From: Candidatus Woesebacteria bacterium GW2011_GWA1_39_21
GTDB lineage: Bacteria > Patescibacteriota > Microgenomatia > UBA8517
Direction of reading: 5' to 3'
Assembly (NCBI GenBank): GCA_000993685.1
Contig: LBWP01000002.1
Span: 7,993-71,992 of the forward strand
DNA length: 64,000 nucleotides
Below the pieces are notes generated by a model. That model saw only the letters and a program-made list of their open reading frames with translations. It was not told the origin of the DNA and searched no databases. Positions 1-64,000 of the stretch are shown here, in pieces. Position 1 is the first letter of the stretch. The number at the start of each line of letters is the position of its first letter. The translations under genes were made by a program, and so were the position numbers.

Positions 1-15
1 TGCTATTATTAACAT

Positions 16-468
16 ATGAAAAAGAAGCCTTTTCTAATCATAATTGTTGTTATTGTATTGGTTCTAAGTGGAATTTTTATTTACCAAAGAACTAGTAGAA
101 ATACCGTAGTTACAAACAAGGATTATCCTACTACACAAAATTTCAATTTTTATTCTATAAACGATATAAAACAGAAAAGCTTAGCAAGTGGGACCTATAA
201 CACCGAAGGGTATGTGGTCAAGCAATACGAATGTCCTTTTTGCCCACAAGAAACACAATGTAAACCCTGCATGAGAGATAACATTGTAATTTCAGAAAAT
301 AATAAACTTCTTGATACGTATATATTAACCAACAATGAAATAGTAGTATTTGCAAATAACCCAAAGCAGTTTGAACTAGGTAAAAAGTACAGTTTTTCCG
401 TTAAAATCCTAGACCATAAAAGCACCGATGAGCCGATTAACGATATTGAACTTGTTGGCTACCAGTGA
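16..468 (+). CDS. hypothetical membrane-anchored protein with a Cys cluster
   Basis: The ORF has an N-terminal hydrophobic helix (LIIIVVIVLVLSGIFIY) and a CPFCPQETQCKPC motif. I recognise no family. Confidence 0.35.
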   Translation: MKKKPFLIIIVVIVLVLSGIFIYQRTSRNTVVTNKDYPTTQNFNFYSINDIKQKSLASGTYNTEGYVVKQYECPFCPQETQCKPCMRDNIVISENNKLLDTYILTNNEIVVFANNPKQFELGKKYSFSVKILDHKSTDEPINDIELVGYQ

Positions 469-744
469 ATCTAAGATTTTCTAGTTGTTTTTTGAAATAG
501 GTTCCAACATAGTCAACCAGGCACTGCAGCAGGTCGATGGGCCGGTTTGAGGAGTAAATCATAGGGCTTTTGGTACGTCCACACGAGCTTTTTTGATGTA
601 ACAACAAGTTTCAACTGACTTTTACAACTGCTTTTCGTTTGGTTTCCAAATCATCGCTGTTTAACGTTTCCCGAGCTTGGTGGGCGGTAGTAAAGTAGTC
701 CTCTGAAAATTCTAACCAAGTGCATTGACTGGTGTAATCCATCG

Positions 745-2289
745 TCAGTCTTCTCTTTCGACTTTCCAAATGACCACTTGCTGATTTTTGAAAACTTCTT
801 TAATACTTCGGTAACTAGGCTTATCAAGTCTGGGGAACTGACTCCAAAGTTCGCTTTCGTTTTTCCAGACAACAAAATCGATATTATTTGAGTTTAAAAA
901 CGATCTGGCTTCATTCTCGCTCATTTTATTGTTGAAGAAACTTGTTAATTCTGCAATTTTTTCGACGGAGTTTGGGGTTTGGAAATAATGACCAAAATAA
1001 ACACTATTTCCGCTTATGGCCGGTATGTAGTTTGAAAAGGGATATGTAGCAACAATGTTTTTGGGGTAGTTTTTTTGAAGAAAATCTAATGCCGCCAAAT
1101 CATTTGAGTTCCAGTAGTATGGTGACAACATGTTTTGTACTTTTAGAACCCGATCTAACTGGATGAAAAACGATGTAAAAAAAGATGCTGTCAAAAATAA
1201 AATTGCAATAACCTTTCTAATTCCGTGTGGTAGGCTTTCAAGGAAGGAAGCGGTTAAAAAAGATAACGGAATAAAAATGCCGAGTAGGTAATAGCGTGCG
1301 AAACCAAACGGTAGATATGCCAAGATAATTTGTGAGGAAATCAGAAAGTAAATAAAAAGAAATGAATTATCGGATCTTATTTTCTTTATCTCGGTCACAA
1401 ATGGGATGATAAATATTCCACATCCGAGAAGAAATGAGACAAACACGGGAGTATTTAGAGAGGGGCTTAAAACGCTTTCGAGACCTTTTGCATTTAGGAT
1501 GTATAAAGCATAAGTTCCACCGCAAAGACCAAGAAAGGTAAGGGATAGAATTGTTTTGACCAAATAAGGTAAATATTTATTTTTTAGATAGATGGCTACT
1601 GCGAAAGATAAAACAACAATCGCGTAACTGAGATACAGGTAGGGGTAGATATAACCGGAAAAAAAAAAGAGTAAGGTTGAAAGGGTAATATATTTAAAAC
1701 GCATGGATTTTGTAAATTTGTAAAAAAATGACAGAGATAATATGTACAGACTTAGGGAGAGTGTTGCGTGAGGCCTTTGAAAGACATTAAGAAGCATGAA
1801 TGGTGTTACGGTTAAATCTGCAGAATTTATACCGAAACCATAAACCAACCAACCAAAACCGCCCGCAAAAGCCGCCGTTAATGTTGAGAGTAACGCTGTT
1901 TTGTGTGAAGAAGAAAGCGTTTTGGTGAAATAGTAAATTGAGACAAGGAGAAACGGTACAAATAATAAAGTTGAGATATTGTATAAGATGAAGGGGTTTG
2001 TCGTTCTGAATAACGTTCCAAAAAGCGTATAAATCGGATAGACAATCGTTTTGTTATCACCGGCTTGGGTTGTAAAAAGATTTTTGTATTTGAAGCCGTT
2101 TATCTGTGAATATTTGATGACAGAAACGTAAACATTCACATCCCACGGATCCCAAGTGTAACTATTGCCAGAGTATTTGTGTTGCGTGTCGGATTTTAGA
2201 TAGCCAATGGTGTCGGGGAGAAAAAATAAAAAGGCTATCAACAGTATCACGAGAATTGTTGACAAGTTAATTTTTGAAATAAATCTCAT
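745..2289 (-). CDS. polytopic membrane protein, GT-C-like (ArnT/PMT-type) glycosyltransferase candidate
   Basis: The protein has more than 10 predicted TM helices followed by a soluble C-terminal domain. The track ORF extends to 2505 and would overlap the divergent gene at 2321, so the start was moved to the internal Met of MRFISKINLST (2289). Confidence 0.45.
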   Translation of the reverse strand: MRFISKINLSTILVILLIAFLFFLPDTIGYLKSDTQHKYSGNSYTWDPWDVNVYVSVIKYSQINGFKYKNLFTTQAGDNKTIVYPIYTLFGTLFRTTNPFILYNISTLLFVPFLLVSIYYFTKTLSSSHKTALLSTLTAAFAGGFGWLVYGFGINSADLTVTPFMLLNVFQRPHATLSLSLYILSLSFFYKFTKSMRFKYITLSTLLFFFSGYIYPYLYLSYAIVVLSFAVAIYLKNKYLPYLVKTILSLTFLGLCGGTYALYILNAKGLESVLSPSLNTPVFVSFLLGCGIFIIPFVTEIKKIRSDNSFLFIYFLISSQIILAYLPFGFARYYLLGIFIPLSFLTASFLESLPHGIRKVIAILFLTASFFTSFFIQLDRVLKVQNMLSPYYWNSNDLAALDFLQKNYPKNIVATYPFSNYIPAISGNSVYFGHYFQTPNSVEKIAELTSFFNNKMSENEARSFLNSNNIDFVVWKNESELWSQFPRLDKPSYRSIKEVFKNQQVVIWKVERED

Positions 2290-2320
2290 ACTAGGGAAAT
2301 TATAATGTAAAATACTAAAT

Positions 2321-3910
2321 ATGATAACGTTTGAAGCGTTCAGAAGGTTCAAATCTTTTATCGCGCGTAACCAATTATTCCTTCTTTTTATCCTTACGTA
2401 TTTCACCTTCGTAACATATTTTTTGAGGGGGATTTCGTCACTCGATCCGGATTTTGGCTGGCGCTTGAAATTTGGACAAATGGTTATCGATAGTGGAATT
2501 CCCAAAACTGATCCTTTTTCATATACTATGCCTTCGTTTCCTTTTGTAGATCACTCCTGGCTGTTTAGTGTTTTTGCGGCTTTGACGTATCCGGTTTTCG
2601 CGAATATTCTGCTCTCTCTCTTGTTAGCCTTTGCTATCTTTACGGCCGTTATTTTATCAAACAAGAGATTAAAGGAGAGCGACTTTGGCCACTGCAACCT
2701 CAACTTCCGTTGGGAAAGATGGGTGCACCCAATGACCCTGGCGGTTTTGACATTTCTTTTGTTGTTTTTTGCTGTGAGAGCGCAGATAGTTTCTTGGCTG
2801 ATCTTTTCATTTTTAATGTTAATTCTATTTACAAAGGATTATTACTTTCGCTTTAAATATTTTTTGCCGGTTGTTTTTTTGGTGTGGGCAAATTTCCACG
2901 GCGGCTATTCAATCGGGCTTTTTATTTTGGGGTATTTTCTTGCGTTTAGATATTTAATTAATAAAAAAGGTTCTTGGAAGGATGTGTTGGTTTTGTTTTT
3001 GTGCATTGCCGCTACTTTGGTTACACCTTATGGACTTGCCGGCTGGAGGGAAGTGGCTTCTTCGGTTTTGGACTCAAGGCTGCGTTACACAATTGCGGAG
3101 TGGATGCCGTCGGTGACGTTTTTTGACTTGTCGATGATTTTTTACATTTCGATGTCGACCTTTATGGTTTTTTACAAAAGGCGTGAAATTCCAAAAATCC
3201 AATTTTATCTTTTTTGGGCGCTGTTTATTTTTGCCTTGAGTAGTCGACGCAACATGCCATATTTTATGTTGTATTCACTTCCATTGACGGTTGTTGCGGT
3301 CGAAAAGCTGTATCAGGAGGTTAAAGATAAAAGTGTTGGGAGAGAGCGCTTTTCGATCGCTTTTAATTTTTTAAGAATCTTTGCTGTTATCCTCCTTTTT
3401 GGCCAGCTATATTTTAGTTACTGGAGGGCATATACGCAGAGGGGTGTTCCATCCCGGGGGGGAGGTTTTTACCCCGAGAGCGCTGTTTCCTTCTTAAAAT
3501 CGGAAAATCTTTCCGACGAAACCTTTTCCAGTTATGGGTGGGGTGGTTATCTTATTTGGAAACTGCCCGGTAAGAGAATTTTTGTCGACGGGAGAATGCC
3601 GAGTTGGAAATTTAACCCGGCCGACTCAAGTCGCGAAACAACATCCGCGTACAGTGACTACCTAAATATCGAAAATGGCGAGTTGGACTTCAACTCACAG
3701 GCAAACAAATACTCCATTGGCCATGTCTTATGGCCTGTGGAAAAACCCAGTTTTTTCGGAAGTCTTGGAAAGAAGGCGAGAAAGCTATTTACCACGAGTG
3801 AAAAAGCAGATTTTTCTTTTACAAAATATCTGTTAGAGAACGGTTGGAAAATAATCTACTCGGACGAAACCTCCGTTGTTTACAAAAGGATTGATAAGTC
3901 GACGTGGTAA
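2321..3910 (+). CDS. polytopic membrane protein with C-terminal soluble domain, GT-C-like glycosyltransferase candidate
   Basis: It has multiple TM helices, an early DP/DH loop motif (SLDPDFGW, FVDHSW) and a ~150-aa C-terminal hydrophilic domain. It is divergent to the previous gene. Confidence 0.45.
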   Translation: MITFEAFRRFKSFIARNQLFLLFILTYFTFVTYFLRGISSLDPDFGWRLKFGQMVIDSGIPKTDPFSYTMPSFPFVDHSWLFSVFAALTYPVFANILLSLLLAFAIFTAVILSNKRLKESDFGHCNLNFRWERWVHPMTLAVLTFLLLFFAVRAQIVSWLIFSFLMLILFTKDYYFRFKYFLPVVFLVWANFHGGYSIGLFILGYFLAFRYLINKKGSWKDVLVLFLCIAATLVTPYGLAGWREVASSVLDSRLRYTIAEWMPSVTFFDLSMIFYISMSTFMVFYKRREIPKIQFYLFWALFIFALSSRRNMPYFMLYSLPLTVVAVEKLYQEVKDKSVGRERFSIAFNFLRIFAVILLFGQLYFSYWRAYTQRGVPSRGGGFYPESAVSFLKSENLSDETFSSYGWGGYLIWKLPGKRIFVDGRMPSWKFNPADSSRETTSAYSDYLNIENGELDFNSQANKYSIGHVLWPVEKPSFFGSLGKKARKLFTTSEKADFSFTKYLLENGWKIIYSDETSVVYKRIDKSTW

Positions 3911-3924
3911 CTTATGGGGTATAA

Positions 3925-5706
3925 TTGAAGGCAATGGCGGGAACTGTTGAGGAAATAAAAGCAAAAGCTGATATTGTTCAAATCATATCGGAAAGAATTA
4001 ACGTAAAAAAAGCTGGAAAACATTTTAAGGCACTTTGTCCGTTCCACGGAGAAAAAACACCTTCTTTTATGATTTCACCGGAGTTGCAGATTTATAAATG
4101 CTTTGGCTGTAGTTTGGGTGGTGATGTGATCGACTTTTTGGAAAGGTATGAAGGAATGGATTTTAACGAGGCAGTGGAGTACCTTTCAGAAAGAACGGGA
4201 ATCAAGCTTGAATCGAGTTTTTTTCAACCTAAAAAAGACAGGGAAAAGATTGTTGAAATAAACGAGCTCGCTTCGAAGTACTACCAATATCTTCTCCTTA
4301 AACACAAGCTTGGTAAGGAGGCCCTAGCGTATTTGTTAGAAAAACGTAAATTGACGATTGCGACAATTCAAAAATTCAGAATTGGATATTCGCCGGGCAA
4401 TCAAGAAATTTTCGAATCCTTCTTTATCAAAAAAAAAGGCATCCGAGTTCGCGATTTGGCCATGGCGGGTATTTGTTACGAGAAGTATGGTAAAGCAATT
4501 GATAGGTTTTCAGGAAGAGTTATTTTTCCGCTTTTTGACCATCGTAACAATGTTGTAGGTTTTTCTGGAAGGGTGATGCCGGGCTCCAGCCAAGAACTTG
4601 CCAAATATATCAACACCCCCGAAACGCCTGCGTACCATAAATCCGAGGTCTTGTTTGGGTTGAATTTTACTAAAGAGGAAATCAAAAAGAGTGCTTTTGC
4701 GATAATTACAGAAGGCGAGCTCGATGCAATTTCACCCTGGCAAAGGGGGGTAAAAAACATCGTTGCAATTAAGGGTTCGGCCTTGACCGAAGCGCATGCG
4801 CATCTTCTCTCGCGCTTTACAAAAAATATTACATTGGCACTCGATGCTGATTTTGCCGGAAATGCCGCCGCGAAAAGGGGAATAGAAATTGCCCAACGCC
4901 TGGGTTTAAAAGTAAAAGTAGCAGTGCTTAAGGGTTACAAAGATCCGGACGAAATGGCGCTTGTTGGGATCGAGAAGTTTTCTGACTGCGTCAAGAAAGC
5001 AGTTTCGGTATACGACTTTATTATCGGTTCCGCAATGGAAAAGTATGACAGGCAGACGATTGAGGGAAAGATGGATATTGCAAGGGAGGCAATTCCGTTT
5101 CTGGCGAAGATTGAGGATGAAATTGTTAAAGCGTACTATATTGAGAGTTTGTCGAAGAAACTTGGAGTTCCATACGAATCCGTGTATTCGGAGGTGGAAA
5201 AAAACAGAATTTCAAAAATTGGAAAACAGGACGAGAAGCGTATCGACGATCCCGTTGCTAGAAAAAGAAGAGATAGAGTGGAAGAGATGTTTTTGGTTTT
5301 ACTTTTGCTTGAGCAGCCAGAAAAAGTAAAAGAGTATGCGCTCTATTTCAAGTCGACCTTCATTTCTAAGGTTGTTGACACGCTTGGAGTTTTTCTGAAG
5401 AAAAAAGTCTTTGATATCCGAGGTTTTGTCCAGAATCTGCCGGATGAGCTTAAAGATAAGTTTAATGATATTTACCTAATCAACAGTTCCGAATTTGATA
5501 ATCTTACTTCGTTGGAGGTGAAAAAGGAAATTGAGTTGTTGAGAAAGACGCTTGAGCTAATTACTATTTCGGAAAAGCAGAATGAGATTATAGAACGAAT
5601 CAAAAAAAGTGAGAAAAATAAAGACAAAGACGACGTTAAAAAATATCAGAAACAGTTAAACGATTTAGTGAAAACGAAACTGAGACTTGAAGGTAAGGCA
5701 AGCTAG
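3925..5706 (+). CDS. dnaG: DNA primase
   Basis: A CHC2 zinc finger (CPFHGEKTPSF...CFGCSLGGD) is present. The TOPRIM region (ITEGELDAIS, ALDADFAGN) is present. The gene sits upstream of rpoD in the macromolecular-synthesis arrangement. Confidence 0.9.
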   Translation: MKAMAGTVEEIKAKADIVQIISERINVKKAGKHFKALCPFHGEKTPSFMISPELQIYKCFGCSLGGDVIDFLERYEGMDFNEAVEYLSERTGIKLESSFFQPKKDREKIVEINELASKYYQYLLLKHKLGKEALAYLLEKRKLTIATIQKFRIGYSPGNQEIFESFFIKKKGIRVRDLAMAGICYEKYGKAIDRFSGRVIFPLFDHRNNVVGFSGRVMPGSSQELAKYINTPETPAYHKSEVLFGLNFTKEEIKKSAFAIITEGELDAISPWQRGVKNIVAIKGSALTEAHAHLLSRFTKNITLALDADFAGNAAAKRGIEIAQRLGLKVKVAVLKGYKDPDEMALVGIEKFSDCVKKAVSVYDFIIGSAMEKYDRQTIEGKMDIAREAIPFLAKIEDEIVKAYYIESLSKKLGVPYESVYSEVEKNRISKIGKQDEKRIDDPVARKRRDRVEEMFLVLLLLEQPEKVKEYALYFKSTFISKVVDTLGVFLKKKVFDIRGFVQNLPDELKDKFNDIYLINSSEFDNLTSLEVKKEIELLRKTLELITISEKQNEIIERIKKSEKNKDKDDVKKYQKQLNDLVKTKLRLEGKAS

Positions 5707-5741
5707 AAATTATTATTAATTGAATAATAGAGTATTTTGAG

Positions 5742-5950
5742 TATAATACTATAGCGACATTCAGAAGCACCGTGGTAATGTCCCTGGGTGGATTGAACGT
5801 AGATATTCCTCCTTTGGGGTCGTCCCGACGAAGTCGGGTAGGAGAGTATCAGTAAAGTGAGGTTTTCCTAATGACACTGGTGGGGGACGTCATAAAATCG
5901 GCTTTAGCGCGCCCCTCTCTGGCATTGGCAAGGTGGTTGCGTTTTTACAT
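5742..5950 (+). ncRNA. candidate structured RNA or long rpoD leader
   Basis: There is a -35/-10-like pair (ttgaat ... tataat at 5720-5747). A nested GC-rich hairpin follows (cctcc-ttggggtcgtcccgac-gaa-gtcgggta-ggag). It ends in a weak hairpin plus T-run (gcaaggtggttgcgttttt). No ORF longer than 21 aa is present. Confidence 0.25.
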
Positions 5951-6002
5951 AAAGACGGTAGTGTTAAAGTAAGGTTTTGTTTTCTTCAGAAATATTTCAT
6001 TT

Positions 6003-7082
6003 ATGATCAGACAAGAAGTCGGAGAGCTTATTAAACACGCACGAGAGCAGGGGTTTCTGACTCAAGACGAAATTCTTGAGGTTTTTTTTGACGCAGAAGA
6101 TAGGTTAGAAGAGCTGGATAATCTTTACGACAGCCTTCTGTCTGAAGGGATCGACGTTTTTGAGTCGGTCGAGGCAGAGGAAACAGAAAGCGAAGAGAAA
6201 GCAAAAGAAAAACTCGAGCGGGAAATTGAGATTTTAACAAAACTAACCGGAGCTGAGTCAACCGACCCCGTTAGGCAATATTTGAGGGAGATCGGAAAGG
6301 TGTCGCTTTTGACGGCTGAAGATGAGGTTGAGTTGGCGAAGCGCTACGAGAAAGGCGAGAAATACTCCAAAGACAAGTTGACAGAATCAAACCTGCGTTT
6401 GGTTGTTTCCATTGCTAAAAAATATATAGGAAGAGGACTTTCACTACTGGATCTTATTCAAGAAGGCAACCAGGGCTTGATCCGCGCTGTGGAAAAATAC
6501 AATTGGCGCAAAGGCTTTAAATTTTCAACGTATGCGACATGGTGGATCAGACAGGCAATCACTCGAGCGATTGCCGATCAGGCAAGGACGATCAGAATCC
6601 CCGTCCACATGGTCGAGACAATTAACAAGCTTTACCGTACATCACGGAGGTTGATGCAAACACTTGGTCGTGAACCAACGTCTGAAGAAATTGGTGACGA
6701 GGTGGGTATTGAGTCAGATCGCGTCAGAGAAATTTTCAAAATTGCACAAGAAGTGACTTCTTTGGAGGCGCCGGTCGGCGAGGATAAAGAAAGCTTTTTG
6801 GGTGACTTCATTCCGGATGAATCACAGCTTTCTCCGGTTGACGCCGCATCAAAACAACTTTTAAAAGACCACCTGGAAGAAGTTTTAAAGACACTTTCAG
6901 AACGGGAGGCAAAGGTGTTGAAGCTGCGATTCGGACTTGAAGGGACAAAATCAATGACTTTGGAAGAAGTAGGAAAAGTTTTTGGAGTAACCCGCGAGAG
7001 AATCCGGCAAATTGAAGCTAAAGCTTTAAGGAAACTCAAGCATCCCAGTCGCAGAAAGAAATTACAAGACTATCTGGAATGA
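6003..7082 (+). CDS. rpoD: RNA polymerase sigma-70 factor (primary sigma)
   Basis: Region 2 is canonical ([54 protein letters not shown]). The region 4 HTH ([26 protein letters not shown]) is also present. Confidence 0.9.
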
Positions 7083-7091
7083 AGAAAACAA

Positions 7092-7134
7092 GACGGGTTT
7101 ATCCGTCGCAGCCCCGCACTTTTAGGGTGCGGGA
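7092..7134 (+). terminator. tandem hairpins downstream of rpoD (putative terminator)
   Basis: Hairpins gacgggtttatccgtc and cccgcac-ttttag-gtgcggg are present. No clean T-tract follows on the + strand. Confidence 0.35.
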
Positions 7135-7181
7135 AAACTTCAGGATTACCTGGAATAAGAATTTGATAGTATTATTGGTTA

Positions 7182-8357
7182 ATGTCGGTTAAAAGATATC
7201 TCTTAGCAACCTCTCTTTTCATCTATGCAGTGTTGATTGTTTTTATTTATTGTTATTACTTTACGCGCCCATATTTTCTAATCCAGACGGATCTAGTCAG
7301 TTTTTTGACCGGCGCAAAAATAGTAAGTGATGGTAAAAGCGATCTTTTATATAACACCAGTACACAGCTTACGTACCAAAACAGTCTCGTTTCAGAGTAT
7401 GGCAAAAAGCTTCTCTTGCCATTTAGAAATTTACCGATGATGGCGAGTTTGTATCAGCCGCTTCTTTCCTTAAACTTAAGAGACTCTTTTCTTTTAGTAT
7501 TTTTCCTAAACACATTGTTACTTCTGGTGTTTTATCTGGTTTTCATCCATTTCTATCCGGAGTTAAAAAGGTACAAATATTTATTTTTTTTAACACTTCT
7601 TTTTTACCCTTCTGCATCTAACCTGATTGTCGGGCAGTATACTCCGTTGATTTTATTAACACTCCTTTGTGTTTACCTGTCGATCAAAAGTGAAAAAGCC
7701 TTTTTGACGGGTTTTGCGACGTCAATTCTTGCTATTAAATCGCAGTATCTACTTTTTCTCCCTTTTTCCCTCATTTTAACCAAGGACAAAAGAAGATATT
7801 TTTTGGGTGCGTTTGTCGGTCTAACACTGTTTTTGCTTTTAAATATTGTTGCAGCTAGAGGAATAAACCCGATTCTTGACTATCCAAAATTCATACTCGA
7901 AACCGAGAGCTCTGCGTACGGCAGTAGGCCGTATCAGATGTTTACATTGACCGGAGTGATTAAACAATTTTTTCCCAAAATCTCGAGTCTCGTCGCAATC
8001 GCAATTAATCTGTTTTTGTATACCTTAAGCGTTCTCTTTTTGTTTAAAATGAGGGCGACGAAAGACTTGGAGGCGATATTTTCTGTGGGTATTGTGCTTA
8101 CGGTTTTATTTTCGGTTCATGCGTTGGCACACGATCTACTTGTTTTGTTAATTCCGCTATTTTTATATCTTGCTTCTGAAAAAAAAGGAAGTGGTTTGAT
8201 AGCTGGATGTATTTTTGTCGTATCCGGTGTTTTTTCTTTATTGGATAACGCAACGGCCTCGGTTGTTTTAATGGTTATTCTTAGTGTCTTGATTTTGGCG
8301 AAGTCGATATTCCGCAAGGGAAAGTTTTCAGTTTTTTGTTTTCCTAAGTACTTCTAA
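7182..8357 (+). CDS. polytopic membrane protein (DUF2029/GT87-like candidate)
   Basis: About 10 TM helices are predicted. There are no soluble catalytic motifs. Architecture resembles the neighbouring GT-C-like proteins. Confidence 0.4.
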   Translation: MSVKRYLLATSLFIYAVLIVFIYCYYFTRPYFLIQTDLVSFLTGAKIVSDGKSDLLYNTSTQLTYQNSLVSEYGKKLLLPFRNLPMMASLYQPLLSLNLRDSFLLVFFLNTLLLLVFYLVFIHFYPELKRYKYLFFLTLLFYPSASNLIVGQYTPLILLTLLCVYLSIKSEKAFLTGFATSILAIKSQYLLFLPFSLILTKDKRRYFLGAFVGLTLFLLLNIVAARGINPILDYPKFILETESSAYGSRPYQMFTLTGVIKQFFPKISSLVAIAINLFLYTLSVLFLFKMRATKDLEAIFSVGIVLTVLFSVHALAHDLLVLLIPLFLYLASEKKGSGLIAGCIFVVSGVFSLLDNATASVVLMVILSVLILAKSIFRKGKFSVFCFPKYF

Positions 8358-8467
8358 AAGTTGAGATTGGAATTTATTGATAAACTTCTTGTCGCGTATC
8401 GTTTTATCTGATTTTTTCAGAAAATGTTTGACCATTTGAGGGTTTGTTAGGTGTAAGATTTTTAGTC

Positions 8468-9616
8468 TTATATGATTAAAATCCCTATACTCCAAGCCAT
8501 CATAAAAACGACTTGTATGGGAATTAAAAATATTGTGAGTAGCTTTTTAGAGATGCTGTTTTCGGCAACAAGTGCCAGTGCTAAAAAAAGTGGAAAGACT
8601 GCCGCCGACATCCTCGGAATTCCGATTGCGATTTCAACACCGTTGACTAAAGGTATCCCAACTACAATCAGAGAAAGCATCAAATATTCCAAGACATTGC
8701 TTTTAAGATAGGCGTGCAGGAGTAAAATTATCTCCAAGATTGTAAATATTCCGATAACCATTGTGGCTTCGGTTGTAGATAAAAGTTCATACAAGACTAT
8801 AAGTGGGTTTGAAAAAACCGCACCCCATGGCGCGTGCGAAAAAGCTAAAGGGTTCCCAGTCAAAAAATACAGATATGTGGAAAATAGAATTAAACCGGCT
8901 GCGTAGAGAAATAAATAAATTGAATTTTTATGGATCTTAAACCCGTTTTGTTTAATATAAAGATAGGCAATCGGCAACAGACAAAAAACACCGGTAGGAC
9001 GGGTTAGTGAAAGTAAAAACCCCGAAAAGCCACAGAGTGCCCAGTTGTTTTTTCTCGCGAAATAAAAACATAAAATGGTCAAAAGTAAAAAAAGCGACTC
9101 CGAAAAAATGCCTGACAGTACGAAAGCAGTGGGGAAGAGAAAGAGAAAAAGAAGACTTTGTTTTGCAACCTTTTCATTAAAAGTCAAAAGTGCAAGTTTA
9201 TAAAGATAGATGGCAGAAAAGATTAAACTGATATTTGACAGTAAAAGTCCGGCAAGATAGTAATTGTTAATCACTCTTCCAAGCAGACCGACAGAAACGG
9301 GGTATAAAGGGAAGAAAGCGGTATTCGTTTGATTGCAACAAGCCTTGGGAAGTTGCGAAGGTTCAGTCGAATACCCATTTTGTGCAACGTCCAGATACCA
9401 CGCCGAATCCCAAACGCTCCAAAGGTCCAACCATTGTGTTTTGGCGATTTTCCACTCATACCAGTTTTCATATACACTGGTAAAAACGTTTCTTGAGACT
9501 AACCCTGAGAAGACGAGAGTAATTCTGGTGATAAAAAAAAGAATCAATATAAAACCAAGTATCTTTAATGGTACAAAACGGTCAACTTTTTTAGAAATCT
9601 CTGTTATGATTTTCAT
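8468..9616 (-). CDS. polytopic membrane protein, GT-C-like mannosyltransferase candidate
   Basis: Multiple TM helices are predicted. A loop motif WLDLWSVWDSAWYLD is typical of lipid-linked-sugar-using glycosyltransferases. Confidence 0.4.
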   Translation of the reverse strand: MKIITEISKKVDRFVPLKILGFILILFFITRITLVFSGLVSRNVFTSVYENWYEWKIAKTQWLDLWSVWDSAWYLDVAQNGYSTEPSQLPKACCNQTNTAFFPLYPVSVGLLGRVINNYYLAGLLLSNISLIFSAIYLYKLALLTFNEKVAKQSLLFLFLFPTAFVLSGIFSESLFLLLTILCFYFARKNNWALCGFSGFLLSLTRPTGVFCLLPIAYLYIKQNGFKIHKNSIYLFLYAAGLILFSTYLYFLTGNPLAFSHAPWGAVFSNPLIVLYELLSTTEATMVIGIFTILEIILLLHAYLKSNVLEYLMLSLIVVGIPLVNGVEIAIGIPRMSAAVFPLFLALALVAENSISKKLLTIFLIPIQVVFMMAWSIGILII

Positions 9617-9625
9617 ACCAGGATT

Positions 9626-10582
9626 TTACTTGTCATTTGTGGCAACAACAAGCAGGTCCTCGCCAGAATCCGAAAAATATAGCAACAAGTTAATTAAAAA
9701 CACGGGAAGTGTAAGAAGTGCAAAGAGTAAAATGTGAGGCAATGTGTTCTTTCGAGATGTGTTTCCTTGAATAAGATTGAAAAAGACACTGTCGGTTTTT
9801 GTTATCCAGCTAACAATGCTTTGGACAGAGGTAAAGGTTGAATATTCCAACGAAAAAGTGTGAACTTTTTGAATTTTAAAACCGTGGCTTTGTAATAAAC
9901 CGCATAAAGACATTTTATTAAAAAAGTACAAGTGGTATTTTAAATCCAAACCTAACCAGTACTCTTGACAAAATCTTCTTGTCCACGAGTCGAAATTTGG
10001 CACCTCAATCACGACGTGTCCATCTTTTTTTAATAAGCTTTTTATTTTTACAATATATTCTTCCGGGTATTTGACATGTTCGAGAACGTGCAGAATTGTT
10101 ACAAAGTCAAAACTGTTTTTTGGAAGGTTCAGATCTAGTAGATCTTTGTCATAAATTTCCAATTTGAGGACATTTTTTGAGAAGTTGTAAGCATGTTTTT
10201 CGATTTGTGTTCCGACGGTTTTGTCATAATTGAAATATTTTCGTAAAAAGAGTAGGGTGTAACCGCGGCCACTGCCGATGTCGAGGATCTTTTTTGCGTG
10301 AGGGTCGATTGTGAAGAGTTTAAAAGCACGGAAGAGCCTGAACGCTTTTACGATAAACTCTATTCCAAAACGGAATCTAATTGGAGTTTCGTTTTGATAA
10401 TAATTTACATAAACAGAATTCGGGTCAACAGATTTGAATTTGGCGGAAAAAATTATCCCGCACTCGAGGCACCTGTTGAGTTGATATCGTCCATAGGAAT
10501 GAATTGTTTTGCTATAGGTGTGTTGACAAATATGATCTTTACTTTTTGTAAAAGATTTTGCTCGAATAGATTTTTGAGACAT
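9626..10582 (-). CDS. class I SAM-dependent methyltransferase with N-terminal zinc ribbon
   Basis: Motif I is LDIGSGRGYTLLFL. An N-terminal CxxC zinc ribbon (CLECGIIFS) is present. The start was trimmed to the internal Met to avoid a ~200 nt overlap with the upstream GT2 gene. Confidence 0.65.
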   Translation of the reverse strand: MSQKSIRAKSFTKSKDHICQHTYSKTIHSYGRYQLNRCLECGIIFSAKFKSVDPNSVYVNYYQNETPIRFRFGIEFIVKAFRLFRAFKLFTIDPHAKKILDIGSGRGYTLLFLRKYFNYDKTVGTQIEKHAYNFSKNVLKLEIYDKDLLDLNLPKNSFDFVTILHVLEHVKYPEEYIVKIKSLLKKDGHVVIEVPNFDSWTRRFCQEYWLGLDLKYHLYFFNKMSLCGLLQSHGFKIQKVHTFSLEYSTFTSVQSIVSWITKTDSVFFNLIQGNTSRKNTLPHILLFALLTLPVFLINLLLYFSDSGEDLLVVATNDK

Positions 10583-11291
10583 CAAGTAAGTAGAGAAGAA
10601 GCGAGGCGATAGTTGATAAACCGTACTTAACAGATCTTTTAAAATTAATTGAAGAGGCGTCTGGGAAATAGCGAACCGGGACGGGAATTTCTCCAATTTT
10701 AAACCCGCTTCTAATGGCGGAAACCAAGATTTGCTGATCAAAAACAAAATCATCTGAAAATTTGTGAAACGGTATCTTTTGCAAGACTTCGTATTTAAAT
10801 GCCCTTAAACCAGTGTGATATTCGGACAAATTCTGTCCGAGGATGACGTTTTGTGTAATTGTCAGAAGACGGTTTCCCAAGTACTTATAAAGCGGCATTC
10901 CTCCTTTGAGTGACTCCGCGCGTGTACGTATTCGTGAACCGAGCATGATGTCAAATCGTTTTTTGACAATTGGTTCAATTAGCTCGGGAATTCGCGTTGC
11001 GTCATACTGATAATCCGGGTGGAGCATGACAACAATTTTGGCATTATCGTTCAGAGCGGTGGTGTAGCAGGTTTTTTGGTTGCCTCCGTAACCCCTGTTT
11101 TGTGGATGAACAACAACATCCAAACCTAATTTTTTCGCAACCTTGACTGTTTTATCGTGGCTGCCGTCGTCGACAAGAATAATCCTCTCAACGAGATTTT
11201 TGGGAATATCCTTGTAAGTTTTTACCAAGGTCTTTTCTGCATTATATGCAGGCATAACAACAAAAACACCATTTTTGTTCGGTTTATTCAT
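10539..11291 (-). CDS. GT2 family glycosyltransferase (polyprenyl-phosphate sugar synthase, DPM1/ArnC-like)
   Basis: It has the N-terminal MPAYNAEKTL...ILVDDGSHDKT motif. DxD-type motifs and a C-terminal TM helix are present. Confidence 0.8.
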   Translation of the reverse strand: MNKPNKNGVFVVMPAYNAEKTLVKTYKDIPKNLVERIILVDDGSHDKTVKVAKKLGLDVVVHPQNRGYGGNQKTCYTTALNDNAKIVVMLHPDYQYDATRIPELIEPIVKKRFDIMLGSRIRTRAESLKGGMPLYKYLGNRLLTITQNVILGQNLSEYHTGLRAFKYEVLQKIPFHKFSDDFVFDQQILVSAIRSGFKIGEIPVPVRYFPDASSINFKRSVKYGLSTIASLLLYLLDVSKIYSSKIFYKK

Positions 11292-11382
11292 GAAAATTTT
11301 TTAGAACAAAAAACCCACAACCCTGAATATATTTCAGAATCGTATCATAAACCTTAAGCTCCAAGAAAGTTTGGATAAAGAT

Positions 11383-11658
11383 TTACTGTTGAGGCTGGTT
11401 CTCTCTTGGTTGTTGTGGTCTTGCGTCGCTTACGGAAATTGCTCTTCCGTCAAGTTCCTGACCATTAAGCTTTGCTTTGGCTTCTTCGGCTTCTTTCTCA
11501 GAGCCCATTTCAACGAAACCAAAACCTTTGGATTTTCCAGTGTATTTGTCGACAATTACCTGTGCCGAAACCACTGTTCCAACAGTTGAGAAGAAGTTTT
11601 TCAGAGAGTCATCGCGGGTAGTCCAAGCTAAACCTCCGACGAATAATTTGGTTGCCAT
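11383..11658 (-). CDS. RRM-type RNA-binding protein
   Basis: RNP-2 (KLFVGGLAW) and RNP-1 (KGFGFVEM) motifs are both present. Confidence 0.85.
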   Translation of the reverse strand: MATKLFVGGLAWTTRDDSLKNFFSTVGTVVSAQVIVDKYTGKSKGFGFVEMGSEKEAEEAKAKLNGQELDGRAISVSDARPQQPRENQPQQ

Positions 11659-11850
11659 TAATTAATCACCACCTTTCAGAGTGTTAATTTTCTTACCTAA
11701 GCCGTTACACAGTTTTGTTACACCCAAATTATTTACGGGGTAAAAAAAGTTGTCCAGCTGTCAGTCTTAACATTAACTAACACTAATATTATATGAAAAT
11801 AAACTACAAGAGTGAAGAGGTAAAAGAATAGAGACCCGCACCCTTCGGCG

Positions 11851-12420
11851 TTATTGGTTTATCCTTGCCAAGTAGTCTCCGGTTGTTGTATCAACGGAAA
11901 CCTTGTCACCGGTTTTGATGAAGATTGGTGCTTGAATTTCGATTCCAGTTTCTAGTTTTACTGATTTTTTTGGAGCATTTACACGGTTTCCGGCAATTGC
12001 CTCGTGCGCTTCGGCAACTGTCAGGACAACGTTTGGTGGAATTTCTACACCAATCGCTTTGTCACCGTGCCACAAAACGACACATTTTTGATCTGTGACT
12101 AAAAAGCCGATTTTATTCTCAAGAAGTGTTAGGGGAACACTTACCTGGTCGTAAGTTCTCGGGTTCATAAAGACGGCTTCAGATGTATCGGAATATAAAA
12201 AGTGCATGTCTTTTTTAGCAACATCGGCAACCTCAACGGCTTCGTTTGATTTGTATGTAAATTCACTCGCTGCGCCGGTCGTTGCGTTTTTCATCTTGAC
12301 GCGCATGATTGGAGCACCTTTTCCCGGAGACATGAATTCGGTTTTCGTAACGTAATGCGGTGCTCCTTTATAGATTATAAAGCTCCCTTTGGTGATGTTA
12401 CCTGCGTTAATTGTTGACAT
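11851..12420 (-). CDS. efp: elongation factor P
   Basis: The N-terminus is typical of EF-P (STINAGNITKGSFIIYKGAPHYVTKTEFMSPGKGAPIMRVKMKN). The 189-aa length also fits. Confidence 0.9.
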   Translation of the reverse strand: MSTINAGNITKGSFIIYKGAPHYVTKTEFMSPGKGAPIMRVKMKNATTGAASEFTYKSNEAVEVADVAKKDMHFLYSDTSEAVFMNPRTYDQVSVPLTLLENKIGFLVTDQKCVVLWHGDKAIGVEIPPNVVLTVAEAHEAIAGNRVNAPKKSVKLETGIEIQAPIFIKTGDKVSVDTTTGDYLARINQ

Positions 12421-12552
12421 ATGTTTTTAAGATAAAAAAGTGAAAGGGTAAAAAGGTGAAAACAGAAATTCAATTCTTTACTATTACTCTTTCGCCATTT
12501 TACCTTTTTTCAAAATAAATCGCCCCATTTGAAGCGATACTGTATTGTAGCT

Positions 12553-13611
12553 TTAAGTTTCCTGCAGGTCAAATATTTCTTTAGCTGGAAAAAAGAGTGT
12601 TTCCGAAATTGTGGCGAAATCTCCGGCGAGCATAATTAATCTATCAACACCAACGGCAATTCCGGCCGTTTGAGGTATTCCTGCCGACAAAGCCTTGATT
12701 AACTCTCTGTCGAGAGGGTATGAACTCTTACCGCGCCTTTTGCGCTCCCCGAGATCTTTTTTAAAACGCAATTCCTGCTCGGGGGCGTTGGATAATTCTG
12801 AAAAACAGTTACCAAGCTCAATTCCTGCGAGAAATACCTCAAACCTTTCTGCAAATCGGGGATCCAGTGACTTCTTTTTTGAAAGCGATGCGAGTGGTGT
12901 GGGGTAATCGTAGAGAAAATATGGTTTGTTGTATTTTCTTAAAGCTGGCTCAACCTCGTTAAATAAAATTTGGTTAAATATCGCTTCCCATGTCGTTTCC
13001 TGACTTATTTCATAACCTTTCGATTTGGCCACTTCTGGAAGTTTATTTTTTGAAAGCATCGTGTCCGTGTCTATTTCTGCAAACCTTTCAAAGGCATCTG
13101 CAACTGAAAATTTCATCCATGGAGGCGTTAAGTCATAGCTTTTTTTCTGGTAAATCCAATTTGATAAATTTGCTTTGGGATCGGTTTGGGTGATAATTTT
13201 TGAGAAAAGTTTCTCGAAATCGTTCATAATATCCGTATAATCGGCGTTAGTTCTATACCACTCAAGCATTGTAAACTCCGGGTTGTGAAGCCTTGAGACC
13301 TCCTCTTCGTTTCGGAAACATTTTGTAATTTCAAAACAATTACCAATTCCTGCTGCGAGCAGTTTTTTTATTGAATACTCAGGGCTCATGATGAGATATG
13401 CATCTTTTTTCGTTCCCCTGAAAGTTTTCAAGTTTGTTTTAAACACCTCGAGATTCGGCTCACAAGAAGGGGTGGACACAAGAATCGGGGTAGATACTTC
13501 GTGGAAGCCTATTTCTTTGAAGAAATTTCGGACTGTGTCAACCACTTTTTCTCGAACGAGATATTTAGCCAGTTGGTCGGGTTTGTTTTTGATTTTCTCC
13601 CAGGTTTGCAT
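12553..13611 (-). CDS. epmA: EF-P lysine ligase (class II LysRS paralog lacking anticodon-binding domain)
   Basis: Class II aaRS motifs 2 and 3 are present (FEVFLAGIELGNCFSE; GIAVGVDRLIMLAG). No N-terminal OB domain is present. The gene lies adjacent to efp. Confidence 0.8.
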   Translation of the reverse strand: MQTWEKIKNKPDQLAKYLVREKVVDTVRNFFKEIGFHEVSTPILVSTPSCEPNLEVFKTNLKTFRGTKKDAYLIMSPEYSIKKLLAAGIGNCFEITKCFRNEEEVSRLHNPEFTMLEWYRTNADYTDIMNDFEKLFSKIITQTDPKANLSNWIYQKKSYDLTPPWMKFSVADAFERFAEIDTDTMLSKNKLPEVAKSKGYEISQETTWEAIFNQILFNEVEPALRKYNKPYFLYDYPTPLASLSKKKSLDPRFAERFEVFLAGIELGNCFSELSNAPEQELRFKKDLGERKRRGKSSYPLDRELIKALSAGIPQTAGIAVGVDRLIMLAGDFATISETLFFPAKEIFDLQET

Positions 13612-13656
13612 CTGGATGATATTATATTTCTAAAACGGCTTTATTGCCACCTTGCT

Positions 13657-13750
13657 TAAAACCACGGCATTTATGCCGTGAATGAGCAAATTTTCGCGAT
13701 GAACGAAGTTAACCGCAGGCGACAAAATACCACGGGCTTTAGCCCGTGGA
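13657..13750. repeat. dispersed hairpin-repeat element (AAAACC-hairpin-ATGA ... aatacca-hairpin)
   Basis: Sequence aaaaccacggcatttatgccgtgaatga is followed by cgacaaaataccacgggctttagcccgtgg. It is near-identical in architecture and partly in sequence to 49537-49618. Confidence 0.6.
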
Positions 13751-13767
13751 AATTTATTATGTGGTTT

Positions 13768-14538
13768 TTACCGCTTTCGCCTGATGAAGTTGCTTACTAC
13801 AAAAAGTGAGGCAGACGTAAGAACAACGGCAGGTCCTGACGCAATTCCTACAATTTTTGATATGGTGACGCCGATGACCATCGATGTTGCTCCAATTACG
13901 GCTGCGTAAAATTGAAACCCTTTAATATTTTTTGCGATGTTCTTGGCTGCCACTGCAGGAATGATTACAAGCGATCCTGTTAAAAGGGTACCGACGAATT
14001 TCACGCCGATAGCAACCACCAATCCGACTGCGAGTAGATAAAGAAGATTAATCTTAGAGACGTTGATTTTCTTTGATCTGGCCAATTCTTCTGAAATTAC
14101 CCCAAGAAGAAGTTCACTAGATATTTTTTTAATGACAACATAAATTGAGAGAGAGGTTGCAATTATGACCACACCATCAAGAAAGGAGATTTTTTCGAAA
14201 TTACCAAAAAGCGCCTCCAGAAGTTCGGGTTCCGGTGTAATTAAAATTCCGATTGCGAGGCTTGCAGTGAAAAAAATTCCAACCAAGGCCTCGGAATAAA
14301 TTTCAGTTTTTTCGCCTAAATACCAAACTCCAAGAATGGCGGCGCTTAAGGCAATAAATGCACCAAGCATGGGATTAATTCCAAGCATCAGTGCGATTGC
14401 CAAACCAGGAAGAGCAACGTGCGACAAAGCATCGCCAACGAGCGACATCCGCTTGATCACCATAAACGAACCCAAAAATCCCGAAGCGGCTCCGACGAGG
14501 GCTCCGACAGCTAGTGTAAATAAAAGGTTATTTTCCAT
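13768..14538 (-). CDS. znuB: metal (Zn/Mn) ABC transporter permease
   Basis: An ABC-3 family polytopic permease. It overlaps the start of the ATPase gene. Confidence 0.8.
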   Translation of the reverse strand: MENNLLFTLAVGALVGAASGFLGSFMVIKRMSLVGDALSHVALPGLAIALMLGINPMLGAFIALSAAILGVWYLGEKTEIYSEALVGIFFTASLAIGILITPEPELLEALFGNFEKISFLDGVVIIATSLSIYVVIKKISSELLLGVISEELARSKKINVSKINLLYLLAVGLVVAIGVKFVGTLLTGSLVIIPAVAAKNIAKNIKGFQFYAAVIGATSMVIGVTISKIVGIASGPAVVLTSASLFVVSNFIRRKR

Positions 14539-14540
14539 AT

Positions 14541-15281
14541 CTACTCATGTTTATGGTTGTGATTATGGTGTTGATAAAAACGAACATCTTCACCGTATAA
14601 TTTATTGATGCTTCGTTTGTCGATAGCAATGTGGGGTGGTCCCCAACAGACCATTTCTTTATTTAAACACAAAACGTTCGCTGCATACCGATAGACAATT
14701 TCAAGCTCGTGCGAGATAAAAATAATTGTCAAGTCTTTTTCCTTCTTTAGCCTGTCAATTAACACATAGACCGTTTCCTCGCTTGAGACATCAACCCCAC
14801 TTGTTGGCTCGTCAAAAAGTAGAACATTTGGATTACCAAGTAGTGCGAACGCAATTAGAACCCTCTGAAATTCACCCCCGGAGAGAACTCCTAACCTAAC
14901 TTTTAGTAGCCGTTTGCCTTTGTGAATCAGATGTTCGTCTTTAGTCTCAAACCCAACTTGAGAAAGTACAGATTCGATTTTGACTTGGTCTTTTTCTTTA
15001 AACTTAAGAAATTCCTCTACTGTTAGGGGGATGTCTTTACTGACAGTGAGTCGTTGTGGGACGTATCCAATTCTCGTGTCGTCTGCCCAGCTGACGGTGC
15101 CTTTGTATGGTAAGAGATTTAAAAGGCATTTAAATAAAACAGTTTTTCCGGCGCCATTGGGGCCAATAATTGCCAAGGTGTCGTCTCTTTTAACCTCGAA
15201 TGAAAGGTTGTCCAATATTTTATGGTTATTAAACTCTACCACAAGGTTTGATACCGTTAAGATATTATTTTCCATACGCAA
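14541..15281 (-). CDS. znuC: metal ABC transporter ATP-binding protein
   Basis: Walker A is GPNGAGKT. The ABC signature is LSGGEFQRV. Walker B is LLFDEPTSG. The C-terminal tail is His-rich (HHNHNHKHE). Confidence 0.85.
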   Translation of the reverse strand: MRMENNILTVSNLVVEFNNHKILDNLSFEVKRDDTLAIIGPNGAGKTVLFKCLLNLLPYKGTVSWADDTRIGYVPQRLTVSKDIPLTVEEFLKFKEKDQVKIESVLSQVGFETKDEHLIHKGKRLLKVRLGVLSGGEFQRVLIAFALLGNPNVLLFDEPTSGVDVSSEETVYVLIDRLKKEKDLTIIFISHELEIVYRYAANVLCLNKEMVCWGPPHIAIDKRSINKLYGEDVRFYQHHNHNHKHE

Positions 15282-15282
15282 A

Positions 15283-15711
15283 TCATTGGCAGTTTGGACA
15301 CAAGCCGAAAAATTCTAACGAATGATTTTTTACTTCGAAATTTGATTTACGTTTGACCTGGGCCAGTAATAGTTTCTCGTTTAGCGGTACATCCTCAACC
15401 GAACCGCAGTTGTTGCAAATAAGATGGTGGTGATGATCCGGACTGGCGAGCTCGTATTGGGCAGTGACACCATTAAAATGTGTTTTGTTGATAAGATTTA
15501 ACTGGGAAAAATACTCCAACGTTCGGTAGATCGTTGTTTTATCAACGGTTTCTTCTTTCTTCTCCAGTACGTCTTTTATTTCAGCTACACTTTGTGGATG
15601 CAGGTCGAGAGCTTCGAAGATGGAACATCTTTGTTTGGTTAGACGGTGTCCGTTTTGGGAAAGTAATTTTTTATTCATAATGTTAAATAGATTGTTGCAA
15701 ACCAGTTGCAA
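15283..15711 (-). CDS. zur: Fur-family metalloregulator (probable Zur)
   Basis: The Fur-fold HTH is present. Metal sites HHHHLICNNCG and CPNCQ are present. It is the first gene of the znuCB operon. The true start may be the internal MNKKLL (15678). Confidence 0.7.
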   Translation of the reverse strand: MQLVCNNLFNIMNKKLLSQNGHRLTKQRCSIFEALDLHPQSVAEIKDVLEKKEETVDKTTIYRTLEYFSQLNLINKTHFNGVTAQYELASPDHHHHLICNNCGSVEDVPLNEKLLLAQVKRKSNFEVKNHSLEFFGLCPNCQ

Positions 15712-15772
15712 TAAGTCAATGTGTAACCTGTCAATAGATTATAAGCAGATGAGTGGGAATTGGTATCCAAAG

Positions 15773-18091
15773 TTACTCATGTGGCGGTTTAATATTACAT
15801 CCGGTTACGACACCATCCTCCTGTAAAAACCACTCTGTAAATTTATTAACAACCACTTCTTCACTATCGGGTTTTTTATATAAAAAACAGATTATGGTTT
15901 TTTTAAGTCCATTAGGAACCTCCCAGGAGTGATTTGTTGTATTTTCCAGTAGCTTGGTCATAATTCTGTTAAAAATTGGAGTAGCTCCAGTGACACCTGA
16001 GGCTACTCGAGCCATTGGGGAATTGTCGTTGTTTCCTACCCACACCGCGACTAGATAATTCTGGTTATAGCCAATGGTTAAATTGTCGCGCAGGTTATTG
16101 CTAGTTCCCGTCTTGACGGCAACTTCTTTATGAGCCGGAATGTTTAAGAGCGAGTTTTGCCCGAATGCGGGAGTGCGCGCCTTGTTATCTTTCAAAATGT
16201 CGGTAAGTATAAAAGCGACGCGTGGGTCGATAATCTGTTTGACGGACGCGGTGACTTTTTTCTCGACAACATTGTTTTGATTGTCGGTAATTTTTTCAAT
16301 TGGGTTGAAGTCAACTTTGTTACCGTAATTGGCAACCACCGAATAAACTTGGGCGAGGTCAATGAGTTTAATGTCACCTCCACCAAGAGTTAGTGAAAGT
16401 CCATAGTTCTTTGGGTTGGTCCAGGTTGTAATTCCCATCTCACGTCCCAGATCGATCATTTTGTCAACACCATAGCTGGCAAGCACTTTAACTGCGGGAA
16501 TGTTTCTTGATTGTGCAAAAGCGGATCTTAATGTTAAGTTTCCTTTAAATATTCCATCGTAGTTTTTTGGCGAGTAGGGTGGAGAGCCCTTGAAAGAAAA
16601 GGTGATTGGCGCATCGTTGATGGTTGTTGATGCTTGGTATCCGTGGCCGAGGGCATATGCGTAGTTAATTATTTTAATTGACGAACCAGGCTGCTGGAGT
16701 GATGTCACAATGTTTACCTGCCCGTCTTCATCGGAGTTGAAAAAATCTTTTGATCCTGCCATGGCCAAGATGTCTCCATTTTTTGGGTTGGCAACAATTA
16801 CGGCAGCGTTTGTGACGTGGTAGTTTGTCAGCTTTTTTAACTCCAGATTAATTTCAGAATCGACCATCGCCTGGATATTAAGATCGAGCGTAGTTGTTAT
16901 CTCTAAACCCCCCGCTTCAAGCACTTTATTACCATACTTCTTTTCCAGGAGGTCTCGAACAAATATTACGAAATGCGGAGCCAAAATTGGATTTTGTGGT
17001 TTAAAAAAAATCAGTTTCTCACTGTAGGCTTTTTGATAATCACCTTGGCTGATATATGAATTTTCAAGCATCGACCTTAAAATTTCTTTTTGTCTGTTTA
17101 GTAAATTTGTTGGGTTGTCGGTGTAGGGTGAAAGCTTGGTCGGGCTTTTTGGGAGAGCTGAAAGAAGTGACGCCTCGGTTAGGGTAAGATCTGTTGCGTT
17201 TTTGTTAAAATATCTTTGTGCCGCCTCCTGGATTCCATACTCGGTTCCGCCGTATGGAATTTGGTTAAGATACATTTGCAGAATTTCATTTTTTGAATAT
17301 ATTGATTCAACTTGTATAGCCAGAACAACCTCCTTGAGTTTCCGAACGATACTTTTTTCGGGTGTAAGGAGTGTGTTTTTTACCAGCTGTTGTGTAATTG
17401 TTGAACCCCCCTCCATTTTATTTTCTCTAATGTCTTTAACAAGTGCCCTCACAATTCCTTTTATTGAAATACCGTAGTGTTGGTAGAACTCGTTGTCTTC
17501 TGCTGCGAGAGTTGATAGGATAACTATTTTTGGAAGGCTTTCGAGTTTTACTGGGGTTCTGTTTTCGTCTTTGTAGATTTTATAAAGAAGAACGCCATTT
17601 CTGTCATATATTTTGGACGTTACCCTGAAATTGTATGAAGAAAGTTGACGGGGGGAAGGCAGGTCTTTAAAAATAAAATGCCAGCCTGGTAATCCAATAA
17701 GAAGTGTCATCACAAACGCAAAGGTAAACGTTTCTGCAAGACTTTTTACAACCGTCGTAACTGGAAAATCAATCTGACGTGTATGTCTACTAATTTTTTT
17801 TAGAAAACGAAGCAGGCTTTTTACCAGTTGTTTTGAGACAATTACTAGGAGATTGAAAAGAGTTGAGACGATAAAAAATATTATCTTAAAAATCACGGAA
17901 ACAACTCCTTTTTCCGTAAACACACTTTCCGTCACCATTACAATCATCGTGAGAAGAACAACGATCGCAAGAAGAAAAAAGTAAAAAGGTCTCCCAACCA
18001 AAAAGACCAAGTCTCGGGAAAAATTGAGACTTGCTTTTGCTAATTTTGAAAAACGGTTTCCATTTGTTTTGGCAGGTTTAGGGACACCCAC
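15773..18091 (-). CDS. class A penicillin-binding protein (transglycosylase/transpeptidase)
   Basis: An N-terminal TM anchor is present. GT51 motifs (EDNEFYQHYGIS; GGSTITQQLVKN) are present. Transpeptidase motifs (SxxK region SSIKII; KTGT) are present. Confidence 0.85.
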   Translation of the reverse strand: MGVPKPAKTNGNRFSKLAKASLNFSRDLVFLVGRPFYFFLLAIVVLLTMIVMVTESVFTEKGVVSVIFKIIFFIVSTLFNLLVIVSKQLVKSLLRFLKKISRHTRQIDFPVTTVVKSLAETFTFAFVMTLLIGLPGWHFIFKDLPSPRQLSSYNFRVTSKIYDRNGVLLYKIYKDENRTPVKLESLPKIVILSTLAAEDNEFYQHYGISIKGIVRALVKDIRENKMEGGSTITQQLVKNTLLTPEKSIVRKLKEVVLAIQVESIYSKNEILQMYLNQIPYGGTEYGIQEAAQRYFNKNATDLTLTEASLLSALPKSPTKLSPYTDNPTNLLNRQKEILRSMLENSYISQGDYQKAYSEKLIFFKPQNPILAPHFVIFVRDLLEKKYGNKVLEAGGLEITTTLDLNIQAMVDSEINLELKKLTNYHVTNAAVIVANPKNGDILAMAGSKDFFNSDEDGQVNIVTSLQQPGSSIKIINYAYALGHGYQASTTINDAPITFSFKGSPPYSPKNYDGIFKGNLTLRSAFAQSRNIPAVKVLASYGVDKMIDLGREMGITTWTNPKNYGLSLTLGGGDIKLIDLAQVYSVVANYGNKVDFNPIEKITDNQNNVVEKKVTASVKQIIDPRVAFILTDILKDNKARTPAFGQNSLLNIPAHKEVAVKTGTSNNLRDNLTIGYNQNYLVAVWVGNNDNSPMARVASGVTGATPIFNRIMTKLLENTTNHSWEVPNGLKKTIICFLYKKPDSEEVVVNKFTEWFLQEDGVVTGCNIKPPHE

Positions 18092-18300
18092 GTTAAAAAA
18101 AATTTTATAACTTATAGAATTAGAAAATAAATAGGATTAAGTCGGTACAAATGATACATAGTAAGTCAATTTTAAAAATTATCTAAATAACGCAGTCTCT
18201 GATATTTTAATTTAAATACTAGCAAGGGTTTGTCCAACACTAAAAAACGGTTGTCATGTGTTGTCATGGGTGTAGACCTCTTAGAAAGTAGGGTATGTAT

Positions 18301-18621
18301 TTAATTGTTGTTGGAAGAAGTGGGTGACTTTGTGGGAATCAGAAGCTGTTTTGGTTGAACCGACTCTCTGTATTTTTGTGTGTTGCGCTGCGAAATAATT
18401 AGTCCGGCAGCGGCGGTTACTAAAAACAGAATCAGCAAAATAACCGTTAATTTTTTGTTGGGTTGGTAGACAACCGGTTTTACGGTGTCTTGGATTTGTT
18501 TACTGTTGGGGTCAACGTAGTTTGCATCTGTAACCACGGGCGCATTTGGCTGGCTATTAATTAGTTGATTTTGGTCTGCTTGAGATTTGTTTTCCATTAC
18601 GCTATTGTAGCACTGCCTCAT
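18301..18621 (-). CDS. small single-pass membrane protein
   Basis: A central TM helix is predicted (LTVILLILFLVTAAAGLII). Its start overlaps the stop of the upstream gene, which suggests an operon. Confidence 0.35.
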   Translation of the reverse strand: MRQCYNSVMENKSQADQNQLINSQPNAPVVTDANYVDPNSKQIQDTVKPVVYQPNKKLTVILLILFLVTAAAGLIISQRNTQKYRESVQPKQLLIPTKSPTSSNNN

Positions 18622-19739
18622 TCGGTAAAGTTAAATGTGGAGAGGATTGGATCGACAGTTTCTATATGAGATGGACTACTTCCATCTGTAATTTCAGCAA
18701 ACAAATTGGGATTATTATTGGATTGAACTAGATAATAACCATTAAATCCCTCGGTTTCGTATGAGAAGATGTAGGAGTTATAAACGTTAATTTTAGTCTT
18801 CGTTAATTCTCGGATAACATTAACCCTATTTGACCCCACCAACCTCTGGTATAAATTTTGGACATATTCTTTAAAGGAGTTATTAGGCTGAACATTTTTT
18901 GGTTCTTCAATTCTTACTGCCAACATATTGTAGGGACTGGTTTCTAAATTAATAAGGATAGCCCCTTGATCCTTATGGACAGTCGCACCATTGGGATATT
19001 TAAATGAATAGTTCTGGTCAGAATATGTTTGCCAATCTGAAGTATCAATAGGTATTTTAGTTGGAGTAGGTTCTTCGGTGAAGTTAAAAGTAGAGAGGAT
19101 TTGGTTTCTAAGATCTTTGTATTTTGTTACGTTTGCCTCGTTGTCCAGATTACATTTTGATTGCTGATCTACTGTTATATTAGAACAACCCGCCGACGTG
19201 TGTGAAAAGTATAGATACAAATCGTTCGGTTTAAGGTTCCTTACTGGGATGTAATCAATTATTTTATATGCGGATTCAACCTCAAACTGCTTATGGGTGT
19301 TTAATTGAAAAGTTTTATTATCTATGTTTACGGATTCCTGGCTTATAATCTCGGTTCCATCGCTTATAATGTCCTGGGCAAAGGTTCTTTCGTATGGTTG
19401 GGTACTGATATAAAAAATCATGGGTGATGAACCTCCGGGATCACCACCATCGAAATATTCACCTAACTGAAATATTATATCCTTTGAATTAACAGATTGA
19501 CTTTCCCAGTCGGAAGGATACATAAATTCAAAACCCCACTTATCATTTTTATACGTTTTCCAGTTATCGGTAGTATTTTCTGTCGCGTTGGGTTTGGTTT
19601 TTACTATTTCCTTGGAATACTGTTTGAGCATTCTATTTTGATAAACAAGAAGAGTTACGTACATCCATACTAAGGTAATTAACGTGGCGAGGGTATATGT
19701 GAGGACATTTTGCAGAAAGCGCAGTTTATTGAAGCGCAT
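18618..19739 (-). CDS. membrane-anchored secreted protein with internally duplicated domain
   Basis: An N-terminal TM helix is present. Two homologous modules each end in ILSTFNFTE. The duplication is also visible in DNA at ~18630 and ~19075. Confidence 0.45.
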   Translation of the reverse strand: MRFNKLRFLQNVLTYTLATLITLVWMYVTLLVYQNRMLKQYSKEIVKTKPNATENTTDNWKTYKNDKWGFEFMYPSDWESQSVNSKDIIFQLGEYFDGGDPGGSSPMIFYISTQPYERTFAQDIISDGTEIISQESVNIDNKTFQLNTHKQFEVESAYKIIDYIPVRNLKPNDLYLYFSHTSAGCSNITVDQQSKCNLDNEANVTKYKDLRNQILSTFNFTEEPTPTKIPIDTSDWQTYSDQNYSFKYPNGATVHKDQGAILINLETSPYNMLAVRIEEPKNVQPNNSFKEYVQNLYQRLVGSNRVNVIRELTKTKINVYNSYIFSYETEGFNGYYLVQSNNNPNLFAEITDGSSPSHIETVDPILSTFNFTE

Positions 19740-19832
19740 AGTAACTAATTATATCGCAAAAATTTAAAACTCAAAAATAACATTGAATTTAAAGAGAAAT
19801 TCTAGGTCGACAAAGATAAGAAGCTGTTGTGT

Positions 19833-22298
19833 TTATGGTACGGATGTTGAGGTTGTGTTGACTAAAGGATAGTTTATTTTTGCCGATTCGCTGGCAATCG
19901 GGCAATCAAGACACACTAATGTACCGAGCGGGTCGAGCAAAAATGGATGGTTTTGTGTTTCAATATTTTCCGGTGGTGTGTCTGGGAATGCTAACATTCC
20001 GGTAGTTTTGTCGATTTGCAGATCCCTTTGTCCTGACTCGACATTTGCGCCGATGTTATCTTTAAGAAAATATTCAAATCTAGTTGGACATCCAGGGTTA
20101 CTTTCATCGGCAGGGAGGTTTCCGGTTGTTGCACAAACGTTTCTTCCGACAACGTTATCGGGTTGCCCGGGCCAGGCGTGGCCGTCGTCTTGGTTATAGA
20201 AACCTTTTTCTGCCTTGTCGAGTGTGTATTTGATGATCTTATTCCAAATAGGTGAGGCTCCGGAAACGCCGGAGACAGCACCACTCATCGCGGAGTTGTC
20301 GTTATTGCCGACCCAGACGACAACAACAACCTGTGGAGTGTAACCAATTGTCCAGTTATCCCGTCGGTCGTTGGTTGTCCCGGTTTTTACAGAAACTTCC
20401 GGATGACCGTTTACAACTAAATATGAACTCGGTCCGAACGCAGCAACTCGCGCATTGTTGTCGTATAAAACGTGCGATATGAGAAAGGTTGCGTCTGGAT
20501 CCAATATCCTTTGTCCGTCAACGTCATTGGGATTGTTGTCCTCATAAATTTTTCCCTTCCAATCCGTTACCTTGAGTATCGGGTTAAGGGGAACTTTTAC
20601 GCCGGCATTGGCAAAGACGCCGAAAGAAACCGCCATGTCATACGGTTTCACTTCGCCACCACCGAGTGTTAGTGACAAACCATAATTTTTGGGATCGGTT
20701 AGTGTTGTTATTCCCATATTTGTGGCAAAATAAATAAAATTTTCAAGGCCGTTTAGCGCAAGTACCCGCACTGCGGGAACATTATAGGAATTCCCCAAAG
20801 AAAACCTCGGTTGTACTGCGCCATGGAAAGTTCCGTCATAATTGACAGGGCAATACTCTTTCTGCCCAAAAACGTTGAAACACGTTGGTACGTCCGCCAA
20901 CGGAGTTGAAAGTGTTATTTTTTTGTCTCTAAGAGCAAGCGCGTAATTTAGGGGTTTTATCGACGACCCGGGTTGTCGGTTGGCAAGAATGACATTGAAT
21001 TTTCCATCCTCGTCTTTGGCAAAATAATCTTTGGAGCCAACCATTGCCAATATCTCACCTGACTTGGGTCGTGTGACTAATACAGCGCCGTTTCTAACAT
21101 TTTGTTTTTTAAGTTTTGCCAATTCTGCCGAAACGGTAGCCTCTGCGTATTCCTGAAGATCCAAGTCTAGTGTTGTTATCACACGAAGGCCGCCTTGTTC
21201 GACAACGGCGTCACCGTACTTATCTGCAAGTAGTTCTTTTACCCAAAGGGAAAAATGGGGGGCTTTGAATTTTTCCGGCTCTGCATAGTTGAGTTTCTCT
21301 GAGTTTGCCTCGTCAGCTTGTCCACTTGATATTAACCCATCCTCGACCATCCGCCGCAGTACTAGCTCTTGTCGAGTCTTTGCAATTTCAGGATGGGCGC
21401 CGAAAGGAGAATATTTTGTCGGAGCAGCCGTAATTCCCGCTAGGAGAGCCGCCTCTGATAAAGTTAAATCTTTGGCTTCTTTATTAAAATAAAGTTCGGA
21501 AGCGGCACCGATGCCGTAGGCAGTTGACCCGTACGGTATTTGGTTGAAATACATGCTTAGGATTTGTTTTTTGGAATACATCGCCTCAACAAAAACTGTA
21601 ATAACAATCTCTCTTAATTTTCTCTTTATCGTACGGTCTGGAGTAAGGAGCGCGTTTTTGACCAACTGCTGCGTAAGGGTTGATCCGCCTTGTAGTTTTT
21701 GTTTAAAAACAGTGTTATATGCTGCGCGGGCAATTCCGGTTAGTGAGATGCCGTGGTGTTTATAGAAATCCTTGTCCTCGATAGAAATTGTTGCATCAAC
21801 AACATAAGACGGAAGGCTGTCAACATCAACCGGTGTGCTTCTTTTGTCGGTATAGATTTCATAGATGGGTTTTCCTGTTCGGTCATAAATTTTAGTTGAA
21901 ACGGGAACTTGGGTTTGCAACAGCTTGGTTGGAAGTGGAAGTCCCCAAAAAAGCCATGTAAAAAACACAACCGCTGCGGCAAGTACCAAGAAAAAAAGTG
22001 TGAAACGAAGCCTATTATTTGCAAGTGGCGATTTACCAGCTTTTTGATCTTTCCTTGGGTTTGGGCCTTTTCTTTTATAGAAAATCTTTAACGGAAGTTG
22101 ATATATATACTTAAGAAGATGATAGATGGAAAGAAAAAGGTACTTTCCAACTTTTTGGAAAACTGTCCAAAAAAAAGATGATAGCTTTTTAAGGGTGGAT
22201 GTTTTGGTTTTGGTTAAGTTTTCATCAACGATTTTTGTGTGTTCAACTAAGGCCTTTCTTTTCTTGAGAACTTTTTTGTTTTTCATTTTGATGGACAT
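19833..22298 (-). CDS. class A penicillin-binding protein (second paralog)
   Basis: A TM anchor is present. GT51 motifs (EDKDFYKHHGIS; GGSTLTQQLVKN) are present. Transpeptidase motifs (SSIKPL; KTGT) are present. The C-terminal tail is long. Confidence 0.85.
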   Translation of the reverse strand: MSIKMKNKKVLKKRKALVEHTKIVDENLTKTKTSTLKKLSSFFWTVFQKVGKYLFLSIYHLLKYIYQLPLKIFYKRKGPNPRKDQKAGKSPLANNRLRFTLFFLVLAAAVVFFTWLFWGLPLPTKLLQTQVPVSTKIYDRTGKPIYEIYTDKRSTPVDVDSLPSYVVDATISIEDKDFYKHHGISLTGIARAAYNTVFKQKLQGGSTLTQQLVKNALLTPDRTIKRKLREIVITVFVEAMYSKKQILSMYFNQIPYGSTAYGIGAASELYFNKEAKDLTLSEAALLAGITAAPTKYSPFGAHPEIAKTRQELVLRRMVEDGLISSGQADEANSEKLNYAEPEKFKAPHFSLWVKELLADKYGDAVVEQGGLRVITTLDLDLQEYAEATVSAELAKLKKQNVRNGAVLVTRPKSGEILAMVGSKDYFAKDEDGKFNVILANRQPGSSIKPLNYALALRDKKITLSTPLADVPTCFNVFGQKEYCPVNYDGTFHGAVQPRFSLGNSYNVPAVRVLALNGLENFIYFATNMGITTLTDPKNYGLSLTLGGGEVKPYDMAVSFGVFANAGVKVPLNPILKVTDWKGKIYEDNNPNDVDGQRILDPDATFLISHVLYDNNARVAAFGPSSYLVVNGHPEVSVKTGTTNDRRDNWTIGYTPQVVVVVWVGNNDNSAMSGAVSGVSGASPIWNKIIKYTLDKAEKGFYNQDDGHAWPGQPDNVVGRNVCATTGNLPADESNPGCPTRFEYFLKDNIGANVESGQRDLQIDKTTGMLAFPDTPPENIETQNHPFLLDPLGTLVCLDCPIASESAKINYPLVNTTSTSVP

Positions 22299-22437
22299 GG
22301 CTTGCTAATTATATTATAAATGGTTGTTTTTCGTGTGTTTATGAATTGATATCCCAAGAAACTTAGAATTACCTAAAGTTTTAAATGGTGGTAAGGCCTT
22401 ACGATACTTCGGGTGGTTTATCTGTTATTATTAAATC

Positions 22438-22968
22438 ATGATTGATGATTTAGAAAAAAGGCCATGGTGGGGGTACATTCACGAGGATATCAAAGAACTT
22501 TTGATTCAGTCGCTTTTGCTTGTCGAAACTGCGGATAAATGGGAGGCTAAATTTACGGAAACTTTTGGGCGGGGCACTTTGAAGAAAGAGGGTTTCCATG
22601 ACTACGCCTTTATCGTTTTTCCCGCAGCTAAAGCATATGAAGGTTTTTTGAAAAAACTATTTTTAGATATGGGTTTTATCAGCCCAGAAGATTATTATGG
22701 AAAACATTTTAGGGTAGGCAAGGCACTGAACCCGTCTTTAGAAAAAGAACTACGCGAAAGAGAGGGTGTTTATGACAAAATTGTCCAATACTGCGGTGGA
22801 GAGGATCTTGCCGGAAAAATGTGGTTTTGTTGGAAGGAGTGCCGTAATCTTCTATTCCACTGGTTTCCCAATGAAAAAAACGCGATATCTCTTGTCGAGG
22901 CAAAAGAGAAAGTTAATTTGATTGTCGAGACAATCGACAGTGCGTTTGGAAGGTGTAATATTAAGTAA
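22438..22968 (+). CDS. hypothetical protein with HEPN-like Rx4H motif
   Basis: The predicted protein is soluble and 176 aa. It carries a C-terminal RNLLFHW (Rx4H) motif. I recognise no other family. Confidence 0.35.
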   Translation: MIDDLEKRPWWGYIHEDIKELLIQSLLLVETADKWEAKFTETFGRGTLKKEGFHDYAFIVFPAAKAYEGFLKKLFLDMGFISPEDYYGKHFRVGKALNPSLEKELREREGVYDKIVQYCGGEDLAGKMWFCWKECRNLLFHWFPNEKNAISLVEAKEKVNLIVETIDSAFGRCNIK

Positions 22969-22985
22969 TTGAGCTTCAAACACAT

Positions 22986-23642
22986 ATGAAAAAAAAGCCT
23001 GACGGGAGAAGAATTTCTTTGAAAGTACCTCTTTTATATTTTCTTTATTTGTTTATCGGTTGGTCGATTTATCGGATAGGTTTCAAATTTTCTGACTCCT
23101 TAGAGGAGCTTTATATCAAACCGATTATTTGGCTTTTGCCGTTTTTATATTTAATTCCTAAAGAAAAACTAAAGATTGCAGATTTGGGAATCACTGTAAA
23201 AAATTTTTTTCCGTCGATTTATTTATCCTTGGCTTTGGGAGTCGGTTTTGCTTTTCTTGGGATAATTGCAAATATGGCGAAATATGGAGGGATTGATTTT
23301 GGCGCGAATATCGGTTCGGGTTTCTTTGCTACAGCGCTTTTTATTTCCTTTGCTACATCGGTTACAGAGGAGTTTGTTTTTAGGGGATATCTTTTAGGGC
23401 GGCTTATGAGGAAATTTGATGAATGGATGTCTGTTGCGCTTGCAACCGTTTTATGGACAGCAATTCATGTCCCAATAATATTTTTTGTTTGGGGGATAAG
23501 CGGGATGCAAATTGCCGTGTATCTGGGTTTAACTTTTATTTACGGACTTGGAGCTTCGGTTGTGTTTGTCAGGACCAAAAATCTGGTTGCGCCGACTCTT
23601 CTGCATGTCCTTTGGGAATGGCCGGTTATTTTATTTAGATAG
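22986..23642 (+). CDS. CPBP-family intramembrane metalloprotease (CAAX protease/bacteriocin-immunity type)
   Basis: The EExxxR motif (TEEFVFRGYLLGRL) is present. FxxxH (LWTAIHV) and HxxxW (LLHVLWEW) lie within polytopic TM segments. Confidence 0.75.
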   Translation: MKKKPDGRRISLKVPLLYFLYLFIGWSIYRIGFKFSDSLEELYIKPIIWLLPFLYLIPKEKLKIADLGITVKNFFPSIYLSLALGVGFAFLGIIANMAKYGGIDFGANIGSGFFATALFISFATSVTEEFVFRGYLLGRLMRKFDEWMSVALATVLWTAIHVPIIFFVWGISGMQIAVYLGLTFIYGLGASVVFVRTKNLVAPTLLHVLWEWPVILFR

Positions 23643-23695
23643 AAAACTTACGGGTAATTAGTTTAGAGACACACCAAGTCCTTTTCGGATTTGAA

Positions 23696-23952
23696 TATAA
23701 TCCCCCCTGGAAAACCCTGCGAGCTTTTTCCGTAGCCTTGAAGTTGTTAAGGAAATTCTCACAAGTAGTAACCCCGACAGCATTGCTATTGAAGCAGGTT
23801 TGAGTAAGAAACAATGGGAATGTATATCTTACTATTTGGATGACCCGAATTTTTATAGTATTTCCGAACAATTGGGAACAGGAAGAGCTAATATTTATCA
23901 GTATTTAGGACTCGGATTTGCGAAACTGGAAAAGAGGAGAAGGGGAAAATGA
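23696..23952 (+). pseudogene. remnant of sigma-70 region-4/LuxR-type HTH gene (no ATG start, upstream stops)
   Basis: The open frame encodes ...LSKKQWECISYYLDDPNFYSISEQLGTGRANIYQYLGLGFAKLEKRRRGK*. This matches sigma region 4 / ECF C-terminal HTH. No region 2 is present and no ATG is available. The only candidate start is TTG at 23800. Confidence 0.3.
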
Positions 23953-23992
23953 TTTGATTTCAGGTATAAATTCGAGTATATTTAATCTCACT

Positions 23993-24616
23993 ATGCTCCG
24001 GAAGATCTTAGTTTCCTCGGCCGTCTTTCTATTTGCTTTGGCAATTCTTTTTATTTCGGTGTTAAGAACTGCCGCAGTCAGATATGAAACAAATGGGGTG
24101 AAGTCTGAAAGGGTCCTGTCTGATAGCGTTAGTATTGATTATAATCTTGCATACCCGGGTAAAATTCTTCCAGATAGCTTTTTGTGGCCACTAAAGGCAG
24201 TTAGAGACAAAATCTGGCTTTTGACAACAACTGATAAATTGAAGAAAAATGAAATTGAAATTTTGTTTGCAGACAAGCGCTTGGGGGGAGCGGTCACTCT
24301 TTTTGAAAATGGAAAAAATGAGATTGCGATTTCAACATTGACGAAAGCGGAAAAATATTTGGAGGAGGCTTCTTTGACAGAGGAAAGGTTGAGATTAAGT
24401 GGCGTTGCACAGTCCGATGAGGTTTGTCTTAGGCTTGCGAACGCTTCACTGAAACACTACGAAGTTTTGAAAAGGTTGGAAGACAAGGTTCCTGATGATG
24501 TGCGACCGATAATTATATCTTCAGAACAAATACCTATAAAAGCTTACGAAAGGGCAAGGAATGCTCTACTTTCGAAGGGTATCACTCCACCGAACAACCC
24601 GTTTAAATGGGACTAA
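23993..24616 (+). CDS. hypothetical signal-anchored protein
   Basis: The track ORF starts at 23918. The likely start is MLRKILVSSAVFLF, followed by a TM helix. The rest is an alpha-rich soluble domain. Confidence 0.4.
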   Translation: MLRKILVSSAVFLFALAILFISVLRTAAVRYETNGVKSERVLSDSVSIDYNLAYPGKILPDSFLWPLKAVRDKIWLLTTTDKLKKNEIEILFADKRLGGAVTLFENGKNEIAISTLTKAEKYLEEASLTEERLRLSGVAQSDEVCLRLANASLKHYEVLKRLEDKVPDDVRPIIISSEQIPIKAYERARNALLSKGITPPNNPFKWD

Positions 24617-24707
24617 GTTGAATTATTGAGGAAATCTCCGTGGATATAGAAGGTATCCGAAGAATAAACTTATAATAATTCTTAACTGATTTTCGGCAAT
24701 TAAAAAA

Positions 24708-24746
24708 CCGCGCAGCTTCATTTCGTGCGCGGGGTGGTTTATTTTG
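24708..24746 (+). terminator. rho-independent terminator
   Basis: Hairpin ccgcgca-gcttcatttcg-tgcgcgg is followed by ggtggtttatttt. It lies downstream of the 23993-24616 gene. Confidence 0.6.
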
Positions 24747-24836
24747 ATGTAGTTTCTTATAGTTGACTTGATGCAGGTAGCGTAAGAATATCTTTTCAGC
24801 ACTAGCGGTAGTATACTTTCTTTTCATTCATGAAAT

Positions 24837-25277
24837 ATGCGATGTCCTTTTTGTAGAGCGGCGAATACACAAGTTTTGGAGTCGAGAACGGTTGACGATG
24901 GCAGGTCATTACGAAGAAGACGGGAATGCTTAAAATGTAAAAAGCGTTTTACGACCTACGAAAAAGTTGGGGGATCTGCACTTTGGGTTGTCAAAAAGGA
25001 TGGTAGACGCGAGCCCTTTGATAGAGAAAAAGTAAAAAGAGGAGTTTTGCGGGCGGTTGAAAAAAGACCGGTTTCGATGGACTTTGTTAACGATTTGGTG
25101 GACCGGGTCGAGCGAGAAATGATGCGCAAGGAAAAAGAGGAGGTCTCAAGTAAGGCAATCGGTAAATCAGTGCTTAAGCGACTGAAAAGAATAGATAAAG
25201 TAGCGTGGTTGCGATTTGCAAGCGTCTATTTGCAATTTGAGGATTTGGAAGATTTCGCCAAAGCAATTAAGGAATAA
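24837..25277 (+). CDS. nrdR: transcriptional repressor NrdR
   Basis: An N-terminal zinc ribbon is present (MRCPFCRAANTQVLESR...CLKCKKRFTTYE). An ATP-cone domain follows. Confidence 0.9.
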   Translation: MRCPFCRAANTQVLESRTVDDGRSLRRRRECLKCKKRFTTYEKVGGSALWVVKKDGRREPFDREKVKRGVLRAVEKRPVSMDFVNDLVDRVEREMMRKEKEEVSSKAIGKSVLKRLKRIDKVAWLRFASVYLQFEDLEDFAKAIKE

Positions 25278-25324
25278 ATTTACAGCAACAAAGTTAAGAT
25301 GTGGTTTCGTAAATTACAATACTT

Positions 25325-27733
25325 ATGAAGGCAACAGAGTTTGATTACACTACCAAAACGCAATTGTCAGGAATAAGACAGAAACTATTTCTTGATCGTT
25401 ATTCGTTAAAAAACGAGAATGGTGAGCCGATCGAAAAATACCCTGAACATATGTGGAAGCGAGTGGCAGAGGCTTTGGCGGCAGTTGAAAAAACTTCAAA
25501 ATTGCGAAAAGTATGGGCGGATAAGTTTTATACATCAATGTTGGAATTCAAACTTTGTCCGGCGGGAAGATTTTTGACTTCAGCTGGGACAGGTACTGAT
25601 ACGACGATGATCAACTGTTATGTTCTTCCAAATCCTGAAGACACAAGAACGGGAATTATCAAAACTTTAGAATATGTTACGGAAATTTCTGCAAGAGGTG
25701 GTGGGGTTGGCTTTAATCTTTCGTCGCTGCGTCCCAGGGGTTCCTATCTAAAATCTGTTAATGGGACATCGTCGGGTGCGGTCTCTTGGGCAAATCTCTA
25801 TTCTGTGGCGGCACACGACATTATTCAACAGGGTGGAACAAGGCGGGGAGCTTTGATGTTGATGCTTTGGGATTGGCACCCCGATGTTGAGGAATTTATT
25901 ACCGTTAAAAGGGAGCAGGGGAAAATTCTTGGCGCCAATTTAAGCGTTTGTGTTTCCGACGAATTTATGAAGGCGTTAAAGGAAGATAAAGATTGGGATC
26001 TAAAGTTTCCAGATACAGATTTTGAAAAGTATCGCAGTGACTGGCATGGTGACATTAAGGGTTGGGAAAAGAAAGGTTATCCGGTCAAAGTTTATAAAAC
26101 GATCAGGGCTGTTGAGCTTTGGAATTTAATCTGTGATTCCGCTTGGGCGTCGGCAGAGCCGGGTATTGTCTTTTTGGATTTAGGAAATAGGATGAATAAC
26201 ACTTGGTATTTTGAAGAAAACATTTCAACAAATCCCTGCGGTGAACAACACTTGCCCGCGTGGGGCGTTTGCAATTTAAGCTCAATCAATTTATCGACTT
26301 TGGTTAAAGACGGGACGTTTGATTTCGACGAGTTTGGAAAAGTTATAAGAGTCGGCGTCAGATTTTTAGATAATGCTGTTGATACGGAGAACTATTTATA
26401 TTCGGAAATTAAAGAAGTACAGGAGAAAGAAAGAAGAATTGGTTTGGGAACTATCGGGCTAGCAGACGCACTGATTAAAATGAAGATTCGTTACGGTTCG
26501 CAAGAGTCTCACGCCTTTATTGAAAAGACCTTTAAGATGCTTCGTGATGTCGCATACGAGGAATCGATTTCTTTGGCAAAAGAGAAGGGCTCCTTCCCAC
26601 AGTTTATCGCAAATAAGTTTTTGTACAGCGGTTTTATAAAAACTTTGCCGAAAAGCATCAAGGACGGGATCAAAAAGTGGGGGATAAGAAACGCTTTAGT
26701 TTTAACCGAGGCGCCGACAGGTAAAATTTCTCTTTTGGCGGGTGCGTCGTCAGGCATTGAACCTGTCTTTTCGTTTTCTTACACCCAAAAAGATCGTTTG
26801 GGCGAAAGAACAATGTATCATCCTTTGTATCAAGAATGGGTCGATAAACATCCGGATGAGAAAATTCCTGATTATTTTGTTACAGCAGACGATCTGTCGC
26901 CTGAAGAACATATTAACGTTCAAGCCTTAATTCAAAAATACACGGATTCGTCGATTAGTAAAACGGTGAACGCCCCAAAGACACACTCGGTTTCTGATGT
27001 TAAAAAACTCTACCTTTTAGCCTATGAGAAAGGGTGTAAAGGTATTTCCTATATGCGCGAGGGTTCGCGTGAGGGGACGCTTGTTCGAGGTAGTAGCGAG
27101 GCGAAAAAAGAAACTGAAGAAGCAAAGAAAACTGAAGAGCAAAAAGCCAGTGTTTGGGTTAGACCAATTAAAATATCTGGATCCACCTATAGGTTAAAGA
27201 CCCCTGTGGGAACAGCTTTTATTACTGTAAATCATGACGAAACAGACTCTCCTGTTGAGACTTTCATTAACATCGGACGCGCCGGAAGCGATGTCCAAGC
27301 AATGGCGGAGGCGCTGGGTCGCGTGATTTCAAAGTCGTTGAAAATGGGAAGTAATTTGACAGGTAAAGAGAGGGCGATTTTAATGATCGAACAACTTCAG
27401 GGAATTGGTGGTTCAAGAAGTGTTGGTTTTGGTGCCGAACGAATTCTTTCACTCCCCGATGCAATCGCCAAAGCACTTTCTTTAGATATGGGACTTTTGC
27501 CACAGAAGCAAATGGAGATTCCTGTTCAGGAAAAATTGTTAAGCAATGGCCACACTAATGGTGTAGTTCACACGAACGGAGAGGTTGCCATATCTGAAAG
27601 CGTTGAAGATTCTGGAGACCAACTGTCGTTTTTGGCGAAGCATGCCGACTTTTGCCCGTCGTGTGGAAATGCCACGCTCGTTCACGAGATGGGTTGTAAA
27701 ACTTGCCATGGGTGTGGCTATTCTGAATGTTGA
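25325..27733 (+). CDS. nrdJ: class II (adenosylcobalamin-dependent) ribonucleotide reductase, no ATP-cone
   Basis: The active-site motif is NPCGEQHLPAWGVCNLSSINL. A C-terminal CxxC...CxxC zinc ribbon is present (CPSCGN...CKTCHGCGYSEC). Confidence 0.85.
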   Translation: MKATEFDYTTKTQLSGIRQKLFLDRYSLKNENGEPIEKYPEHMWKRVAEALAAVEKTSKLRKVWADKFYTSMLEFKLCPAGRFLTSAGTGTDTTMINCYVLPNPEDTRTGIIKTLEYVTEISARGGGVGFNLSSLRPRGSYLKSVNGTSSGAVSWANLYSVAAHDIIQQGGTRRGALMLMLWDWHPDVEEFITVKREQGKILGANLSVCVSDEFMKALKEDKDWDLKFPDTDFEKYRSDWHGDIKGWEKKGYPVKVYKTIRAVELWNLICDSAWASAEPGIVFLDLGNRMNNTWYFEENISTNPCGEQHLPAWGVCNLSSINLSTLVKDGTFDFDEFGKVIRVGVRFLDNAVDTENYLYSEIKEVQEKERRIGLGTIGLADALIKMKIRYGSQESHAFIEKTFKMLRDVAYEESISLAKEKGSFPQFIANKFLYSGFIKTLPKSIKDGIKKWGIRNALVLTEAPTGKISLLAGASSGIEPVFSFSYTQKDRLGERTMYHPLYQEWVDKHPDEKIPDYFVTADDLSPEEHINVQALIQKYTDSSISKTVNAPKTHSVSDVKKLYLLAYEKGCKGISYMREGSREGTLVRGSSEAKKETEEAKKTEEQKASVWVRPIKISGSTYRLKTPVGTAFITVNHDETDSPVETFINIGRAGSDVQAMAEALGRVISKSLKMGSNLTGKERAILMIEQLQGIGGSRSVGFGAERILSLPDAIAKALSLDMGLLPQKQMEIPVQEKLLSNGHTNGVVHTNGEVAISESVEDSGDQLSFLAKHADFCPSCGNATLVHEMGCKTCHGCGYSEC

Positions 27734-27742
27734 TATTTAAAA

Positions 27743-30064
27743 ATGAAAATTAGAAACGGCAAGGAACCAAAGACTAATATTTTTTCTCCAAAGTTAACCA
27801 ACAAACAAATTGCCTTAAAACCGGTAAAGTTTGAACTATATCGAAACAGAATCGGTAATTTGGATCTGTTGGTTACCAACGTTATCAAATCTTCGGGTAA
27901 GAAGGAACCTTTCAATCTGGAAAAAATCGAAAGAAGTATTTATTTTGCAGGAAGAGATACCGATGCTTATGGGAAAAAAGAAGCGCGAGAAATTTTGAAA
28001 AAGGTTTACATTGTACTTTCTCAAGTAAAGAGAAAGGTTATCACAACGGAAGGTGTTCGTCGGATAGTTGAGCCGATAATTGCCCAAGCGGGATACTTTG
28101 AAACAGCAAAATACTACATTCTCTTTAAAGAGCGCAAAGAGCAGTCGAAAAAAAGTGATTTCAAAATTTGGGAGCCAAAAATGACGGAAAATGCAAAAAC
28201 GGCCCTTGTTTCCCGTTGTGCGAAATTGGACGATGGTGGAAAGCCTTGTGAGACACCGGGACAAATTTTTTGGAGGGTGGCGAAACACATTGCAAAAGCC
28301 GAAATCAATTGGGGAGATGAAAGGGATGTGGATAAGGTTGCGCAAACTTTTTTCAAAAAGATGGTGGATTTTAAATTTATCTGCACGACGAGTGCAATGT
28401 ATGAAGCGGGTAACGAAGCTTGTATGCAGCAGTTGTCTCCCTGTTTTGTTTTAAAGATCGAAGACTCAATACCCAAGATTTTTCAGACACTCGGTGAGGC
28501 GGCGCTTATTCAAAAGAATTTTGGCGGAACGGGTTTTAATTTCAGTCAGATCAGATTTAGAGGCGACAAAGTGAGAAACGTTCCCAAAGCTGCCTCGGGA
28601 CCAGTTGATTTTTTACAAGTATATAGCGCTGCCTTGTCAAAAATTATGCAGGGATCCAAAAAGCACGGCGGAAATATGGGGATACTAAATATTGATCATC
28701 CGGACGTTGAAGAATTTATCAAGGTTAAAGACGAAGACGGTAATATGAAGAATTTTAATATTTCCGTTGGTGCAACGAATGAGTTTATGGATGCAGTTAT
28801 TGCGGACAAGAAATTTTCCCTAAAAAACCCGCGCGACGACAGTGTTGTTAAAAGTATTTCGGCCAAAAAACTGTTTCATGAAATTTGTGAGCATGCTTGG
28901 AAAACGGGAGATCCGGGAATGATATTTTTAGATCGGATGGAGGAGGATAATTATACCCCGACACTTGGTGTTCTAAACGCGACCAATCCTTGTGGTGAGC
29001 AACCGCTTCTTCCCTACGAATCGTGCAATCTCTCTTCGCTTCACCTGGCGAACCATCTCGTTAAAAAGAATGGTAAGTGGGAGGTTGATTGGGATGATTT
29101 GGGCGAGACGGTAAAGACACTCGTTCTCTTTTTGGACAATATGATTGAAACGAACAAGTATGTTTTACCGGAAACGGAGAAAATGGTCAAATACGGAAAT
29201 AGAAAAATTGGACTTGGCGTAATTGGTTTTGGTGAAACTCTTTTTAAACTCGGTATTGCCTATAATGGCCCTGAAGGTGTGAGAATTGCCGATAAAGTGG
29301 CAAAATTTATTAAAGCAAAGGCTGAAGAAGCTTCGCTCGAATTGGCCAGGGTCCGTGGAGTTTTCCCCAATTGGGATATTTCAACTTATAAAGGTACGGC
29401 AGAAAAATATAGAAATTGTACAATGATGACGATTGCCCCAACAGGAACGGTTTCGATGATTGGTGACACTACGTCAGGTATTGAGCCGTCTTTTGCTTTG
29501 GTTTATGTACGCCATTCGTTTTACAACGAAGATAAAAATAATAATTCCACAAGGCAGCTTTACTATGTTGATAAAAATTTTGAAAAGGTCTTGTTAGACA
29601 GGGGTGTATATTCGAAAGGGCTGATCCAAAAAGTAGCAGAGAATCATGGGTCGGTGCATGATTTGAAGGAAATTCCGAGTGAAATTCGTAAGGTATTTGT
29701 GACGACTCACGACATTCACCCGCAATGGCATGTTAAGATTCAAGCAGCTTTTCAAAAATATACCGACAATGCGGTTTCAAAGACAATTAATTTTTCCAAC
29801 GACGCCACAATTTCCGACATTGAAGATGCGTACATGTTAGCCTGGAAATTGGGATGTAAGGGAATAACAATTTATCGTGACGGGAGCAAGGAGGATCAGG
29901 TCTTGAATGCCGGGAGTGTAAAAGTTGCCGGTGAGAAGGTAAAAACAGCGGAATCAGAAGCTGAATTTGCGGAAAAAGAGTGTCCGGAATGTAGTGGGGT
30001 CTTGGAGTTTGAGGGTGGATGCGTAAGTTGCAAAGAATGTGGTTGGAGCGAATGTAAACTTTGA
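27743..30064 (+). CDS. nrdJ: class II ribonucleotide reductase with N-terminal ATP-cone (paralog 2)
   Basis: The ATP-cone sequence is LLVTNVIKSSGKKEPFNLEKIERSIYFAG. The active-site motif is NPCGEQPLLPYESCNLSSLHL. A C-terminal zinc ribbon is present (CPECSG...CVSCKECGWSEC). Confidence 0.85.
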   Translation: MKIRNGKEPKTNIFSPKLTNKQIALKPVKFELYRNRIGNLDLLVTNVIKSSGKKEPFNLEKIERSIYFAGRDTDAYGKKEAREILKKVYIVLSQVKRKVITTEGVRRIVEPIIAQAGYFETAKYYILFKERKEQSKKSDFKIWEPKMTENAKTALVSRCAKLDDGGKPCETPGQIFWRVAKHIAKAEINWGDERDVDKVAQTFFKKMVDFKFICTTSAMYEAGNEACMQQLSPCFVLKIEDSIPKIFQTLGEAALIQKNFGGTGFNFSQIRFRGDKVRNVPKAASGPVDFLQVYSAALSKIMQGSKKHGGNMGILNIDHPDVEEFIKVKDEDGNMKNFNISVGATNEFMDAVIADKKFSLKNPRDDSVVKSISAKKLFHEICEHAWKTGDPGMIFLDRMEEDNYTPTLGVLNATNPCGEQPLLPYESCNLSSLHLANHLVKKNGKWEVDWDDLGETVKTLVLFLDNMIETNKYVLPETEKMVKYGNRKIGLGVIGFGETLFKLGIAYNGPEGVRIADKVAKFIKAKAEEASLELARVRGVFPNWDISTYKGTAEKYRNCTMMTIAPTGTVSMIGDTTSGIEPSFALVYVRHSFYNEDKNNNSTRQLYYVDKNFEKVLLDRGVYSKGLIQKVAENHGSVHDLKEIPSEIRKVFVTTHDIHPQWHVKIQAAFQKYTDNAVSKTINFSNDATISDIEDAYMLAWKLGCKGITIYRDGSKEDQVLNAGSVKVAGEKVKTAESEAEFAEKECPECSGVLEFEGGCVSCKECGWSECKL

Positions 30065-30085
30065 CCGAATAAAACCAATCCTGTT

Positions 30086-32227
30086 ATGAAAAAAACAAAA
30101 CAAGTTATCAAAGCTAATGGTAATTTTCAGGAATTCGACACTGAAAAAATTTACAAAAGTATTTGGTTGGCTGCGCAAAATGTCGGTGGAAAGGATGATA
30201 AAACTGCGGTATTGCTTAAAAATGAAGTCGTTGCTGTACTCACAGAGAAATATCCAAATGGGGAGTACATCAAAACTTCGGAGATTGGCGAGATTGTCGA
30301 AAAGGTTCTGATTGAACACGGACATGCAAAAACAGCAAAAGAATTCATCCGCTTTCGGGAAAATAAAAAGCACTATCGTCAGGACAAAGAAAGCCTTGGG
30401 ATTAAAGACGATATCGGTTTGGGTTACAACACGCTGTATATTTTAAAGGAACGTTACCTTAAAAGAGACGAAAAGGGAAAGATTATTGAGACACCAAAGG
30501 GAATGTTTAAGCGGGTGGCAAAGTTTTTGGCAAGTGTTGAAAAGACAAAAGCACTTCGTGATAAATGGTATGAAAAATTTTATGACGTCATGGTTAAATT
30601 TGAGTTTCAACCGGGAACTAGACCGCTGGCCAACGCTGGAAAAAAAGAAGCACAACTTGGAAATTGTTTTGTCTGGCCGCTGAATGATGACATCAATCAT
30701 ATCTTTAAAATCCTGCACGAGTCGACTCTGATTAAAAAGCACGGTGGGGGGTGTGGTTATAACTTTTCCAATTTACGACCCGAGGGAGATGCTGTCGGTG
30801 GGATTCCAGATCTTGCGGCGGGCCCGGTCAAAATAATTGAAATGTTTGATTTAATGACCTCGCTTTTCAGACAAGAGGGAAAATACGAAAGCGGAAACAT
30901 GGCTGTTTTAAATGCCAACCACGCAGACATCTTTAATTTTATTTCCGCAAAACAAACTGACGGACATCTCTCAAAAACGAACATTTCTGTCGGTATTACG
31001 GATGAATTCATGAACGCAGCCCTTGAGGGAAAAGATTGGAAACTGATTAACCCAAGAAACGGTGAGGTGGTTAATGTTGTTAAGGCAAAATCGGTTCTTG
31101 AACTGATGGCGGCGATGGCCTGGCAAACCGGTGACCCGGGAATTCTTAATCTTTCTGCGATTAACAAGGGAAACCAATTTGGAAATCCGCTTTTGAAAAA
31201 GTGCGGACCGATAATGTCAACAAATGTTTGTGGAGAAATTCCACAGTACCCATACGAGTCCTGCAATTTGGGTTACGTCAACTTTACCAAATTTATAAAA
31301 GGTAAATCGTTTGATTTTGCGCATTTAAAAGAGGTGGTGGCAATTGCAGTCAGGTTGATGGACAACGTCATTTCCGCATCGTGGTTTCCAGTTCCCGAGG
31401 TTACAAAATCAGTGCAAGACCATCGAAGAATTGGAATTGGCTGTGTTGGTTGGGCGGAAACTTTAGCGAGGCTTGAAATTCCCTATGACAGTGAAGAAGC
31501 TTATGAGCTGGCGGAAAAAGTTACAAGGGCGATGTATCAATCCGCTTTTGTAACATCGGCCAAACTTGCCAAAGAAAAGGGGCCTTTTCCCCTTATATCT
31601 GATTCGATTTGGGCAAATAAAAAAGATAAACCACGAAACGTTGCGCTTTTGACTTTTCCGCCGTCTAGTGGAAATGCTGTCATTGCCGAAACAACTTTTG
31701 GTATTGAACCATACTTTGCTTTGGCCTATGAGCAAAATGTTCTTGGGGGAATGAGGCTTCGGACAATCATTCCGTATTTTGTCGAGAAATTAAAGGAAAG
31801 AGGAATTTATTCAGAAGAGCTAGTTCAAAAAGTTATCGACAATCATGGAAGTATTCAGGCACTTTCCGAAATCCCAGCCGATTTAAAAAAGATCTTCAAA
31901 GTTGCTCACGATATCCGGTGGCGGGATCATATCAAAATGCAGGCGGCTTTCCAAAAATGGACCGATAACGCAATCACAAAAACGATCAACATGCCCTCAA
32001 GTGCGACTCCAAACGATATTGAAGAAGCATACACTTTGGCTTGGAAATTGGGGTGCAAGGGACTGACGGTTTACCGTGATCGAACGAAAAAAGATCAGGT
32101 CTTTGAATTTGGAAAATCGGAGAATGACGTCATTTCTGTCAAGTGTCCCAATTGTGAAGCGCTGCTTACTAAGGAAAGAAAATGCTACAAATGTAAGAAG
32201 TGTGGATATTCGACGTGTGAAATTTGA
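30086..32227 (+). CDS. nrdJ: class II ribonucleotide reductase with N-terminal ATP-cone (paralog 3)
   Basis: The ATP-cone sequence is KQVIKANGNFQEFDTEKIYKSIWLAAQ. The active-site motif is TNVCGEIPQYPYESCNLGYVNF. A C-terminal zinc ribbon is present (CPNCEA...CYKCKKCGYSTC). Confidence 0.85.
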   Translation: MKKTKQVIKANGNFQEFDTEKIYKSIWLAAQNVGGKDDKTAVLLKNEVVAVLTEKYPNGEYIKTSEIGEIVEKVLIEHGHAKTAKEFIRFRENKKHYRQDKESLGIKDDIGLGYNTLYILKERYLKRDEKGKIIETPKGMFKRVAKFLASVEKTKALRDKWYEKFYDVMVKFEFQPGTRPLANAGKKEAQLGNCFVWPLNDDINHIFKILHESTLIKKHGGGCGYNFSNLRPEGDAVGGIPDLAAGPVKIIEMFDLMTSLFRQEGKYESGNMAVLNANHADIFNFISAKQTDGHLSKTNISVGITDEFMNAALEGKDWKLINPRNGEVVNVVKAKSVLELMAAMAWQTGDPGILNLSAINKGNQFGNPLLKKCGPIMSTNVCGEIPQYPYESCNLGYVNFTKFIKGKSFDFAHLKEVVAIAVRLMDNVISASWFPVPEVTKSVQDHRRIGIGCVGWAETLARLEIPYDSEEAYELAEKVTRAMYQSAFVTSAKLAKEKGPFPLISDSIWANKKDKPRNVALLTFPPSSGNAVIAETTFGIEPYFALAYEQNVLGGMRLRTIIPYFVEKLKERGIYSEELVQKVIDNHGSIQALSEIPADLKKIFKVAHDIRWRDHIKMQAAFQKWTDNAITKTINMPSSATPNDIEEAYTLAWKLGCKGLTVYRDRTKKDQVFEFGKSENDVISVKCPNCEALLTKERKCYKCKKCGYSTCEI

Positions 32228-32265
32228 ATTGATAAAGTTTCTACTCCCCCATATACTTCAAGAAA

Positions 32266-32802
32266 ATGACAATCTACACGAAAAAGGGCGATAAGGGTAA
32301 GACAGGACTATTTAAGAAGGTTAACGGTAAATCGGTGCGTGTTTCAAAATCTTCTTGTAACACCCGAGCAATTGGCGCGATTGACGAGGTTGACAGTTTT
32401 ATCGGTGTTGTCATTTCGCTCTCGCACGATGAGTATCTGAAGGAGAGGTTGCATCAAGTTCAAAACAATTTATTAACAACCGGTTCAATTCTCGCCGGTT
32501 CTGATTTAAAAATTCAACCGAGCGAAACAAAAAAGCTCGAAAAAGAAATCGACGAATGCGATAAATTTCTTCCCGCACTAACCAATTTTATTTTTCCGGG
32601 AGGGAGTCCGATCGCAGCTTATTTACAATACGCAAGAACACTGGCAAGAAAAGCGGAGCGGGAAGTGGTTGCGCTAAATGAAGAAACTCGCATATCGGCT
32701 TCAATATTAAAATATATCAACCGTCTTTCGGACTATCTTTTTACCCTGGCAAGAGTGGAGAATTTTAAATTGAAAGTCAAAGACGAAGTCTGGAAGAAAT
32801 AG
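32266..32802 (+). CDS. pduO: PduO-type ATP:cob(I)alamin adenosyltransferase
   Basis: The N-terminal signature is MTIYTKKGDKGKTGLF. The 178-aa length fits this family. It lies immediately downstream of the B12-dependent RNRs. Confidence 0.8.
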   Translation: MTIYTKKGDKGKTGLFKKVNGKSVRVSKSSCNTRAIGAIDEVDSFIGVVISLSHDEYLKERLHQVQNNLLTTGSILAGSDLKIQPSETKKLEKEIDECDKFLPALTNFIFPGGSPIAAYLQYARTLARKAEREVVALNEETRISASILKYINRLSDYLFTLARVENFKLKVKDEVWKK

Positions 32803-32851
32803 ATTAAGATTTGCACTCCGATTCAATTTTAGTAGTATATAATGGATTTAT

Positions 32852-33208
32852 ATGCCTGATGTGGAAAGAGAAAATGTTACTTCTGTACAGCCGTTGGTGA
32901 AAGAACGTCCGACAGACATGGAAATTCCACCGGAGTTGGAGCGTGGAGGAGTAGCTCAGGCGGTACCAAGTCAATTTAAAGGCCAGGTTAACGACGATTT
33001 CGGGAAACCCCTAATTCAGACACCACCAGCTTCGGCGGTAACAATTCAGGTTCCGGCTTCACAACAACAATTGGAAGGCTGGTCAAAAGGCGATCCTGAA
33101 AACGCTCTGACTTGGTTTGCGGTTTTTTGGATTCGATTGATTAAAAAGGCACTTCATTTTAGTTGGCGAATGGTTAAAAAAATTACAGGAGGTGAGCCAA
33201 ATGTATAG
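32852..33208 (+). CDS. hypothetical small protein with C-terminal hydrophobic helix
   Basis: The protein is Pro/Gln-rich and ends with a TM-like segment (LTWFAVFWIRLIKKAL). It overlaps the start of the ATPase gene. Confidence 0.3.
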   Translation: MPDVERENVTSVQPLVKERPTDMEIPPELERGGVAQAVPSQFKGQVNDDFGKPLIQTPPASAVTIQVPASQQQLEGWSKGDPENALTWFAVFWIRLIKKALHFSWRMVKKITGGEPNV

Positions 33209-35525
33209 TGAAGTCGAGGTTGCGATGATATTGTTACTAGTATTCTCTCTTTTTATTTTTGTTGTGGCTGTTGCAGTATTTTTTATTGTTACTCAAATTA
33301 AACACAGAAATCGTGAGGAGGAATCGATTGACTCAGTACTACTGCAAGTTGCAGTTCACAAAAATAACGAAATAAAAATTGATGCGATGGAACAGCTTTT
33401 TTCGGCTTTGTATTCAATCAAGGGGGGTGGTTGGAAGCAAAAATACAAAACACAACCGATATTGTCGTTTGAAATTGTTGCAAAAAAAGAGGACATCAGA
33501 TTTTACGTCTGGACGCCGAAGAAGTTTAAGGACATGATCGAAAAACAAATTCACGGTGCATACCCTGACGCAGAGGTAATAGAAGTTCAGGAATATAACA
33601 TTTTTACAGAAGAGGGGAAGGTTGCCTACAAATGCCTGCAATTGGCACGGGACAATTTTTATCCGATTAAGACTTTTAAGGAGTTGCCAACAGATCCTAT
33701 GTCGGTTATTACTTCAGCACTTGCCAAGATGGGAGATGGTGAAGCGGCAGCAATCCAGATTTTGATTTCTCCTGCTGATAGCACCTGGAGCAAACAGGGA
33801 ACGTCTTTCATCTCCGCTACCAAAAAGCAGGAAGCTGATCCGGAAAAGGCAAAGTTTTCCGTTCCGGCAAAAACACTGGAAGCGGTGGAAAATAAAGTTA
33901 CCAAATCGGGCTTTGATACGTCAGTTCGAATTGTCGTTGTGTCGAAAGATAAAGAATCGGCAAAATCGCATCTTTCGAACATTTCCAGTTCTTTCGCCCA
34001 GTTTAATGGAGATCTTAACTATCTCAAAAGCCGCGTGATCCGACAGAAGGGTGCATTTATTGAGGATTTTATTTACAGGTACCATCCAATGTTCCACGTC
34101 TTCGGCAATAAAAAATCAATTCTGAGTGTTGAGGAATTGGCGTCAATTTATCATTTTCCTAATAAAGCTATTACCACACCGCACATTAAATGGGTTTATT
34201 CGAAAACAGCTCCGGCACCTTCCGCAATTCCCGAATCCGGTATCTATTTGGGAGTAAGTTCTTATCAGGGAACAAAACGTCCAGTCTACATTTCTGATGA
34301 GGATCGGATGCGCCACATGTACATTGTCGGAAAAACCGGTGTCGGGAAGTCGGAGTTTTTAAAAGACCTAGTAATTCAAGATATTAGAAACGGTCAAGGA
34401 GTTTGTTTTATTGATCCGCACGGTGATGCGGTGGAAGATTTGTTGAACCTTATTCCTCCCGAGCGGGCAGAGGACGTAATTTACTTTAATCCTTCGGATT
34501 CCGAGCGGCCGATAGGACTTAACTTATTGGAAGCCAATACGGAAGATCAAAAACATTTTGCAGCCACAGCTGTGATTAATATGATGTACAAGCTTTTTGA
34601 TCCTTACAAAACGGGTATTGTCGGCCCACGTTTCGAACACGCTGTCAGAAATGCAATGCTTACGGCAATGAGTGATGAAGGTTCGACTTTTGTTGAAGTG
34701 ATGCGAATTTTAACCGACTCGCGTTATGTGCAAGAACTTCTTCCAAAAGTTACCGACCCGATAGTGAGGCGGTATTGGACAGATCAAATTGCACAGACCT
34801 CCGACTTTCATAAATCCGAAGTTTTGGATTACATCACCTCAAAATTCGGGCGCTTTGTCACAAACAGAATGATTAGAAATATTATCGGCCAATCTGAATC
34901 GTCTTTCTCGTTGCGTAGAGTTATGGACGAAGGGAAAATTCTATTTATTAATTTATCAAAGGGAACAATCGGTGAGGAAAACTCCAGCTTTTTGGGGCTC
35001 ATTTTGGTTCCAAGAATACTAATGGCGGCGATGAGTAGGACTGATGTTCCAAAGGAACAAAGACGCCCTTTTTATCTTTATGTTGACGAGTTTCAGAATT
35101 TTGCCACGCCGGACTTCGCAGTAATTTTATCCGAGGCGAGAAAATATGCACTGGCACTTTGTGTGGCGAATCAGTTTATCGGGCAAGTTGAGGAAGAAGT
35201 CAAAAATGCGGTTTTTGGTAACGTTGGAACAATTGTTTCTTTCCGAATTGGAACCACCGATGCTAATTATCTGCAGCACGAATTCGCTCCGGTTTTTGCT
35301 GAGGACGACCTATTAAATATCGAGAAATATCACGTCTACATTAAAACGACCGTCAACAACGAACCTGTACCTCCATTTTCAATGGACTTATTCCGTGATA
35401 TGGACAAGTTGAAGGCGATGGAAAATCCTAAAGTTGCCGGAATCATCAAAGAAATGAGCCGTCTTAACTACGGGCGTGACTTAAAACTGGTCGAGGCAGA
35501 AATCGCGCGAAGAGCAAAACTGTAA
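33192..35525 (+). CDS. membrane-anchored HerA/VirB4/VirD4-superfamily P-loop ATPase (type IV coupling-protein-like)
   Basis: An N-terminal TM helix is present. Walker A is GKTGVGKSEF. The sequence CFIDPHGD is a DPxGE-like motif. Walker B is FYLYVDEFQNF. Confidence 0.55.
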   Translation: MSQMYSEVEVAMILLLVFSLFIFVVAVAVFFIVTQIKHRNREEESIDSVLLQVAVHKNNEIKIDAMEQLFSALYSIKGGGWKQKYKTQPILSFEIVAKKEDIRFYVWTPKKFKDMIEKQIHGAYPDAEVIEVQEYNIFTEEGKVAYKCLQLARDNFYPIKTFKELPTDPMSVITSALAKMGDGEAAAIQILISPADSTWSKQGTSFISATKKQEADPEKAKFSVPAKTLEAVENKVTKSGFDTSVRIVVVSKDKESAKSHLSNISSSFAQFNGDLNYLKSRVIRQKGAFIEDFIYRYHPMFHVFGNKKSILSVEELASIYHFPNKAITTPHIKWVYSKTAPAPSAIPESGIYLGVSSYQGTKRPVYISDEDRMRHMYIVGKTGVGKSEFLKDLVIQDIRNGQGVCFIDPHGDAVEDLLNLIPPERAEDVIYFNPSDSERPIGLNLLEANTEDQKHFAATAVINMMYKLFDPYKTGIVGPRFEHAVRNAMLTAMSDEGSTFVEVMRILTDSRYVQELLPKVTDPIVRRYWTDQIAQTSDFHKSEVLDYITSKFGRFVTNRMIRNIIGQSESSFSLRRVMDEGKILFINLSKGTIGEENSSFLGLILVPRILMAAMSRTDVPKEQRRPFYLYVDEFQNFATPDFAVILSEARKYALALCVANQFIGQVEEEVKNAVFGNVGTIVSFRIGTTDANYLQHEFAPVFAEDDLLNIEKYHVYIKTTVNNEPVPPFSMDLFRDMDKLKAMENPKVAGIIKEMSRLNYGRDLKLVEAEIARRAKL

Positions 35526-35603
35526 TAGTTTTGTTTAAAAGACGGGTGGATACTTCGTGGAGAATGGGAAATTAGTTAGCTTCTTGGTATAATTACCTCA
35601 CTT

Positions 35604-35679
35604 GGCCTGGTAACTCAGTGGTTAGAGTGCCATTCTTATAAAATGGAAGTCGATGGTTCGAACCCATCCCAGGCCACCA
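35604..35679 (+). tRNA. tRNA-Ile (anticodon UAU), CCA encoded
   Basis: I hand-folded a cloverleaf. The acceptor pairs ggcctgg/ccaggcc. The D-stem pairs actc/gagt. The anticodon stem pairs ccatt/aatgg around loop cttataa, giving anticodon UAU at positions 34-36. The T-arm pairs gatgg/ccatc with loop ttcgaac. The 3' end is ACCA. Confidence 0.75.
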
Positions 35680-35725
35680 ATATTCTTACATGTCAAAACG
35701 AGGTTTTGTCATAAAGTCGATGTAC

Positions 35726-35756
35726 TTGGTTCGACTCCAAGCGGCTCCACCAAATT
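35726..35756 (+). other. orphan tRNA 3' fragment (T-arm plus 3' acceptor strand plus CCA; tRNA-Ala/tmRNA-like end GCUCCACCA)
   Basis: Sequence cttgg-ttcgact-ccaag-cggctcc-a-cca is present. No complementary 5' acceptor strand lies upstream. It is preceded by a 10-bp inverted repeat (atgtcaaaac-gag-gttttgtcat). Confidence 0.4.
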
Positions 35757-36022
35757 TTGATATGTCGAAGCTCTGCTTCGTCATAAAATCGAATTGGTCG
35801 TATCTATATAATCTTCAAGAAATATATAATGATTTAGTATTACCACCGATCGGATTTTTATTTTTTTGTAATATGGTTGGCATTTTGGGGAGTTTATAAT
35901 TTCTTTCTCTTGCCTAAAAAAATCTCTACAGAAAAATCACCTCGACTTTTGTCATTGACTTTTTATCTCTCACCCTAATTGACTTTTGTCTGTCTCGATT
36001 AATTTACACCAGAGAAGTTTCC

Positions 36023-36394
36023 TTGTTTGTTGTTTTGGTTTGTTTGATTGTACCGCTAGTATTTGTATATAAAAATAAAATATTTGCAAGGCTTGCAAAC
36101 TCAGTTTTTCAAGTAACGTGGATTTATTTTATAGCGAACTTTTTGGAGAACAAAAGTTTGATAATTGTATTATTTGTACTTGCGCACTTGCCAATATTAT
36201 TAGTAAAACACCTGGTAATGTTTTCGAAGTTATCAATATTAATCCTTTCTGTTTTTTATGGAATTGTGCTTATGTTATTGTTTACCAATTTTGATTTTCC
36301 CACAAATATTTTAATGGGAATAGCAATACATTTTTTAGGCTATTTGCTTTTTAGACCAATTGATCAAAGATTCAAGTTCAAAATTATCAACTGA
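36023..36394 (+). CDS. hypothetical small polytopic membrane protein
   Basis: 3-4 TM helices are predicted. I recognise no motif. Confidence 0.35.
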   Translation: MFVVLVCLIVPLVFVYKNKIFARLANSVFQVTWIYFIANFLENKSLIIVLFVLAHLPILLVKHLVMFSKLSILILSVFYGIVLMLLFTNFDFPTNILMGIAIHFLGYLLFRPIDQRFKFKIIN

Positions 36395-36435
36395 TAAGAG
36401 GAGTTTGAGGAATTTATAATTTTGTTGATTGTCGA

Positions 36436-37299
36436 TTAAAGTTCAACCAGTTCTTGTTTTTTTCCGGGTTGGGTTATCTCTGCGAGTGTGAGGTAGCGCT
36501 CAGTTGTAGAAAGCCTCTTGTGCCCTGATACTTGTGAGAGAAAGACAAGATCGACACCGGTTTTGAGGTTTTGGACAACGAAAGTTGTTCTTAAATCGTT
36601 AACAGTGTAACCTGGAATTTCTGCTTTCTGAAAGTATCTGTCGATTGCTGCTCTGATATTCCTTATTGCCAGCGGTTTTCCATTTTTGCTCACGAAAATA
36701 TATGGAGAATCTGACTTTGGCCGTTCATTAAGATATTTTTCCAACGTTAGTTTGGCTGACGAATTTAAGGGAATATCTCTTGATGCTTGAGTCGCATATG
36801 CATCAACGTGGACGGTTGCGTTTTTGATGTTTTCTTTCTTAAGCGCGGCAACTTCAGATATCCGTAGCCCGGTTTGGAGAATTAATTCTACGATTGCTGC
36901 AACTCTTGTGTCGTTTCTGACAACGTCGCGCAGAGCACGGTACTCAATTGCTGAAAGAAATTTTGGTGTTGAAGCTTCGATTTTGGGGTGGGAAACTGGG
37001 GAAGAGGGATCGCGTGAGGTGATTTTCTCATCCATGAGAAATCTGAAAAAGGTTTTAACGGCATTCAGTTTTCTTGAAACTGACTTTGGTGTATATTTTT
37101 GGGATAGCAGTTGATCACGAAAACCTTCAACATCGGTGGATTCGACAAGATCAGGCATCACTTTGTTCTTGCCGGTTAAATAGTCGACTAACTGTTCTAA
37201 ATCTGCTCTATAGGCTAGAATTGTTGAAGGCGATCTATTTTTATCTTTTAGGTTTTGGATAAATTTTGGCAGAAGATTTTTTAAGGTATCTTGTGGCAT
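36436..37299 (-). CDS. XerC/XerD-family site-specific tyrosine recombinase
   Basis: The N-terminal core-binding domain is TILAYRADLEQLVDYL. Catalytic box residues are present (GLRISEV; SGHKRLSTTERYLTL). The 287-aa length is typical of Xer rather than phage integrases. Confidence 0.75.
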   Translation of the reverse strand: MPQDTLKNLLPKFIQNLKDKNRSPSTILAYRADLEQLVDYLTGKNKVMPDLVESTDVEGFRDQLLSQKYTPKSVSRKLNAVKTFFRFLMDEKITSRDPSSPVSHPKIEASTPKFLSAIEYRALRDVVRNDTRVAAIVELILQTGLRISEVAALKKENIKNATVHVDAYATQASRDIPLNSSAKLTLEKYLNERPKSDSPYIFVSKNGKPLAIRNIRAAIDRYFQKAEIPGYTVNDLRTTFVVQNLKTGVDLVFLSQVSGHKRLSTTERYLTLAEITQPGKKQELVEL

Positions 37300-37496
37300 A
37301 GGTTAAAATATTGTTATATAGATTTTAATTTTCTGATCTTAAGAAAAATTAGCTATAGTCTACGCTTGTTGTTTGATTATATCTGTATTCTATAGGTTTA
37401 AAAAACATACCCAGGTTCAGTTTGGACAAAAACTGAAATTATTTGGGTATAATATTCGCAATATTAACACAACTTATAGTCTAAGGTCAATATATT

Positions 37497-37913
37497 ATGA
37501 GACATAACCGTTTAAGAAAGCAAGGGGAAAATACGAAGGAAAAGAGGACAAAAGACAGGCTAATGACATTTTTTTTAGTTATCTCGATAATTTTATTTGC
37601 GGGTTCAGTTACTCAGACGTCAAAAAAAATTGGAAAAGTAAATAAAGAGGTTAAGGATCGTGAGGAGCAACTTCGCAATCTTCAGAGCGAAGAAAAGAAG
37701 CTCGAAGAAAAATATCAAGAAGTCACAAGTAACGAATACATGGAAAAACAACTGCGCAACCAACTGAATTTGTCCAAAGAGAACGAGATTACACTGGTTC
37801 TCCCTGAAGACGAATTGTTGCGAAAACTGGTTCCAACGGATGATTTTGAGACGGAAGTGGATTTGACGCCAAATTATAAGAAATGGGCACGGGTCTTCGG
37901 TGTTGAGTTGTGA
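37497..37913 (+). CDS. FtsB/DivIC-like septum formation initiator (TM plus coiled coil)
   Basis: A TM helix is followed by a coiled coil. The C-terminal EYMEKQLRNQLNLSKENEITLVLPE resembles the FtsB/DivIC signature. Confidence 0.5.
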   Translation: MRHNRLRKQGENTKEKRTKDRLMTFFLVISIILFAGSVTQTSKKIGKVNKEVKDREEQLRNLQSEEKKLEEKYQEVTSNEYMEKQLRNQLNLSKENEITLVLPEDELLRKLVPTDDFETEVDLTPNYKKWARVFGVEL

Positions 37914-37916
37914 ATT

Positions 37917-38249
37917 TCAATCAGATTCGTTGGAATCGAAGAAGAAACCCTCTGGCGACAGCTCAAGACCGTTTGCTGTTTCTCTGTTTATTAGCAAACA
38001 TAAATTATTAATCTGCGATGGGCTATATCCTGTAATATCAGCTACCTTCTTACGGTCGAAACGTTTTCCCTCAGTGTTTTCAAACCAACTTGAATAGCAT
38101 CTGCAGAAAGCTTTCCATCTAGTCAGATCCGTTTCTTCCTTCGGCCAGTGAATTCTATACTCGTGCATTTTGTGGATTTTAACGAAGACTTTTGCTTTTG
38201 GATAGAGGACTTTTAAAAATAGACTTAAAAATGCGATTATGGCATGCAA
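37917..38249 (-). CDS. hypothetical protein with possible HTH
   Basis: Segment KVADITGYSPSQINNL is HTH-like. I recognise no family. Confidence 0.3.
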   Translation of the reverse strand: MHAIIAFLSLFLKVLYPKAKVFVKIHKMHEYRIHWPKEETDLTRWKAFCRCYSSWFENTEGKRFDRKKVADITGYSPSQINNLCLLINRETANGLELSPEGFFFDSNESD

Positions 38250-38296
38250 TGTTCGATCAAATTCCTTCTTGGTTAACGCTTAACCGTAAGTTTAAT

Positions 38297-38575
38297 TTAT
38301 TGTGTTGGAAACAGTCTCTGTCGTGAATGGTAGTATTTTCTGTCGCTCAACTCCCACAAAAGTCCATCAAGTAATCTTGAAGACTCGGGATTTGTATCAG
38401 TAAACGGATTTTTTTCAATGGGAAAAACCGGATTGTCCCTTAACATTTTCAACACCTTTTGTGCCTGAAAGATGGTATTAGTATATGTTGCTTTATCCAA
38501 TTTTTGCGTCTCGAATGCGTCTCCAATTAGATCATGTCTGACGGCTTTCTCTTTTCGTTCGTTGAAGCTGGACAT
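38297..38575 (-). CDS. hypothetical protein
   Basis: Only the ORF is seen. I recognise no motifs. Confidence 0.3.
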   Translation of the reverse strand: MSSFNERKEKAVRHDLIGDAFETQKLDKATYTNTIFQAQKVLKMLRDNPVFPIEKNPFTDTNPESSRLLDGLLWELSDRKYYHSRQRLFPTQ

Positions 38576-39013
38576 GGCCGCAATTATAACATTGGATCAA
38601 AAGCAGAACAAATTATTGGAAAACATTGAAGCGTTATTATTTCCGTTTATTGTTGCGGGGTCAGGAGTTGGACCTGATCTGGAAGATTATGCACCTTCTT
38701 GTGTTACCACAAGGGTAGGACTATATCATCATCCCGGCTTTAATCGGGAGTTTGGCGTGTAGTCTCTACGGAGTCCAAAATAAAATATTTTAATTTTAAA
38801 AAGGTTCCCTCGGTATTGTCCTGACATAATCAGGGTGTCCACCGATATAGCCAAATTCTCATTTATAATTACTCATAAATGGGCCCATTTCTACTAGCCT
38901 TCCGTGCAGCCGTACACTACCCCGCATGTCAACGAACAAACCATATTATATTTACTTTATACTGTGAAAGCAACATGGAATTGTACCTGCGTGAATAGTA
39001 TAATATTACTTGA

Positions 39014-39694
39014 ATGGCAAAATTTGCACAAAAAATAGAAGCCAGAAAATTGAGAAGAAAAGGTCAAAGTATAAAAGGAATTGCAAAATCACTTAATGTT
39101 TCTCCAGCTTCAGTAAGTGAATGGTGTCATGATATCAGTCTTACTGTTAACCAGATAAAGATTTTAGAACTACACTCAAGGGATCCTTCTTATGGTAGAA
39201 GATTAACTTATTCATTAAAACAGAAGCAACAAAGGGTAGAAAAAACAAAAAGGTTAATGGAAGAAGGAAAAAAAGATGTTGGAATTTTAAGTGAACGCGA
39301 ACTTTTTATAGCTGGGATTGCTCTATATTGGGCTGAAGGGTTTAAGAAAGATAGTCAAGCTGGTTTGGCAAACCTTGATCCTTACATGATTAAATTTTTT
39401 ATTAGGTGGTTGAATGAATGTTTTCACTATCATGTTGACAATCTCATTTTGAGAGTAACTGTAAATATAAGTCATAAAGAGAGAATTAACGAGATTGAGG
39501 GATATTGGTCTACGGTTACAGGATTTCCTGTAGATAAATTTCAAAAACCTTTTTTTCAGAAGGTTTTGTGGAAAAAAGTATATGAGAACCCCAATGACTA
39601 TCATGGAATATTAAGAGTAAAAGTTAGGAAAAGCGTCGATTTTTTGAGAAGACTAAATGGTTGTATTGAAGGTTTGAGAATGACTACAGATTAA
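39014..39694 (+). CDS. HTH-domain DNA-binding protein of unknown function
   Basis: An N-terminal resolvase/psq-like HTH is present (KGQSIKGIAKSLNVSPASVSEW). The C-terminal ~150 aa has an IAGIALYWAEGF segment. It lies immediately upstream of the tRNA cluster. Confidence 0.4.
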   Translation: MAKFAQKIEARKLRRKGQSIKGIAKSLNVSPASVSEWCHDISLTVNQIKILELHSRDPSYGRRLTYSLKQKQQRVEKTKRLMEEGKKDVGILSERELFIAGIALYWAEGFKKDSQAGLANLDPYMIKFFIRWLNECFHYHVDNLILRVTVNISHKERINEIEGYWSTVTGFPVDKFQKPFFQKVLWKKVYENPNDYHGILRVKVRKSVDFLRRLNGCIEGLRMTTD

Positions 39695-39798
39695 GATAAA
39701 ATACGTGTTACGCCAGGGTGGCTCACTCGGTACCTGCCCGCAATCGCTAAAGCGATAGCCTTTTGCAGACGGGGAGCACAGGATTAATCACAAAAATT

Positions 39799-39835
39799 GC
39801 CAACGTAGCTCAGCGGTAGAGCAATCGTTTCATAA
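39799..39835 (+). other. truncated 5' copy of tRNA(CAU) (acceptor 5' strand, D-arm, anticodon stem 5' side and loop)
   Basis: Sequence gccaacgtagctcagcggtagagcaatcgtttcataa parallels the first 37 nt of the intact tRNA 11 nt downstream. It then diverges, with no 3' half. Confidence 0.45.
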
Positions 39836-39846
39836 CACAAACATTT

Positions 39847-39918
39847 GCCAAGGTAGCTCAGTGGAAGAGCACGCGTTTCATAAGCGCGGTGTCGAGAGTT
39901 CGATCCTCTCCCTTGGCA
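39847..39918 (+). tRNA. tRNA-Met or Ile2 (anticodon CAU), CCA not encoded
   Basis: I hand-folded a cloverleaf. The acceptor pairs gccaagg/ccttggc. The D-stem pairs gctc/gagc. The anticodon stem pairs cgcgt/gcgcg around loop ttcataa, giving anticodon CAU. The T-arm pairs gagag/ctctc with loop ttcgatc. Confidence 0.75.
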
Positions 39919-40090
39919 CAACAATTTTGAGACATATCAGAATTTTCTGCCATAAACCCGCGGTCGTGGGAGAGTAACCAATTTGTCTTAGGCGGGCGAA
40001 TTGTCGATTCCCACCTCTGGCGCCAGTTTTATCTCCCAAAATGCTTCAAGCCATTTCTCTTTAGTAATTTATTAAGATATAATTCGCTGC

Positions 40091-40363
40091 ATGAAAGCCA
40101 TTAAACAGTTTGTTGAGGAATTAGTAAAGAATAAGGAGAGAGTACTTAAAAGAGAAATTTCAGATATGGAGGCACGGGTTATTCTGGCTGAAAGCGGGAA
40201 ATTTCCTGAGATGAATGAAGAGCTAAGACTAAGAGCAATAGCTTCGAGCGCCGAACATAGGAACAAAGGAACGCTTTTGGGAAGACAAAAATATATTTTA
40301 GATGGAGAAAAGCAGTTAAGGGCAATTATTTTGGGAAAAGAAAGAGATCGAGAGGGGGATTAA
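40091..40363 (+). CDS. hypothetical small protein
   Basis: The ORF encodes a charged alpha-helical protein. I recognise no family. Confidence 0.3.
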   Translation: MKAIKQFVEELVKNKERVLKREISDMEARVILAESGKFPEMNEELRLRAIASSAEHRNKGTLLGRQKYILDGEKQLRAIILGKERDREGD

Positions 40364-40408
40364 TTACGAAAAGAGTATCGCAGCTTAATTGTCTTTCCAT
40401 TTCTTTAC

Positions 40409-40593
40409 TGGTATAATAATTCTCACAATTTAACAAAAGCTGCGAAGGGATTGATTGGGATCCTGGAGCTGAATAGGCATTAGTCTATTACGGAGGCGAA
40501 ACCGTAAAAGTCAGCAGCAATTGTCGCGCAAGCGGAGATTGTATCAAATAAGGTTTATTCATTGATATAACTCTTCTTCCGAAGAGTTTTTTA
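40409..40593 (+). ncRNA. candidate small RNA (~170 nt) with its own promoter and terminator
   Basis: An extended -10 (tggtataat, 40409-40417) and a -35-like ttgtct (40388) are present. The region has no ORF and shows long-range complementarity (gctgc...gcagc). It ends at terminator 40571-40593. Confidence 0.3.
40571..40593 (+). terminator. rho-independent terminator
   Basis: Hairpin ctcttc-ttcc-gaagag is followed by tttttt. Confidence 0.6.
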
Positions 40594-40711
40594 ATGGATC
40601 GACAAAACAAGGTGGCAACGTCTTTTAGCTGTTAGCAGTTGGAGTTTAGAAATTAGTTAGAAGGCCCTTGTTTGATCATCATATTTTGGTGGTTAAGCAA
40701 GGGCTTTTTAT

Positions 40712-40921
40712 ATGAAAGAAAATTGTAAAACGTGTGGAGGAAAAGGTGTTATAGATATTGCACAAACTTGGCATGAACTAACGCTATGGTGTCCAAAGTG
40801 CGAAAGGGAAAAATTCGAACATGCGAGTGAGGTTTATATAAAAAAATATGGAATTGACAATTCGAAATCATTGATAAGTTTGGGAAATGAGATGGACGTA
40901 CAAAACAAAATGGAAGATTGA
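40712..40921 (+). CDS. small zinc-ribbon protein
   Basis: Motifs CKTCGGKG and CPKCERE give two CxxC pairs. Confidence 0.35.
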   Translation: MKENCKTCGGKGVIDIAQTWHELTLWCPKCEREKFEHASEVYIKKYGIDNSKSLISLGNEMDVQNKMED

Positions 40922-40971
40922 TAAATTGGTTTTATAAAATTTATATGTTTATAGTAAGATAGTAATCAATT

Positions 40972-42027
40972 ATGAAAAAACGAATATTATCAGGAATTAG
41001 AGCCACCGGCAGGCTTCATTTGGGAAATTATCTTGGAATGATTAAAGGAATGCTTACTCTTCAAGATGATCCCGAGTATGAAGTTTTCTTCATGGTCGCA
41101 GATTTGCACGCACTAACGACTCCGTTTGATCCGAAAACGTTGGGACCAAACTCCAGAGACGTTGTTTTGGACTATCTTGGCGCAGGTCTTGATCCGGAAA
41201 AAGCGTCGGTTTTTATCCAATCGCACGTTCGAGAACACGTCGAACTTTCCTATCTGTTTTCGACTGAAGTGACAATTGCGAGGTTGGGTCACTTACCAAC
41301 CTACAAAGACAAGCTTAAACAGTTTCCGGAAAATAATACCTTGGCGCTTTTGTACTACCCGGTTTTAATGGCTGCAGATATTTTGCTTTATAAAACGGAA
41401 CTTCTTCCGGTCGGGGATGACCAGCTGCCACATCTTGAGATCTCTCGCGAAATTGCAAGAAAGTTTAATGAAAAATACGGGATGGATTTCCCGGAGCCGG
41501 GACAAATTAAAACAGAAGGACATTACGTTCCATCGCTAACGGGAGAAGGAAAGATGAGTAAGTCGGTAGAAGGGAGTTACATTAATCTGACTGACGATTT
41601 GACGACAATTAAGGAAAAGTTGGCAATAGTTCCGACAGACTCTGGAAAAGGTAAAATCGAAACTCAAAACTCAAATGTCAAAAGTCAAAATGACAACTCA
41701 AAACTCAAAATTTATAAATCTGGAGGAATCGAGTCGAAGGGGATATCTGCATTAATGGCACTGGTAGACTTATTTGAAGGTGAAGAAAAAAGAAAAGAAT
41801 ATGAAGAGAAATATTTGGGAGAGGGTGTTCGGTACGGTAATTTGAAAAATGAACTAGCTGAAGAAATTTATAAAGAACTTGAGCCGATTCAAGCGCGAAG
41901 GAAAAAGTACGAAGACGATCCGGATTTGGTAGAGAAAATCTTAAAAGACGGTGCCGAAAAAGCTCGAAAAATCGCCAAGGAAACAGCCAGAAGATTTGGA
42001 AGGAAAACAGCTTCCTTTTGTTATTAA
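40972..42027 (+). CDS. trpS: tryptophanyl-tRNA synthetase
   Basis: The HIGH motif reads GRLHLGNY. KMSKS is present. It carries an in-frame insertion KIETQNSNVKSQNDNSKLKIY encoded by a repeat also found in the polA-like gene. Confidence 0.9.
   Translation: MKKRILSGIRATGRLHLGNYLGMIKGMLTLQDDPEYEVFFMVADLHALTTPFDPKTLGPNSRDVVLDYLGAGLDPEKASVFIQSHVREHVELSYLFSTEVTIARLGHLPTYKDKLKQFPENNTLALLYYPVLMAADILLYKTELLPVGDDQLPHLEISREIARKFNEKYGMDFPEPGQIKTEGHYVPSLTGEGKMSKSVEGSYINLTDDLTTIKEKLAIVPTDSGKGKIETQNSNVKSQNDNSKLKIYKSGGIESKGISALMALVDLFEGEEKRKEYEEKYLGEGVRYGNLKNELAEEIYKELEPIQARRKKYEDDPDLVEKILKDGAEKARKIAKETARRFGRKTASFCY
41662..41712 (+). repeat. in-frame ~51 nt repeat copy A (inside trpS)
   Basis: Sequence aactcaaaactcaaatgtcaaaagtcaaaatgacaactcaaaactcaaaatt shares 33 nt of exact identity with 46201-46252. 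It contains the tgtca/tgaca inverted repeat. Confidence 0.8.
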
Positions 42028-42416
42028 TCTGGAAAAAAAGAAAATCGGCCTGGAGGGTGATCATTCTGAAGGGATGATGTTAATGGCTGTGGCGTCAAAA
42101 AAGGAAATGGGGCAGGATCCGGTAAAGGTTGGCGAGGAAGAAGTTGACGAGTATCCAATTTTGTTCGACCTTCCCGAGAAAGTTTCAAACGGAACAAGAG
42201 TAATGTAGGGAATTTGAGTTTACGCGTAAGAGGAAGGAAGTGGAAAATTTCTTTGTATTCTCCATACTTATACTTCCTACAACAACGAATTCTTACATGT
42301 TATAATTCAGCTTGTTTACAGGGAGACTTGTTACTTTACGTAAACGGGTGGAAGTGTTTTGTGGTAAGATAACTGCTACTTCTGTCTCAGGCAGAGATTA
42401 GGTTTCCAAAAATATT

Positions 42417-44354
42417 ATGTTACCGGTTAAATTCAAACTTGTAAAAATCAAAAGTCCCAAAGATCTTGAAAAATTGGTAAAAAGGGATCAAAAACAAGAT
42501 TTGCAAAAAGGGAAGGAAAAAGGTAAAGATGGAAAAAAGAAGGTTGAACTGAAGGTCAAGATTAATCTTTGGAAAGTTCTCATTGTAATCGTTCTCTTTA
42601 TATTTTTCGCCCCGTTTCTTTTTTCTGTTTTTGAAGTTGCAAACTCCAGTCAAAAAGAAGATATCTCGCAGGTACTAACAGACATTAAGGACCACAAAGT
42701 TAAAGAGGTTGTTGTCGAAGGGTCGAAACTCGTTTTGACTTATCAGGATGGCACGATTAAGACGGCTACAAAAGAACCTGCGGAAAGTTTTGCCGAGCTT
42801 TTAAAAAGCGAAGATATCAAACCCTCCGATGTTAAATATAGTGTTGTCGACCAATCGCTATCCCAGACCTTGGGAAGTATTTTAGGGATAGTCCTTCCGA
42901 TTGTCATTACAGGAGTGATCTTTTTCGCCATCCTTCGAGCGCAGAACCGAAGTGCACAAGATATTTTTTCCTTTGGTAGAAGTAAGGCCAAGCTGTTTTC
43001 AAAAGGTAAACAGGATGTAACTTTTGCCGACGTTGCTGGAGTAGACGATGCTAAAAAAGAATTGGAAGAAATTGTCGACTTTCTGAAAAACCCGGCGAAG
43101 TATCGAAAAATTGGCGCGCGTACACCCAAGGGAGTATTGCTTTTTGGCCCGGCGGGAGTTGGTAAAACATTATTGGCAAGAGCTGTTGCCGGACAAGCTG
43201 GAGTACCCTTCTTCTCAATGGCAGGGAGTGAATTTATGGAAATGCTTGTCGGAGTTGGGGCCTCGAGAGTGCGCGATCTGTTCGCTACCGCAAAGGCGCA
43301 GTCTCCCTCCATTATTTTTATAGATGAAGTAGATGCCATCGGACGACAGAGGGGTCGCGGTTTTATTGGTGGACATGACGAAAGAGAGCAAACCTTGAAC
43401 CAGATACTTGTAGAAATGGATGGCTTTACTCCAAATGACAACGTTGTAGTTATTGCTGCGACTAATCGCGGAGATCTTTTAGATCCGGCTCTTTTAAGAC
43501 CTGGTCGCTTTGACAGAAGGGTAATGCTTGACATGCCTGACAAAGATGGGCGTTTGGCTATTTTAAAAATTCACGCCAAAGGTAAAAAATTTGTTAATAA
43601 GATCGACTGGGAAAAAATTGCCGATTCAACCGTCGGTTTTTCCGGAGCAGATCTTGAGAACATGTTAAACGAAGCGGCGATTCTGGCCGCCCGTGATGAC
43701 AAGGAAGCAATTGAGCAGAAAGATATCGATGAAGCCGCAACTAAGGTTAAACTGGGTCCTGCGAAAAAGAGAATGCAATCTGAGGAAGATAAAAAAATTA
43801 CAGCCTATCATGAGGCTGGTCATGCTATCGTCACGCACTTTCAGGCCCATATGGATCCGGTACAAAGAATTTCGATTGTCGCAAGAGGGATGAGTCTTGG
43901 TCACACGCTGATTCCACCGGCTGCTGATCGTACGCACGAGACAAAAACTAGGATTCAGGAACAGGTCGCGGCGATGTTGGGAGGAAGAGCGGCTGAGGAA
44001 GTGGTCTTTAATGAAATGACTTCTGGGGCAAGTAACGATATCGAACAAGCCACCCGGCTTGCCCGAGCAATGGTGGTTGAATTTGGAATGAGCCCACTTG
44101 GCCCGATCAATTTAGGTCCACAGTACGATTCTGACGAAATGGGTAAGGCAATGTATTATGAACCAGCAAATATTTCTCCGGCAATGCTGGAAAAAGTGGA
44201 TGCAGAAATTAAAAAAGTAATGGATGCAGCTTATAAAGAAGCAGTGGTATTGGTTAAGAAAAATAAAACGAAACTGGACAAAGTGGCTGCGGAACTTCTC
44301 AAAACAGAAACCCTTGATCGAGAACAGTTTGAAAAGATTGTTGGGAAGAAATAA
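42417..44354 (+). CDS. ftsH: ATP-dependent zinc metalloprotease FtsH
   Basis: A TM helix is present. The AAA Walker A is GPAGVGKT. Walker B is IIFIDEVDAIG, with SRH downstream. The zinc site HEAGHAIV is present. Confidence 0.9.
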   Translation: MLPVKFKLVKIKSPKDLEKLVKRDQKQDLQKGKEKGKDGKKKVELKVKINLWKVLIVIVLFIFFAPFLFSVFEVANSSQKEDISQVLTDIKDHKVKEVVVEGSKLVLTYQDGTIKTATKEPAESFAELLKSEDIKPSDVKYSVVDQSLSQTLGSILGIVLPIVITGVIFFAILRAQNRSAQDIFSFGRSKAKLFSKGKQDVTFADVAGVDDAKKELEEIVDFLKNPAKYRKIGARTPKGVLLFGPAGVGKTLLARAVAGQAGVPFFSMAGSEFMEMLVGVGASRVRDLFATAKAQSPSIIFIDEVDAIGRQRGRGFIGGHDEREQTLNQILVEMDGFTPNDNVVVIAATNRGDLLDPALLRPGRFDRRVMLDMPDKDGRLAILKIHAKGKKFVNKIDWEKIADSTVGFSGADLENMLNEAAILAARDDKEAIEQKDIDEAATKVKLGPAKKRMQSEEDKKITAYHEAGHAIVTHFQAHMDPVQRISIVARGMSLGHTLIPPAADRTHETKTRIQEQVAAMLGGRAAEEVVFNEMTSGASNDIEQATRLARAMVVEFGMSPLGPINLGPQYDSDEMGKAMYYEPANISPAMLEKVDAEIKKVMDAAYKEAVVLVKKNKTKLDKVAAELLKTETLDREQFEKIVGKK

Positions 44355-44378
44355 CAGGAGGTAAGACAGCGTAGACAA

Positions 44379-44975
44379 CTACCAAGCGGTTCGTTTTTGT
44401 TTCAGATTTCTCATCAACCCGGCAGCGTAGCCTCCGGGAACAGTTGTGGTTTCTTTGATTCCCAATACTTTCAGAAAATCCAGAATTTTTTGATAACTTT
44501 TTTTAACACCGCCTTTGTTTTTAATAGATTCGACTTCGATGAAATACCCAAGATTTTTAACCTCGTCCAGCGCAATTTCAAACTCATTTTTATTGTAAAT
44601 TGTTCTTTTTTTGTCGACTGTCACAAAATTTTCAAAATTCAGAGCTTTGAGAATGTTTTCTATCTGCTCTTTGTTTGCAACTTCTGTTTCGTACTCGTGA
44701 CAGTGGGTCGTGTTTTTAACGCCTTCCGGATACCAATGTTTGAAGTTAAGTGTTACTTTTCCGTCGCGCTGCCGAACCGCCAACCATTTGTAAGGATATT
44801 TTGGCTTTAAAAAACTCTTATCAACCGGATTATAGTAAGCGTCGATGTGGTGAGAAGTTTTTATTTTTTTGGCAATTTTGGAGAGCTGCTTTTCAATTTT
44901 ATCGAACCTCGTTTTTGTCAGCTTAATTTTTATTTCTACTTCAACATTGTCATTAGCCATTAGCGTATTATACAC
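44379..44975 (-). CDS. CYTH-domain protein (class IV adenylyl cyclase / triphosphate tunnel metalloenzyme family)
   Basis: The N-terminal motif is VEVEIKIKL. Later tunnel motifs are present (HCHEYETEV, EFEIALDEV, YFIEVESI). Confidence 0.55.
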   Translation of the reverse strand: MYNTLMANDNVEVEIKIKLTKTRFDKIEKQLSKIAKKIKTSHHIDAYYNPVDKSFLKPKYPYKWLAVRQRDGKVTLNFKHWYPEGVKNTTHCHEYETEVANKEQIENILKALNFENFVTVDKKRTIYNKNEFEIALDEVKNLGYFIEVESIKNKGGVKKSYQKILDFLKVLGIKETTTVPGGYAAGLMRNLKQKRTAW

Positions 44976-45038
44976 ATTATGACTTGCACTCGTGGGGTTT
45001 GGACATCAAAGATTGTTGAAAAAAAATGACAAAAATAT

Positions 45039-45623
45039 TCAGTCAGGGATTGCAATTGTTTTTTTATAGGGATTTAACTTGTCTTCTCGTGTCGGTTTAT
45101 AACCTTCTGGTAAATTGCGTTTTCTTGCTTCCAACAACTCTTCCACTTGTCTTCTCAACTCTTTGTAAGTTGGGCTGTTTCGCAACGGTCGAAAACCGAA
45201 AGTGAAGCGTGGAATCTTCTTTAAGTATTCAAGTTGTCCCTCAAGTGCCCCAATTTCTGCGGTGTCCAAATTATGTGGTGGTACGCCTCCTATCTCTTTT
45301 GGTGACAAACCGCTTCTCAACGCATGGATGAATTGTTCGATATGGAAAAACTCGTGTACAGCGAGACTTTCGTTGCCGCCGTGTTCAATAAAAGGCACTG
45401 ACGTATTTTTAGTACCGTCAGTGTGTATTTCTGTAAATCCGAAAGGGGTGTCTCGTTCGATAATATTTATGCCACAACCCCGAAATTTTTCGGCCATCTC
45501 TCTGATTTTCAAAGGAGAGAGGTGTTCTCTCTTGATGATTTCTGAAATTAATGGCGCATTGGAATAAAGTTCTTTATCTGATTTGTTGAAATGGGAGGAA
45601 TCTACTTCAATGTTGTTTTCCAT
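45039..45623 (-). CDS. hypothetical protein with HExxH motif
   Basis: The only recognisable feature is HEFFHIEQF, a zincin-like HExxH...E arrangement. Confidence 0.3.
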   Translation of the reverse strand: MENNIEVDSSHFNKSDKELYSNAPLISEIIKREHLSPLKIREMAEKFRGCGINIIERDTPFGFTEIHTDGTKNTSVPFIEHGGNESLAVHEFFHIEQFIHALRSGLSPKEIGGVPPHNLDTAEIGALEGQLEYLKKIPRFTFGFRPLRNSPTYKELRRQVEELLEARKRNLPEGYKPTREDKLNPYKKTIAIPD

Positions 45624-45844
45624 TTAATAATAAGTGTAACAAAGTCTTCGAGCTGAATATATATTGGGTTGAACAATATTCAGAAATTCTTCAGCAGCTT
45701 GATTAGATGTGGTCATTTCACCTGTCATTTGGGTTATTGTATATTACAGGGATTTTTTCGGGTAAAATACAGAAGTGGAGTAAAAGAACAAGAGGGTGAA
45801 AGAGTAAAAATATATGAGCGGAAATGTAAATGGAGGTGTAGAAA

Positions 45845-47260
45845 ATGTCTAAACTTATACTTATAGATGGGAATGCGATTATGCATCGGGCGTATCACGC
45901 ACTGCCTCCGCTGACGACAAAATCCGGCGAGCCGATTAATGCTGTTTACGGTTTTATCTCGATGCTTTTGGGGATAATAGCTGATATGAAACCGACGCAT
46001 CTTGCAGTATGTTTTGACAGACCCGAAAAAACTTTTCGCAGGGAAAAATATATCCACTACCAAGCCCAGCGGCCGGAAATGGATGATTTATTGGTTACTC
46101 AAATAACCAAAATGCACGGTGTTTTGCAAGCTTTTAAAATTCCTGTTTATGAAAAAGCCGGATATGAGGCGGATGATTTGCTTGGCACAATTGCCAAGCA
46201 AACTCAAAACTCAAATGTCAAAAGTCAAAATGAAAAATCAAAACTTAAAATTGATGAAACAGTGATTGTAACTGGAGATAGGGATATCTTTCAGTTGATT
46301 ACTAAAAAAGTCAAAGTATATTTCCCGATAAAAGGAATTAAGGAAGGAAAATTATACGGCGTTTCTGACGTCAAACACGAATTTGATTTTGAGCCGATTA
46401 AAATGATTGACTACAAATCTCTGGTGGGGGATTCTTCAGATAATTACCCCGGAGTTACCGGAATAGGTCCAAAAACGGCGATTGGTTTACTGAACAAATT
46501 TCAAACAAAACAAAACATTTATAAACACCTTGAAGACATTCCGGAAAAAACCAGGACAAAATTAGAGCAGGGAAAAGATATGGCAGACATGTCGTACGAC
46601 CTGGCGACAATCCGCACAAATGTTCCAGTTGAGGTAGACATCAAAAAAATGGGCGATTGGGATTTGGGGAGCATGGAGGCAATAAGGCTTTTTATGAGTT
46701 ATGGTTTTAGAACCTTGCTTGGAAGAATTACAAACGGGAACGAAGTGGCGAAAGTTGCAGCCTTAAAAAAAGACCTGAAGAAAAGAGACGTTGAAGAAGT
46801 AGCAATTGTTTTGGCTAAAAAATTAAAAAATGGTCAATTTGCAATACGCGGAACAGCAAATATGGTTTTGCAAGGTCTGGATATGGGTGTAGCCGATATT
46901 GATTTAATTGCAGATAAAGATACCGCGCTTTCGATGAATAAAATATTTAATAAAGAGCTATTGGAAGAGGTGAAGTTTTCAGAAGCGGACAAGTTCAGAT
47001 CGTACTTCGGAAAGTTTGTTATAAAAGGCGTTTTGGTAGAGATGATGGGAGAATTTCAAGTCAAAGATAAAAATGGTGTGTGGAGCGAAAAATTGGACGC
47101 TTCGGAGGATGAAGTCGTTGAAATAAAAATTGCTGGAAATAAAGTAAAAGTTACGAGACTGGATTTAGAAATGAAATTTTCAGCAATGATGGGCCGCTTC
47201 AACGAGTTAAATAAAATTAAGAAACAGGTTGACTTGAAGCTACAGGGAAGCTTGTTTTAA
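45845..47260 (+). CDS. standalone PolI-type 5'-3' exonuclease (FEN) fused to C-terminal nucleotidyltransferase-like domain
   Basis: The N-terminus is MSKLILIDGNAIMHRAYHALPPL...VYGFISML. H3TH is GDSSDNYPGVTGIGPKTA. The C-terminal ~180 aa carries GTANMVLQGLDMGVADIDLI (G[ST]x9-13D.D, pol-beta NTase-like). It carries the in-frame repeat insertion TQNSNVKSQNEKSKLKID. Confidence 0.8.
   Translation: MSKLILIDGNAIMHRAYHALPPLTTKSGEPINAVYGFISMLLGIIADMKPTHLAVCFDRPEKTFRREKYIHYQAQRPEMDDLLVTQITKMHGVLQAFKIPVYEKAGYEADDLLGTIAKQTQNSNVKSQNEKSKLKIDETVIVTGDRDIFQLITKKVKVYFPIKGIKEGKLYGVSDVKHEFDFEPIKMIDYKSLVGDSSDNYPGVTGIGPKTAIGLLNKFQTKQNIYKHLEDIPEKTRTKLEQGKDMADMSYDLATIRTNVPVEVDIKKMGDWDLGSMEAIRLFMSYGFRTLLGRITNGNEVAKVAALKKDLKKRDVEEVAIVLAKKLKNGQFAIRGTANMVLQGLDMGVADIDLIADKDTALSMNKIFNKELLEEVKFSEADKFRSYFGKFVIKGVLVEMMGEFQVKDKNGVWSEKLDASEDEVVEIKIAGNKVKVTRLDLEMKFSAMMGRFNELNKIKKQVDLKLQGSLF
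46201..46252 (+). repeat. in-frame ~51 nt repeat copy B (inside 5'-3' exonuclease gene)
   Basis: Sequence aactcaaaactcaaatgtcaaaagtcaaaatgaaaaatcaaaacttaaaatt sits at the position where canonical FEN domains have a short loop. Confidence 0.8.
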
Positions 47261-47261
47261 T

Positions 47262-48365
47262 ATGCGAGTTGCATTGGTTCACGACTACATTAAAGAGTAC
47301 GGCGGAGCGGAAAGGGTTTTAGAAACGCTTTGTGAAATGTTTCCTGATGCTCCCATTTACACTGCCTTTAGAGTCGCTGGCTCTACTGCCGATAAAGTAT
47401 TTCGGGGTAAAAAGATCATCGAGAGCTGGTTGGCGCCTATTTTGAAAATCGATTCTTTCTATAGCCCTCTGCGCTTTTTGACGCCGTTGGTCTGGGGAAG
47501 TATGAATTTATCGGAATATGGTTTGGTAATAAGCTCCTCCAGCTGGTTTATCACCAGAGGCTTTAAAGTCGGAAAAAAAACTAAAGTTGTGTGTTATTGC
47601 CATACACCTCCGCGTTGGTTATACGGATATGAAACCTCGGTTGGTTTCACACGGTATTGGCCCGTAAAAATCTATTCTGCGGTTGTTGGGCATTTTATGC
47701 GAATGTATGATTTTAGTTCTGCGCAAAAAATTGACATTTGGATCGCAAATTCGGAAAATGTCGCCGTAAGGATAAAGAAGTTTTATCGCAAAGAGGCAAG
47801 GGTAATTTATCCACCTGTGGAAGTTGAAAAGATTGCCAAAGTAACATCTGGGCTCAAGAAGAAAAACTATTTTTTGCTGGTATCCAGGCTCGTTGGGGCG
47901 AAGGGTATCGAGACGGTAATTGCGCTTTCTAAAGTGCTGGGTTTTAAACTTAAGATTGTTGGCGAAGCCGCTGGATTTTCAAGTGTGGAGGAATTAAAAA
48001 GCAGCGCCGGCGAGAATGTTGAGTTTTTGGGTCGGGTTTCTGACGGGGAACTTTATCGGCTTTACGGGTGCGCAAAAGGATTTATCACCCTTGCAAAAGA
48101 TGAGGATTTTGGTATGACGCCTGTTGAAGCACAAGCCGCCGGTACCCCCGTCATTGCCTTTAATGGCGGAGGTTTTAAGGAATCTATTGTCGATGGAGTT
48201 ACGGGAGTTTTGGTAAATTCAACGGATGAGAAAACTATTTCTGCCGCAATTAAGAGATTTGAAAAAATAAAATGGGACAAAAGTAAAATTCAAAAGAATG
48301 CGAAAAAATTTTCGAAAGAGATTTTTGTAAAAGACGTGGGTAGGCTAATAGAAAAAATAGTATAA
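47262..48365 (+). CDS. GT4 family glycosyltransferase
   Basis: The C-terminal E-x7-E-type motif is EDFGMTPVEAQAAGTPVIA. The 367-aa length fits a GT-B enzyme. Confidence 0.8.
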   Translation: MRVALVHDYIKEYGGAERVLETLCEMFPDAPIYTAFRVAGSTADKVFRGKKIIESWLAPILKIDSFYSPLRFLTPLVWGSMNLSEYGLVISSSSWFITRGFKVGKKTKVVCYCHTPPRWLYGYETSVGFTRYWPVKIYSAVVGHFMRMYDFSSAQKIDIWIANSENVAVRIKKFYRKEARVIYPPVEVEKIAKVTSGLKKKNYFLLVSRLVGAKGIETVIALSKVLGFKLKIVGEAAGFSSVEELKSSAGENVEFLGRVSDGELYRLYGCAKGFITLAKDEDFGMTPVEAQAAGTPVIAFNGGGFKESIVDGVTGVLVNSTDEKTISAAIKRFEKIKWDKSKIQKNAKKFSKEIFVKDVGRLIEKIV

Positions 48366-48602
48366 TACGCGTGTTTATATGACAGAAGCGATAACCACTG
48401 TAGAAAGATTATTATATAGAATAGAAGAGTGCGGCGGCCGATTGAAATACAAGCGGGGGAGTATTACGTAAAAACGGATCTAATTTCCGGGGAAAAAATT
48501 ACATACGCTGCAAACGAGGTTGTCAAAAGTGATGTTGATGTTATGATTTTGCGGAACATTAGTTCTCGAAAGAAAAATATCTTGCCTAGAGAGGGGGATT
48601 AA

Positions 48603-49451
48603 ATGCCTGAGCTTCCTGAAGTTGAATCGATAAAAATACAACTTAATAAATTTCTTGTTGGTCATAGGGTTTCAGGTGTTGATGTTCGTTTCCCCAAAGC
48701 TTTCCAGGGTGATGAAAAAAGTTTAATCGGTGGAAAGGTTAAGCAGGCCAGACGGTTTGGTAAAGTGACCGTAATTGATTTTGACAACGGCTATTCGTTG
48801 GTAATTCACATAAAGCTAACTGGCCAATTAATTTACCGTGGTCCGAATTTGAAAACTCCACCAAAGCTTTCACCTAAAATTTTTGGCGGTTTAGACGGTA
48901 AACATACGGTGGTAATTTTTAGGCTAGACAGAGGGGGAAAACTATATTACAACGATTTTCGCAAATTTGGTTGGCTCAAAATTGTAAAAACAAAAGAGGT
49001 TGGGAACATAGATTTTATAAAGAAGTTAGGTCCAGAGCCACTTGGCAGCTTAACACACCCTAAATTTAAAGAAATTACAGGTTCGACAGGCAGGGCAATA
49101 AAAACGCTGATCATGGATCAGAGTAAGATGGCTGGGGTGGGAAATATTTATGCGAACGACGCGTTGTATCTGGCCAAAATTCATCCTGAAAGAAAAGCGA
49201 ATAGTTTGACAGAGGATGAAGTTAAAACCCTTTATGAAGCGGTTGAGAAGGTCTTAAGACGGGGTCTTAAATACGGAGGAGCAAGCGAACTTTCATTTGT
49301 AACCCCTGATGGTTCAGATGGAAAATACCAAGAGCACACTTTAATTTATGGGAAAACTGGCGAAAAATGCAAAAGATGTGGTGGTGTTATCAAAAAAAAT
49401 ACAGTCGGAGGTCGCGGAACTTACTTTTGCCCCTCTTGCCAGCCCGCATAA
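48603..49451 (+). CDS. mutM: formamidopyrimidine-DNA glycosylase
   Basis: The N-terminus is MPELPEVE. H2TH is present. A C-terminal zinc finger is present (CKRCGGVIKKNTVGGRGTYFCPSCQ). Confidence 0.9.
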   Translation: MPELPEVESIKIQLNKFLVGHRVSGVDVRFPKAFQGDEKSLIGGKVKQARRFGKVTVIDFDNGYSLVIHIKLTGQLIYRGPNLKTPPKLSPKIFGGLDGKHTVVIFRLDRGGKLYYNDFRKFGWLKIVKTKEVGNIDFIKKLGPEPLGSLTHPKFKEITGSTGRAIKTLIMDQSKMAGVGNIYANDALYLAKIHPERKANSLTEDEVKTLYEAVEKVLRRGLKYGGASELSFVTPDGSDGKYQEHTLIYGKTGEKCKRCGGVIKKNTVGGRGTYFCPSCQPA

Positions 49452-49536
49452 CTTTGCTTGGCATTGCCGACGGGCCAACGCTGACGCGTAAGCGCTACGA
49501 GTAGATCCACTTGCTAAAAATTATTGAATTCATCTG

Positions 49537-49618
49537 CGAAAACCACGGACTTTAGTCCGTGGATGAAGCAAGAATCCAATCTCGTCGACAAAATACCATG
49601 GGCTTTAGCCCGTGGTAG
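49537..49618. repeat. dispersed hairpin-repeat element overlapping recF start
   Basis: Sequence aaaaccacggactttagtccgtggATGAagc is followed by cgacaaaataccatgggctttagcccgtgg. It parallels 13657-13750. The first in-frame ATG of recF is the ATG of the ATGA motif. Confidence 0.6.
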
Positions 49619-50714
49619 TAATTTTACTCAGAAGTCGATATCTTTTTCAAAAGATGTCACTCTAATTTTGGGAAACAATGCTTCAGGAAAAACCAATATC
49701 TTGGAAGCGATTGTGTTTTTATCGACAGGGAAAAGTTTTAAGGCCAGGTTGGAGTCGGAAGTGATTACCTATCAAAAGGATGTATCGCGGATTAAAGGTA
49801 AAATCGACTCAGGAATCAATTTAGAGATTGTTATTACGAATGGTTCAGTAAGAGTAGGTGACAGTCCGTCCAGTCTAAAAAAAGCACAGCGTAAGAAGCT
49901 TTTGGTAAACGGTGTAGCGCGCCGACTGCTTGATTTTGCGGGAAATTTAAAGGTTGTAATTTTCGGACCTTGGGATATGGATTTGGTGACAGCTTCGCCT
50001 TCAGTTAGACGAAAATTTTTAGATTCCGTACTTGCCCAAGTGGATAGGGAATACCGCAGATCGTCTTTGATTTACGACAGGGGTATGCGACAAAGAAACA
50101 GACTCCTTTTGCGGATTCGCGATGAAGGGTTGTCTGCGTCACAACTGTTGTACTGGGATAAGCTTTTGATTAAGCACGGAAACTATATAACAAAACGGCG
50201 CGGTGATTTTATTGATTTTGTCAACGGCAGCAAAAGTGGTGGAACAAACTTATTATTGAATGACATTCAAAATGGAGAGAAAATGAATTTTTCTCTAGCC
50301 GGCAACTACCAACTGGAATACGACAGAAGCGAAATCTCCATTGGAAGATTAAAGCAATATGAACGAGAAGAGGTTGCCGCGGCAACAACTCTTGTCGGTC
50401 CGCACCGTGACGATTTTCTATTTAAGATTGGATTGCAAAAGACGAAGTTTGGCGACAGCGACCGCGACCTTGCGAAATACGGAAGCAGGGGAGAACAAAG
50501 AATGGGTATACTTTGGTTAAAGTTGGCCGAACTGTCTTTTATCAAACAACAAACGAACGAAAAACCACTGCTTTTGCTAGACGATATTTTTTCTGAACTG
50601 GACCACGAACACCGAAAAATTGTAACAGCTGTTTGTGAACAGCAGCAAACAATTGTAACAACAGCCGACCCGCATTACATTGAAGCTACGAAAGCAAAAG
50701 TAATTAGATTGTAA
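49563..50714 (+). CDS. recF: DNA replication/repair protein RecF
   Basis: Walker A is GNNASGKTNILEAI. The SMC-like signature and Walker B (LLLLDDIFSELD) are present. The start was chosen at ATG 49563; the track gives a TTG at 49524. Confidence 0.85.
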   Translation: MKQESNLVDKIPWALARGSNFTQKSISFSKDVTLILGNNASGKTNILEAIVFLSTGKSFKARLESEVITYQKDVSRIKGKIDSGINLEIVITNGSVRVGDSPSSLKKAQRKKLLVNGVARRLLDFAGNLKVVIFGPWDMDLVTASPSVRRKFLDSVLAQVDREYRRSSLIYDRGMRQRNRLLLRIRDEGLSASQLLYWDKLLIKHGNYITKRRGDFIDFVNGSKSGGTNLLLNDIQNGEKMNFSLAGNYQLEYDRSEISIGRLKQYEREEVAAATTLVGPHRDDFLFKIGLQKTKFGDSDRDLAKYGSRGEQRMGILWLKLAELSFIKQQTNEKPLLLLDDIFSELDHEHRKIVTAVCEQQQTIVTTADPHYIEATKAKVIRL

Positions 50715-50761
50715 CGTCGGAGCTATAAAAAAACTTCAAAGATTGTCGATAAAATATATAC

Positions 50762-51085
50762 TTAACCAGGATCCGAGTCTTTTGAGAGCTTGCTTAATTG
50801 ATATGTGATAAGAACGGCAAGAGCAGTTACGAAGACGGCATAGATGGCCAATGAAATAATGCCCGAGTTTTCTCCGAGGTATGGTTTAATGAAAACGTTT
50901 ACGATTTCGGTGATAAGTCCGTTCCAGGCAAGTGCAGCAACGAGTCCAAAACCACTTGTGACTAGCTCAAGCGAGCGTTTGATAAATTGTTTTTTGAACT
51001 GCTTTGAATCCTCAAGGATCGTCTCATGAATTCTTTTTTGTTTTGAAAGCTCCTCTTGTTGAATTTCTTCTTTTGATTTTTTCAT
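50762..51085 (-). CDS. hypothetical small membrane protein
   Basis: A coiled N-terminus is followed by two TM helices. Confidence 0.35.
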   Translation of the reverse strand: MKKSKEEIQQEELSKQKRIHETILEDSKQFKKQFIKRSLELVTSGFGLVAALAWNGLITEIVNVFIKPYLGENSGIISLAIYAVFVTALAVLITYQLSKLSKDSDPG

Positions 51086-51130
51086 GGAAAATTTAAAGAT
51101 AAATATTATAATTTATTATATCATCTTAAT

Positions 51131-51994
51131 ATGGAAGTTTTTAACCCGCAGGAGTTGAAACAGTTATACCAGCCGGCATTTAATTCCAATGGGGAAGACA
51201 ATGGGCAAGTGACAATTGTCGGAGGATCAAAGCTTTTCCACGGTGCGCCAATTTTGGCGCTTAAGGCGGCATCAAGAATTGTCGATATGGTTTTTTTCAC
51301 ATCTCCTGAGCCGGGTCAAAATTCAGTCATAAGTTCAATTAAGGCAACGCTTTCTTCATTTATTTGGGTCCCTTTTGAAGAAGTTGCTGCATATATTGAA
51401 AAGTCGGATGCGGTTTTGATCGGGCCAGGCCTAATGAGATACTCAAAAGAAACGGTGAATATTAACGACGGTGATTGTGATCAGGAATGCGTTAAAACCC
51501 GAGAAGTTACAAGACAGCTACTCAAAAAATTTCCACAAAAAAAATGGGTGATTGATGCGGGGAGTTTGCAAACGATGGACGAGCAGTGGATTCCCAAAAA
51601 TGCAATTATTACACCTAACGTCAAGGAGTTTGAAATGTTGTTTAAAATAAAGGGGGGAAACACAGACCCACGAGTGTTACAGCAAAAAGCGAAAGAGCAT
51701 GATTGTGTGATTGTTGCAAAAGGGGTAGAAACATTGGTGGTCTCGCCGGATGGAATCTTGCTTATTAAAGGTGGAAATCCCGGTTTGACAAAAGGCGGAA
51801 GCGGTGATCTTCTGGCTGGTTTGACACTTGCTCTCGCGGCAAAGAATGACCCTTTTCTTGCGGCATGTTCGGCATCGTATCTTGAAAAATATGCTGCCGA
51901 TGAACTTTATGCAAAGGTAGGAATAAATTACAATATGGATGATTTGGCTGACAAAATCCCGGAAACCTTTCAGACACTTTTGAAGTCAAAATAG
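51131..51994 (+). CDS. nnrD: ADP-dependent NAD(P)H-hydrate dehydratase (YjeF C-terminal/carbohydrate kinase family)
   Basis: The motif GGSGDLLAGLTLALAAK is present. The 287-aa length fits this family. Confidence 0.7.
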   Translation: MEVFNPQELKQLYQPAFNSNGEDNGQVTIVGGSKLFHGAPILALKAASRIVDMVFFTSPEPGQNSVISSIKATLSSFIWVPFEEVAAYIEKSDAVLIGPGLMRYSKETVNINDGDCDQECVKTREVTRQLLKKFPQKKWVIDAGSLQTMDEQWIPKNAIITPNVKEFEMLFKIKGGNTDPRVLQQKAKEHDCVIVAKGVETLVVSPDGILLIKGGNPGLTKGGSGDLLAGLTLALAAKNDPFLAACSASYLEKYAADELYAKVGINYNMDDLADKIPETFQTLLKSK

Positions 51995-52003
51995 ACTATT
52001 TTC

Positions 52004-53536
52004 TTACCCCACGTTAAAAGGAGAATTTTGCGCGTAAATTGCTTCGTGGAATGCAGGGCCGGTTCCGATGGCAACGATCGGCAGATTGGTAAGGTGTTCC
52101 AGCGTGGCGACGGCGGCCCTAAGTTGTCTTGGCGCGTCTTCGAAGGTGTTAAGTCCGGCCGTTGAAGTCTTCCAACCATCAAGTTTTAAGGTATTCATAC
52201 GTGTGCGTTCGTCGAGCATTCTTGGGTCGTCCGGGTCGTAGTCGGTTGTTGTATAACCGTCAGGGAAAACATATTCCACGCCAAAGCGGATTTCCGGTAA
52301 AGTGTCCACAGCGTCGACTTTGGCTAGGACTAAGGCATTAAGGTTGTAAGTTTCAATAGCTGCACAAATTTCAGGTACCGATAGCCAGTAATATTTACGA
52401 CGTCTGCCCGATACTGTACCTGCTTCAGGTCTACCTCTTTCTTCAGTCCGTAAATAGAGTGGCTCTTGATGTTCTTGCGAAAGCGGCGAGTGAATGACAT
52501 GGTTTCCGACGCAGGTGGGAACCAGTTTGAGAACTCCAATTCTCCACCCCAGTCTATTTTCTGATGTCCTGTAACGTCTGGTGAAAGACCCCGGTCCGCT
52601 GTCGGTTGAGGTAACGGATCCGCGAAAACCGGTATCGAGACTTATTCCGAAAGCTTGTGCTCCTTCAAAGATCAAATTTCCATTTTCTTTTAGGGCTCTC
52701 GTTACAACAGGATATGTATTTCCAATATAAGGACCTAATATTTTTACCCATTCCTTGAATTTTTCCAACGTTTCGTTTGGGTCGAGGTTAAACTCGGAAG
52801 GAAGAGAAGTCAAAATTCTGTTTTGCCTTTCCACCTCGTCCTGAACAAGCCTTTCCGTTTCCTGCTTCGTTTTGAGAAGACAGTCCATCCGAAGGCCCAC
52901 TCTGGCCGTGTAGTCGGATGCGGCAGGTCCGACACCGCTTTTTGTAGTTCCGATGGCATCCTTCCCGCGCGATTTCTCTTCAGCGATATCTCTCTGAATG
53001 TGGGCGTCCCAAGCTAAAAAAGCCGCTCCGTCAATCATAATGTTTTTGGGAGTAGGGTTATAACCGAGCCTTTTTAGTATTTGCATTTCATTAATTACAA
53101 GCTCAGGTACAACCAGTTCACCCCGGCCGGCAATTTTCACCCAACCGTCGTCAATTGAAGTGGGTAGCATACGGAAACCAACTTCTTCACTTTCGTTTTC
53201 AGGCCGGATCATATGGCCCGCTCCTGGACCACCTGCACGTATCGCGACACCGCCCGCTGGTCTTAAATGGGAATACCGGTAACTCCAAGTACCTTTGCTT
53301 TCGTCACCTTTTTGTGCACCAAAGATGCCTATCGCATTAGTGTTGGGGACAACTCTTTGCTGCCCGGCAAATCTTATTGATAAATCGTTGGCTATTAGGT
53401 GCTTAGGGGGATTTTCCCAAATCTCATTCAAATCGGGATCAACATCAACCGTTCTGGTTAGCGATTCCACCCCCATGAAGACAATCTGATTATTATGTTT
53501 TGTAGGATGAATGTCAATATTGTTTTTTCCGCACAA
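52004..53536 (-). CDS. purA: adenylosuccinate synthetase family protein (divergent, ~60-aa N-terminal extension)
   Basis: The P-loop-like motif is GAQKGDESKGT. Other PurA motifs are present: GGPGAGHM, GTTKSGVGPA, FEGAQA, GRRRKYYWL, KVDAVD and GTGP. Confidence 0.7.
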   Translation of the reverse strand: MCGKNNIDIHPTKHNNQIVFMGVESLTRTVDVDPDLNEIWENPPKHLIANDLSIRFAGQQRVVPNTNAIGIFGAQKGDESKGTWSYRYSHLRPAGGVAIRAGGPGAGHMIRPENESEEVGFRMLPTSIDDGWVKIAGRGELVVPELVINEMQILKRLGYNPTPKNIMIDGAAFLAWDAHIQRDIAEEKSRGKDAIGTTKSGVGPAASDYTARVGLRMDCLLKTKQETERLVQDEVERQNRILTSLPSEFNLDPNETLEKFKEWVKILGPYIGNTYPVVTRALKENGNLIFEGAQAFGISLDTGFRGSVTSTDSGPGSFTRRYRTSENRLGWRIGVLKLVPTCVGNHVIHSPLSQEHQEPLYLRTEERGRPEAGTVSGRRRKYYWLSVPEICAAIETYNLNALVLAKVDAVDTLPEIRFGVEYVFPDGYTTTDYDPDDPRMLDERTRMNTLKLDGWKTSTAGLNTFEDAPRQLRAAVATLEHLTNLPIVAIGTGPAFHEAIYAQNSPFNVG

Positions 53537-53561
53537 TCCCCGTAAGATTAGGGGTTAGATA

Positions 53562-54626
53562 ATGTTTTCTCCAAAATTTGCAATTACAAATAATATCTTA
53601 AAAAACATCGGTGCGATTGAGGCCGCTAAGGAAGTCATTGAAAACGCCCCCTTGGTGCCTTTGTATGAAAAAAGGTTTAAGAGTGAAGCGTTATTGAAAA
53701 CTGTTCACCACGGAACCCACATTGAAGGAAATGACTTGAACATTGATCAGACGAGACAGGTTTTAGAAGGGGAAGAAATATTTGCGCGTGATCGAGATAT
53801 CCAAGAAGTTATCAATTACCGAAGAGTTATTGATCTATTGGATGAGTTGAAAGATAAACGTGGAGGTTACGATTTGGGAATGCTGACAGAAATTCATAAA
53901 GAAACTGTTGGGAAAGTCGTCCCTCCGGAAAAATGTGGAGTTGTTCGAAAAAGTGAAGTAGTAATCAAGGAGGAGGGAACAGGCAAAATCGTTTTTCAAC
54001 CTCCGCCATATCACCAGGTAATGAGTCTTTTGGAAGAGTTTTTTTCCTGGTTAAATGACCCATCTTCTTTGGAGTATCACTCAATATTGAAGGCGGGAAT
54101 TGTCCATTATATTTTAGTGTCAATCCATCCTTTTGTTGAAGGAAACGGTAGAACCGTCCGCGCCTTTTCGATTTTGGTATTAATGCGGGAGAATTATGAC
54201 ATTAAAAGGTTCTTTTCACTCGAAGAGCACTTCGACTCTGACCCGTCAAGTTATTATGACGCCTTTTCCAAAACGGACGCACTTGTCGGTGGAGTTTTCG
54301 AAAAAAATCTCACTGGTTGGCTGGAATATTTTACGCAGGTTGTTGCGATTGAATTAACAAAGATCAAAGAAAGAATCAGGAAACTTTCTGTTGACTCAAG
54401 ACTTAAGGGGATAATCGGTTCTCAAGTGGCGTTGACCGAAAGACAAATGAAACTGATTGAACACATGGGGGAGATGGGGTATGTTGGAATGTCGGAGCTT
54501 AAAAAACTGTTTCCGATGGTTTCCGAAGATACAATTCTTCGCGACATGAATTATCTCATTGATAAAAAGATTATTAAAAAAGAGGGAAAGACGAAGGCGG
54601 CTAGGTATGTCATGGTGAGCAAATAA
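53562..54626 (+). CDS. Fic/DOC family protein with C-terminal wHTH
   Basis: The Fic motif HPFVEGNGRTVRAF is present. Confidence 0.85.
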   Translation: MFSPKFAITNNILKNIGAIEAAKEVIENAPLVPLYEKRFKSEALLKTVHHGTHIEGNDLNIDQTRQVLEGEEIFARDRDIQEVINYRRVIDLLDELKDKRGGYDLGMLTEIHKETVGKVVPPEKCGVVRKSEVVIKEEGTGKIVFQPPPYHQVMSLLEEFFSWLNDPSSLEYHSILKAGIVHYILVSIHPFVEGNGRTVRAFSILVLMRENYDIKRFFSLEEHFDSDPSSYYDAFSKTDALVGGVFEKNLTGWLEYFTQVVAIELTKIKERIRKLSVDSRLKGIIGSQVALTERQMKLIEHMGEMGYVGMSELKKLFPMVSEDTILRDMNYLIDKKIIKKEGKTKAARYVMVSK

Positions 54627-54639
54627 ATCGTTTCTGAAA

Positions 54640-54690
54640 TGGCAAGTTATAACAGCTTTCAAGAAGACCCCGATTTAATCGGGGATGAAT
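54640..54690. repeat. hairpin-repeat element (ttataacagctttcaagaa ... ccccgatttaatcggggATGAA)
   Basis: It shares a 19-nt 5' arm with 54931-54980 and the AAACC-hairpin-ATGAA architecture with 13657, 49545 and 59345. Confidence 0.55.
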
Positions 54691-54725
54691 AGTGTTTTAA
54701 GATTTACGTTCGATTTTCATAAATT

Positions 54726-54929
54726 ATGAGTCCAAGTGATCCACAGTTTTTATATCTTGTTTTGGTTTTGCCGGCGTTGTTTGGAATAACGATGCTTGGC
54801 GATGGGATCAATAAACTGGCTCATAAAAATAGTGGCGGTTATATAACTCTGGTTTTTGGAATTTTGTTTTTTTTGCTCGTTGTTTTTGGATATATCTTCT
54901 TTTCAACCTACCTTTTGGGGTCAGGTTAA
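54726..54929 (+). CDS. small membrane protein
   Basis: Two TM helices are predicted. It is flanked by the two ttataacagctttcaagaa repeats. Confidence 0.3.
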   Translation: MSPSDPQFLYLVLVLPALFGITMLGDGINKLAHKNSGGYITLVFGILFFLLVVFGYIFFSTYLLGSG

Positions 54930-54930
54930 G

Positions 54931-54980
54931 GTTTATAACAGCTTTCAAGAAAACCCCACCCTTAAGGGCGGGGGTGACCC
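54931..54980. repeat. hairpin-repeat element (second copy)
   Basis: Sequence tttataacagctttcaagaaaaccccacccttaagggcgggggtga. Confidence 0.55.
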
Positions 54981-55192
54981 GCCTGCTTAGCTGCGCAAGC
55001 TGCGGGCTGGATTGAACTCTGAAAATGCGTATGAAGAGTCAAGCTTTGCTTTTGATAAAGTCTTAAGCTTTGCTTATATATCATCCCCCTTGGGGAAACC
55101 CCCGCTTTTTTAAGCGGGGAGAATGTCATAAAAACCAGCCACAATAGTTTATTGGAGATTAGACAAAAAGATTAGTAGAATGATTTTTAATT

Positions 55193-56950
55193 TTGTATAA
55201 TGCGGATAATATGACCTTCTTTGAACTGACTAAATATTTGGAAAAGTTGGAAAAAACTTCTTCACGGCTTGAAATAACACAAATCCTTGCCGACCTTTTT
55301 AAGAAGTCAAAAGTCGACGAGATTGATCGAATTGTCTATCTCACTCTGGGAAGCCTCGCCCCGAATTATCGGGGAATGGTCTTTAATATCGCCGATAAAA
55401 TAATGCTTCAGATTATTGCTAAGGCATGTGGTATTGATGCCGGAAGGGTTCGGGAAAGTTACAAAAAGGAAGGCGATTTGGGCGTTGTAACAGAAAAATT
55501 GTTGGAGAGCGGCAAACAGAAAAACTTCAGCAGTAAGATAACAGTTGGTGAAATTTATGAGGAACTCTTTCAGATTGCCCAGGATGAAGGCGGGGGGAGC
55601 GTAGATCGAAAAATTGATCAGATGGCACGGCTATTGGGAAAGGTCGATCCGCTTTCCGCAAGGTATTTGGTTAGAATTCCTGTTGGCAAACTGCGTTTGG
55701 GGTTTTCCGACAAAACGGTTATAGATGCGCTCTCGTGGATGGAAACGGGGAGTAAAGTCAAGAATAAAATTATTTCGGAAGCATACAACATCCTGCCGGA
55801 CGTTGGTCTTTTGGCAAAAAAAGTCAGGCGGGAAGGTATCGATAAAGCCTGTGAGAATGTTTTACCTATTGTTGGAATCCCCGTTCTTCCGATGCTTGCA
55901 CAGCGACTAAAAAGTCCTACAGAAATGATTGAGAAAATGGGGAAAGTATATGTCGAGCCGAAATTTGATGGCTTGAGAGTTCTTGTACATTTTCAGAAGT
56001 CTAAAGATAAATCTGGACACGATTTGGTCAAAGCTTTTACGCGAAATTCAAATGACGTGACGGAAATGTTTCCCGAGATTCTTCGTGTTGGGGAGTTTAT
56101 CAACGCTGGTGCGGTGATTTTGGACAGCGAGGCCGTGGGAATGGACCCGCAAATGAAGTTACTTGCCGATTTTCAAACAACCATGAAAAGAAGAAGAGTC
56201 CACCAAATCGATTTAACGGCAAAAGAAATTCCGCTTCGTTTCCAGATTTTTGATGTTTTATATAAGGACGGGGAAAGTTTGATGGATCGCCCGTACAAAG
56301 AACGGAGAAATATTCTCGAAAAACTATTTAATGATAACAAACTTTTTGTCGTAGATGAAAAGGTAGAAACGTCGGATCCCGAGGTTATCAACGAGCAATA
56401 TCGAAAAAGAATTAAAGAGGGTTTGGAAGGTGTGATTGTTAAAAAGATTGACGCAAAATATGTCGCCGGAAGAACTGGTTGGCGTTGGGTTAAAATGAAG
56501 CAGGAAGAACAGTCTCAAGGAAAGCTTTCAGATACCGTAGACGCTGTGGTTATGGGCTATACACTCGGAAAAGGGAAAAGAGCGGGCTTTGGGGTCGGTC
56601 AATTTTTGGTTGGAGTGGTTGAACCGTCGGGAAATATTAAAACCTTAACGAAGATTGGTACGGGTTTGACCGACGAACAATTTAAAGAGCTGGCAAAAAG
56701 ACTTACGAAACTAAAAATTGGTCAAAAGCCTAAAGAATATGAAGCGCATAAAAATTACACACCGGATTTTTGGGTCGTGCCAAAGCTCGTTGTTGAACTT
56801 GCCGGTGATGACTTAACAAAAAGTCCGACGCACACGAGCGGCTACGCGCTTCGTTTTCCCAGACTGGTAAACTTCAGAGATGACAAGTCGGTTTCACAAG
56901 CAACAACGGTGGGGGAAGTGGTGAAGCTCTTTAAACTTCAGAGAAAATAG
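55193..56950 (+). CDS. lig: ATP-dependent DNA ligase (archaeal/eukaryotic type)
   Basis: Motif I is VEPKFDGLRV (KxDGxR). The OB domain and adenylation motifs are present. The 585-aa length fits. Confidence 0.85.
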   Translation: MYNADNMTFFELTKYLEKLEKTSSRLEITQILADLFKKSKVDEIDRIVYLTLGSLAPNYRGMVFNIADKIMLQIIAKACGIDAGRVRESYKKEGDLGVVTEKLLESGKQKNFSSKITVGEIYEELFQIAQDEGGGSVDRKIDQMARLLGKVDPLSARYLVRIPVGKLRLGFSDKTVIDALSWMETGSKVKNKIISEAYNILPDVGLLAKKVRREGIDKACENVLPIVGIPVLPMLAQRLKSPTEMIEKMGKVYVEPKFDGLRVLVHFQKSKDKSGHDLVKAFTRNSNDVTEMFPEILRVGEFINAGAVILDSEAVGMDPQMKLLADFQTTMKRRRVHQIDLTAKEIPLRFQIFDVLYKDGESLMDRPYKERRNILEKLFNDNKLFVVDEKVETSDPEVINEQYRKRIKEGLEGVIVKKIDAKYVAGRTGWRWVKMKQEEQSQGKLSDTVDAVVMGYTLGKGKRAGFGVGQFLVGVVEPSGNIKTLTKIGTGLTDEQFKELAKRLTKLKIGQKPKEYEAHKNYTPDFWVVPKLVVELAGDDLTKSPTHTSGYALRFPRLVNFRDDKSVSQATTVGEVVKLFKLQRK

Positions 56951-57053
56951 AGACATCACACGAACACAATTTACACTTCTAAACTAGAACGCAAAAAAGA
57001 TGTGTCTAATATGGTGGGTATTGGGGGTTGGAATATGATAGGATGAAGGTAGT

Positions 57054-58019
57054 ATGTCGTATCTTCTTCTAGCACTAATTGTTATTTTTTCCGTCGTTTT
57101 GATTAAGTCGGCGGACATGACGGTTGTTGGGTTGCGGAAAGTGACAGGGCGGGCGCATTTAATTGGTCTGACCGCGATCATTGTTGCAATTGGAACATCT
57201 TTTCCGGAATTCTTCGTAGCGATTACATCTGCGATCGAAAATAAACCACGTTTATCTTTGGGAGTTGCACTTGGCTCGAATATCGCCAATATTGCCCTCA
57301 TTGGTGCCGGATCAGCAATTCTTTCCGGTAGGGTCTCAATTTCCGAAAAGGTGATGAATAAAATTGTCTGGATTAGTTTAATTTGTGGAATGCTTCCATA
57401 CGCTCTTCTTTTAGACGGCAGTCTAAGCAGGGTAGATGGAATTATTATGCTTTTAGTTTATGCGGCATACATCCTTAGTTTTTTCCGACAATATAACGAA
57501 CGGGCGCAGGAGGAATACCAAAAAGGCATCTCGTTTACAAAATTAATTCGTAAAATTGAGCATTTTGCGGAAGATAAATGGAGGAGCATCGCGGCAATTT
57601 TTATTGGAATTTCTTTAATGCTTTTTTCTGCAGACACGATCGTCAAGTTTTCGAACCTTTTAGCCGAAAGGGTCAACATTCCGATTTTTGTGATCGGACT
57701 TTTTATCTTGGCGATCGGAACGTCGCTTCCCGAGTTTGCATTTTCTTTAAGATCGCTAAAAGATCATGAGCCACAGATGTTTATTGGAAATCTTTTGGGG
57801 TCAGTGGTTGCCAATACGACTTTAGTCATCGGAACATCTGTCTTGATTAGTCCAATATATTCGCTTAATGTTTCAAGTTATCTAGTCCCAGGTTTAACTT
57901 TTGTTGCCGTTTATCTTCTTTTTTATTACTTCATCCGAACAAAAAGTAGATTGGAAAGATGGGAAGCCGGGATTTTACTTTTAATTTACATTGTGTTTTT
58001 TTTGATAGAATTAAGGTAG
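57054..58019 (+). CDS. Na+/Ca2+ exchanger (CaCA family, YrbG-like)
   Basis: Two alpha-repeats carry GTSFPEF and GTSLPEF. About 10 TM helices are predicted. Confidence 0.85.
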   Translation: MSYLLLALIVIFSVVLIKSADMTVVGLRKVTGRAHLIGLTAIIVAIGTSFPEFFVAITSAIENKPRLSLGVALGSNIANIALIGAGSAILSGRVSISEKVMNKIVWISLICGMLPYALLLDGSLSRVDGIIMLLVYAAYILSFFRQYNERAQEEYQKGISFTKLIRKIEHFAEDKWRSIAAIFIGISLMLFSADTIVKFSNLLAERVNIPIFVIGLFILAIGTSLPEFAFSLRSLKDHEPQMFIGNLLGSVVANTTLVIGTSVLISPIYSLNVSSYLVPGLTFVAVYLLFYYFIRTKSRLERWEAGILLLIYIVFFLIELR

Positions 58020-58106
58020 TCCCGGTTGGATAGCACAAAGTGCATCCAACGGGATCCCGTGAGATAGCTTGAAAAGCTTATCTCACTGGGAGGGGGTGAG
58101 TAAGTT

Positions 58107-58442
58107 ATGGCTGATGATAAAAAAGGTGTAACAGGTCTTCCCAAAAATACGGCAGGGGCACTGTCTTATGTTTTAGGGCCCTTATCAGGAGTGGTTTTTC
58201 TGATTCTCGAGAAGGATCCGTTTGTTAAATTTCACGCAATGCAGTCGATTGTTGTTTTTGGAGTGATCTTTATATTGCAGTGGGCTTTTGCAATAACAAT
58301 TTTCCTTGCTCCTTTAAGCGGTCTTTTAGCAATATTGGCTTTTGTGGCGTGGCTAATGCTAATTTATAAAGCGTGGAGAGGTGAAGAGTGGGAAGTTCCG
58401 CTTTTGGGGAAATACGCAAGAATATTTGTTAAGAAGGTCTAA
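58107..58442 (+). CDS. small membrane protein (DUF4870-like)
   Basis: The sequence ALSYVLGPLSGVVFLILEKDPFVKFHAMQS is followed by TM helices. Confidence 0.4.
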   Translation: MADDKKGVTGLPKNTAGALSYVLGPLSGVVFLILEKDPFVKFHAMQSIVVFGVIFILQWAFAITIFLAPLSGLLAILAFVAWLMLIYKAWRGEEWEVPLLGKYARIFVKKV

Positions 58443-58595
58443 ACGGTTTGCTGATGGTGAGTAAGGTGGGACGGGTCATTCGCCGGATATTGTTTTGTCG
58501 GTTTTGAAGTAAGCACTAAGACTGACAGCTGATTATTTTTAAGAATACTGCATAAACCTCTGAAAGAATCTGACTGCTTAAAAAGTCGGGAAAAG

Positions 58596-59267
58596 ATGAT
58601 TAAAACCATCAGGGATGAGTATGGTTTAGTCTCCCCGCAAGTGCTTGGTGTAATGTTGAAAGTTCCACGGCACGAATTTGTCCCAAAAGGGTTTCAAAAA
58701 GTTGCTTACGAAGACAAGCCGATCGAAATTGGTTTTGGGCAGACGATGAGCCAACCTTACACTGTTGCAATGATGACACATCTTGCAACAGAAATTCCAA
58801 ATACCAAATACCAGTTTTCAAACAGATTGCAAAATACAAATAGAACGAGTGGTAAGATAAAAAGACGTAAAGTTTTGGAAATTGGAACAGGGTCGGGTTA
58901 CCAGGCGGCGCTTCTGTCTTATTTTTTTGACGAGGTTTATACAATAGAAATCATTCCCCAATTGTCGGAATTTGGTAGAAACAATCTTTTCCGGTTGGGG
59001 TATAAAAATGTTTTCGTCAGAGAGGGAAGCGGAGAATACGGATGGAAAGAAAAATCTCCTTTTGACGCAATAATAATTACCGCCGCACTTGAGAAAGACC
59101 TACCGCCAGTTCTGAAAACCCAACTTGTTAAAGGTGGAATTTTAGTGGCCCCGATTGGACCGCGGTATTCGCAGGTTATGACCAGATTTGCGAGGTTAAA
59201 AAACGGGAAATTTAAAAAGGAGGAATTCCAGAAGTTTGTTTTTGTACCTTTTGTAAGAAACGAATAA
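58596..59267 (+). CDS. pcm: protein-L-isoaspartate O-methyltransferase
   Basis: The motif MSQPYTVAMM is present. SAM motif I is LEIGTGSGYQAALL. A ~25-aa insertion (IPNTKYQFSNRLQNTNRTSGKIKRR) sits between them. Confidence 0.85.
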   Translation: MIKTIRDEYGLVSPQVLGVMLKVPRHEFVPKGFQKVAYEDKPIEIGFGQTMSQPYTVAMMTHLATEIPNTKYQFSNRLQNTNRTSGKIKRRKVLEIGTGSGYQAALLSYFFDEVYTIEIIPQLSEFGRNNLFRLGYKNVFVREGSGEYGWKEKSPFDAIIITAALEKDLPPVLKTQLVKGGILVAPIGPRYSQVMTRFARLKNGKFKKEEFQKFVFVPFVRNE

Positions 59268-59344
59268 AAATCACCGATATCGTAGGGTGAAAATTATTTA
59301 AATCGGGGATTAACCTGACGTTTCAATTTTATTCAAACTGCGCC

Positions 59345-59376
59345 AAAACCGTGGACTCTTAGTACACGGATGAAAG
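59345..59376. repeat. hairpin-repeat element
   Basis: Sequence aaaaccgtggactcttagtacacggATGAAagg shares the AAAACC-hairpin-ATGAA architecture. Confidence 0.5.
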
Positions 59377-59479
59377 GAGGGAGCGATCAAATGGTTCTGC
59401 CAGCTCACCATCTTAAGTAAAAACTGAAGAACTTGTTAAGCCCAAAGGGCGAGAATACAGAGGGCTTTTCCTCGGTAGT

Positions 59480-59776
59480 TTATTTTCCAGGTTCAAAGGG
59501 GGTTATGATTTCAGCTATTACTTTAATTCCCGCTTTTCCCAACTGTCCTTCTTGCACTTTCAAAAATCCATCAACCGCCTTTTTATTTTCCGCCGGAGTG
59601 CCTCCATAGCGGCTACCGATAAATACACGTTTTATTTTATTCGTTTCAGTGGAAACAGCTCTGGGTGTGTTAAAAAGGTTGTTGGGATCTTCTATTATTG
59701 CTTCAAGCGTGACACCTAAACCTTCTTGTTCTTTTCCTGTTGAGATTCGGATTGGTGGATAAGTAGTTTTCGCCAT
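59480..59776 (-). CDS. hypothetical protein
   Basis: Only the ORF is seen. I recognise no motifs. Confidence 0.3.
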   Translation of the reverse strand: MAKTTYPPIRISTGKEQEGLGVTLEAIIEDPNNLFNTPRAVSTETNKIKRVFIGSRYGGTPAENKKAVDGFLKVQEGQLGKAGIKVIAEIITPFEPGK

Positions 59777-59828
59777 CTTTTATCACCCCTTTTTTAATTA
59801 AAACCGATTATAGTTTAAAATAGTTATT

Positions 59829-60389
59829 ATGCAACTAATAGTAGGACTTGGTAATCCAGGGGAGAGGTACAAAAATGCAAGACACAATACAGGGTTTTTA
59901 GTTTTAGAAAAAATAAAAACCGAATTAGCCAAATCGCAATTTTCAATTTCCAAACAAATAACAAATAACAATTTTCGGGAGGAAAACAGGTTTAAGGCCG
60001 AAGTATTGAAACTGGGCAATGTAATGTTAGCAAAACCCACAACGTTTATGAATGACTCCGGCCTTGCAGTTTCAAAAATCGCTAATTTTTATAAGATTGC
60101 TCTGGGTGATATCTACGTTATTCACGACGATTTGGACCTTCGTTTGGGCGAATACAAAATTCAAAAAGGAGTTGGTCCAAAACTGCATTACGGAATTGCG
60201 TCAATAGAAGAGAAACTTGGAAGTAAGGATTTTTGGAGAGTGCGGGTTGGTATTGACAGCAGAACGGTCGAAAACAGATTGTCTGGCGAAGAGTATGTTT
60301 TGCAAAATTTTAATGAGCAGGAAGAGGAAGTTTTTGAGGCGACTCTGGAAAGATTAACAGATGAGTTATTTAAAATGATTTTTAAGTGA
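59829..60389 (+). CDS. pth: peptidyl-tRNA hydrolase
   Basis: The N-terminal motif is LIVGLGNPGERYKNARHNTGF. The 186-aa length fits. Confidence 0.9.
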   Translation: MQLIVGLGNPGERYKNARHNTGFLVLEKIKTELAKSQFSISKQITNNNFREENRFKAEVLKLGNVMLAKPTTFMNDSGLAVSKIANFYKIALGDIYVIHDDLDLRLGEYKIQKGVGPKLHYGIASIEEKLGSKDFWRVRVGIDSRTVENRLSGEEYVLQNFNEQEEEVFEATLERLTDELFKMIFK

Positions 60390-60395
60390 ATTTAA

Positions 60396-60698
60396 ATGAC
60401 GGGTGCAAAAACATTTTCTACGGTCGGCGATGTTTTACAAAAATTCAATAAAAATGAAGACAAATACATCAGCCGCGAATTTCAGAAGTATGCTTACGGT
60501 CTTGCGAGAGAGTTGAATGATTTGGAACATAAATCGCTCTACATGAGATTGGCTAAAAATACCCCGAGGCCGCTTCTTGAAGTTGCTCGAAGTTTTGTCA
60601 AAGATGCTTATCAAGTAAAATCAAAAGCCAGATTGTTTATGTGGAAGCTTGCGAAGCTGAAAAGCGAGAAAGTTGACACACAAGAGGGGCGCAGGTAA
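60396..60698 (+). CDS. hypothetical protein
   Basis: Only the ORF is seen. Confidence 0.3.
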   Translation: MTGAKTFSTVGDVLQKFNKNEDKYISREFQKYAYGLARELNDLEHKSLYMRLAKNTPRPLLEVARSFVKDAYQVKSKARLFMWKLAKLKSEKVDTQEGRR

Positions 60699-60841
60699 TA
60701 ACCGAGAACTCTTATGTGGAAGCTGAGCGAGTTAAGACGAGCGAAGCGCTCACTCAAGAGGAGTTGAGCGAAGCGAAAATCTCTTATCTGGAGGTTAAAG
60801 AAATTGAAAGAAGAAAATAATTCTTAATTAGCTGTTTTTTT

Positions 60842-61810
60842 ATGTCTTTACAAGGTAATTGGGTAGATTTAGTAATAATCCTAGTTCTGCTGTATTTCTT
60901 TCTTGATTCTTTTAGACATAATTTTTTTGTCATTTTGATTGAGTTCCTTTCGTTTTTGATATCTCTTCTTTTGGGAATCCGTTTTTATAATCAGGTTGCA
61001 AAACTATTTTCTGTAAACTTTTCAATATCGACAACAGTTTCAAAGCCAGTCGGCTTTTTCATTACCGTTGCCATCACCGAGTTATTTGTTGCGGCCCTGA
61101 TGTTTTACATTTTGAAAAAACTTCCCGCATACATAAAAAATTTAAAGACACTCAAATATTATAAATTTATTGTTGGACTATTGGATGGTCTACTGATCAT
61201 CTCCTTTCTTATTCCATTGGTACTTTCATTTCCGGTTCCGACCTTGATTAAAGACAGTATTGCAGGTTCAAAAATCGGAAATTTTATTTACACCAACACA
61301 ATAGTTTTTGAGAGAAATTATAAAGATATTTTTGGGGGTGTAGTTGAAGAGGGGATGAATCTTTTAACCGTTAAGCCGGAAAGTAGCACCAGTGTTCCGT
61401 TAAATGTTAAGAGTGTAAGTTTAACGATTGATTATGAAAGTGAAAACAATATGGTTAATTTAGTTAATTTAGAAAGAAAAAAGGTTGACGTCGCGCCTTT
61501 GGCAGTAAGACCCGAGATAGTTGAAATTGCTAGAAACTACGCGAAAGAAATGTGGCAACGCAGTTATTTCTCCCACTACTCACCAGAAGGAGAAGATGTT
61601 GCCGACAGATTGGGGAAGGCAGGGGTTTCTTTCCGAGTGGTGGGGGAAAATTTAGCACTGGCTCCGACACTTCTTGTTGCACATACAGGGTTGATGAATT
61701 CCGAGGGTCACAAAAAAAATATTTTAGACGTAGCATATCGCCAAGTAGCAATTGGTGTAGTTGACAATGGGATTTACGGCAAGATTTTTGTGCAGATTTT
61801 CACCGATTAG
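60842..61810 (+). CDS. CvpA-like membrane domain fused to CAP/SCP (PR-1-like, YkwD-type) domain
   Basis: An N-terminal four-TM region is present. The C-terminal YFSHYSPEGEDVADRLGKAGVSFRVVGENLA...HTGLMNSEGHKKNIL is typical of CAP domains. Confidence 0.55.
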   Translation: MSLQGNWVDLVIILVLLYFFLDSFRHNFFVILIEFLSFLISLLLGIRFYNQVAKLFSVNFSISTTVSKPVGFFITVAITELFVAALMFYILKKLPAYIKNLKTLKYYKFIVGLLDGLLIISFLIPLVLSFPVPTLIKDSIAGSKIGNFIYTNTIVFERNYKDIFGGVVEEGMNLLTVKPESSTSVPLNVKSVSLTIDYESENNMVNLVNLERKKVDVAPLAVRPEIVEIARNYAKEMWQRSYFSHYSPEGEDVADRLGKAGVSFRVVGENLALAPTLLVAHTGLMNSEGHKKNILDVAYRQVAIGVVDNGIYGKIFVQIFTD

Positions 61811-61837
61811 AAACAGACGAAATCAACAAAAAAAATA

Positions 61838-62023
61838 TTAATCAATATCACACGGCTGTTTTAAAACGCAGGTTAAGTGTCCGTTATGTCCACAGGTTGT
61901 GCATGGACAAGTATTTCTGATGGTTGTTGATTCGGAAGAACCATAAACGATGGGTGTTTGCATTTGGTTGACACTCTTGTCCTGATCCGTAATCTGTTCG
62001 ATTATTACACTTTCTGTTGCCAT
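61838..62023 (-). CDS. small Cys/Thr-rich peptide (61 aa); candidate secreted or modified peptide, or mini zinc ribbon
   Basis: The sequence MATESVIIEQITDQDKSVNQMQTPIVYGSSESTTIRNTCPCTTCGHNGHLTCVLKQPCDID is encoded here. A strong SD (aagggggtg) lies 6 nt upstream of the ATG at 62023. The track ORF 61838-62143 would overlap the upstream gene. Confidence 0.4.
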   Translation of the reverse strand: MATESVIIEQITDQDKSVNQMQTPIVYGSSESTTIRNTCPCTTCGHNGHLTCVLKQPCDID

Positions 62024-62063
62024 ATTTTTCACCCCCTTTTTCTTTTTGGCGGATTTGTCAGTT

Positions 62064-63110
62064 TTAAAATCTGTTATCGACATCAAGGACGTGAATTTTT
62101 TGACCAATCCCACCTTCTGGAATTTGATAATCTCGAATCTCAACTACAGAACCTTCACCAAAAATATTGTTTGCTCTTTCAACAGCCTCCTGAATTAGAA
62201 ATTTGTCCTGATTCAGAGTTTTAAGGATTACTGCTGCGGTTTTAAAATTAATATTGTTAAAAGAAAAAGTTGTTTGGTTGAGTGATTTTACCGGATGTTT
62301 CGGCTCTCTCAACCCTTTTAGAACTGTATTGATGTCGAAGGAGTAAGAATTTTCGTATTTGAATAAATCTTCAAAATTTGGAGTGTTAATTTGTATGGAT
62401 GGGATTAAACTGTCTGGGTTGTCCAGCTCACGAGCATGTAGAATTCCTGTTCCGATGTTTAGTTCTGCACCAGATTCTGATTTTCTGACTTTAATATGAT
62501 AAGCTTGGGTTTGTAGTAATTCATTATCGTCGTGGATCATTAAAAAGGTATCGTCTGGTACTCTTTTGACAAAATCGCTGATTGAATTGAGTTTTATGCT
62601 CTGGCCGTTTTCCTTTAGAATTAATTTTCTTTTGTCTTCTTCAATATTGATGGCTAAAAGCATTGGTTCCGAAACACTAACACCATTGTGGTTAGCGCCA
62701 TTTCTATTTTGATAGGGTCTGGCGGTTCTAACCACCAGGCTATTTGCTGGAGGAAGGCCAAGTCCTTGGTTTATCTGATTTGATAAATGAAGAATTTTTA
62801 TAAAGTCCTTTTCGTTCATTGCACGAACTATTTGTGAGTCGATGACGGTCGTTGCCAAGCCGTTTAAACCAGCCTCGTTAATTTGTAAGCGTTTTTTAAT
62901 TTTGTTTGGCAGGATGTTGATATACAACCTTAGGCTTTCTGGAATATTTTTCGCAATAATAATACTATTTTTATTCAGCTGATGGCAGGACTCTGGAGTT
63001 GTGTTTTCGACTTTTCCGTAACCAAATTCTTTCATAATATCGTGAATAATATTTGAATTTTGAACTTGATTCATTGACAGTCCTGTCAATGAAAGCTTAT
63101 TTCCAGGCAC
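62064..63110 (-). CDS. hypothetical 348-aa protein
   Basis: The long ORF is co-directional with the peptide gene and 40 nt upstream of it. I recognise no motifs. Confidence 0.4.
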   Translation of the reverse strand: MPGNKLSLTGLSMNQVQNSNIIHDIMKEFGYGKVENTTPESCHQLNKNSIIIAKNIPESLRLYINILPNKIKKRLQINEAGLNGLATTVIDSQIVRAMNEKDFIKILHLSNQINQGLGLPPANSLVVRTARPYQNRNGANHNGVSVSEPMLLAINIEEDKRKLILKENGQSIKLNSISDFVKRVPDDTFLMIHDDNELLQTQAYHIKVRKSESGAELNIGTGILHARELDNPDSLIPSIQINTPNFEDLFKYENSYSFDINTVLKGLREPKHPVKSLNQTTFSFNNINFKTAAVILKTLNQDKFLIQEAVERANNIFGEGSVVEIRDYQIPEGGIGQKIHVLDVDNRF

Positions 63111-63206
63111 AGAAGTGATATAATCGCTTAAGTTGCTAACAAGTCTTTCAAGGGCGCTTCAAAAATACTATTTCCGAAAAGGGAATCGGATTATTTTCTC
63201 CAACGG

Positions 63207-64000
63207 AATGTCATTAAATAAACTTGCTTTGGAAATGTGGGAAAGGCTGGGCTGTTCTGGTGTTGACCCAAGTGTATTATCTAAATCGCTTAGTGGGCAA
63301 CGGTTGTTAACATCTACCCAACTGGACATATTATGTAAATCCTTGAGGTTATCTAAAACAGAGAAACACAAGTTAAATGAGAATCTCAAGAAGGACATCT
63401 TAGATAGGTATGATTTGAAATACGTCGATGAAGACAGTGGCTCGAGTCAGAACGTGGCTCTACTCGAATTGGGGCTGAAATCCGCCAAGGATTTTATGAA
63501 AAAAGGACAGCCAAAATATACGTTAGGGTATATTGATTCTTTAGTTGATATTATTGCCAATACAAAAAAAAGTTGTGGGCAAAGAAATATCGAAAGAATC
63601 GATACTATTTCAGCAGAATTATATGTCGAATATATGGACTGTATGTATAGTGTTGTCAGCGAAAAAGAAATATTTAATCGATCGAAGTACCCCCTGAGAG
63701 TAATACGGGGAGTAGGAGAAAAATACAAGAACGAGAAATTAATAAACAGTTATTATTCGCTTTTGGCGAGTACGTATTATATTGGGAAAAACCCCGGTAA
63801 AACAATTCCTTGTGTGTATAAACACATGGATGTGGATAAAATTGACGATTTTCAAAAAATGACGGCTTTAAGGGCAGCGTTGATTTCTAGTGGACAAATT
63901 GGTAGAGGAGATCTTGTAAAACATAATTATCAAACGCTAATTGACTTGTCAAAGGATTGGAGCGATTCATACAAAGTTAATGTTTATGATGGGGTAGCTA
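63207..64000 (+). CDS. hypothetical protein with N-terminal XRE-like HTH (partial; continues past window end)
   Basis: An open frame runs from ATG 63207 to the window end with no stop. It is absent from the track because it is incomplete. The N-terminus LNKLALEMWERLGCSGVDPSVLSKSLSGQRLLTSTQLDILCKSL is HTH-like. Confidence 0.4.

Follow-up and report, generated by a model that had tools for sequence, protein, structure and literature searches.

The window, i.e., the whole 64-kb stretch of DNA analysed here, stems from an uncultivated groundwater bacterium. Two of its genes, which encode unrelated housekeeping enzymes, carry a copy of the same short A-rich sequence. The genes and the copies are located as follows:

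40972 to 42027, + strand: host gene 1, tryptophanyl-tRNA synthetase (TrpS), 351 amino acids (Pfam tRNA-synt_1b, 198.6 bits; alignments with orthologs and PDB entries)
41660 to 41718, + strand: copy A, a solo A-rich arm in frame in TrpS (E230-K249)
45845 to 47260, + strand: host gene 2, stand-alone Pol I-type 5'-3' exonuclease/FEN, 471 amino acids (Pfam 5_3_exonuc_N and 5_3_exonuc)
46200 to 46258, + strand: copy B, a solo A-rich arm in frame in the exonuclease (Q119-E138)

The two copies are separated by 4,540 nt, share the strand and are similar over 59 nt, with 92% identity. Their first 34 nt are identical. This core, AAACTCAAAACTCAAATGTCAAAAGTCAAAATGA, occurs exactly twice in the window, at 41660-41693 and 46200-46233, both times on the + strand, and 100 dinucleotide-preserving shuffles indicate that no match is to be expected by chance. 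The original prediction had correctly seen a shared exact core, though its length is 34 nt instead of the 33 nt proposed. Both copies start at codon position 2 and are in the same codon phase; the claim that one repeat sits in frame in trpS and in a polA-type exonuclease gene is thereby borne out. The encoded peptides, E230-TQNSNVKSQNDNSKLKIY-K249 in TrpS and Q119-TQNSNVKSQNEKSKLKID-E138 in the exonuclease, are polar and rich in Q, N, S and K. The DNA itself is A-rich with a 7-nt period (NTCAAAA), and similarity scores are therefore strongly biased by composition. A profile of the arms matches copy A with E=6.7e-11 and copy B with E=9.9e-11 (nhmmer). A third copy was found on neither strand of the window by blastn-short, tblastn and two nhmmer profiles. 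Inspection by eye for a promoter showed several -35-like hexamers; their spacing is poor.

Both peptides reside in surface loops, as had been predicted, and make them 12-13 residues (in TrpS ~11-13) longer than in solved structures. In TrpS, the element is found ~35 residues downstream of KMSKS, which agrees with its proposed position behind this motif. Ortholog alignment defines the segment as extra, most Woesebacteria TrpS orthologs being 327-328 amino acids long and devoid of it, and structure 6dfu has a gap of ~11-13 residues at the element. In an AF2 model of TrpS (mean pLDDT 87.6), the peptide forms the tip of a beta-hairpin, flanked by strands 228-231 and 246-250, with pLDDT<50 at residues 235-242. 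The peptide lengthens the turn of this hairpin as an exposed loop of low model confidence, which is predicted to be disordered. In the exonuclease, residues 3-180 of which span 163 model positions of Pfam 5_3_exonuc_N, the element coincides with a gap of 12 residues in the Pol I structures 6vde and 1bgx (Taq polymerase). It ends 6 residues upstream of VTGDRD, again in line with the prediction. Compared with the same two structures, the insert directly precedes the strand with the TGDRD/TADKD aspartates; it lengthens the loop before this strand of metal-binding aspartates. The length of either loop varies greatly from ortholog to ortholog (for the exonuclease, in a loop alignment of 120 orthologs). 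The two genes show further peculiarities outside the loops: compared with a contig of ~100% identity, TrpS in the window has suffered a 263-nt deletion that alters its 3' end, and the exonuclease carries an extra C-terminal region of ~170 amino acids.

The element had been called palindromic. This does not hold, because the copies in the window are solo A-arms that do not fold alone: the minimum free energy of the RNA is -2.9 kcal/mol for copy A (z -0.66) and -1.6 kcal/mol for copy B (z +0.80) compared with shuffled sequences. Each copy is just one arm of a palindrome, and the window contains no partner arm. The proposed tgtca/tgaca inverted repeat is present in copy A, while copy B has tgaaa instead.

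The two copies are not alone. An exact 24-mer scan of GTDB genomes yielded 0 matches and a relaxed anchor was therefore needed; the family was sampled with a 20-nt pattern derived from the window, which hits 68 loci in metagenomes and, in GTDB, at least 120. The flanks outside the anchor pattern are also conserved and add up to the consensus AAaTCAAAAaTCAAATATCAAAAATCAAAATGACAAatcAAAATttAAAAat. With relaxed scans, the number of unique related sites came to 175. Most belong to genomes of CPR/Patescibacteria, and the family also extends to a few other phyla and some other uncultivated bacteria; that the repeat might occur nowhere else is thus excluded. Matches in Pelagibacteraceae in the GTDB scan all fall in a single orthologous gene, which is conserved, and were put down to chance. 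About 134 of the 175 sites are intergenic, and about half of these have a T-rich arm downstream, i.e., they are long hairpins made of A-rich arm, loop and T-rich arm. In one such intergenic hairpin (L022), the A-arm is identical to copy A in 48 of 56 positions. In-frame copies were seen in Hsp70 (DnaK), a PD-(D/E)XK nuclease, PolX, GatB, a POR/IorA-like protein, LeuRS, SecF, SecA, ValRS and MnmA. These ten further host families are verified by Pfam, all are read in the same frame, and solved structures of further host proteins show gaps exactly at the element. The search of related genomes, as proposed originally, thus revealed a dispersed family that occupies ten or more further families of housekeeping proteins and many intergenic sites. 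The census of host proteins rests on DNA scans; a concatenated peptide query against a database of 5.8 billion proteins returned one candidate and none that scored. An Rfam scan of ten hairpin loci identified tRNAs only and no repeat family. The original prediction was not aware of such a repeat in this kind of genome, and we, too, found no publication describing it.

What, then, is the T-arm a partner of? The answer comes from genes of the four-helix-bundle (4HB) family TIGR02436, which adjoin the arms in 9-10 loci (83.6 and 82.1 bits at a cutoff of 24) and are their only specific recurrent neighbour. The 4HB cassettes examined sit directly after protein-coding genes. The A-arm comprises the 5' leader of the 4HB gene, its start codon and the first ~12 codons (M-E/Q-N-D-x-x-K-F-K). 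In the arm-adjoining loci, the T-arm always lies 3-15 nt downstream of the 4HB stop codon. Being complementary to the A-arm and placed just past the stop codon, it enables the ends of the cassette to pair into a long stem. For the six 4HB genes with a correctly identified start, the 5' and 3' ends pair with a duplex energy of -24 to -41 kcal/mol, shuffles reaching -14 to -18 (the seventh gene, L190, was scored from a wrongly picked start). The complementarity is not copy-specific: an A-arm matches its own T-arm in 30.2 of 40 positions and those of other copies in 29.8 of 40 (p=0.12). A profile built from eight 4HB 5' ends detects only the two copies in the window, with E=1.5e-4 each at a composition bias of ~17 bits, the next match having E=1.6, and it aligns them in the reading frame of the 4HB gene. 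Three deletion derivatives (L144, L096 and L182) retain both arms together with N- and C-terminal 4HB codons and fold with -47 to -60 kcal/mol. This deletion series connects the full 4HB cassettes to the gene-less hairpins. Judged from these alignments, the relatives of the window copies are the inverted-repeat ends of gene cassettes for 4HB proteins, which are similar to 23S IVS proteins and related to Avd. T-arm, hairpin and 4HB gene were all absent from the 64-kb window and from ~190 kb of loci that belong to the same species or are syntenic in Woesebacteria, and source copies in this genome therefore remain unseen.

It is fairly probable, in our opinion, that the two window copies are solo A-rich arms (~50-57 nt) of a dispersed inverted-repeat family, of which the 4HB cassettes are the complete form. 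The complete element would consist of A-arm, 4HB gene and T-arm, in the layout of a 23S rRNA IVS. Internal deletions would yield the gene-less hairpins in intergenic DNA. In the window, the A-arm stands alone and would be translated in the frame of the 4HB N-terminus. As far as the sequences suggest, such copies would be translated and tolerated as near-neutral passengers; what keeps them near the consensus would be other copies in the genome, through recent copying or gene conversion, and not selection on the peptide. Their entry or renewal would probably be due to recombination or a template switch at loop codons rich in A, not to classical cut-and-paste transposition. Within 1.5 kb of the arms, transposase, reverse transcriptase and integrase are not recurrent, and no target-site duplication could be read at the A/T-rich borders of the element, for which a filled/empty pair of close relatives was not at hand. 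A phage vector was considered and dismissed: there were nine matches in viral contigs, only two of which resemble family members. A terminator role of the intergenic hairpins found no support: of the 97 intergenic sites with both neighbours called, only 6 lie between convergent genes and 21 between divergent ones.

The orthologs add a second line of evidence. In Woesebacteria proteins with only 59-67% identity, the element is found in the same loops and at the same codon position. In the TrpS of L001 (65% amino-acid identity), 49 of 54 nt of the element are identical; in the exonucleases of L202 and L198 (59-67%), the element is 82-89% identical. Codons for identical residues differ inside the element in 0/11, 1/10, 1/8 and 0/12 cases, compared with 49-61% in the rest of the genes (Fisher p = 1.3e-4, 0.016, 0.037 and 2.2e-5, in the same order), and this freezing persists if only K, N, Q, S and V codons are considered. 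The conservation of the nucleotides exceeds the needs of the peptide. Had the orthologs shared the peptide without any signature in the DNA, an ancestral protein segment would have had to be assumed; they do share it at the same site, with a strong signature in the DNA, the frozen synonymous sites. A single codon position in orthologs that are ~35-40% diverged fits a single old insertion, and an old insertion with frozen synonymous sites calls for gene conversion or selection at the nucleotide level. The copies do not group by locus; the most similar pair of all is A and B within one genome (93%). Nor do the two sites go together: L001 carries the element in TrpS and has an exonuclease free of it; in L198 the exonuclease holds it and adjoins a TrpS of different type; the 2.4-kb contig L202, which lacks TrpS, also has an exonuclease with the element. 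The nearest full-length relative of the exonuclease (L203) lacks exactly 27 nt, and its "empty" loop retains element-like flanks. Another exonuclease, P0121, is 93% identical and looked like a clean empty site; its 32-residue deletion also removes VTGDRD, which renders it uninformative. Among the orthologs compared there is no clean recent empty site.

The same data could be read as an old, vertically inherited loop module under selection, be it for a functional peptide or for a cis-acting mRNA or DNA site, e.g., a pairing target for T-arm RNAs that leads to RNase III cleavage; the likeness to the intergenic arms would then reflect a shared function and not continued copying. We regard this as rather improbable. 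Of course, the constant codon position at 59-67% identity fits such a module, frozen synonymous sites are just what a nucleotide-level function predicts, and in every case the peptide makes a hairpin or loop longer in much the same manner. Yet the element is absent or decayed in the closest relatives (TrpS of P0002-P0006, exonucleases of P0123-P0126) and is therefore dispensable. Moreover, the peptide is predicted to be disordered, the same sequence is found in ~12 unrelated proteins and at more than 100 intergenic sites, and the complementary T-arm is missing from the window.

A purely local event, by which one copy was templated from the other through ectopic gene conversion or break repair without any family behind it, is unlikely and contradicted by the orthologs, since each site carries the element independently elsewhere (TrpS in L001, the exonuclease in L198 and L202); moreover, related arms exist by the hundreds in other metagenome and GTDB loci. 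The short distance, the common strand and the identical core of this most similar pair known are nevertheless suggestive, and local conversion may account for the identical core of A and B. Very unlikely is convergent growth, in which AT-biased mutation and slippage of 7-nt units would create similar K/N/Q/S loops. The clear period, the hypervariable length of the loops and the strong composition bias speak in its favour, but it would hardly generate an exact identity of 34 nt across a non-periodic core (AAATGTCAAAAGTCAAAATGA), where no chance match is expected, nor a specific 50-nt consensus shared with the arms of 4HB cassettes, inclusive of the ATGAC start region, nor identical synonymous-site codons in distant orthologs. 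The chance of an assembly or binning artefact, i.e., a chimeric join of low-complexity DNA, is practically negligible. Three indels relative to a ~100% identical contig reveal that the assembly of the window is imperfect. Both copies, however, recur in frame in three same-species assemblies from JGI/ENA that are independent, stem from different samples and have DNA spanning both sites; the TrpS copy is seen in three more same-species assemblies whose DNA misses the exonuclease site, and variants of the element occur in orthologs from further datasets.

The solo arms of 4HB cassettes, as we prefer to read them, invite comparison with known systems. In Plasmodium and other AT-rich genomes, Asn/Lys-rich low-complexity inserts arise in place by slippage and vary by site. 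They, too, are polar, rich in N, K and Q, probably disordered, and placed in surface loops of conserved enzymes; here, in contrast, one specific ~50-nt sequence is common to sites and genomes. MITE and REP sequences are similar in being gene-less hairpins with inverted arms, present several times per genome and derived by internal deletion from a longer gene-carrying element. The parent element here, however, lacks a recognisable transposase, its cargo is a 4HB protein, and its arm includes the beginning of the cargo's coding sequence. DGRs are common in CPR and likewise rewrite short in-frame segments of target genes. Near the arms, however, there is neither a reverse transcriptase nor a pair of template and variable repeats; the adenines of the element are conserved and not mutagenised, and the targets are housekeeping enzymes, not variable proteins with C-type-lectin fold. 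The link to DGRs is the cargo, which belongs to the same four-helix-bundle superfamily as their Avd protein (PF05635-like; PMC10053308).

Classical IVSs reside in helices 25/45 of 23S rRNA, are excised by RNase III and contain an S23p/4HB ORF, as in Coxiella and Leptospira; they are regarded as selfish and horizontally transferred (PMC4990558). The complete family members resemble them in that an S23p/4HB ORF (TIGR02436/PF05635) is enclosed by terminal inverted repeats, which form a long stem by pairing. They differ in lying between protein genes, not inside 23S rRNA. The window copies have neither pairing terminal repeats nor a 4HB ORF; they are solo arms in ORFs, where excision would destroy the mRNA. 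The Rickettsia palindromic elements (RPEs), finally, are full palindromes of ~100-150 bp in ten Rickettsia-specific families (Ogata et al. 2000/2002, as summarised in PMC10969869). Going by that summary, they have in common with the present family that they are short dispersed repeats, located intergenically and in frame in unrelated housekeeping genes including aminoacyl-tRNA synthetases, with a conserved peptide in fold-compatible positions and without an associated transposase. By the same account they differ in size and structure, the coding copies here being ~55 nt long (51-59), single-armed and unstructured alone, and in range and origin, the present family being spread over CPR/Patescibacteria plus a few other phyla and deriving from gene-cassette ends. 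The resemblance to RPEs, which had been proposed, thus holds for an in-frame dispersed repeat with a conserved peptide and fails for the palindrome and a length of ~150 bp; compared by description, the two appear to be analogous only.

A bolder version is possible, although we would not bet on it: transposase-free 4HB cassettes in several phyla might, by an undescribed mechanism, write their own 5' arm in their own frame into loops of essential CPR genes for translation, replication and secretion. The embedded arms may then be more than inert: with their frozen nucleotide sequence they could serve as docking sites for complementary T-arm RNAs, allowing an RNase III-type control of host mRNAs, or as anchors for recombination by which the element persists.

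To our knowledge, Rickettsia is the only well-known case in which selfish DNA resides within functional protein genes, and that selfish repeats systematically colonise essential genes in frame has, as far as we know, been treated as a peculiarity of this genus. A second, unrelated case in CPR would suggest that it is a general outcome of small, AT-leaning, gene-dense genomes. In practical terms, the arm profile could help to recognise spurious ORFs, and inserts that stem from the repeat, when metagenomes are annotated. The widespread "four helix bundle / 23S IVS protein" family would gain a genomic life-style, that of a cassette bracketed by inverted repeats, with hairpins as its derivatives, and the repeat would explain some of the puzzling loop insertions in housekeeping proteins of CPR.

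The window has exactly two occurrences of a 34-nt stretch, AAACTCAAAACTCAAATGTCAAAAGTCAAAATGA, on the forward strand (41660-41693 and 46200-46233); judged from shuffled window sequence, zero matches to it are expected by chance. It is the core of two copies of an element, which are 92% identical across 59 nt and reside in genes identified by Pfam:

41660-41718, +: copy A, in tryptophanyl-tRNA synthetase (TrpS; 351 aa; 40972..42027, +)
46200-46258, +: copy B, in a Pol I-type 5'-3' exonuclease (471 aa; 45845..47260, +)

Both copies start at codon position 2 of their ORFs and encode the peptides TQNSNVKSQNDNSKLKIY (A) and TQNSNVKSQNEKSKLKID (B). The original prediction, the same repeat read in frame in these two genes, thus holds by identical core and equal codon phase. 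The term "palindromic", in contrast, misdescribes the window copies. Neither folds better than its shuffles (copy A, -2.9 kcal/mol, z -0.66; copy B, -1.6 kcal/mol, z +0.80), and the predicted tgtca/tgaca dyad is present in copy A and absent from copy B. Searches of both window strands with blastn-short, tblastn and two nhmmer profiles detected no third copy. Since both copies recur in three of three independent JGI/ENA assemblies of the species for which the DNA analysed spans both sites, an assembly artefact is excluded.

Both copies are insertions into surface loops, as had been proposed. Aligned with solved structures of TrpS, the window protein has about 11-13 additional residues at the element, within the TDS...VRYD...GVSNLL segment. 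In an AlphaFold2 model of the window protein (mean pLDDT 87.6, pTM 0.86), strands 228-231 and 246-250 are predicted to pair as a hairpin with the element peptide as its tip (residues 232-245), an exposed loop modelled at low confidence (pLDDT below 50 at residues 235-242). By its best named TrpS relatives, the organism belongs to Candidatus Woesebacteria. Most Woesebacteria TrpS orthologs (327-328 aa) lack the segment entirely; a minority carries a variable beta-hairpin there, and the closest named ortholog reads GKGK-ET-LKE-GGVASLL. In the exonuclease, the element equals a 12-residue gap in the structures of M. smegmatis Pol I and Taq polymerase, between helix and strand bearing the metal-binding aspartates. 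This loop is hypervariable among 120 orthologs. The nearest full-length relative (locus L203, 64% identity) has exactly 27 nt fewer and keeps element-like flanks, QSQT...NKSTINE; a clean empty site was not found. Nor was a target-site duplication; the element borders are A/T-rich.

Some further peculiarities of the two host genes deserve mention. Relative to L004, a contig about 100% identical to the window, 263 nt are missing at 41984/41985: the last 13 TrpS codons, the spacer between the genes and ~60 initial codons of the gene that follows, which encodes a tRNA-binding domain. In consequence, the window TrpS ends in ...ETARRFGRKTASFCY, not in ...ETLKEVKEKMGFIG, and 85 aa are left of the tRNA_bind ORF; this could be a genuine strain variant or a mis-assembly. 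A canonical-type TrpS (TDSGSEIKYDPKEKPGISNLL) is found at L198 6462-7469, L200 6799-7800 and L203 3414-4397, syntenic with window 40972-42027, and a PTDSGKG-type TrpS in the window, L001 and L205 (DivIC ... TrpS - tRNA_bind - FtsH - exonuclease). Two types at one syntenic position suggest an in-place swap of the synthetase gene. At the exonuclease loop (46199-46260), the Woesebacteria orthologs P0128, P0131, P0147, P0156 and P0233 have quite different inserts resembling translated GC-rich hairpin repeats, e.g., VRVKPACRQAGSEK, STLQLLHPSTL and PALPFSRSSTL; several repeat families seem to use this loop as a general landing site. P0121, an exonuclease of 93% identity found in a different sample, is short of 32 residues, i.e., the element plus the catalytic VTGDRD motif. 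The repeat region may have mediated this deletion, or the assembly may be wrong; the product of P0121 is probably inactive. The exonuclease also has a C-terminal extension of ~170 aa (residues ~300-471; 46745-47257) without a Pfam match, which is present in only part of the orthologs, many being 300-335 aa long; two orthologs have precomputed PF10706 matches.

Elsewhere in the window, 63 in-frame nt (40155-40217, within a small unannotated ORF, 40091..40363) are extra relative to L004; AAGAG at both ends suggests that slippage between short direct repeats produced the indel. Another small family of repeats, CGACAAAATACCAYGGGCTTTAGCCCGTGG, forms a GC-rich hairpin (CCACGGGCTTTAGCCCGTGG) in 49533-49625 and 13720-13749, with three copies at 13720, 49533 and 49586. 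Directly after the last one, the window is without 83 nt of L004, including the start codon of an SMC/RecF-like gene.

The element also occurs in distant orthologs. TrpS of L001 (65% protein identity by pairwise alignment, syntenic with the window) has CAAAACTCAAATCTCAAAAGTCAAAATGACAAGTCAAAA at the corresponding place, and the L001 exonuclease a short, unrelated loop. The exonucleases of L202 and L198, 59-67% identical to that of the window, have the element at the same codon. Among codons for identical residues, those differing between orthologs were compared inside the element and in the rest of the gene by Fisher's test. For the exonuclease, 0/11 differ inside the element between window and L202 (p 1.3e-4), 1/10 between window and L198 (p 0.016) and 1/8 between L202 and L198 (p 0.037); for TrpS, 0/12 differ between window and L001 (p 2.2e-5). 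Outside the element, 49-61% differ in the same pairs, and the result persists with K/N/Q/S/V codons alone. It is therefore the nucleotide sequence that is conserved, beyond what the peptide needs. Copies A and B, the within-genome pair, are the most similar of all copy pairs (93%), and copy A is as close as copy B to the exonuclease copy of L202, i.e., copies do not cluster by locus. The frozen sequence suggests that it was copied recently, underwent gene conversion or is constrained at the nucleotide level.

The repeat also occurs elsewhere, in accord with the original prediction. Scans with a 20-nt anchor from the core shared by A and B, and hence anchored on the window's own sequence, yielded 68 loci in metagenome contigs and at least 120 in GTDB species representatives, together at least 175 unique sites. 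The flanks outside the anchor are also conserved; the arm, AAaTCAAAAaTCAAATATCAAAAATCAAAATGACAAatcAAAATttAAAAat, is about 50 nt long and has a period of 7 nt. Its compositional bias is a weak point of the family reading. Most records among the matches listed carry Patescibacteria/CPR labels (Saccharibacteria, Paceibacterota, Moran-, Magasanik-, Falkow-, Portnoy-, Taylor-, Kuenen-, Nealson-, Berkel- and Kerfeldbacteria); the arm is also seen on long contigs labelled Nitrospirae, Chlamydiae, Sedimentisphaerales, Prolixibacteraceae and others. Pelagibacteraceae matches all represent one conserved gene, look like chance and were dismissed. In L031 and L060, both metagenome contigs, the anchor lies in opposite orientation within a protein with several membrane passes; the T-rich strand there encodes ...FFAGFILTFDIFIIG... 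in a hydrophobic stretch; this is either chance or a T-rich arm tolerated within a transmembrane segment.

About 134 of the 175 unique sites are intergenic (among the matches listed), and roughly half of these have a complementary T-rich arm (T-arm) 40-150 nt downstream of the A-rich one (A-arm), which makes a long AT-rich hairpin. The A-arm precedes the T-arm in all 14 profile-detected pairs, the reverse order being found in 0. The A-arm of one such hairpin (L022) matches copy A at 48/56 positions. Intergenic copies lie between co-oriented (70), divergent (21) and convergent genes (6); the rarity of the last argues against a terminator role. An Rfam scan of ten hairpin loci gave tRNAs and no family matching the arms, and copy-specific covariation between A- and T-arms was not seen.

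Among neighbours of the arms, a TIGR02436 "four helix bundle" (4HB) gene (83.6 bits, cutoff 24) alone is both specific and recurrent, directly adjoining them in 9-10 loci; no transposase, reverse transcriptase or integrase recurs within 1.5 kb. The 4HB family was first found in 23S rRNA intervening sequences (PMC4990558) and is related to DGR Avd (PMC10053308). The T-arm always starts 3-15 nt past the 4HB stop codon, and the 5' end of the gene is itself A-arm-like, e.g., ...AAAAATCAAAATGGAAAATGACAATG...AAATTCAAAAATGAA. The two ends pair with -24 to -41 kcal/mol versus -14 to -18 for shuffled sequence in six of seven 4HB genes, those with a correct start (L190 was scored from a mis-picked one). 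In deletion derivatives (L144, L096, L182), both arms remain, with 9-25 codons from the start of the 4HB gene and ~26 from its end; in others (L101 and many more), the gene is wholly gone. A second profile, built solely from eight 4HB 5' ends and thus not anchor-selected, links the window copies to this cassette as members of the family: A and B are its top matches (E=1.5e-4 each; next, E=1.6), and ATG-GAA-AAT-GAC-AAT of the gene aligns with AGT-CAA-AAT-GAC-AAC of the window in the same reading frame. A T-arm, hairpin or 4HB gene was found neither in the window nor in ~190 kb of related loci. In the same loci, 4HB genes of other subfamilies are flanked by different inverted repeats of their own. 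The Nealsonbacteria contig L096 has three 4HB-family ORFs of different subfamilies within 5 kb (680-5728), one a deletion remnant between arms, another with inverted repeats CCAATTTTCA / TGAAAATTGG; a single genome appears to host several cassette lineages.

Further Pfam-verified hosts of in-ORF arms are Hsp70/DnaK (C-terminal tail), PD-(D/E)XK nuclease, PolX (thumb), GatB, a POR/IorA-like enzyme, LeuRS, SecF, SecA, ValRS (12 residues absent from a beta-hairpin turn in the T. thermophilus structure) and MnmA (a 6-residue gap versus the solved structure). The frame used always yields N-x-K-x-Q-N-D/E. A second sense frame is also open in 9/15 in-ORF arms, yet never used. Of 59 intergenic arms, 32 are open in the used frame, 12 in the alternative and 7 in the antisense one.

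Rather probably, the window copies are solo A-arms, i.e., arms without partner, of the 4HB-cassette family and have become fixed in frame in two essential enzymes, at loops tolerant of inserts. An old loop module constrained in its own right, at nucleotide or peptide level, would account for the shared codon position in orthologs and the frozen synonymous sites, but explains neither its dispensability in nearest relatives nor the occurrence of one sequence in ~12 unrelated proteins and at over 100 intergenic sites; we deem it unlikely. Local duplication alone is contradicted by L001, with the element in TrpS and not in the exonuclease, and by the exonuclease copies of L198 and L202; slippage by the chance-free 34-nt core and the identical codons across distant orthologs.

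The proposed likeness to Rickettsia palindromic elements (PMC10969869) extends to behaviour, not to membership, the window element being a half-palindrome of ~55 nt in a different phylum and of different origin. The arm family resembles a MITE, yet has no transposase-encoding parent. In structure, the full element resembles the Coxiella 23S intervening sequence, which is described as a selfish, horizontally acquired element with a 28-bp terminal-repeat stem around the S23p ORF and excision by RNase III (PMC4990558). The present cassettes differ in being free-standing between protein genes, not in rRNA. Full-text literature of partial journal coverage yielded no published description of the arm family or of in-frame repeats in CPR genes. 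The two window copies are probably translated and near-neutral, and may be held near consensus via copying or conversion from other copies; rather than by transposition, they would enter or be refreshed at A-rich codons, through recombination or template switching.

What the first reader, a model, noticed from the sequence alone, without database searches (positions are those of the whole stretch)
61838..64000. Cys/Thr-rich 61-aa peptide with very strong RBS, next to an uncharacterised 348-aa protein and a divergent HTH regulator
The peptide MATESV...TPIVYGSSESTTIRNTCPCTTCGHNGHLTCVLKQPCDID has a charged leader-like N-terminus and a Ser/Thr/Cys-dense C-terminal core with five Cys and two His. 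An AAGGGGGTG Shine-Dalgarno sits 6 nt upstream. It is 40 nt downstream of a 348-aa ORF with no recognisable motifs. The pair is divergent from a partial XRE-like HTH gene that runs off the window. The peptide could be a precursor of a modified peptide or bacteriocin, or a metal-binding mini-protein. The 348-aa protein could be an uncharacterised partner. This is the best candidate here for an undescribed small system.
Basis: inference. Interest (0 to 1): 0.5.

Follow-up and report, generated by a model that had tools for sequence, protein, structure and literature searches.

The report
Orphan Cys-rich ORF beside ATP-grasp gene

Summary
A 61-codon ORF (61838-62023, minus strand) has an AAGGGGGTG Shine-Dalgarno 6 nt upstream. 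It lies 40 nt after a 323-348-aa ORF, which is divergent from a gene that runs off the window.

- **Large protein.** It belongs to a small Patescibacteria-only family with no Pfam, NCBIfam or PDB sequence match. Its predicted fold is ATP-grasp. The closest structures are the nucleotide-binding domains of rifampin phosphotransferase, HpeI and PPDK.
- **Divergent gene.** It encodes a ~380-aa protein with a TPR superhelix behind a conserved N-terminal domain, read as DNA-binding by inference. This regulator pairs with the ATP-grasp gene in four lineages. An ATTGACA-N4-TGTCAAT palindrome (63073-63090) recurs between the two genes in three of them.
- **Peptide.** It has no homologue among 5.8 billion proteins beyond 99.8-99.9 % identical contigs. 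Four other lineages carrying the ATP-grasp gene have no peptide gene beside it. In three of them the gene abuts or overlaps its convergent neighbour where the window has a 253-bp insert.
- **Neighbourhood.** No RiPP enzyme, peptidase or transporter lies nearby or just beyond the window.

The ORF is unlikely to be chance (p about 0.001), but its role is unknown. A new RiPP system remains a low-probability reading.

The parts
61838..62023 (-). 61-codon ORF for a Cys/His/Thr-rich peptide. It is an orphan, found only in this population.
   Evidence: The sequence was read. The only database hit is P0054, the same ORF with an A2T change, on contigs 99.8-99.9 % identical to the window. Its frame has the best codon score of the six frames.
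62030..62038 (-). Shine-Dalgarno AAGGGGGTG, 6 nt before the peptide ATG
   Evidence: It is one of only six sites in the window that combine an SD-like motif, an ATG and an ORF. The chance probability is about 0.00125.
61811..62063 (.). 253-bp stretch between the ATP-grasp stop and the stop of the convergent CvpA-CAP gene. It is present only in this lineage and carries the peptide ORF.
   Evidence: In L001/L002 and L009 the two genes overlap, and in L011 they are 2 nt apart. No Rfam match was found.
62064..63074 (-). Gene for an ATP-grasp-fold protein of a Patescibacteria-specific family. The start is uncertain: GTG 63110 gives 348 aa, ATG 63074 gives 336 aa (= P0001), and ATG 63035 gives 323 aa. 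The 323-aa version best fits the relatives.
   Evidence: There is no Pfam, NCBIfam or PDB sequence hit. The family has 52 representatives among 1.84 billion proteins. The AF2 model has pLDDT 70. [quoted passage not shown] Invariant residues are listed.
63073..63090 (.). Perfect palindrome ATTGACAGTCCTGTCAAT, the candidate operator of the divergent regulator
   Evidence: It is unique in the window even with two mismatches allowed. It was flagged as an inverted repeat. TTGACA-N4-TGTCAA lies at the equivalent intergenic position in L015, and a one-mismatch version lies there in L011.
63046..63051 (-). TATTAT, a -10-like box 10 nt before ATG 63035 of the ATP-grasp gene (inferred promoter)
   Evidence: Other genes in the window show the same layout of a TATAAT-like box just before the start.
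63116..63124 (+). TGATATAAT, an extended -10 box 8 nt before the TTG start of the regulator gene (inferred promoter)
63133..64000 (+). 5' part of a ~379-aa regulator gene with a conserved N-terminal putative DNA-binding domain and a C-terminal TPR superhelix. It runs off the window.

Best explanation
**What the region holds.** It holds a two-gene module conserved in several Microgenomates/Patescibacteria lineages, plus a peptide ORF specific to this one population.
- One gene encodes a ~320-aa stand-alone ATP-grasp-fold enzyme. Its nucleotide-binding domain resembles those of PEP-synthase/PPDK-type dikinases.
- The other gene, transcribed divergently, encodes a ~380-aa regulator with an N-terminal putative DNA-binding domain and a C-terminal TPR ligand-binding domain.
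- This population alone has a 253-bp insert behind the enzyme gene. It carries a 61-codon ORF with a strong Shine-Dalgarno.

**Inferred mechanism.**
- The regulator binds the palindrome ATTGACA-N4-TGTCAAT. This site overlaps the -35 regions of both back-to-back promoters.
- The regulator releases or activates transcription when its TPR domain binds a ligand.
- The enzyme spends ATP to phosphorylate or ligate a substrate that is still unknown.
- The peptide ORF has no promoter or terminator of its own in the 40-nt gap. It would therefore be co-transcribed with the enzyme gene and translated from its own SD.

**What the peptide most likely is.** It is probably a young, lineage-specific small protein whose C-terminal CxCxxCxHxxHxxCx5C cluster binds a metal or forms disulfides. 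It is probably not the conserved substrate of the enzyme.

**Shown versus inferred.**
- Shown: the ORF, SD and spacing; the ATP-grasp and TPR folds at model level; the conserved pairing and palindrome; the orphan status; and the absence of RiPP genes nearby.
- Inferred: DNA binding, promoter positions, co-transcription, and the peptide's translation and chemistry.
For: **The peptide ORF is more than chance.**
- ORF, SD and spacing.
- The SD-plus-ORF combination is rare by chance.
- Its frame has the best codon score of the six.

**The enzyme is a Patescibacteria-restricted ATP-grasp.**
- ATP-grasp fold.
- The family is small and restricted to Patescibacteria.

**The enzyme gene is inherited at a fixed position, without a peptide.**
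- In L001, L009 and L011 it sits beside CvpA-CAP and Pth. It overlaps or abuts its convergent neighbour there.
- No Cys-rich small ORF occurs in any related locus.

**The peptide is an orphan.**
-.

**The regulator pairs with the enzyme gene.**
- The pair is found in the window, L015, L006/L010 and L011.
- The palindrome is conserved.
- TPR fold.

**No RiPP machinery nearby.**
-.
Against: - No expression data exist for the peptide.
- The peptide's codon score lies between real genes and spurious ORFs.
- No profile supports a metallothionein or zinc-binding family.
- With one population and one nonsynonymous SNP (A2T), selection on the ORF cannot be measured.
- The N-terminal domain of the regulator matches no HTH profile or solved structure by sequence.
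- Precursors of ATP-grasp-modified peptides are known to be hypervariable between close relatives, including in CPR bacteria (PMC8939145). Orphan status therefore does not fully exclude a substrate role.
Confidence: 0.5

Rival explanations
1. The peptide is the precursor of a ribosomally made, modified peptide. Its Ser/Thr/Asp/Cys-rich core would be phosphorylated, or ester/amide cross-linked, by the adjacent ATP-grasp enzyme. The N-terminal acidic half would serve as the leader.
For: - The peptide ORF sits in an operon-like position 40 nt after an ATP-grasp gene and has its own strong SD.
- Its composition is bipartite. The acidic first half has gene-like codon use, and the second half holds 9 Ser/Thr, 5 Cys and 3 acidic residues.
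- ATP-grasp ligases make graspetides. CPR graspetide loci have hypervariable precursors and often include TPR proteins (PMC8939145).
Against: - The enzyme family is conserved in four other lineages with no peptide gene beside it. In three of them there is no room for one downstream.
- There is no protease, transporter or second enzyme in the window or beyond it.
- The published CPR leader motif Phhx(1,2)h and the core motif TxxxTx(6-10)Dx(1-4)D are not properly matched. This comes from reading the sequence.
- One strain variant carries a nonsense codon (E235*) in the enzyme while keeping the peptide. This could be a sequencing error.
Confidence: 0.12
2. The ORF is not a functional gene. On this view the 253-bp insert is non-coding or recently acquired DNA, and the ORF and its SD-like G-run are fortuitous or not yet under selection.
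For: - There is no homologue anywhere.
- The codon score is at the 4th percentile of real gene segments, and 17 % of spurious ORFs score higher.
- The only polymorphism seen in the ORF is nonsynonymous.
- An ORF of this length alone arises in 6 % of random 253-nt stretches.
Against: - The ORF with a correctly spaced SD has p of about 0.001.
- In this SD-poor genome, four of the five other such sites lie at or within 9 nt of a gene start.
- Five Cys within 20 residues compares with 0.75 % Cys genome-wide.
- The first 28 codons score like real genes, at 0.34.
- The ORF fills most of the insert.
Confidence: 0.22
3. The peptide is the pro-form of a signalling peptide sensed by the TPR regulator. 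This would resemble the PlcR-PapR, Rgg-SHP or AimR-AimP pairs of the RNPP family.
For: - The regulator combines an N-terminal conserved domain, read as DNA-binding, with a TPR superhelix. Structural matches include RapI, RapH, PlcR and a phage Rap.
- A small ORF lies in the same locus.
Against: - The peptide has no hydrophobic signal sequence (read from the sequence).
- Loci with the regulator and enzyme but no peptide exist: L006/L010 and L011.
- No literature on RNPP regulators in CPR bacteria was found.
Confidence: 0.05

Closest known systems
[quoted passage not shown]
   Same: - The size is similar, at about 300-330 aa.
- The protein is free-standing, like HpeI (PMC12167813).
   Different: - There is no sequence-level match to PPDK_N or any Pfam, NCBIfam or PDB entry.
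- No partner with a swivelling phosphohistidine domain appears in any of the contexts examined.
- The gene is paired instead with a TPR regulator.
- The family is restricted to Patescibacteria.
Graspetide (omega-ester peptide) biosynthetic pairs: an ATP-grasp ligase plus a precursor peptide, including the CPR branches described by Makarova et al. 2022
   Same: - An ATP-grasp gene is next to a small ORF with a leader-like half and a Ser/Thr/Asp-containing half.
- The host is a CPR bacterium.
- A TPR protein is in the locus.
- The precursor has no relatives, as is often seen in that class.
   Different: - The enzyme is structurally nearer to dikinase domains than to PsnB or CdnC.
- The peptide is absent from all other loci of the enzyme family.
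- The leader and core signatures are not matched.
- There is no peptidase or transporter.
RNPP-type regulators (PlcR, Rgg, NprR, PrgX, AimR; Rap phosphatases share the TPR part)
   Same: - The two-part architecture is similar: an N-terminal putative DNA-binding domain and a C-terminal TPR superhelix of about 13 helices.
- The gene is divergent from its target gene.
- There is a palindromic candidate operator.
   Different: - No XRE/HTH_3 profile match was found.
- The best structural matches are eukaryotic LGN/Pins TPRs.
- There is no conserved adjacent secreted peptide.
- The host is a Patescibacterium rather than a Firmicute or its phage.
Small bacterial metallothionein-like proteins (SmtA/BmtA, MymT). 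The resemblance is recalled from knowledge, not tested.
   Same: - The polypeptide is short.
- It has dense CxC, CxxC and CxH spacing, with 5 Cys and 2 His in 20 residues.
   Different: - There is no profile match at E <= 1.
- It has fewer ligand residues than known metallothioneins.
- A 36-residue N-terminal part has no Cys or His.
- Metal binding is untested.

Membership tests
ATP-grasp superfamily | Characteristic ATP-grasp fold, with nucleotide held between two antiparallel beta-sheet subdomains | tested here: met
   [not shown]
ATP-grasp superfamily | Conserved basic residues for the phosphates and acidic or amide Mg2+ ligands near the C-terminus | tested here: inconclusive
   Invariant R116, R215, E312 and R314, and near-invariant D331 in the EFRxY...HVLDVD segment, are candidates. 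They were not mapped onto a ligand-bound structure.
PEP-synthase/PPDK-type dikinases (PPDK_N, PF01326) | Sequence match to the PPDK_N profile | tested here: not met
   No Pfam hit at E <= 1 for the window protein. None at E <= 0.1 for any of 42 family members.
PEP-synthase/PPDK-type dikinases (PPDK_N, PF01326) | Swivelling phosphohistidine domain, either in the same chain or in an adjacent gene (as HpeH is for HpeI) | tested here: not met
   The protein is about 300 aa with a single domain. No PEP_mobile-type gene appears in the window neighbourhood or in L001, L009, L011 or L017.
Graspetide biosynthetic system | ATP-grasp ligase of the MvdC/MvdD/PsnB type | tested here: inconclusive
   [not shown]
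Graspetide biosynthetic system | A precursor peptide gene accompanies the ligase across related loci | tested here: not met
   No peptide gene lies beside the enzyme gene in L001/L008, L009, L011, L006/L010 or L017/L018.
Graspetide biosynthetic system | Leader signature Phhx(1,2)h and a core with spaced Thr/Ser and Asp/Glu (CPR branch 1: TxxxTx(6-10)Dx(1-4)D) | tested here: not met
   Read against the motifs. P24-I-V-Y-G is followed by Gly or Ser where a hydrophobic residue is required. T38xxxT42 is followed by the first Asp only after 16 residues.
Lanthipeptide or other known RiPP classes | Class-defining enzyme (LanB/C, LanM, LanKC/L, YcaO, radical SAM or similar) in the locus | tested here: not met
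   None appears among the 24 large or neighbouring window ORFs scanned, nor in the 2.9-kb contig that extends beyond the window. Smaller window ORFs were not all scanned.
RNPP regulators | C-terminal TPR ligand-binding domain | tested here: met
   [not shown]
RNPP regulators | N-terminal XRE-type helix-turn-helix | tested here: inconclusive
   No HTH profile or PDB sequence match was found. The model shows helices with a longer than usual turn. A conserved palindrome supports DNA binding only indirectly.
RNPP regulators | Cognate secreted oligopeptide encoded next to the regulator | tested here: not met
   The peptide has no signal sequence. It is also absent from the other regulator loci.
Bacterial metallothioneins | Match to a metallothionein profile, and metal binding | tested here: not met
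   No Pfam or NCBIfam hit at E <= 1. Metal binding cannot be tested with these tools.

The most novel reading that the evidence does not exclude
The 61-aa peptide is the substrate of the adjacent ATP-grasp enzyme. This would make the locus the first example of a modified-peptide pathway built on a dikinase-like (PPDK_N-fold) ATP-grasp. The enzyme would, for example, phosphorylate Ser/Thr residues and so prime thioether or ester formation with the clustered Cys or Asp. Expression would be controlled by an RNPP-like TPR regulator in a CPR bacterium.
Probability: 0.08. Interest if true: 0.75.

Novelty: new variant of a known kind. Interest (0 to 1): 0.3.

Why it matters
- **The enzyme family.** This ATP-grasp family is invisible to sequence profiles. 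It is restricted to the reduced genomes of Patescibacteria, held at a fixed chromosomal position, and often placed under a dedicated TPR regulator. This pattern suggests a conserved, regulated ATP-dependent reaction that is not yet described. Finding its substrate would fill a small gap in CPR biology.
- **The peptide.** It is an example of a probably translated orphan micro-gene added to an existing operon. It is useful as a case of gene birth or acquisition.
- **If the RiPP reading were true.** If the peptide were the enzyme's substrate, this would be a new route to modified peptides. As it stands, the evidence makes that unlikely, and the finding is of moderate to low interest.

Tried and rejected
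**Profile and family searches**
- Pfam, NCBIfam, PADLOC and PHROGs scans of the three proteins gave no significant hits.
- A weak NARF hit (E 0.07) and hits to the 101-aa frame (FMO-like, DUF7034) were dismissed as noise.
- A profile search of PDB sequences with a 42-member alignment found nothing. The same search with the regulator's N-terminal domain also found nothing.
- Rfam on the locus found nothing.
- A conserved hairpin region upstream of the enzyme gene in L001 and L009 gave only sub-threshold Rfam noise.

**Searches for relatives**
- The first peptide homology search timed out. The repeat found only the same ORF.
- The viral-contig scan for the peptide found nothing.
- An exact look-up of the 61-aa product failed because public gene calls use the 81-aa start.
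With narrower alignments it returned one genome locus and one metagenome locus, both already known lineages.

**Other**
- The afdb50 fold library was unavailable.
- The divergent 291-aa gene next to the tandem regulator paralogues in L019 was tested as a distant ATP-grasp relative. It was rejected: hhalign probability 0.1 % and no HMM hit.
- The longer 81-aa and 101-aa frames for the peptide were considered and rejected. They have no SD and overlap the conserved C-terminus of the enzyme.
- A terminator-like call at 63070-63093 was reinterpreted as the operator palindrome.
Full report
**1. The observation**

- On the minus strand, an ATG at 62023 opens a 61-codon frame that ends at 61838.
- AAGGGGGTG lies at 62038-62030, 6 nt upstream of that ATG.
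- The preceding ORF stops at 62064, which leaves a 40-nt gap.
- A plus-strand ORF runs from about 63133 off the window end.
- The Cys and His count is correct. With Met as residue 1 they are C39, C41, C44, H46, H49, C52 and C58.

**2. Is the small ORF more than chance?**

Several lines say it is.
- This genome rarely uses a Shine-Dalgarno. Most of about 50 gene starts in the window have none. Many have a TATAAT-like box a few bases before the ATG.
- An SD-like site followed at 4-10 nt by an ATG and an ORF of at least 40 aa occurs six times on both strands. Three coincide with listed gene starts (45845, 48603, 58107). One (33201) lies 9 nt inside the listed start of the 33192 gene. One is internal to a gene. 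The sixth is the peptide.
- Under a first-order Markov null, a 253-nt gap holds an ATG ORF of at least 55 codons in 6 % of trials. It holds one with a properly spaced GGRGG in 0.125 % of trials.
- The codon log-odds score of the frame (0.04) is far better than the other five frames (-0.27 to -0.66). It is below typical gene segments (0.235 +/- 0.10).
- The first 28 codons score 0.34 and the Cys/His/Thr-rich remainder scores -0.21. That is expected for a composition so unlike the proteome, which has 0.75 % Cys.
- The longer frames are the TTG at 62143 and the ATG at 62083. The 81-aa version is the one called in public data as P0054. Both overlap the conserved 3' end of the upstream gene and have no SD.

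I conclude that the 61-aa ORF is probably a real translation unit. No expression data exist.

**3. The 348-aa ORF**

*Sequence searches*
- Pfam and NCBIfam give nothing.
- The 5.8-billion-protein index holds the identical protein (P0001, 336 aa) and only two relatives at about 35 % identity.
- An exhaustive profile search of 1.84 billion cluster representatives finds 52 proteins, nearly all about 300 aa.
- Named members come from Candidatus Shapirobacteria, Microgenomates and 'Patescibacteria group'. All are labelled hypothetical.
- None of 42 members hits Pfam. The family profile hits no PDB sequence.

*Conserved residues and fold*
- Conserved motifs are GLNGLATT, GLPxT, SEPxLL, (L/M)IHDDNxxLQ, ELxxxTGxLHAR and EFRIYP...HVLDVD.
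- Invariant residues are T75, P108, R116, S135, H181, D183, Q188, R215, E312, R314 and Y316 in P0001 numbering.
- An AlphaFold2 model has pLDDT 70 and pTM 0.69.
- HpeI is the free-standing ATP-binding component of a two-component dikinase. It needs a second protein carrying the swivelling histidine domain (PMC12167813).
- No such partner is present in any context examined here.

The protein is therefore a divergent, stand-alone ATP-grasp enzyme of unknown substrate.

*Start codon*
- Relatives begin about 25-30 residues later than the GTG 63110 start.
- The operator-to-start spacing seen in L015 and L011 (40-45 nt) is reproduced if translation starts at ATG 63035, giving 323 aa.

**4. Genomic context of the family**

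| Locus (protein) | Arrangement around the ATP-grasp gene |
|---|---|
| L001/L002/L008 (P0002) and L009 (P0004) | NrdR divergent on one side. On the other side the gene is convergent with, and overlaps, a CvpA-CAP gene. A 92-aa gene, Pth, MamF and Na/Ca exchanger follow. |
| Window | Same order: Na/Ca exchanger, MamF and PCMT (an extra gene here), then Pth, a 100-aa gene and CvpA-CAP (57054-61810). |
| L011 (P0008) | Same block again. The gene is 2 nt from CvpA-CAP, and a 351-aa gene is divergent upstream. |
| L006/L010 (P0003) | A tRNA-Trp and a GIY-YIG gene follow the ATP-grasp gene. |
| L017/L018 (Shapirobacteria) | The gene lies between a 184-aa gene and a DEAD-box helicase. |

- The enzyme gene is thus an inherited resident of this chromosomal block.
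- In none of these lineages is there a peptide gene. No Cys-rich small ORF occurs apart from L33 and a copper chaperone.
- The window differs by a 253-bp stretch (61811-62063) between the two convergent stops. The peptide ORF fills most of it.

**5. The peptide is an orphan**
- The repeat homology search returned a single cluster, P0054. This is the same ORF with an A2T change and a longer called start.
- Its contigs L013 and L014, and also L007, are 99.8-99.9 % identical to the window. They come from the same population.
- tblastn against all fetched loci, and a viral-contig scan, gave nothing.
- No Pfam, NCBIfam, PADLOC or PHROG family matches.

**6. The divergent gene**
- The full protein is on contig L016. 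Public data call it as 345 aa (P0055). It is about 379 aa from the TTG at 63133, because the segment LQKYYxRKGNxIxFxNGMxLNxLAxEMWERLG upstream of the called start is conserved in all relatives.
- Relatives lie divergent from an ATP-grasp family gene in three other places.
  - L015: regulator 64 % identical. The neighbour's N-terminal fragment matches the family motif.
  - L006/L010.
  - L011.
- An AlphaFold2 model of P0056 (pLDDT 76) shows a small N-terminal domain followed by about 13 helices.
- No HTH profile or PDB sequence matches the N-terminal domain. 'XRE-like HTH' therefore remains an inference.
- Indirect support for DNA binding comes from a perfect palindrome, ATTGACAGTCCTGTCAAT, at 63073-63090.
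  - It is unique in the window even with two mismatches allowed.
  - TTGACA-N4-TGTCAA lies in the L015 intergenic region, and TTGACAGGTGCGTCAA lies in L011.
  - L006 has a different palindrome, TTGTCAATGACAA.
- The palindrome lies between a TGATATAAT box (63116-63124, before the regulator's TTG) and a TATTAT box (63051-63046, before ATG 63035). It would overlap both -35 regions. The promoter assignments are inferred.
- The pairing is not obligatory.
  - Three lineages have the enzyme without this regulator (L001, L009, L017).
  - L019 has two tandem regulator paralogues beside an unrelated 291-aa gene.

**7. Surroundings**
- Beyond the window lie an Ogt-like DNA_binding_1 gene and a 183-aa protein with no family match.
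- The 24 large or neighbouring window ORFs that were scanned gave three kinds of result.
  - Most match familiar enzymes: primase, DNA ligase, PurA, RecF, Fpg, three tandem ribonucleotide reductase large subunits, FtsH, two class A PBPs, a 5'-3' exonuclease, a glycosyltransferase and a class I (Trp/Tyr-type) tRNA synthetase.
  - Two others match a Fic protein and a TrwB-like ATPase.
  - Three of the scanned ORFs match no family.
- None is a RiPP enzyme, leader peptidase or exporter.
- Rfam finds nothing in the locus.

**8. Most likely explanation**
- The conserved functional unit is the regulator plus the ATP-grasp enzyme.
- The peptide ORF is a recent, population-specific addition. It is read from the same transcript, because the 40-nt gap holds no promoter or terminator, and it is translated from its own SD.
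- Its C-terminal CxCxxCxHxxHxxCx5C cluster suggests metal binding or disulfide formation. The resemblance to small metallothioneins is recalled from knowledge, not tested. I put about 0.5 on this composite reading.
- The RiPP-precursor reading keeps about 0.12.
  - In its favour, ATP-grasp-modified peptides have notoriously variable precursors, also in CPR bacteria, where TPR proteins accompany them (PMC8939145).
  - Against it are the dikinase-like fold, the peptide-free relatives, the missing accessory genes and the unmatched leader and core signatures.
- A non-functional ORF keeps about 0.22.
- A signalling pro-peptide for the TPR regulator keeps about 0.05.

**9. Novelty and verdict**
- Nothing here is housekeeping in the sense of a known family, but nothing is categorically new either.
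- The locus combines a new, profile-invisible branch of the ATP-grasp superfamily, a TPR regulator with an RNPP-like layout in an unusual phylum, and an orphan micro-ORF.
- The specific claim that made the finding attractive was a conserved peptide-plus-partner system. That claim fails its own test.
- Interest is 0.3.

Noticed in passing
window 25325-32227: Three tandem paralogues of the ribonucleotide reductase large subunit (802, 773 and 713 aa). Two have ATP-cone domains and one has a TSCPD domain. In relatives, NrdR sits next to the ATP-grasp gene. Here that position is taken by the TPR regulator.
   Followed up: no
window, whole: Most gene starts lack a Shine-Dalgarno and have a TATAAT-like box 5-12 nt before the ATG. 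This suggests leaderless or very short-leader mRNAs. Only a handful of genes (45845, 48603, 58107, 33201 and the peptide) have GGAGG or GGGGG sites.
   Followed up: partly
L013, equivalent to window 62372: A strain variant carries G->T on the coding strand, which turns the nearly invariant E235 of the ATP-grasp protein into a stop. Public gene calls split the gene there. The peptide ORF is intact with A2T. This may be a real pseudogene or a sequencing error.
   Followed up: partly
L001 9900-9990 and L009 1760-1840: [quoted passage not shown] It shows compensatory changes (GTGGGTC/GACCCAC versus GTGGACC/GGTCCAC). On the opposite strand the first hairpin reads as an intrinsic terminator followed by T7. 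There is no Rfam family.
   Followed up: partly
L019 1239-3604: Two tandem paralogues of the TPR regulator (385 and 384 aa) lie divergent from a 291-aa gene. That gene is not detectably related to the ATP-grasp family.
   Followed up: partly
L017 6363-6917: In Candidatus Shapirobacteria the ATP-grasp gene is preceded by a 184-aa protein. By eye, its C-terminus looks like a ribbon-helix-helix DNA-binding domain. The neighbourhood also holds DinB, SRAP, Ogt-like and YdjM genes, which are DNA-damage-related functions.
   Followed up: no
window 60396-60698: A 100-aa protein with no Pfam match is conserved between CvpA-CAP and Pth in all syntenic relatives, where it is 92-93 aa. It shares a motif, DKYxSxEFQKYxYELAxELGD...LFMWKL.
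   Followed up: no
window 33192-35525 and 53562-54626: A TrwB/VirD4-like coupling-protein ATPase and a Fic-domain protein sit among the housekeeping genes.
   Followed up: no
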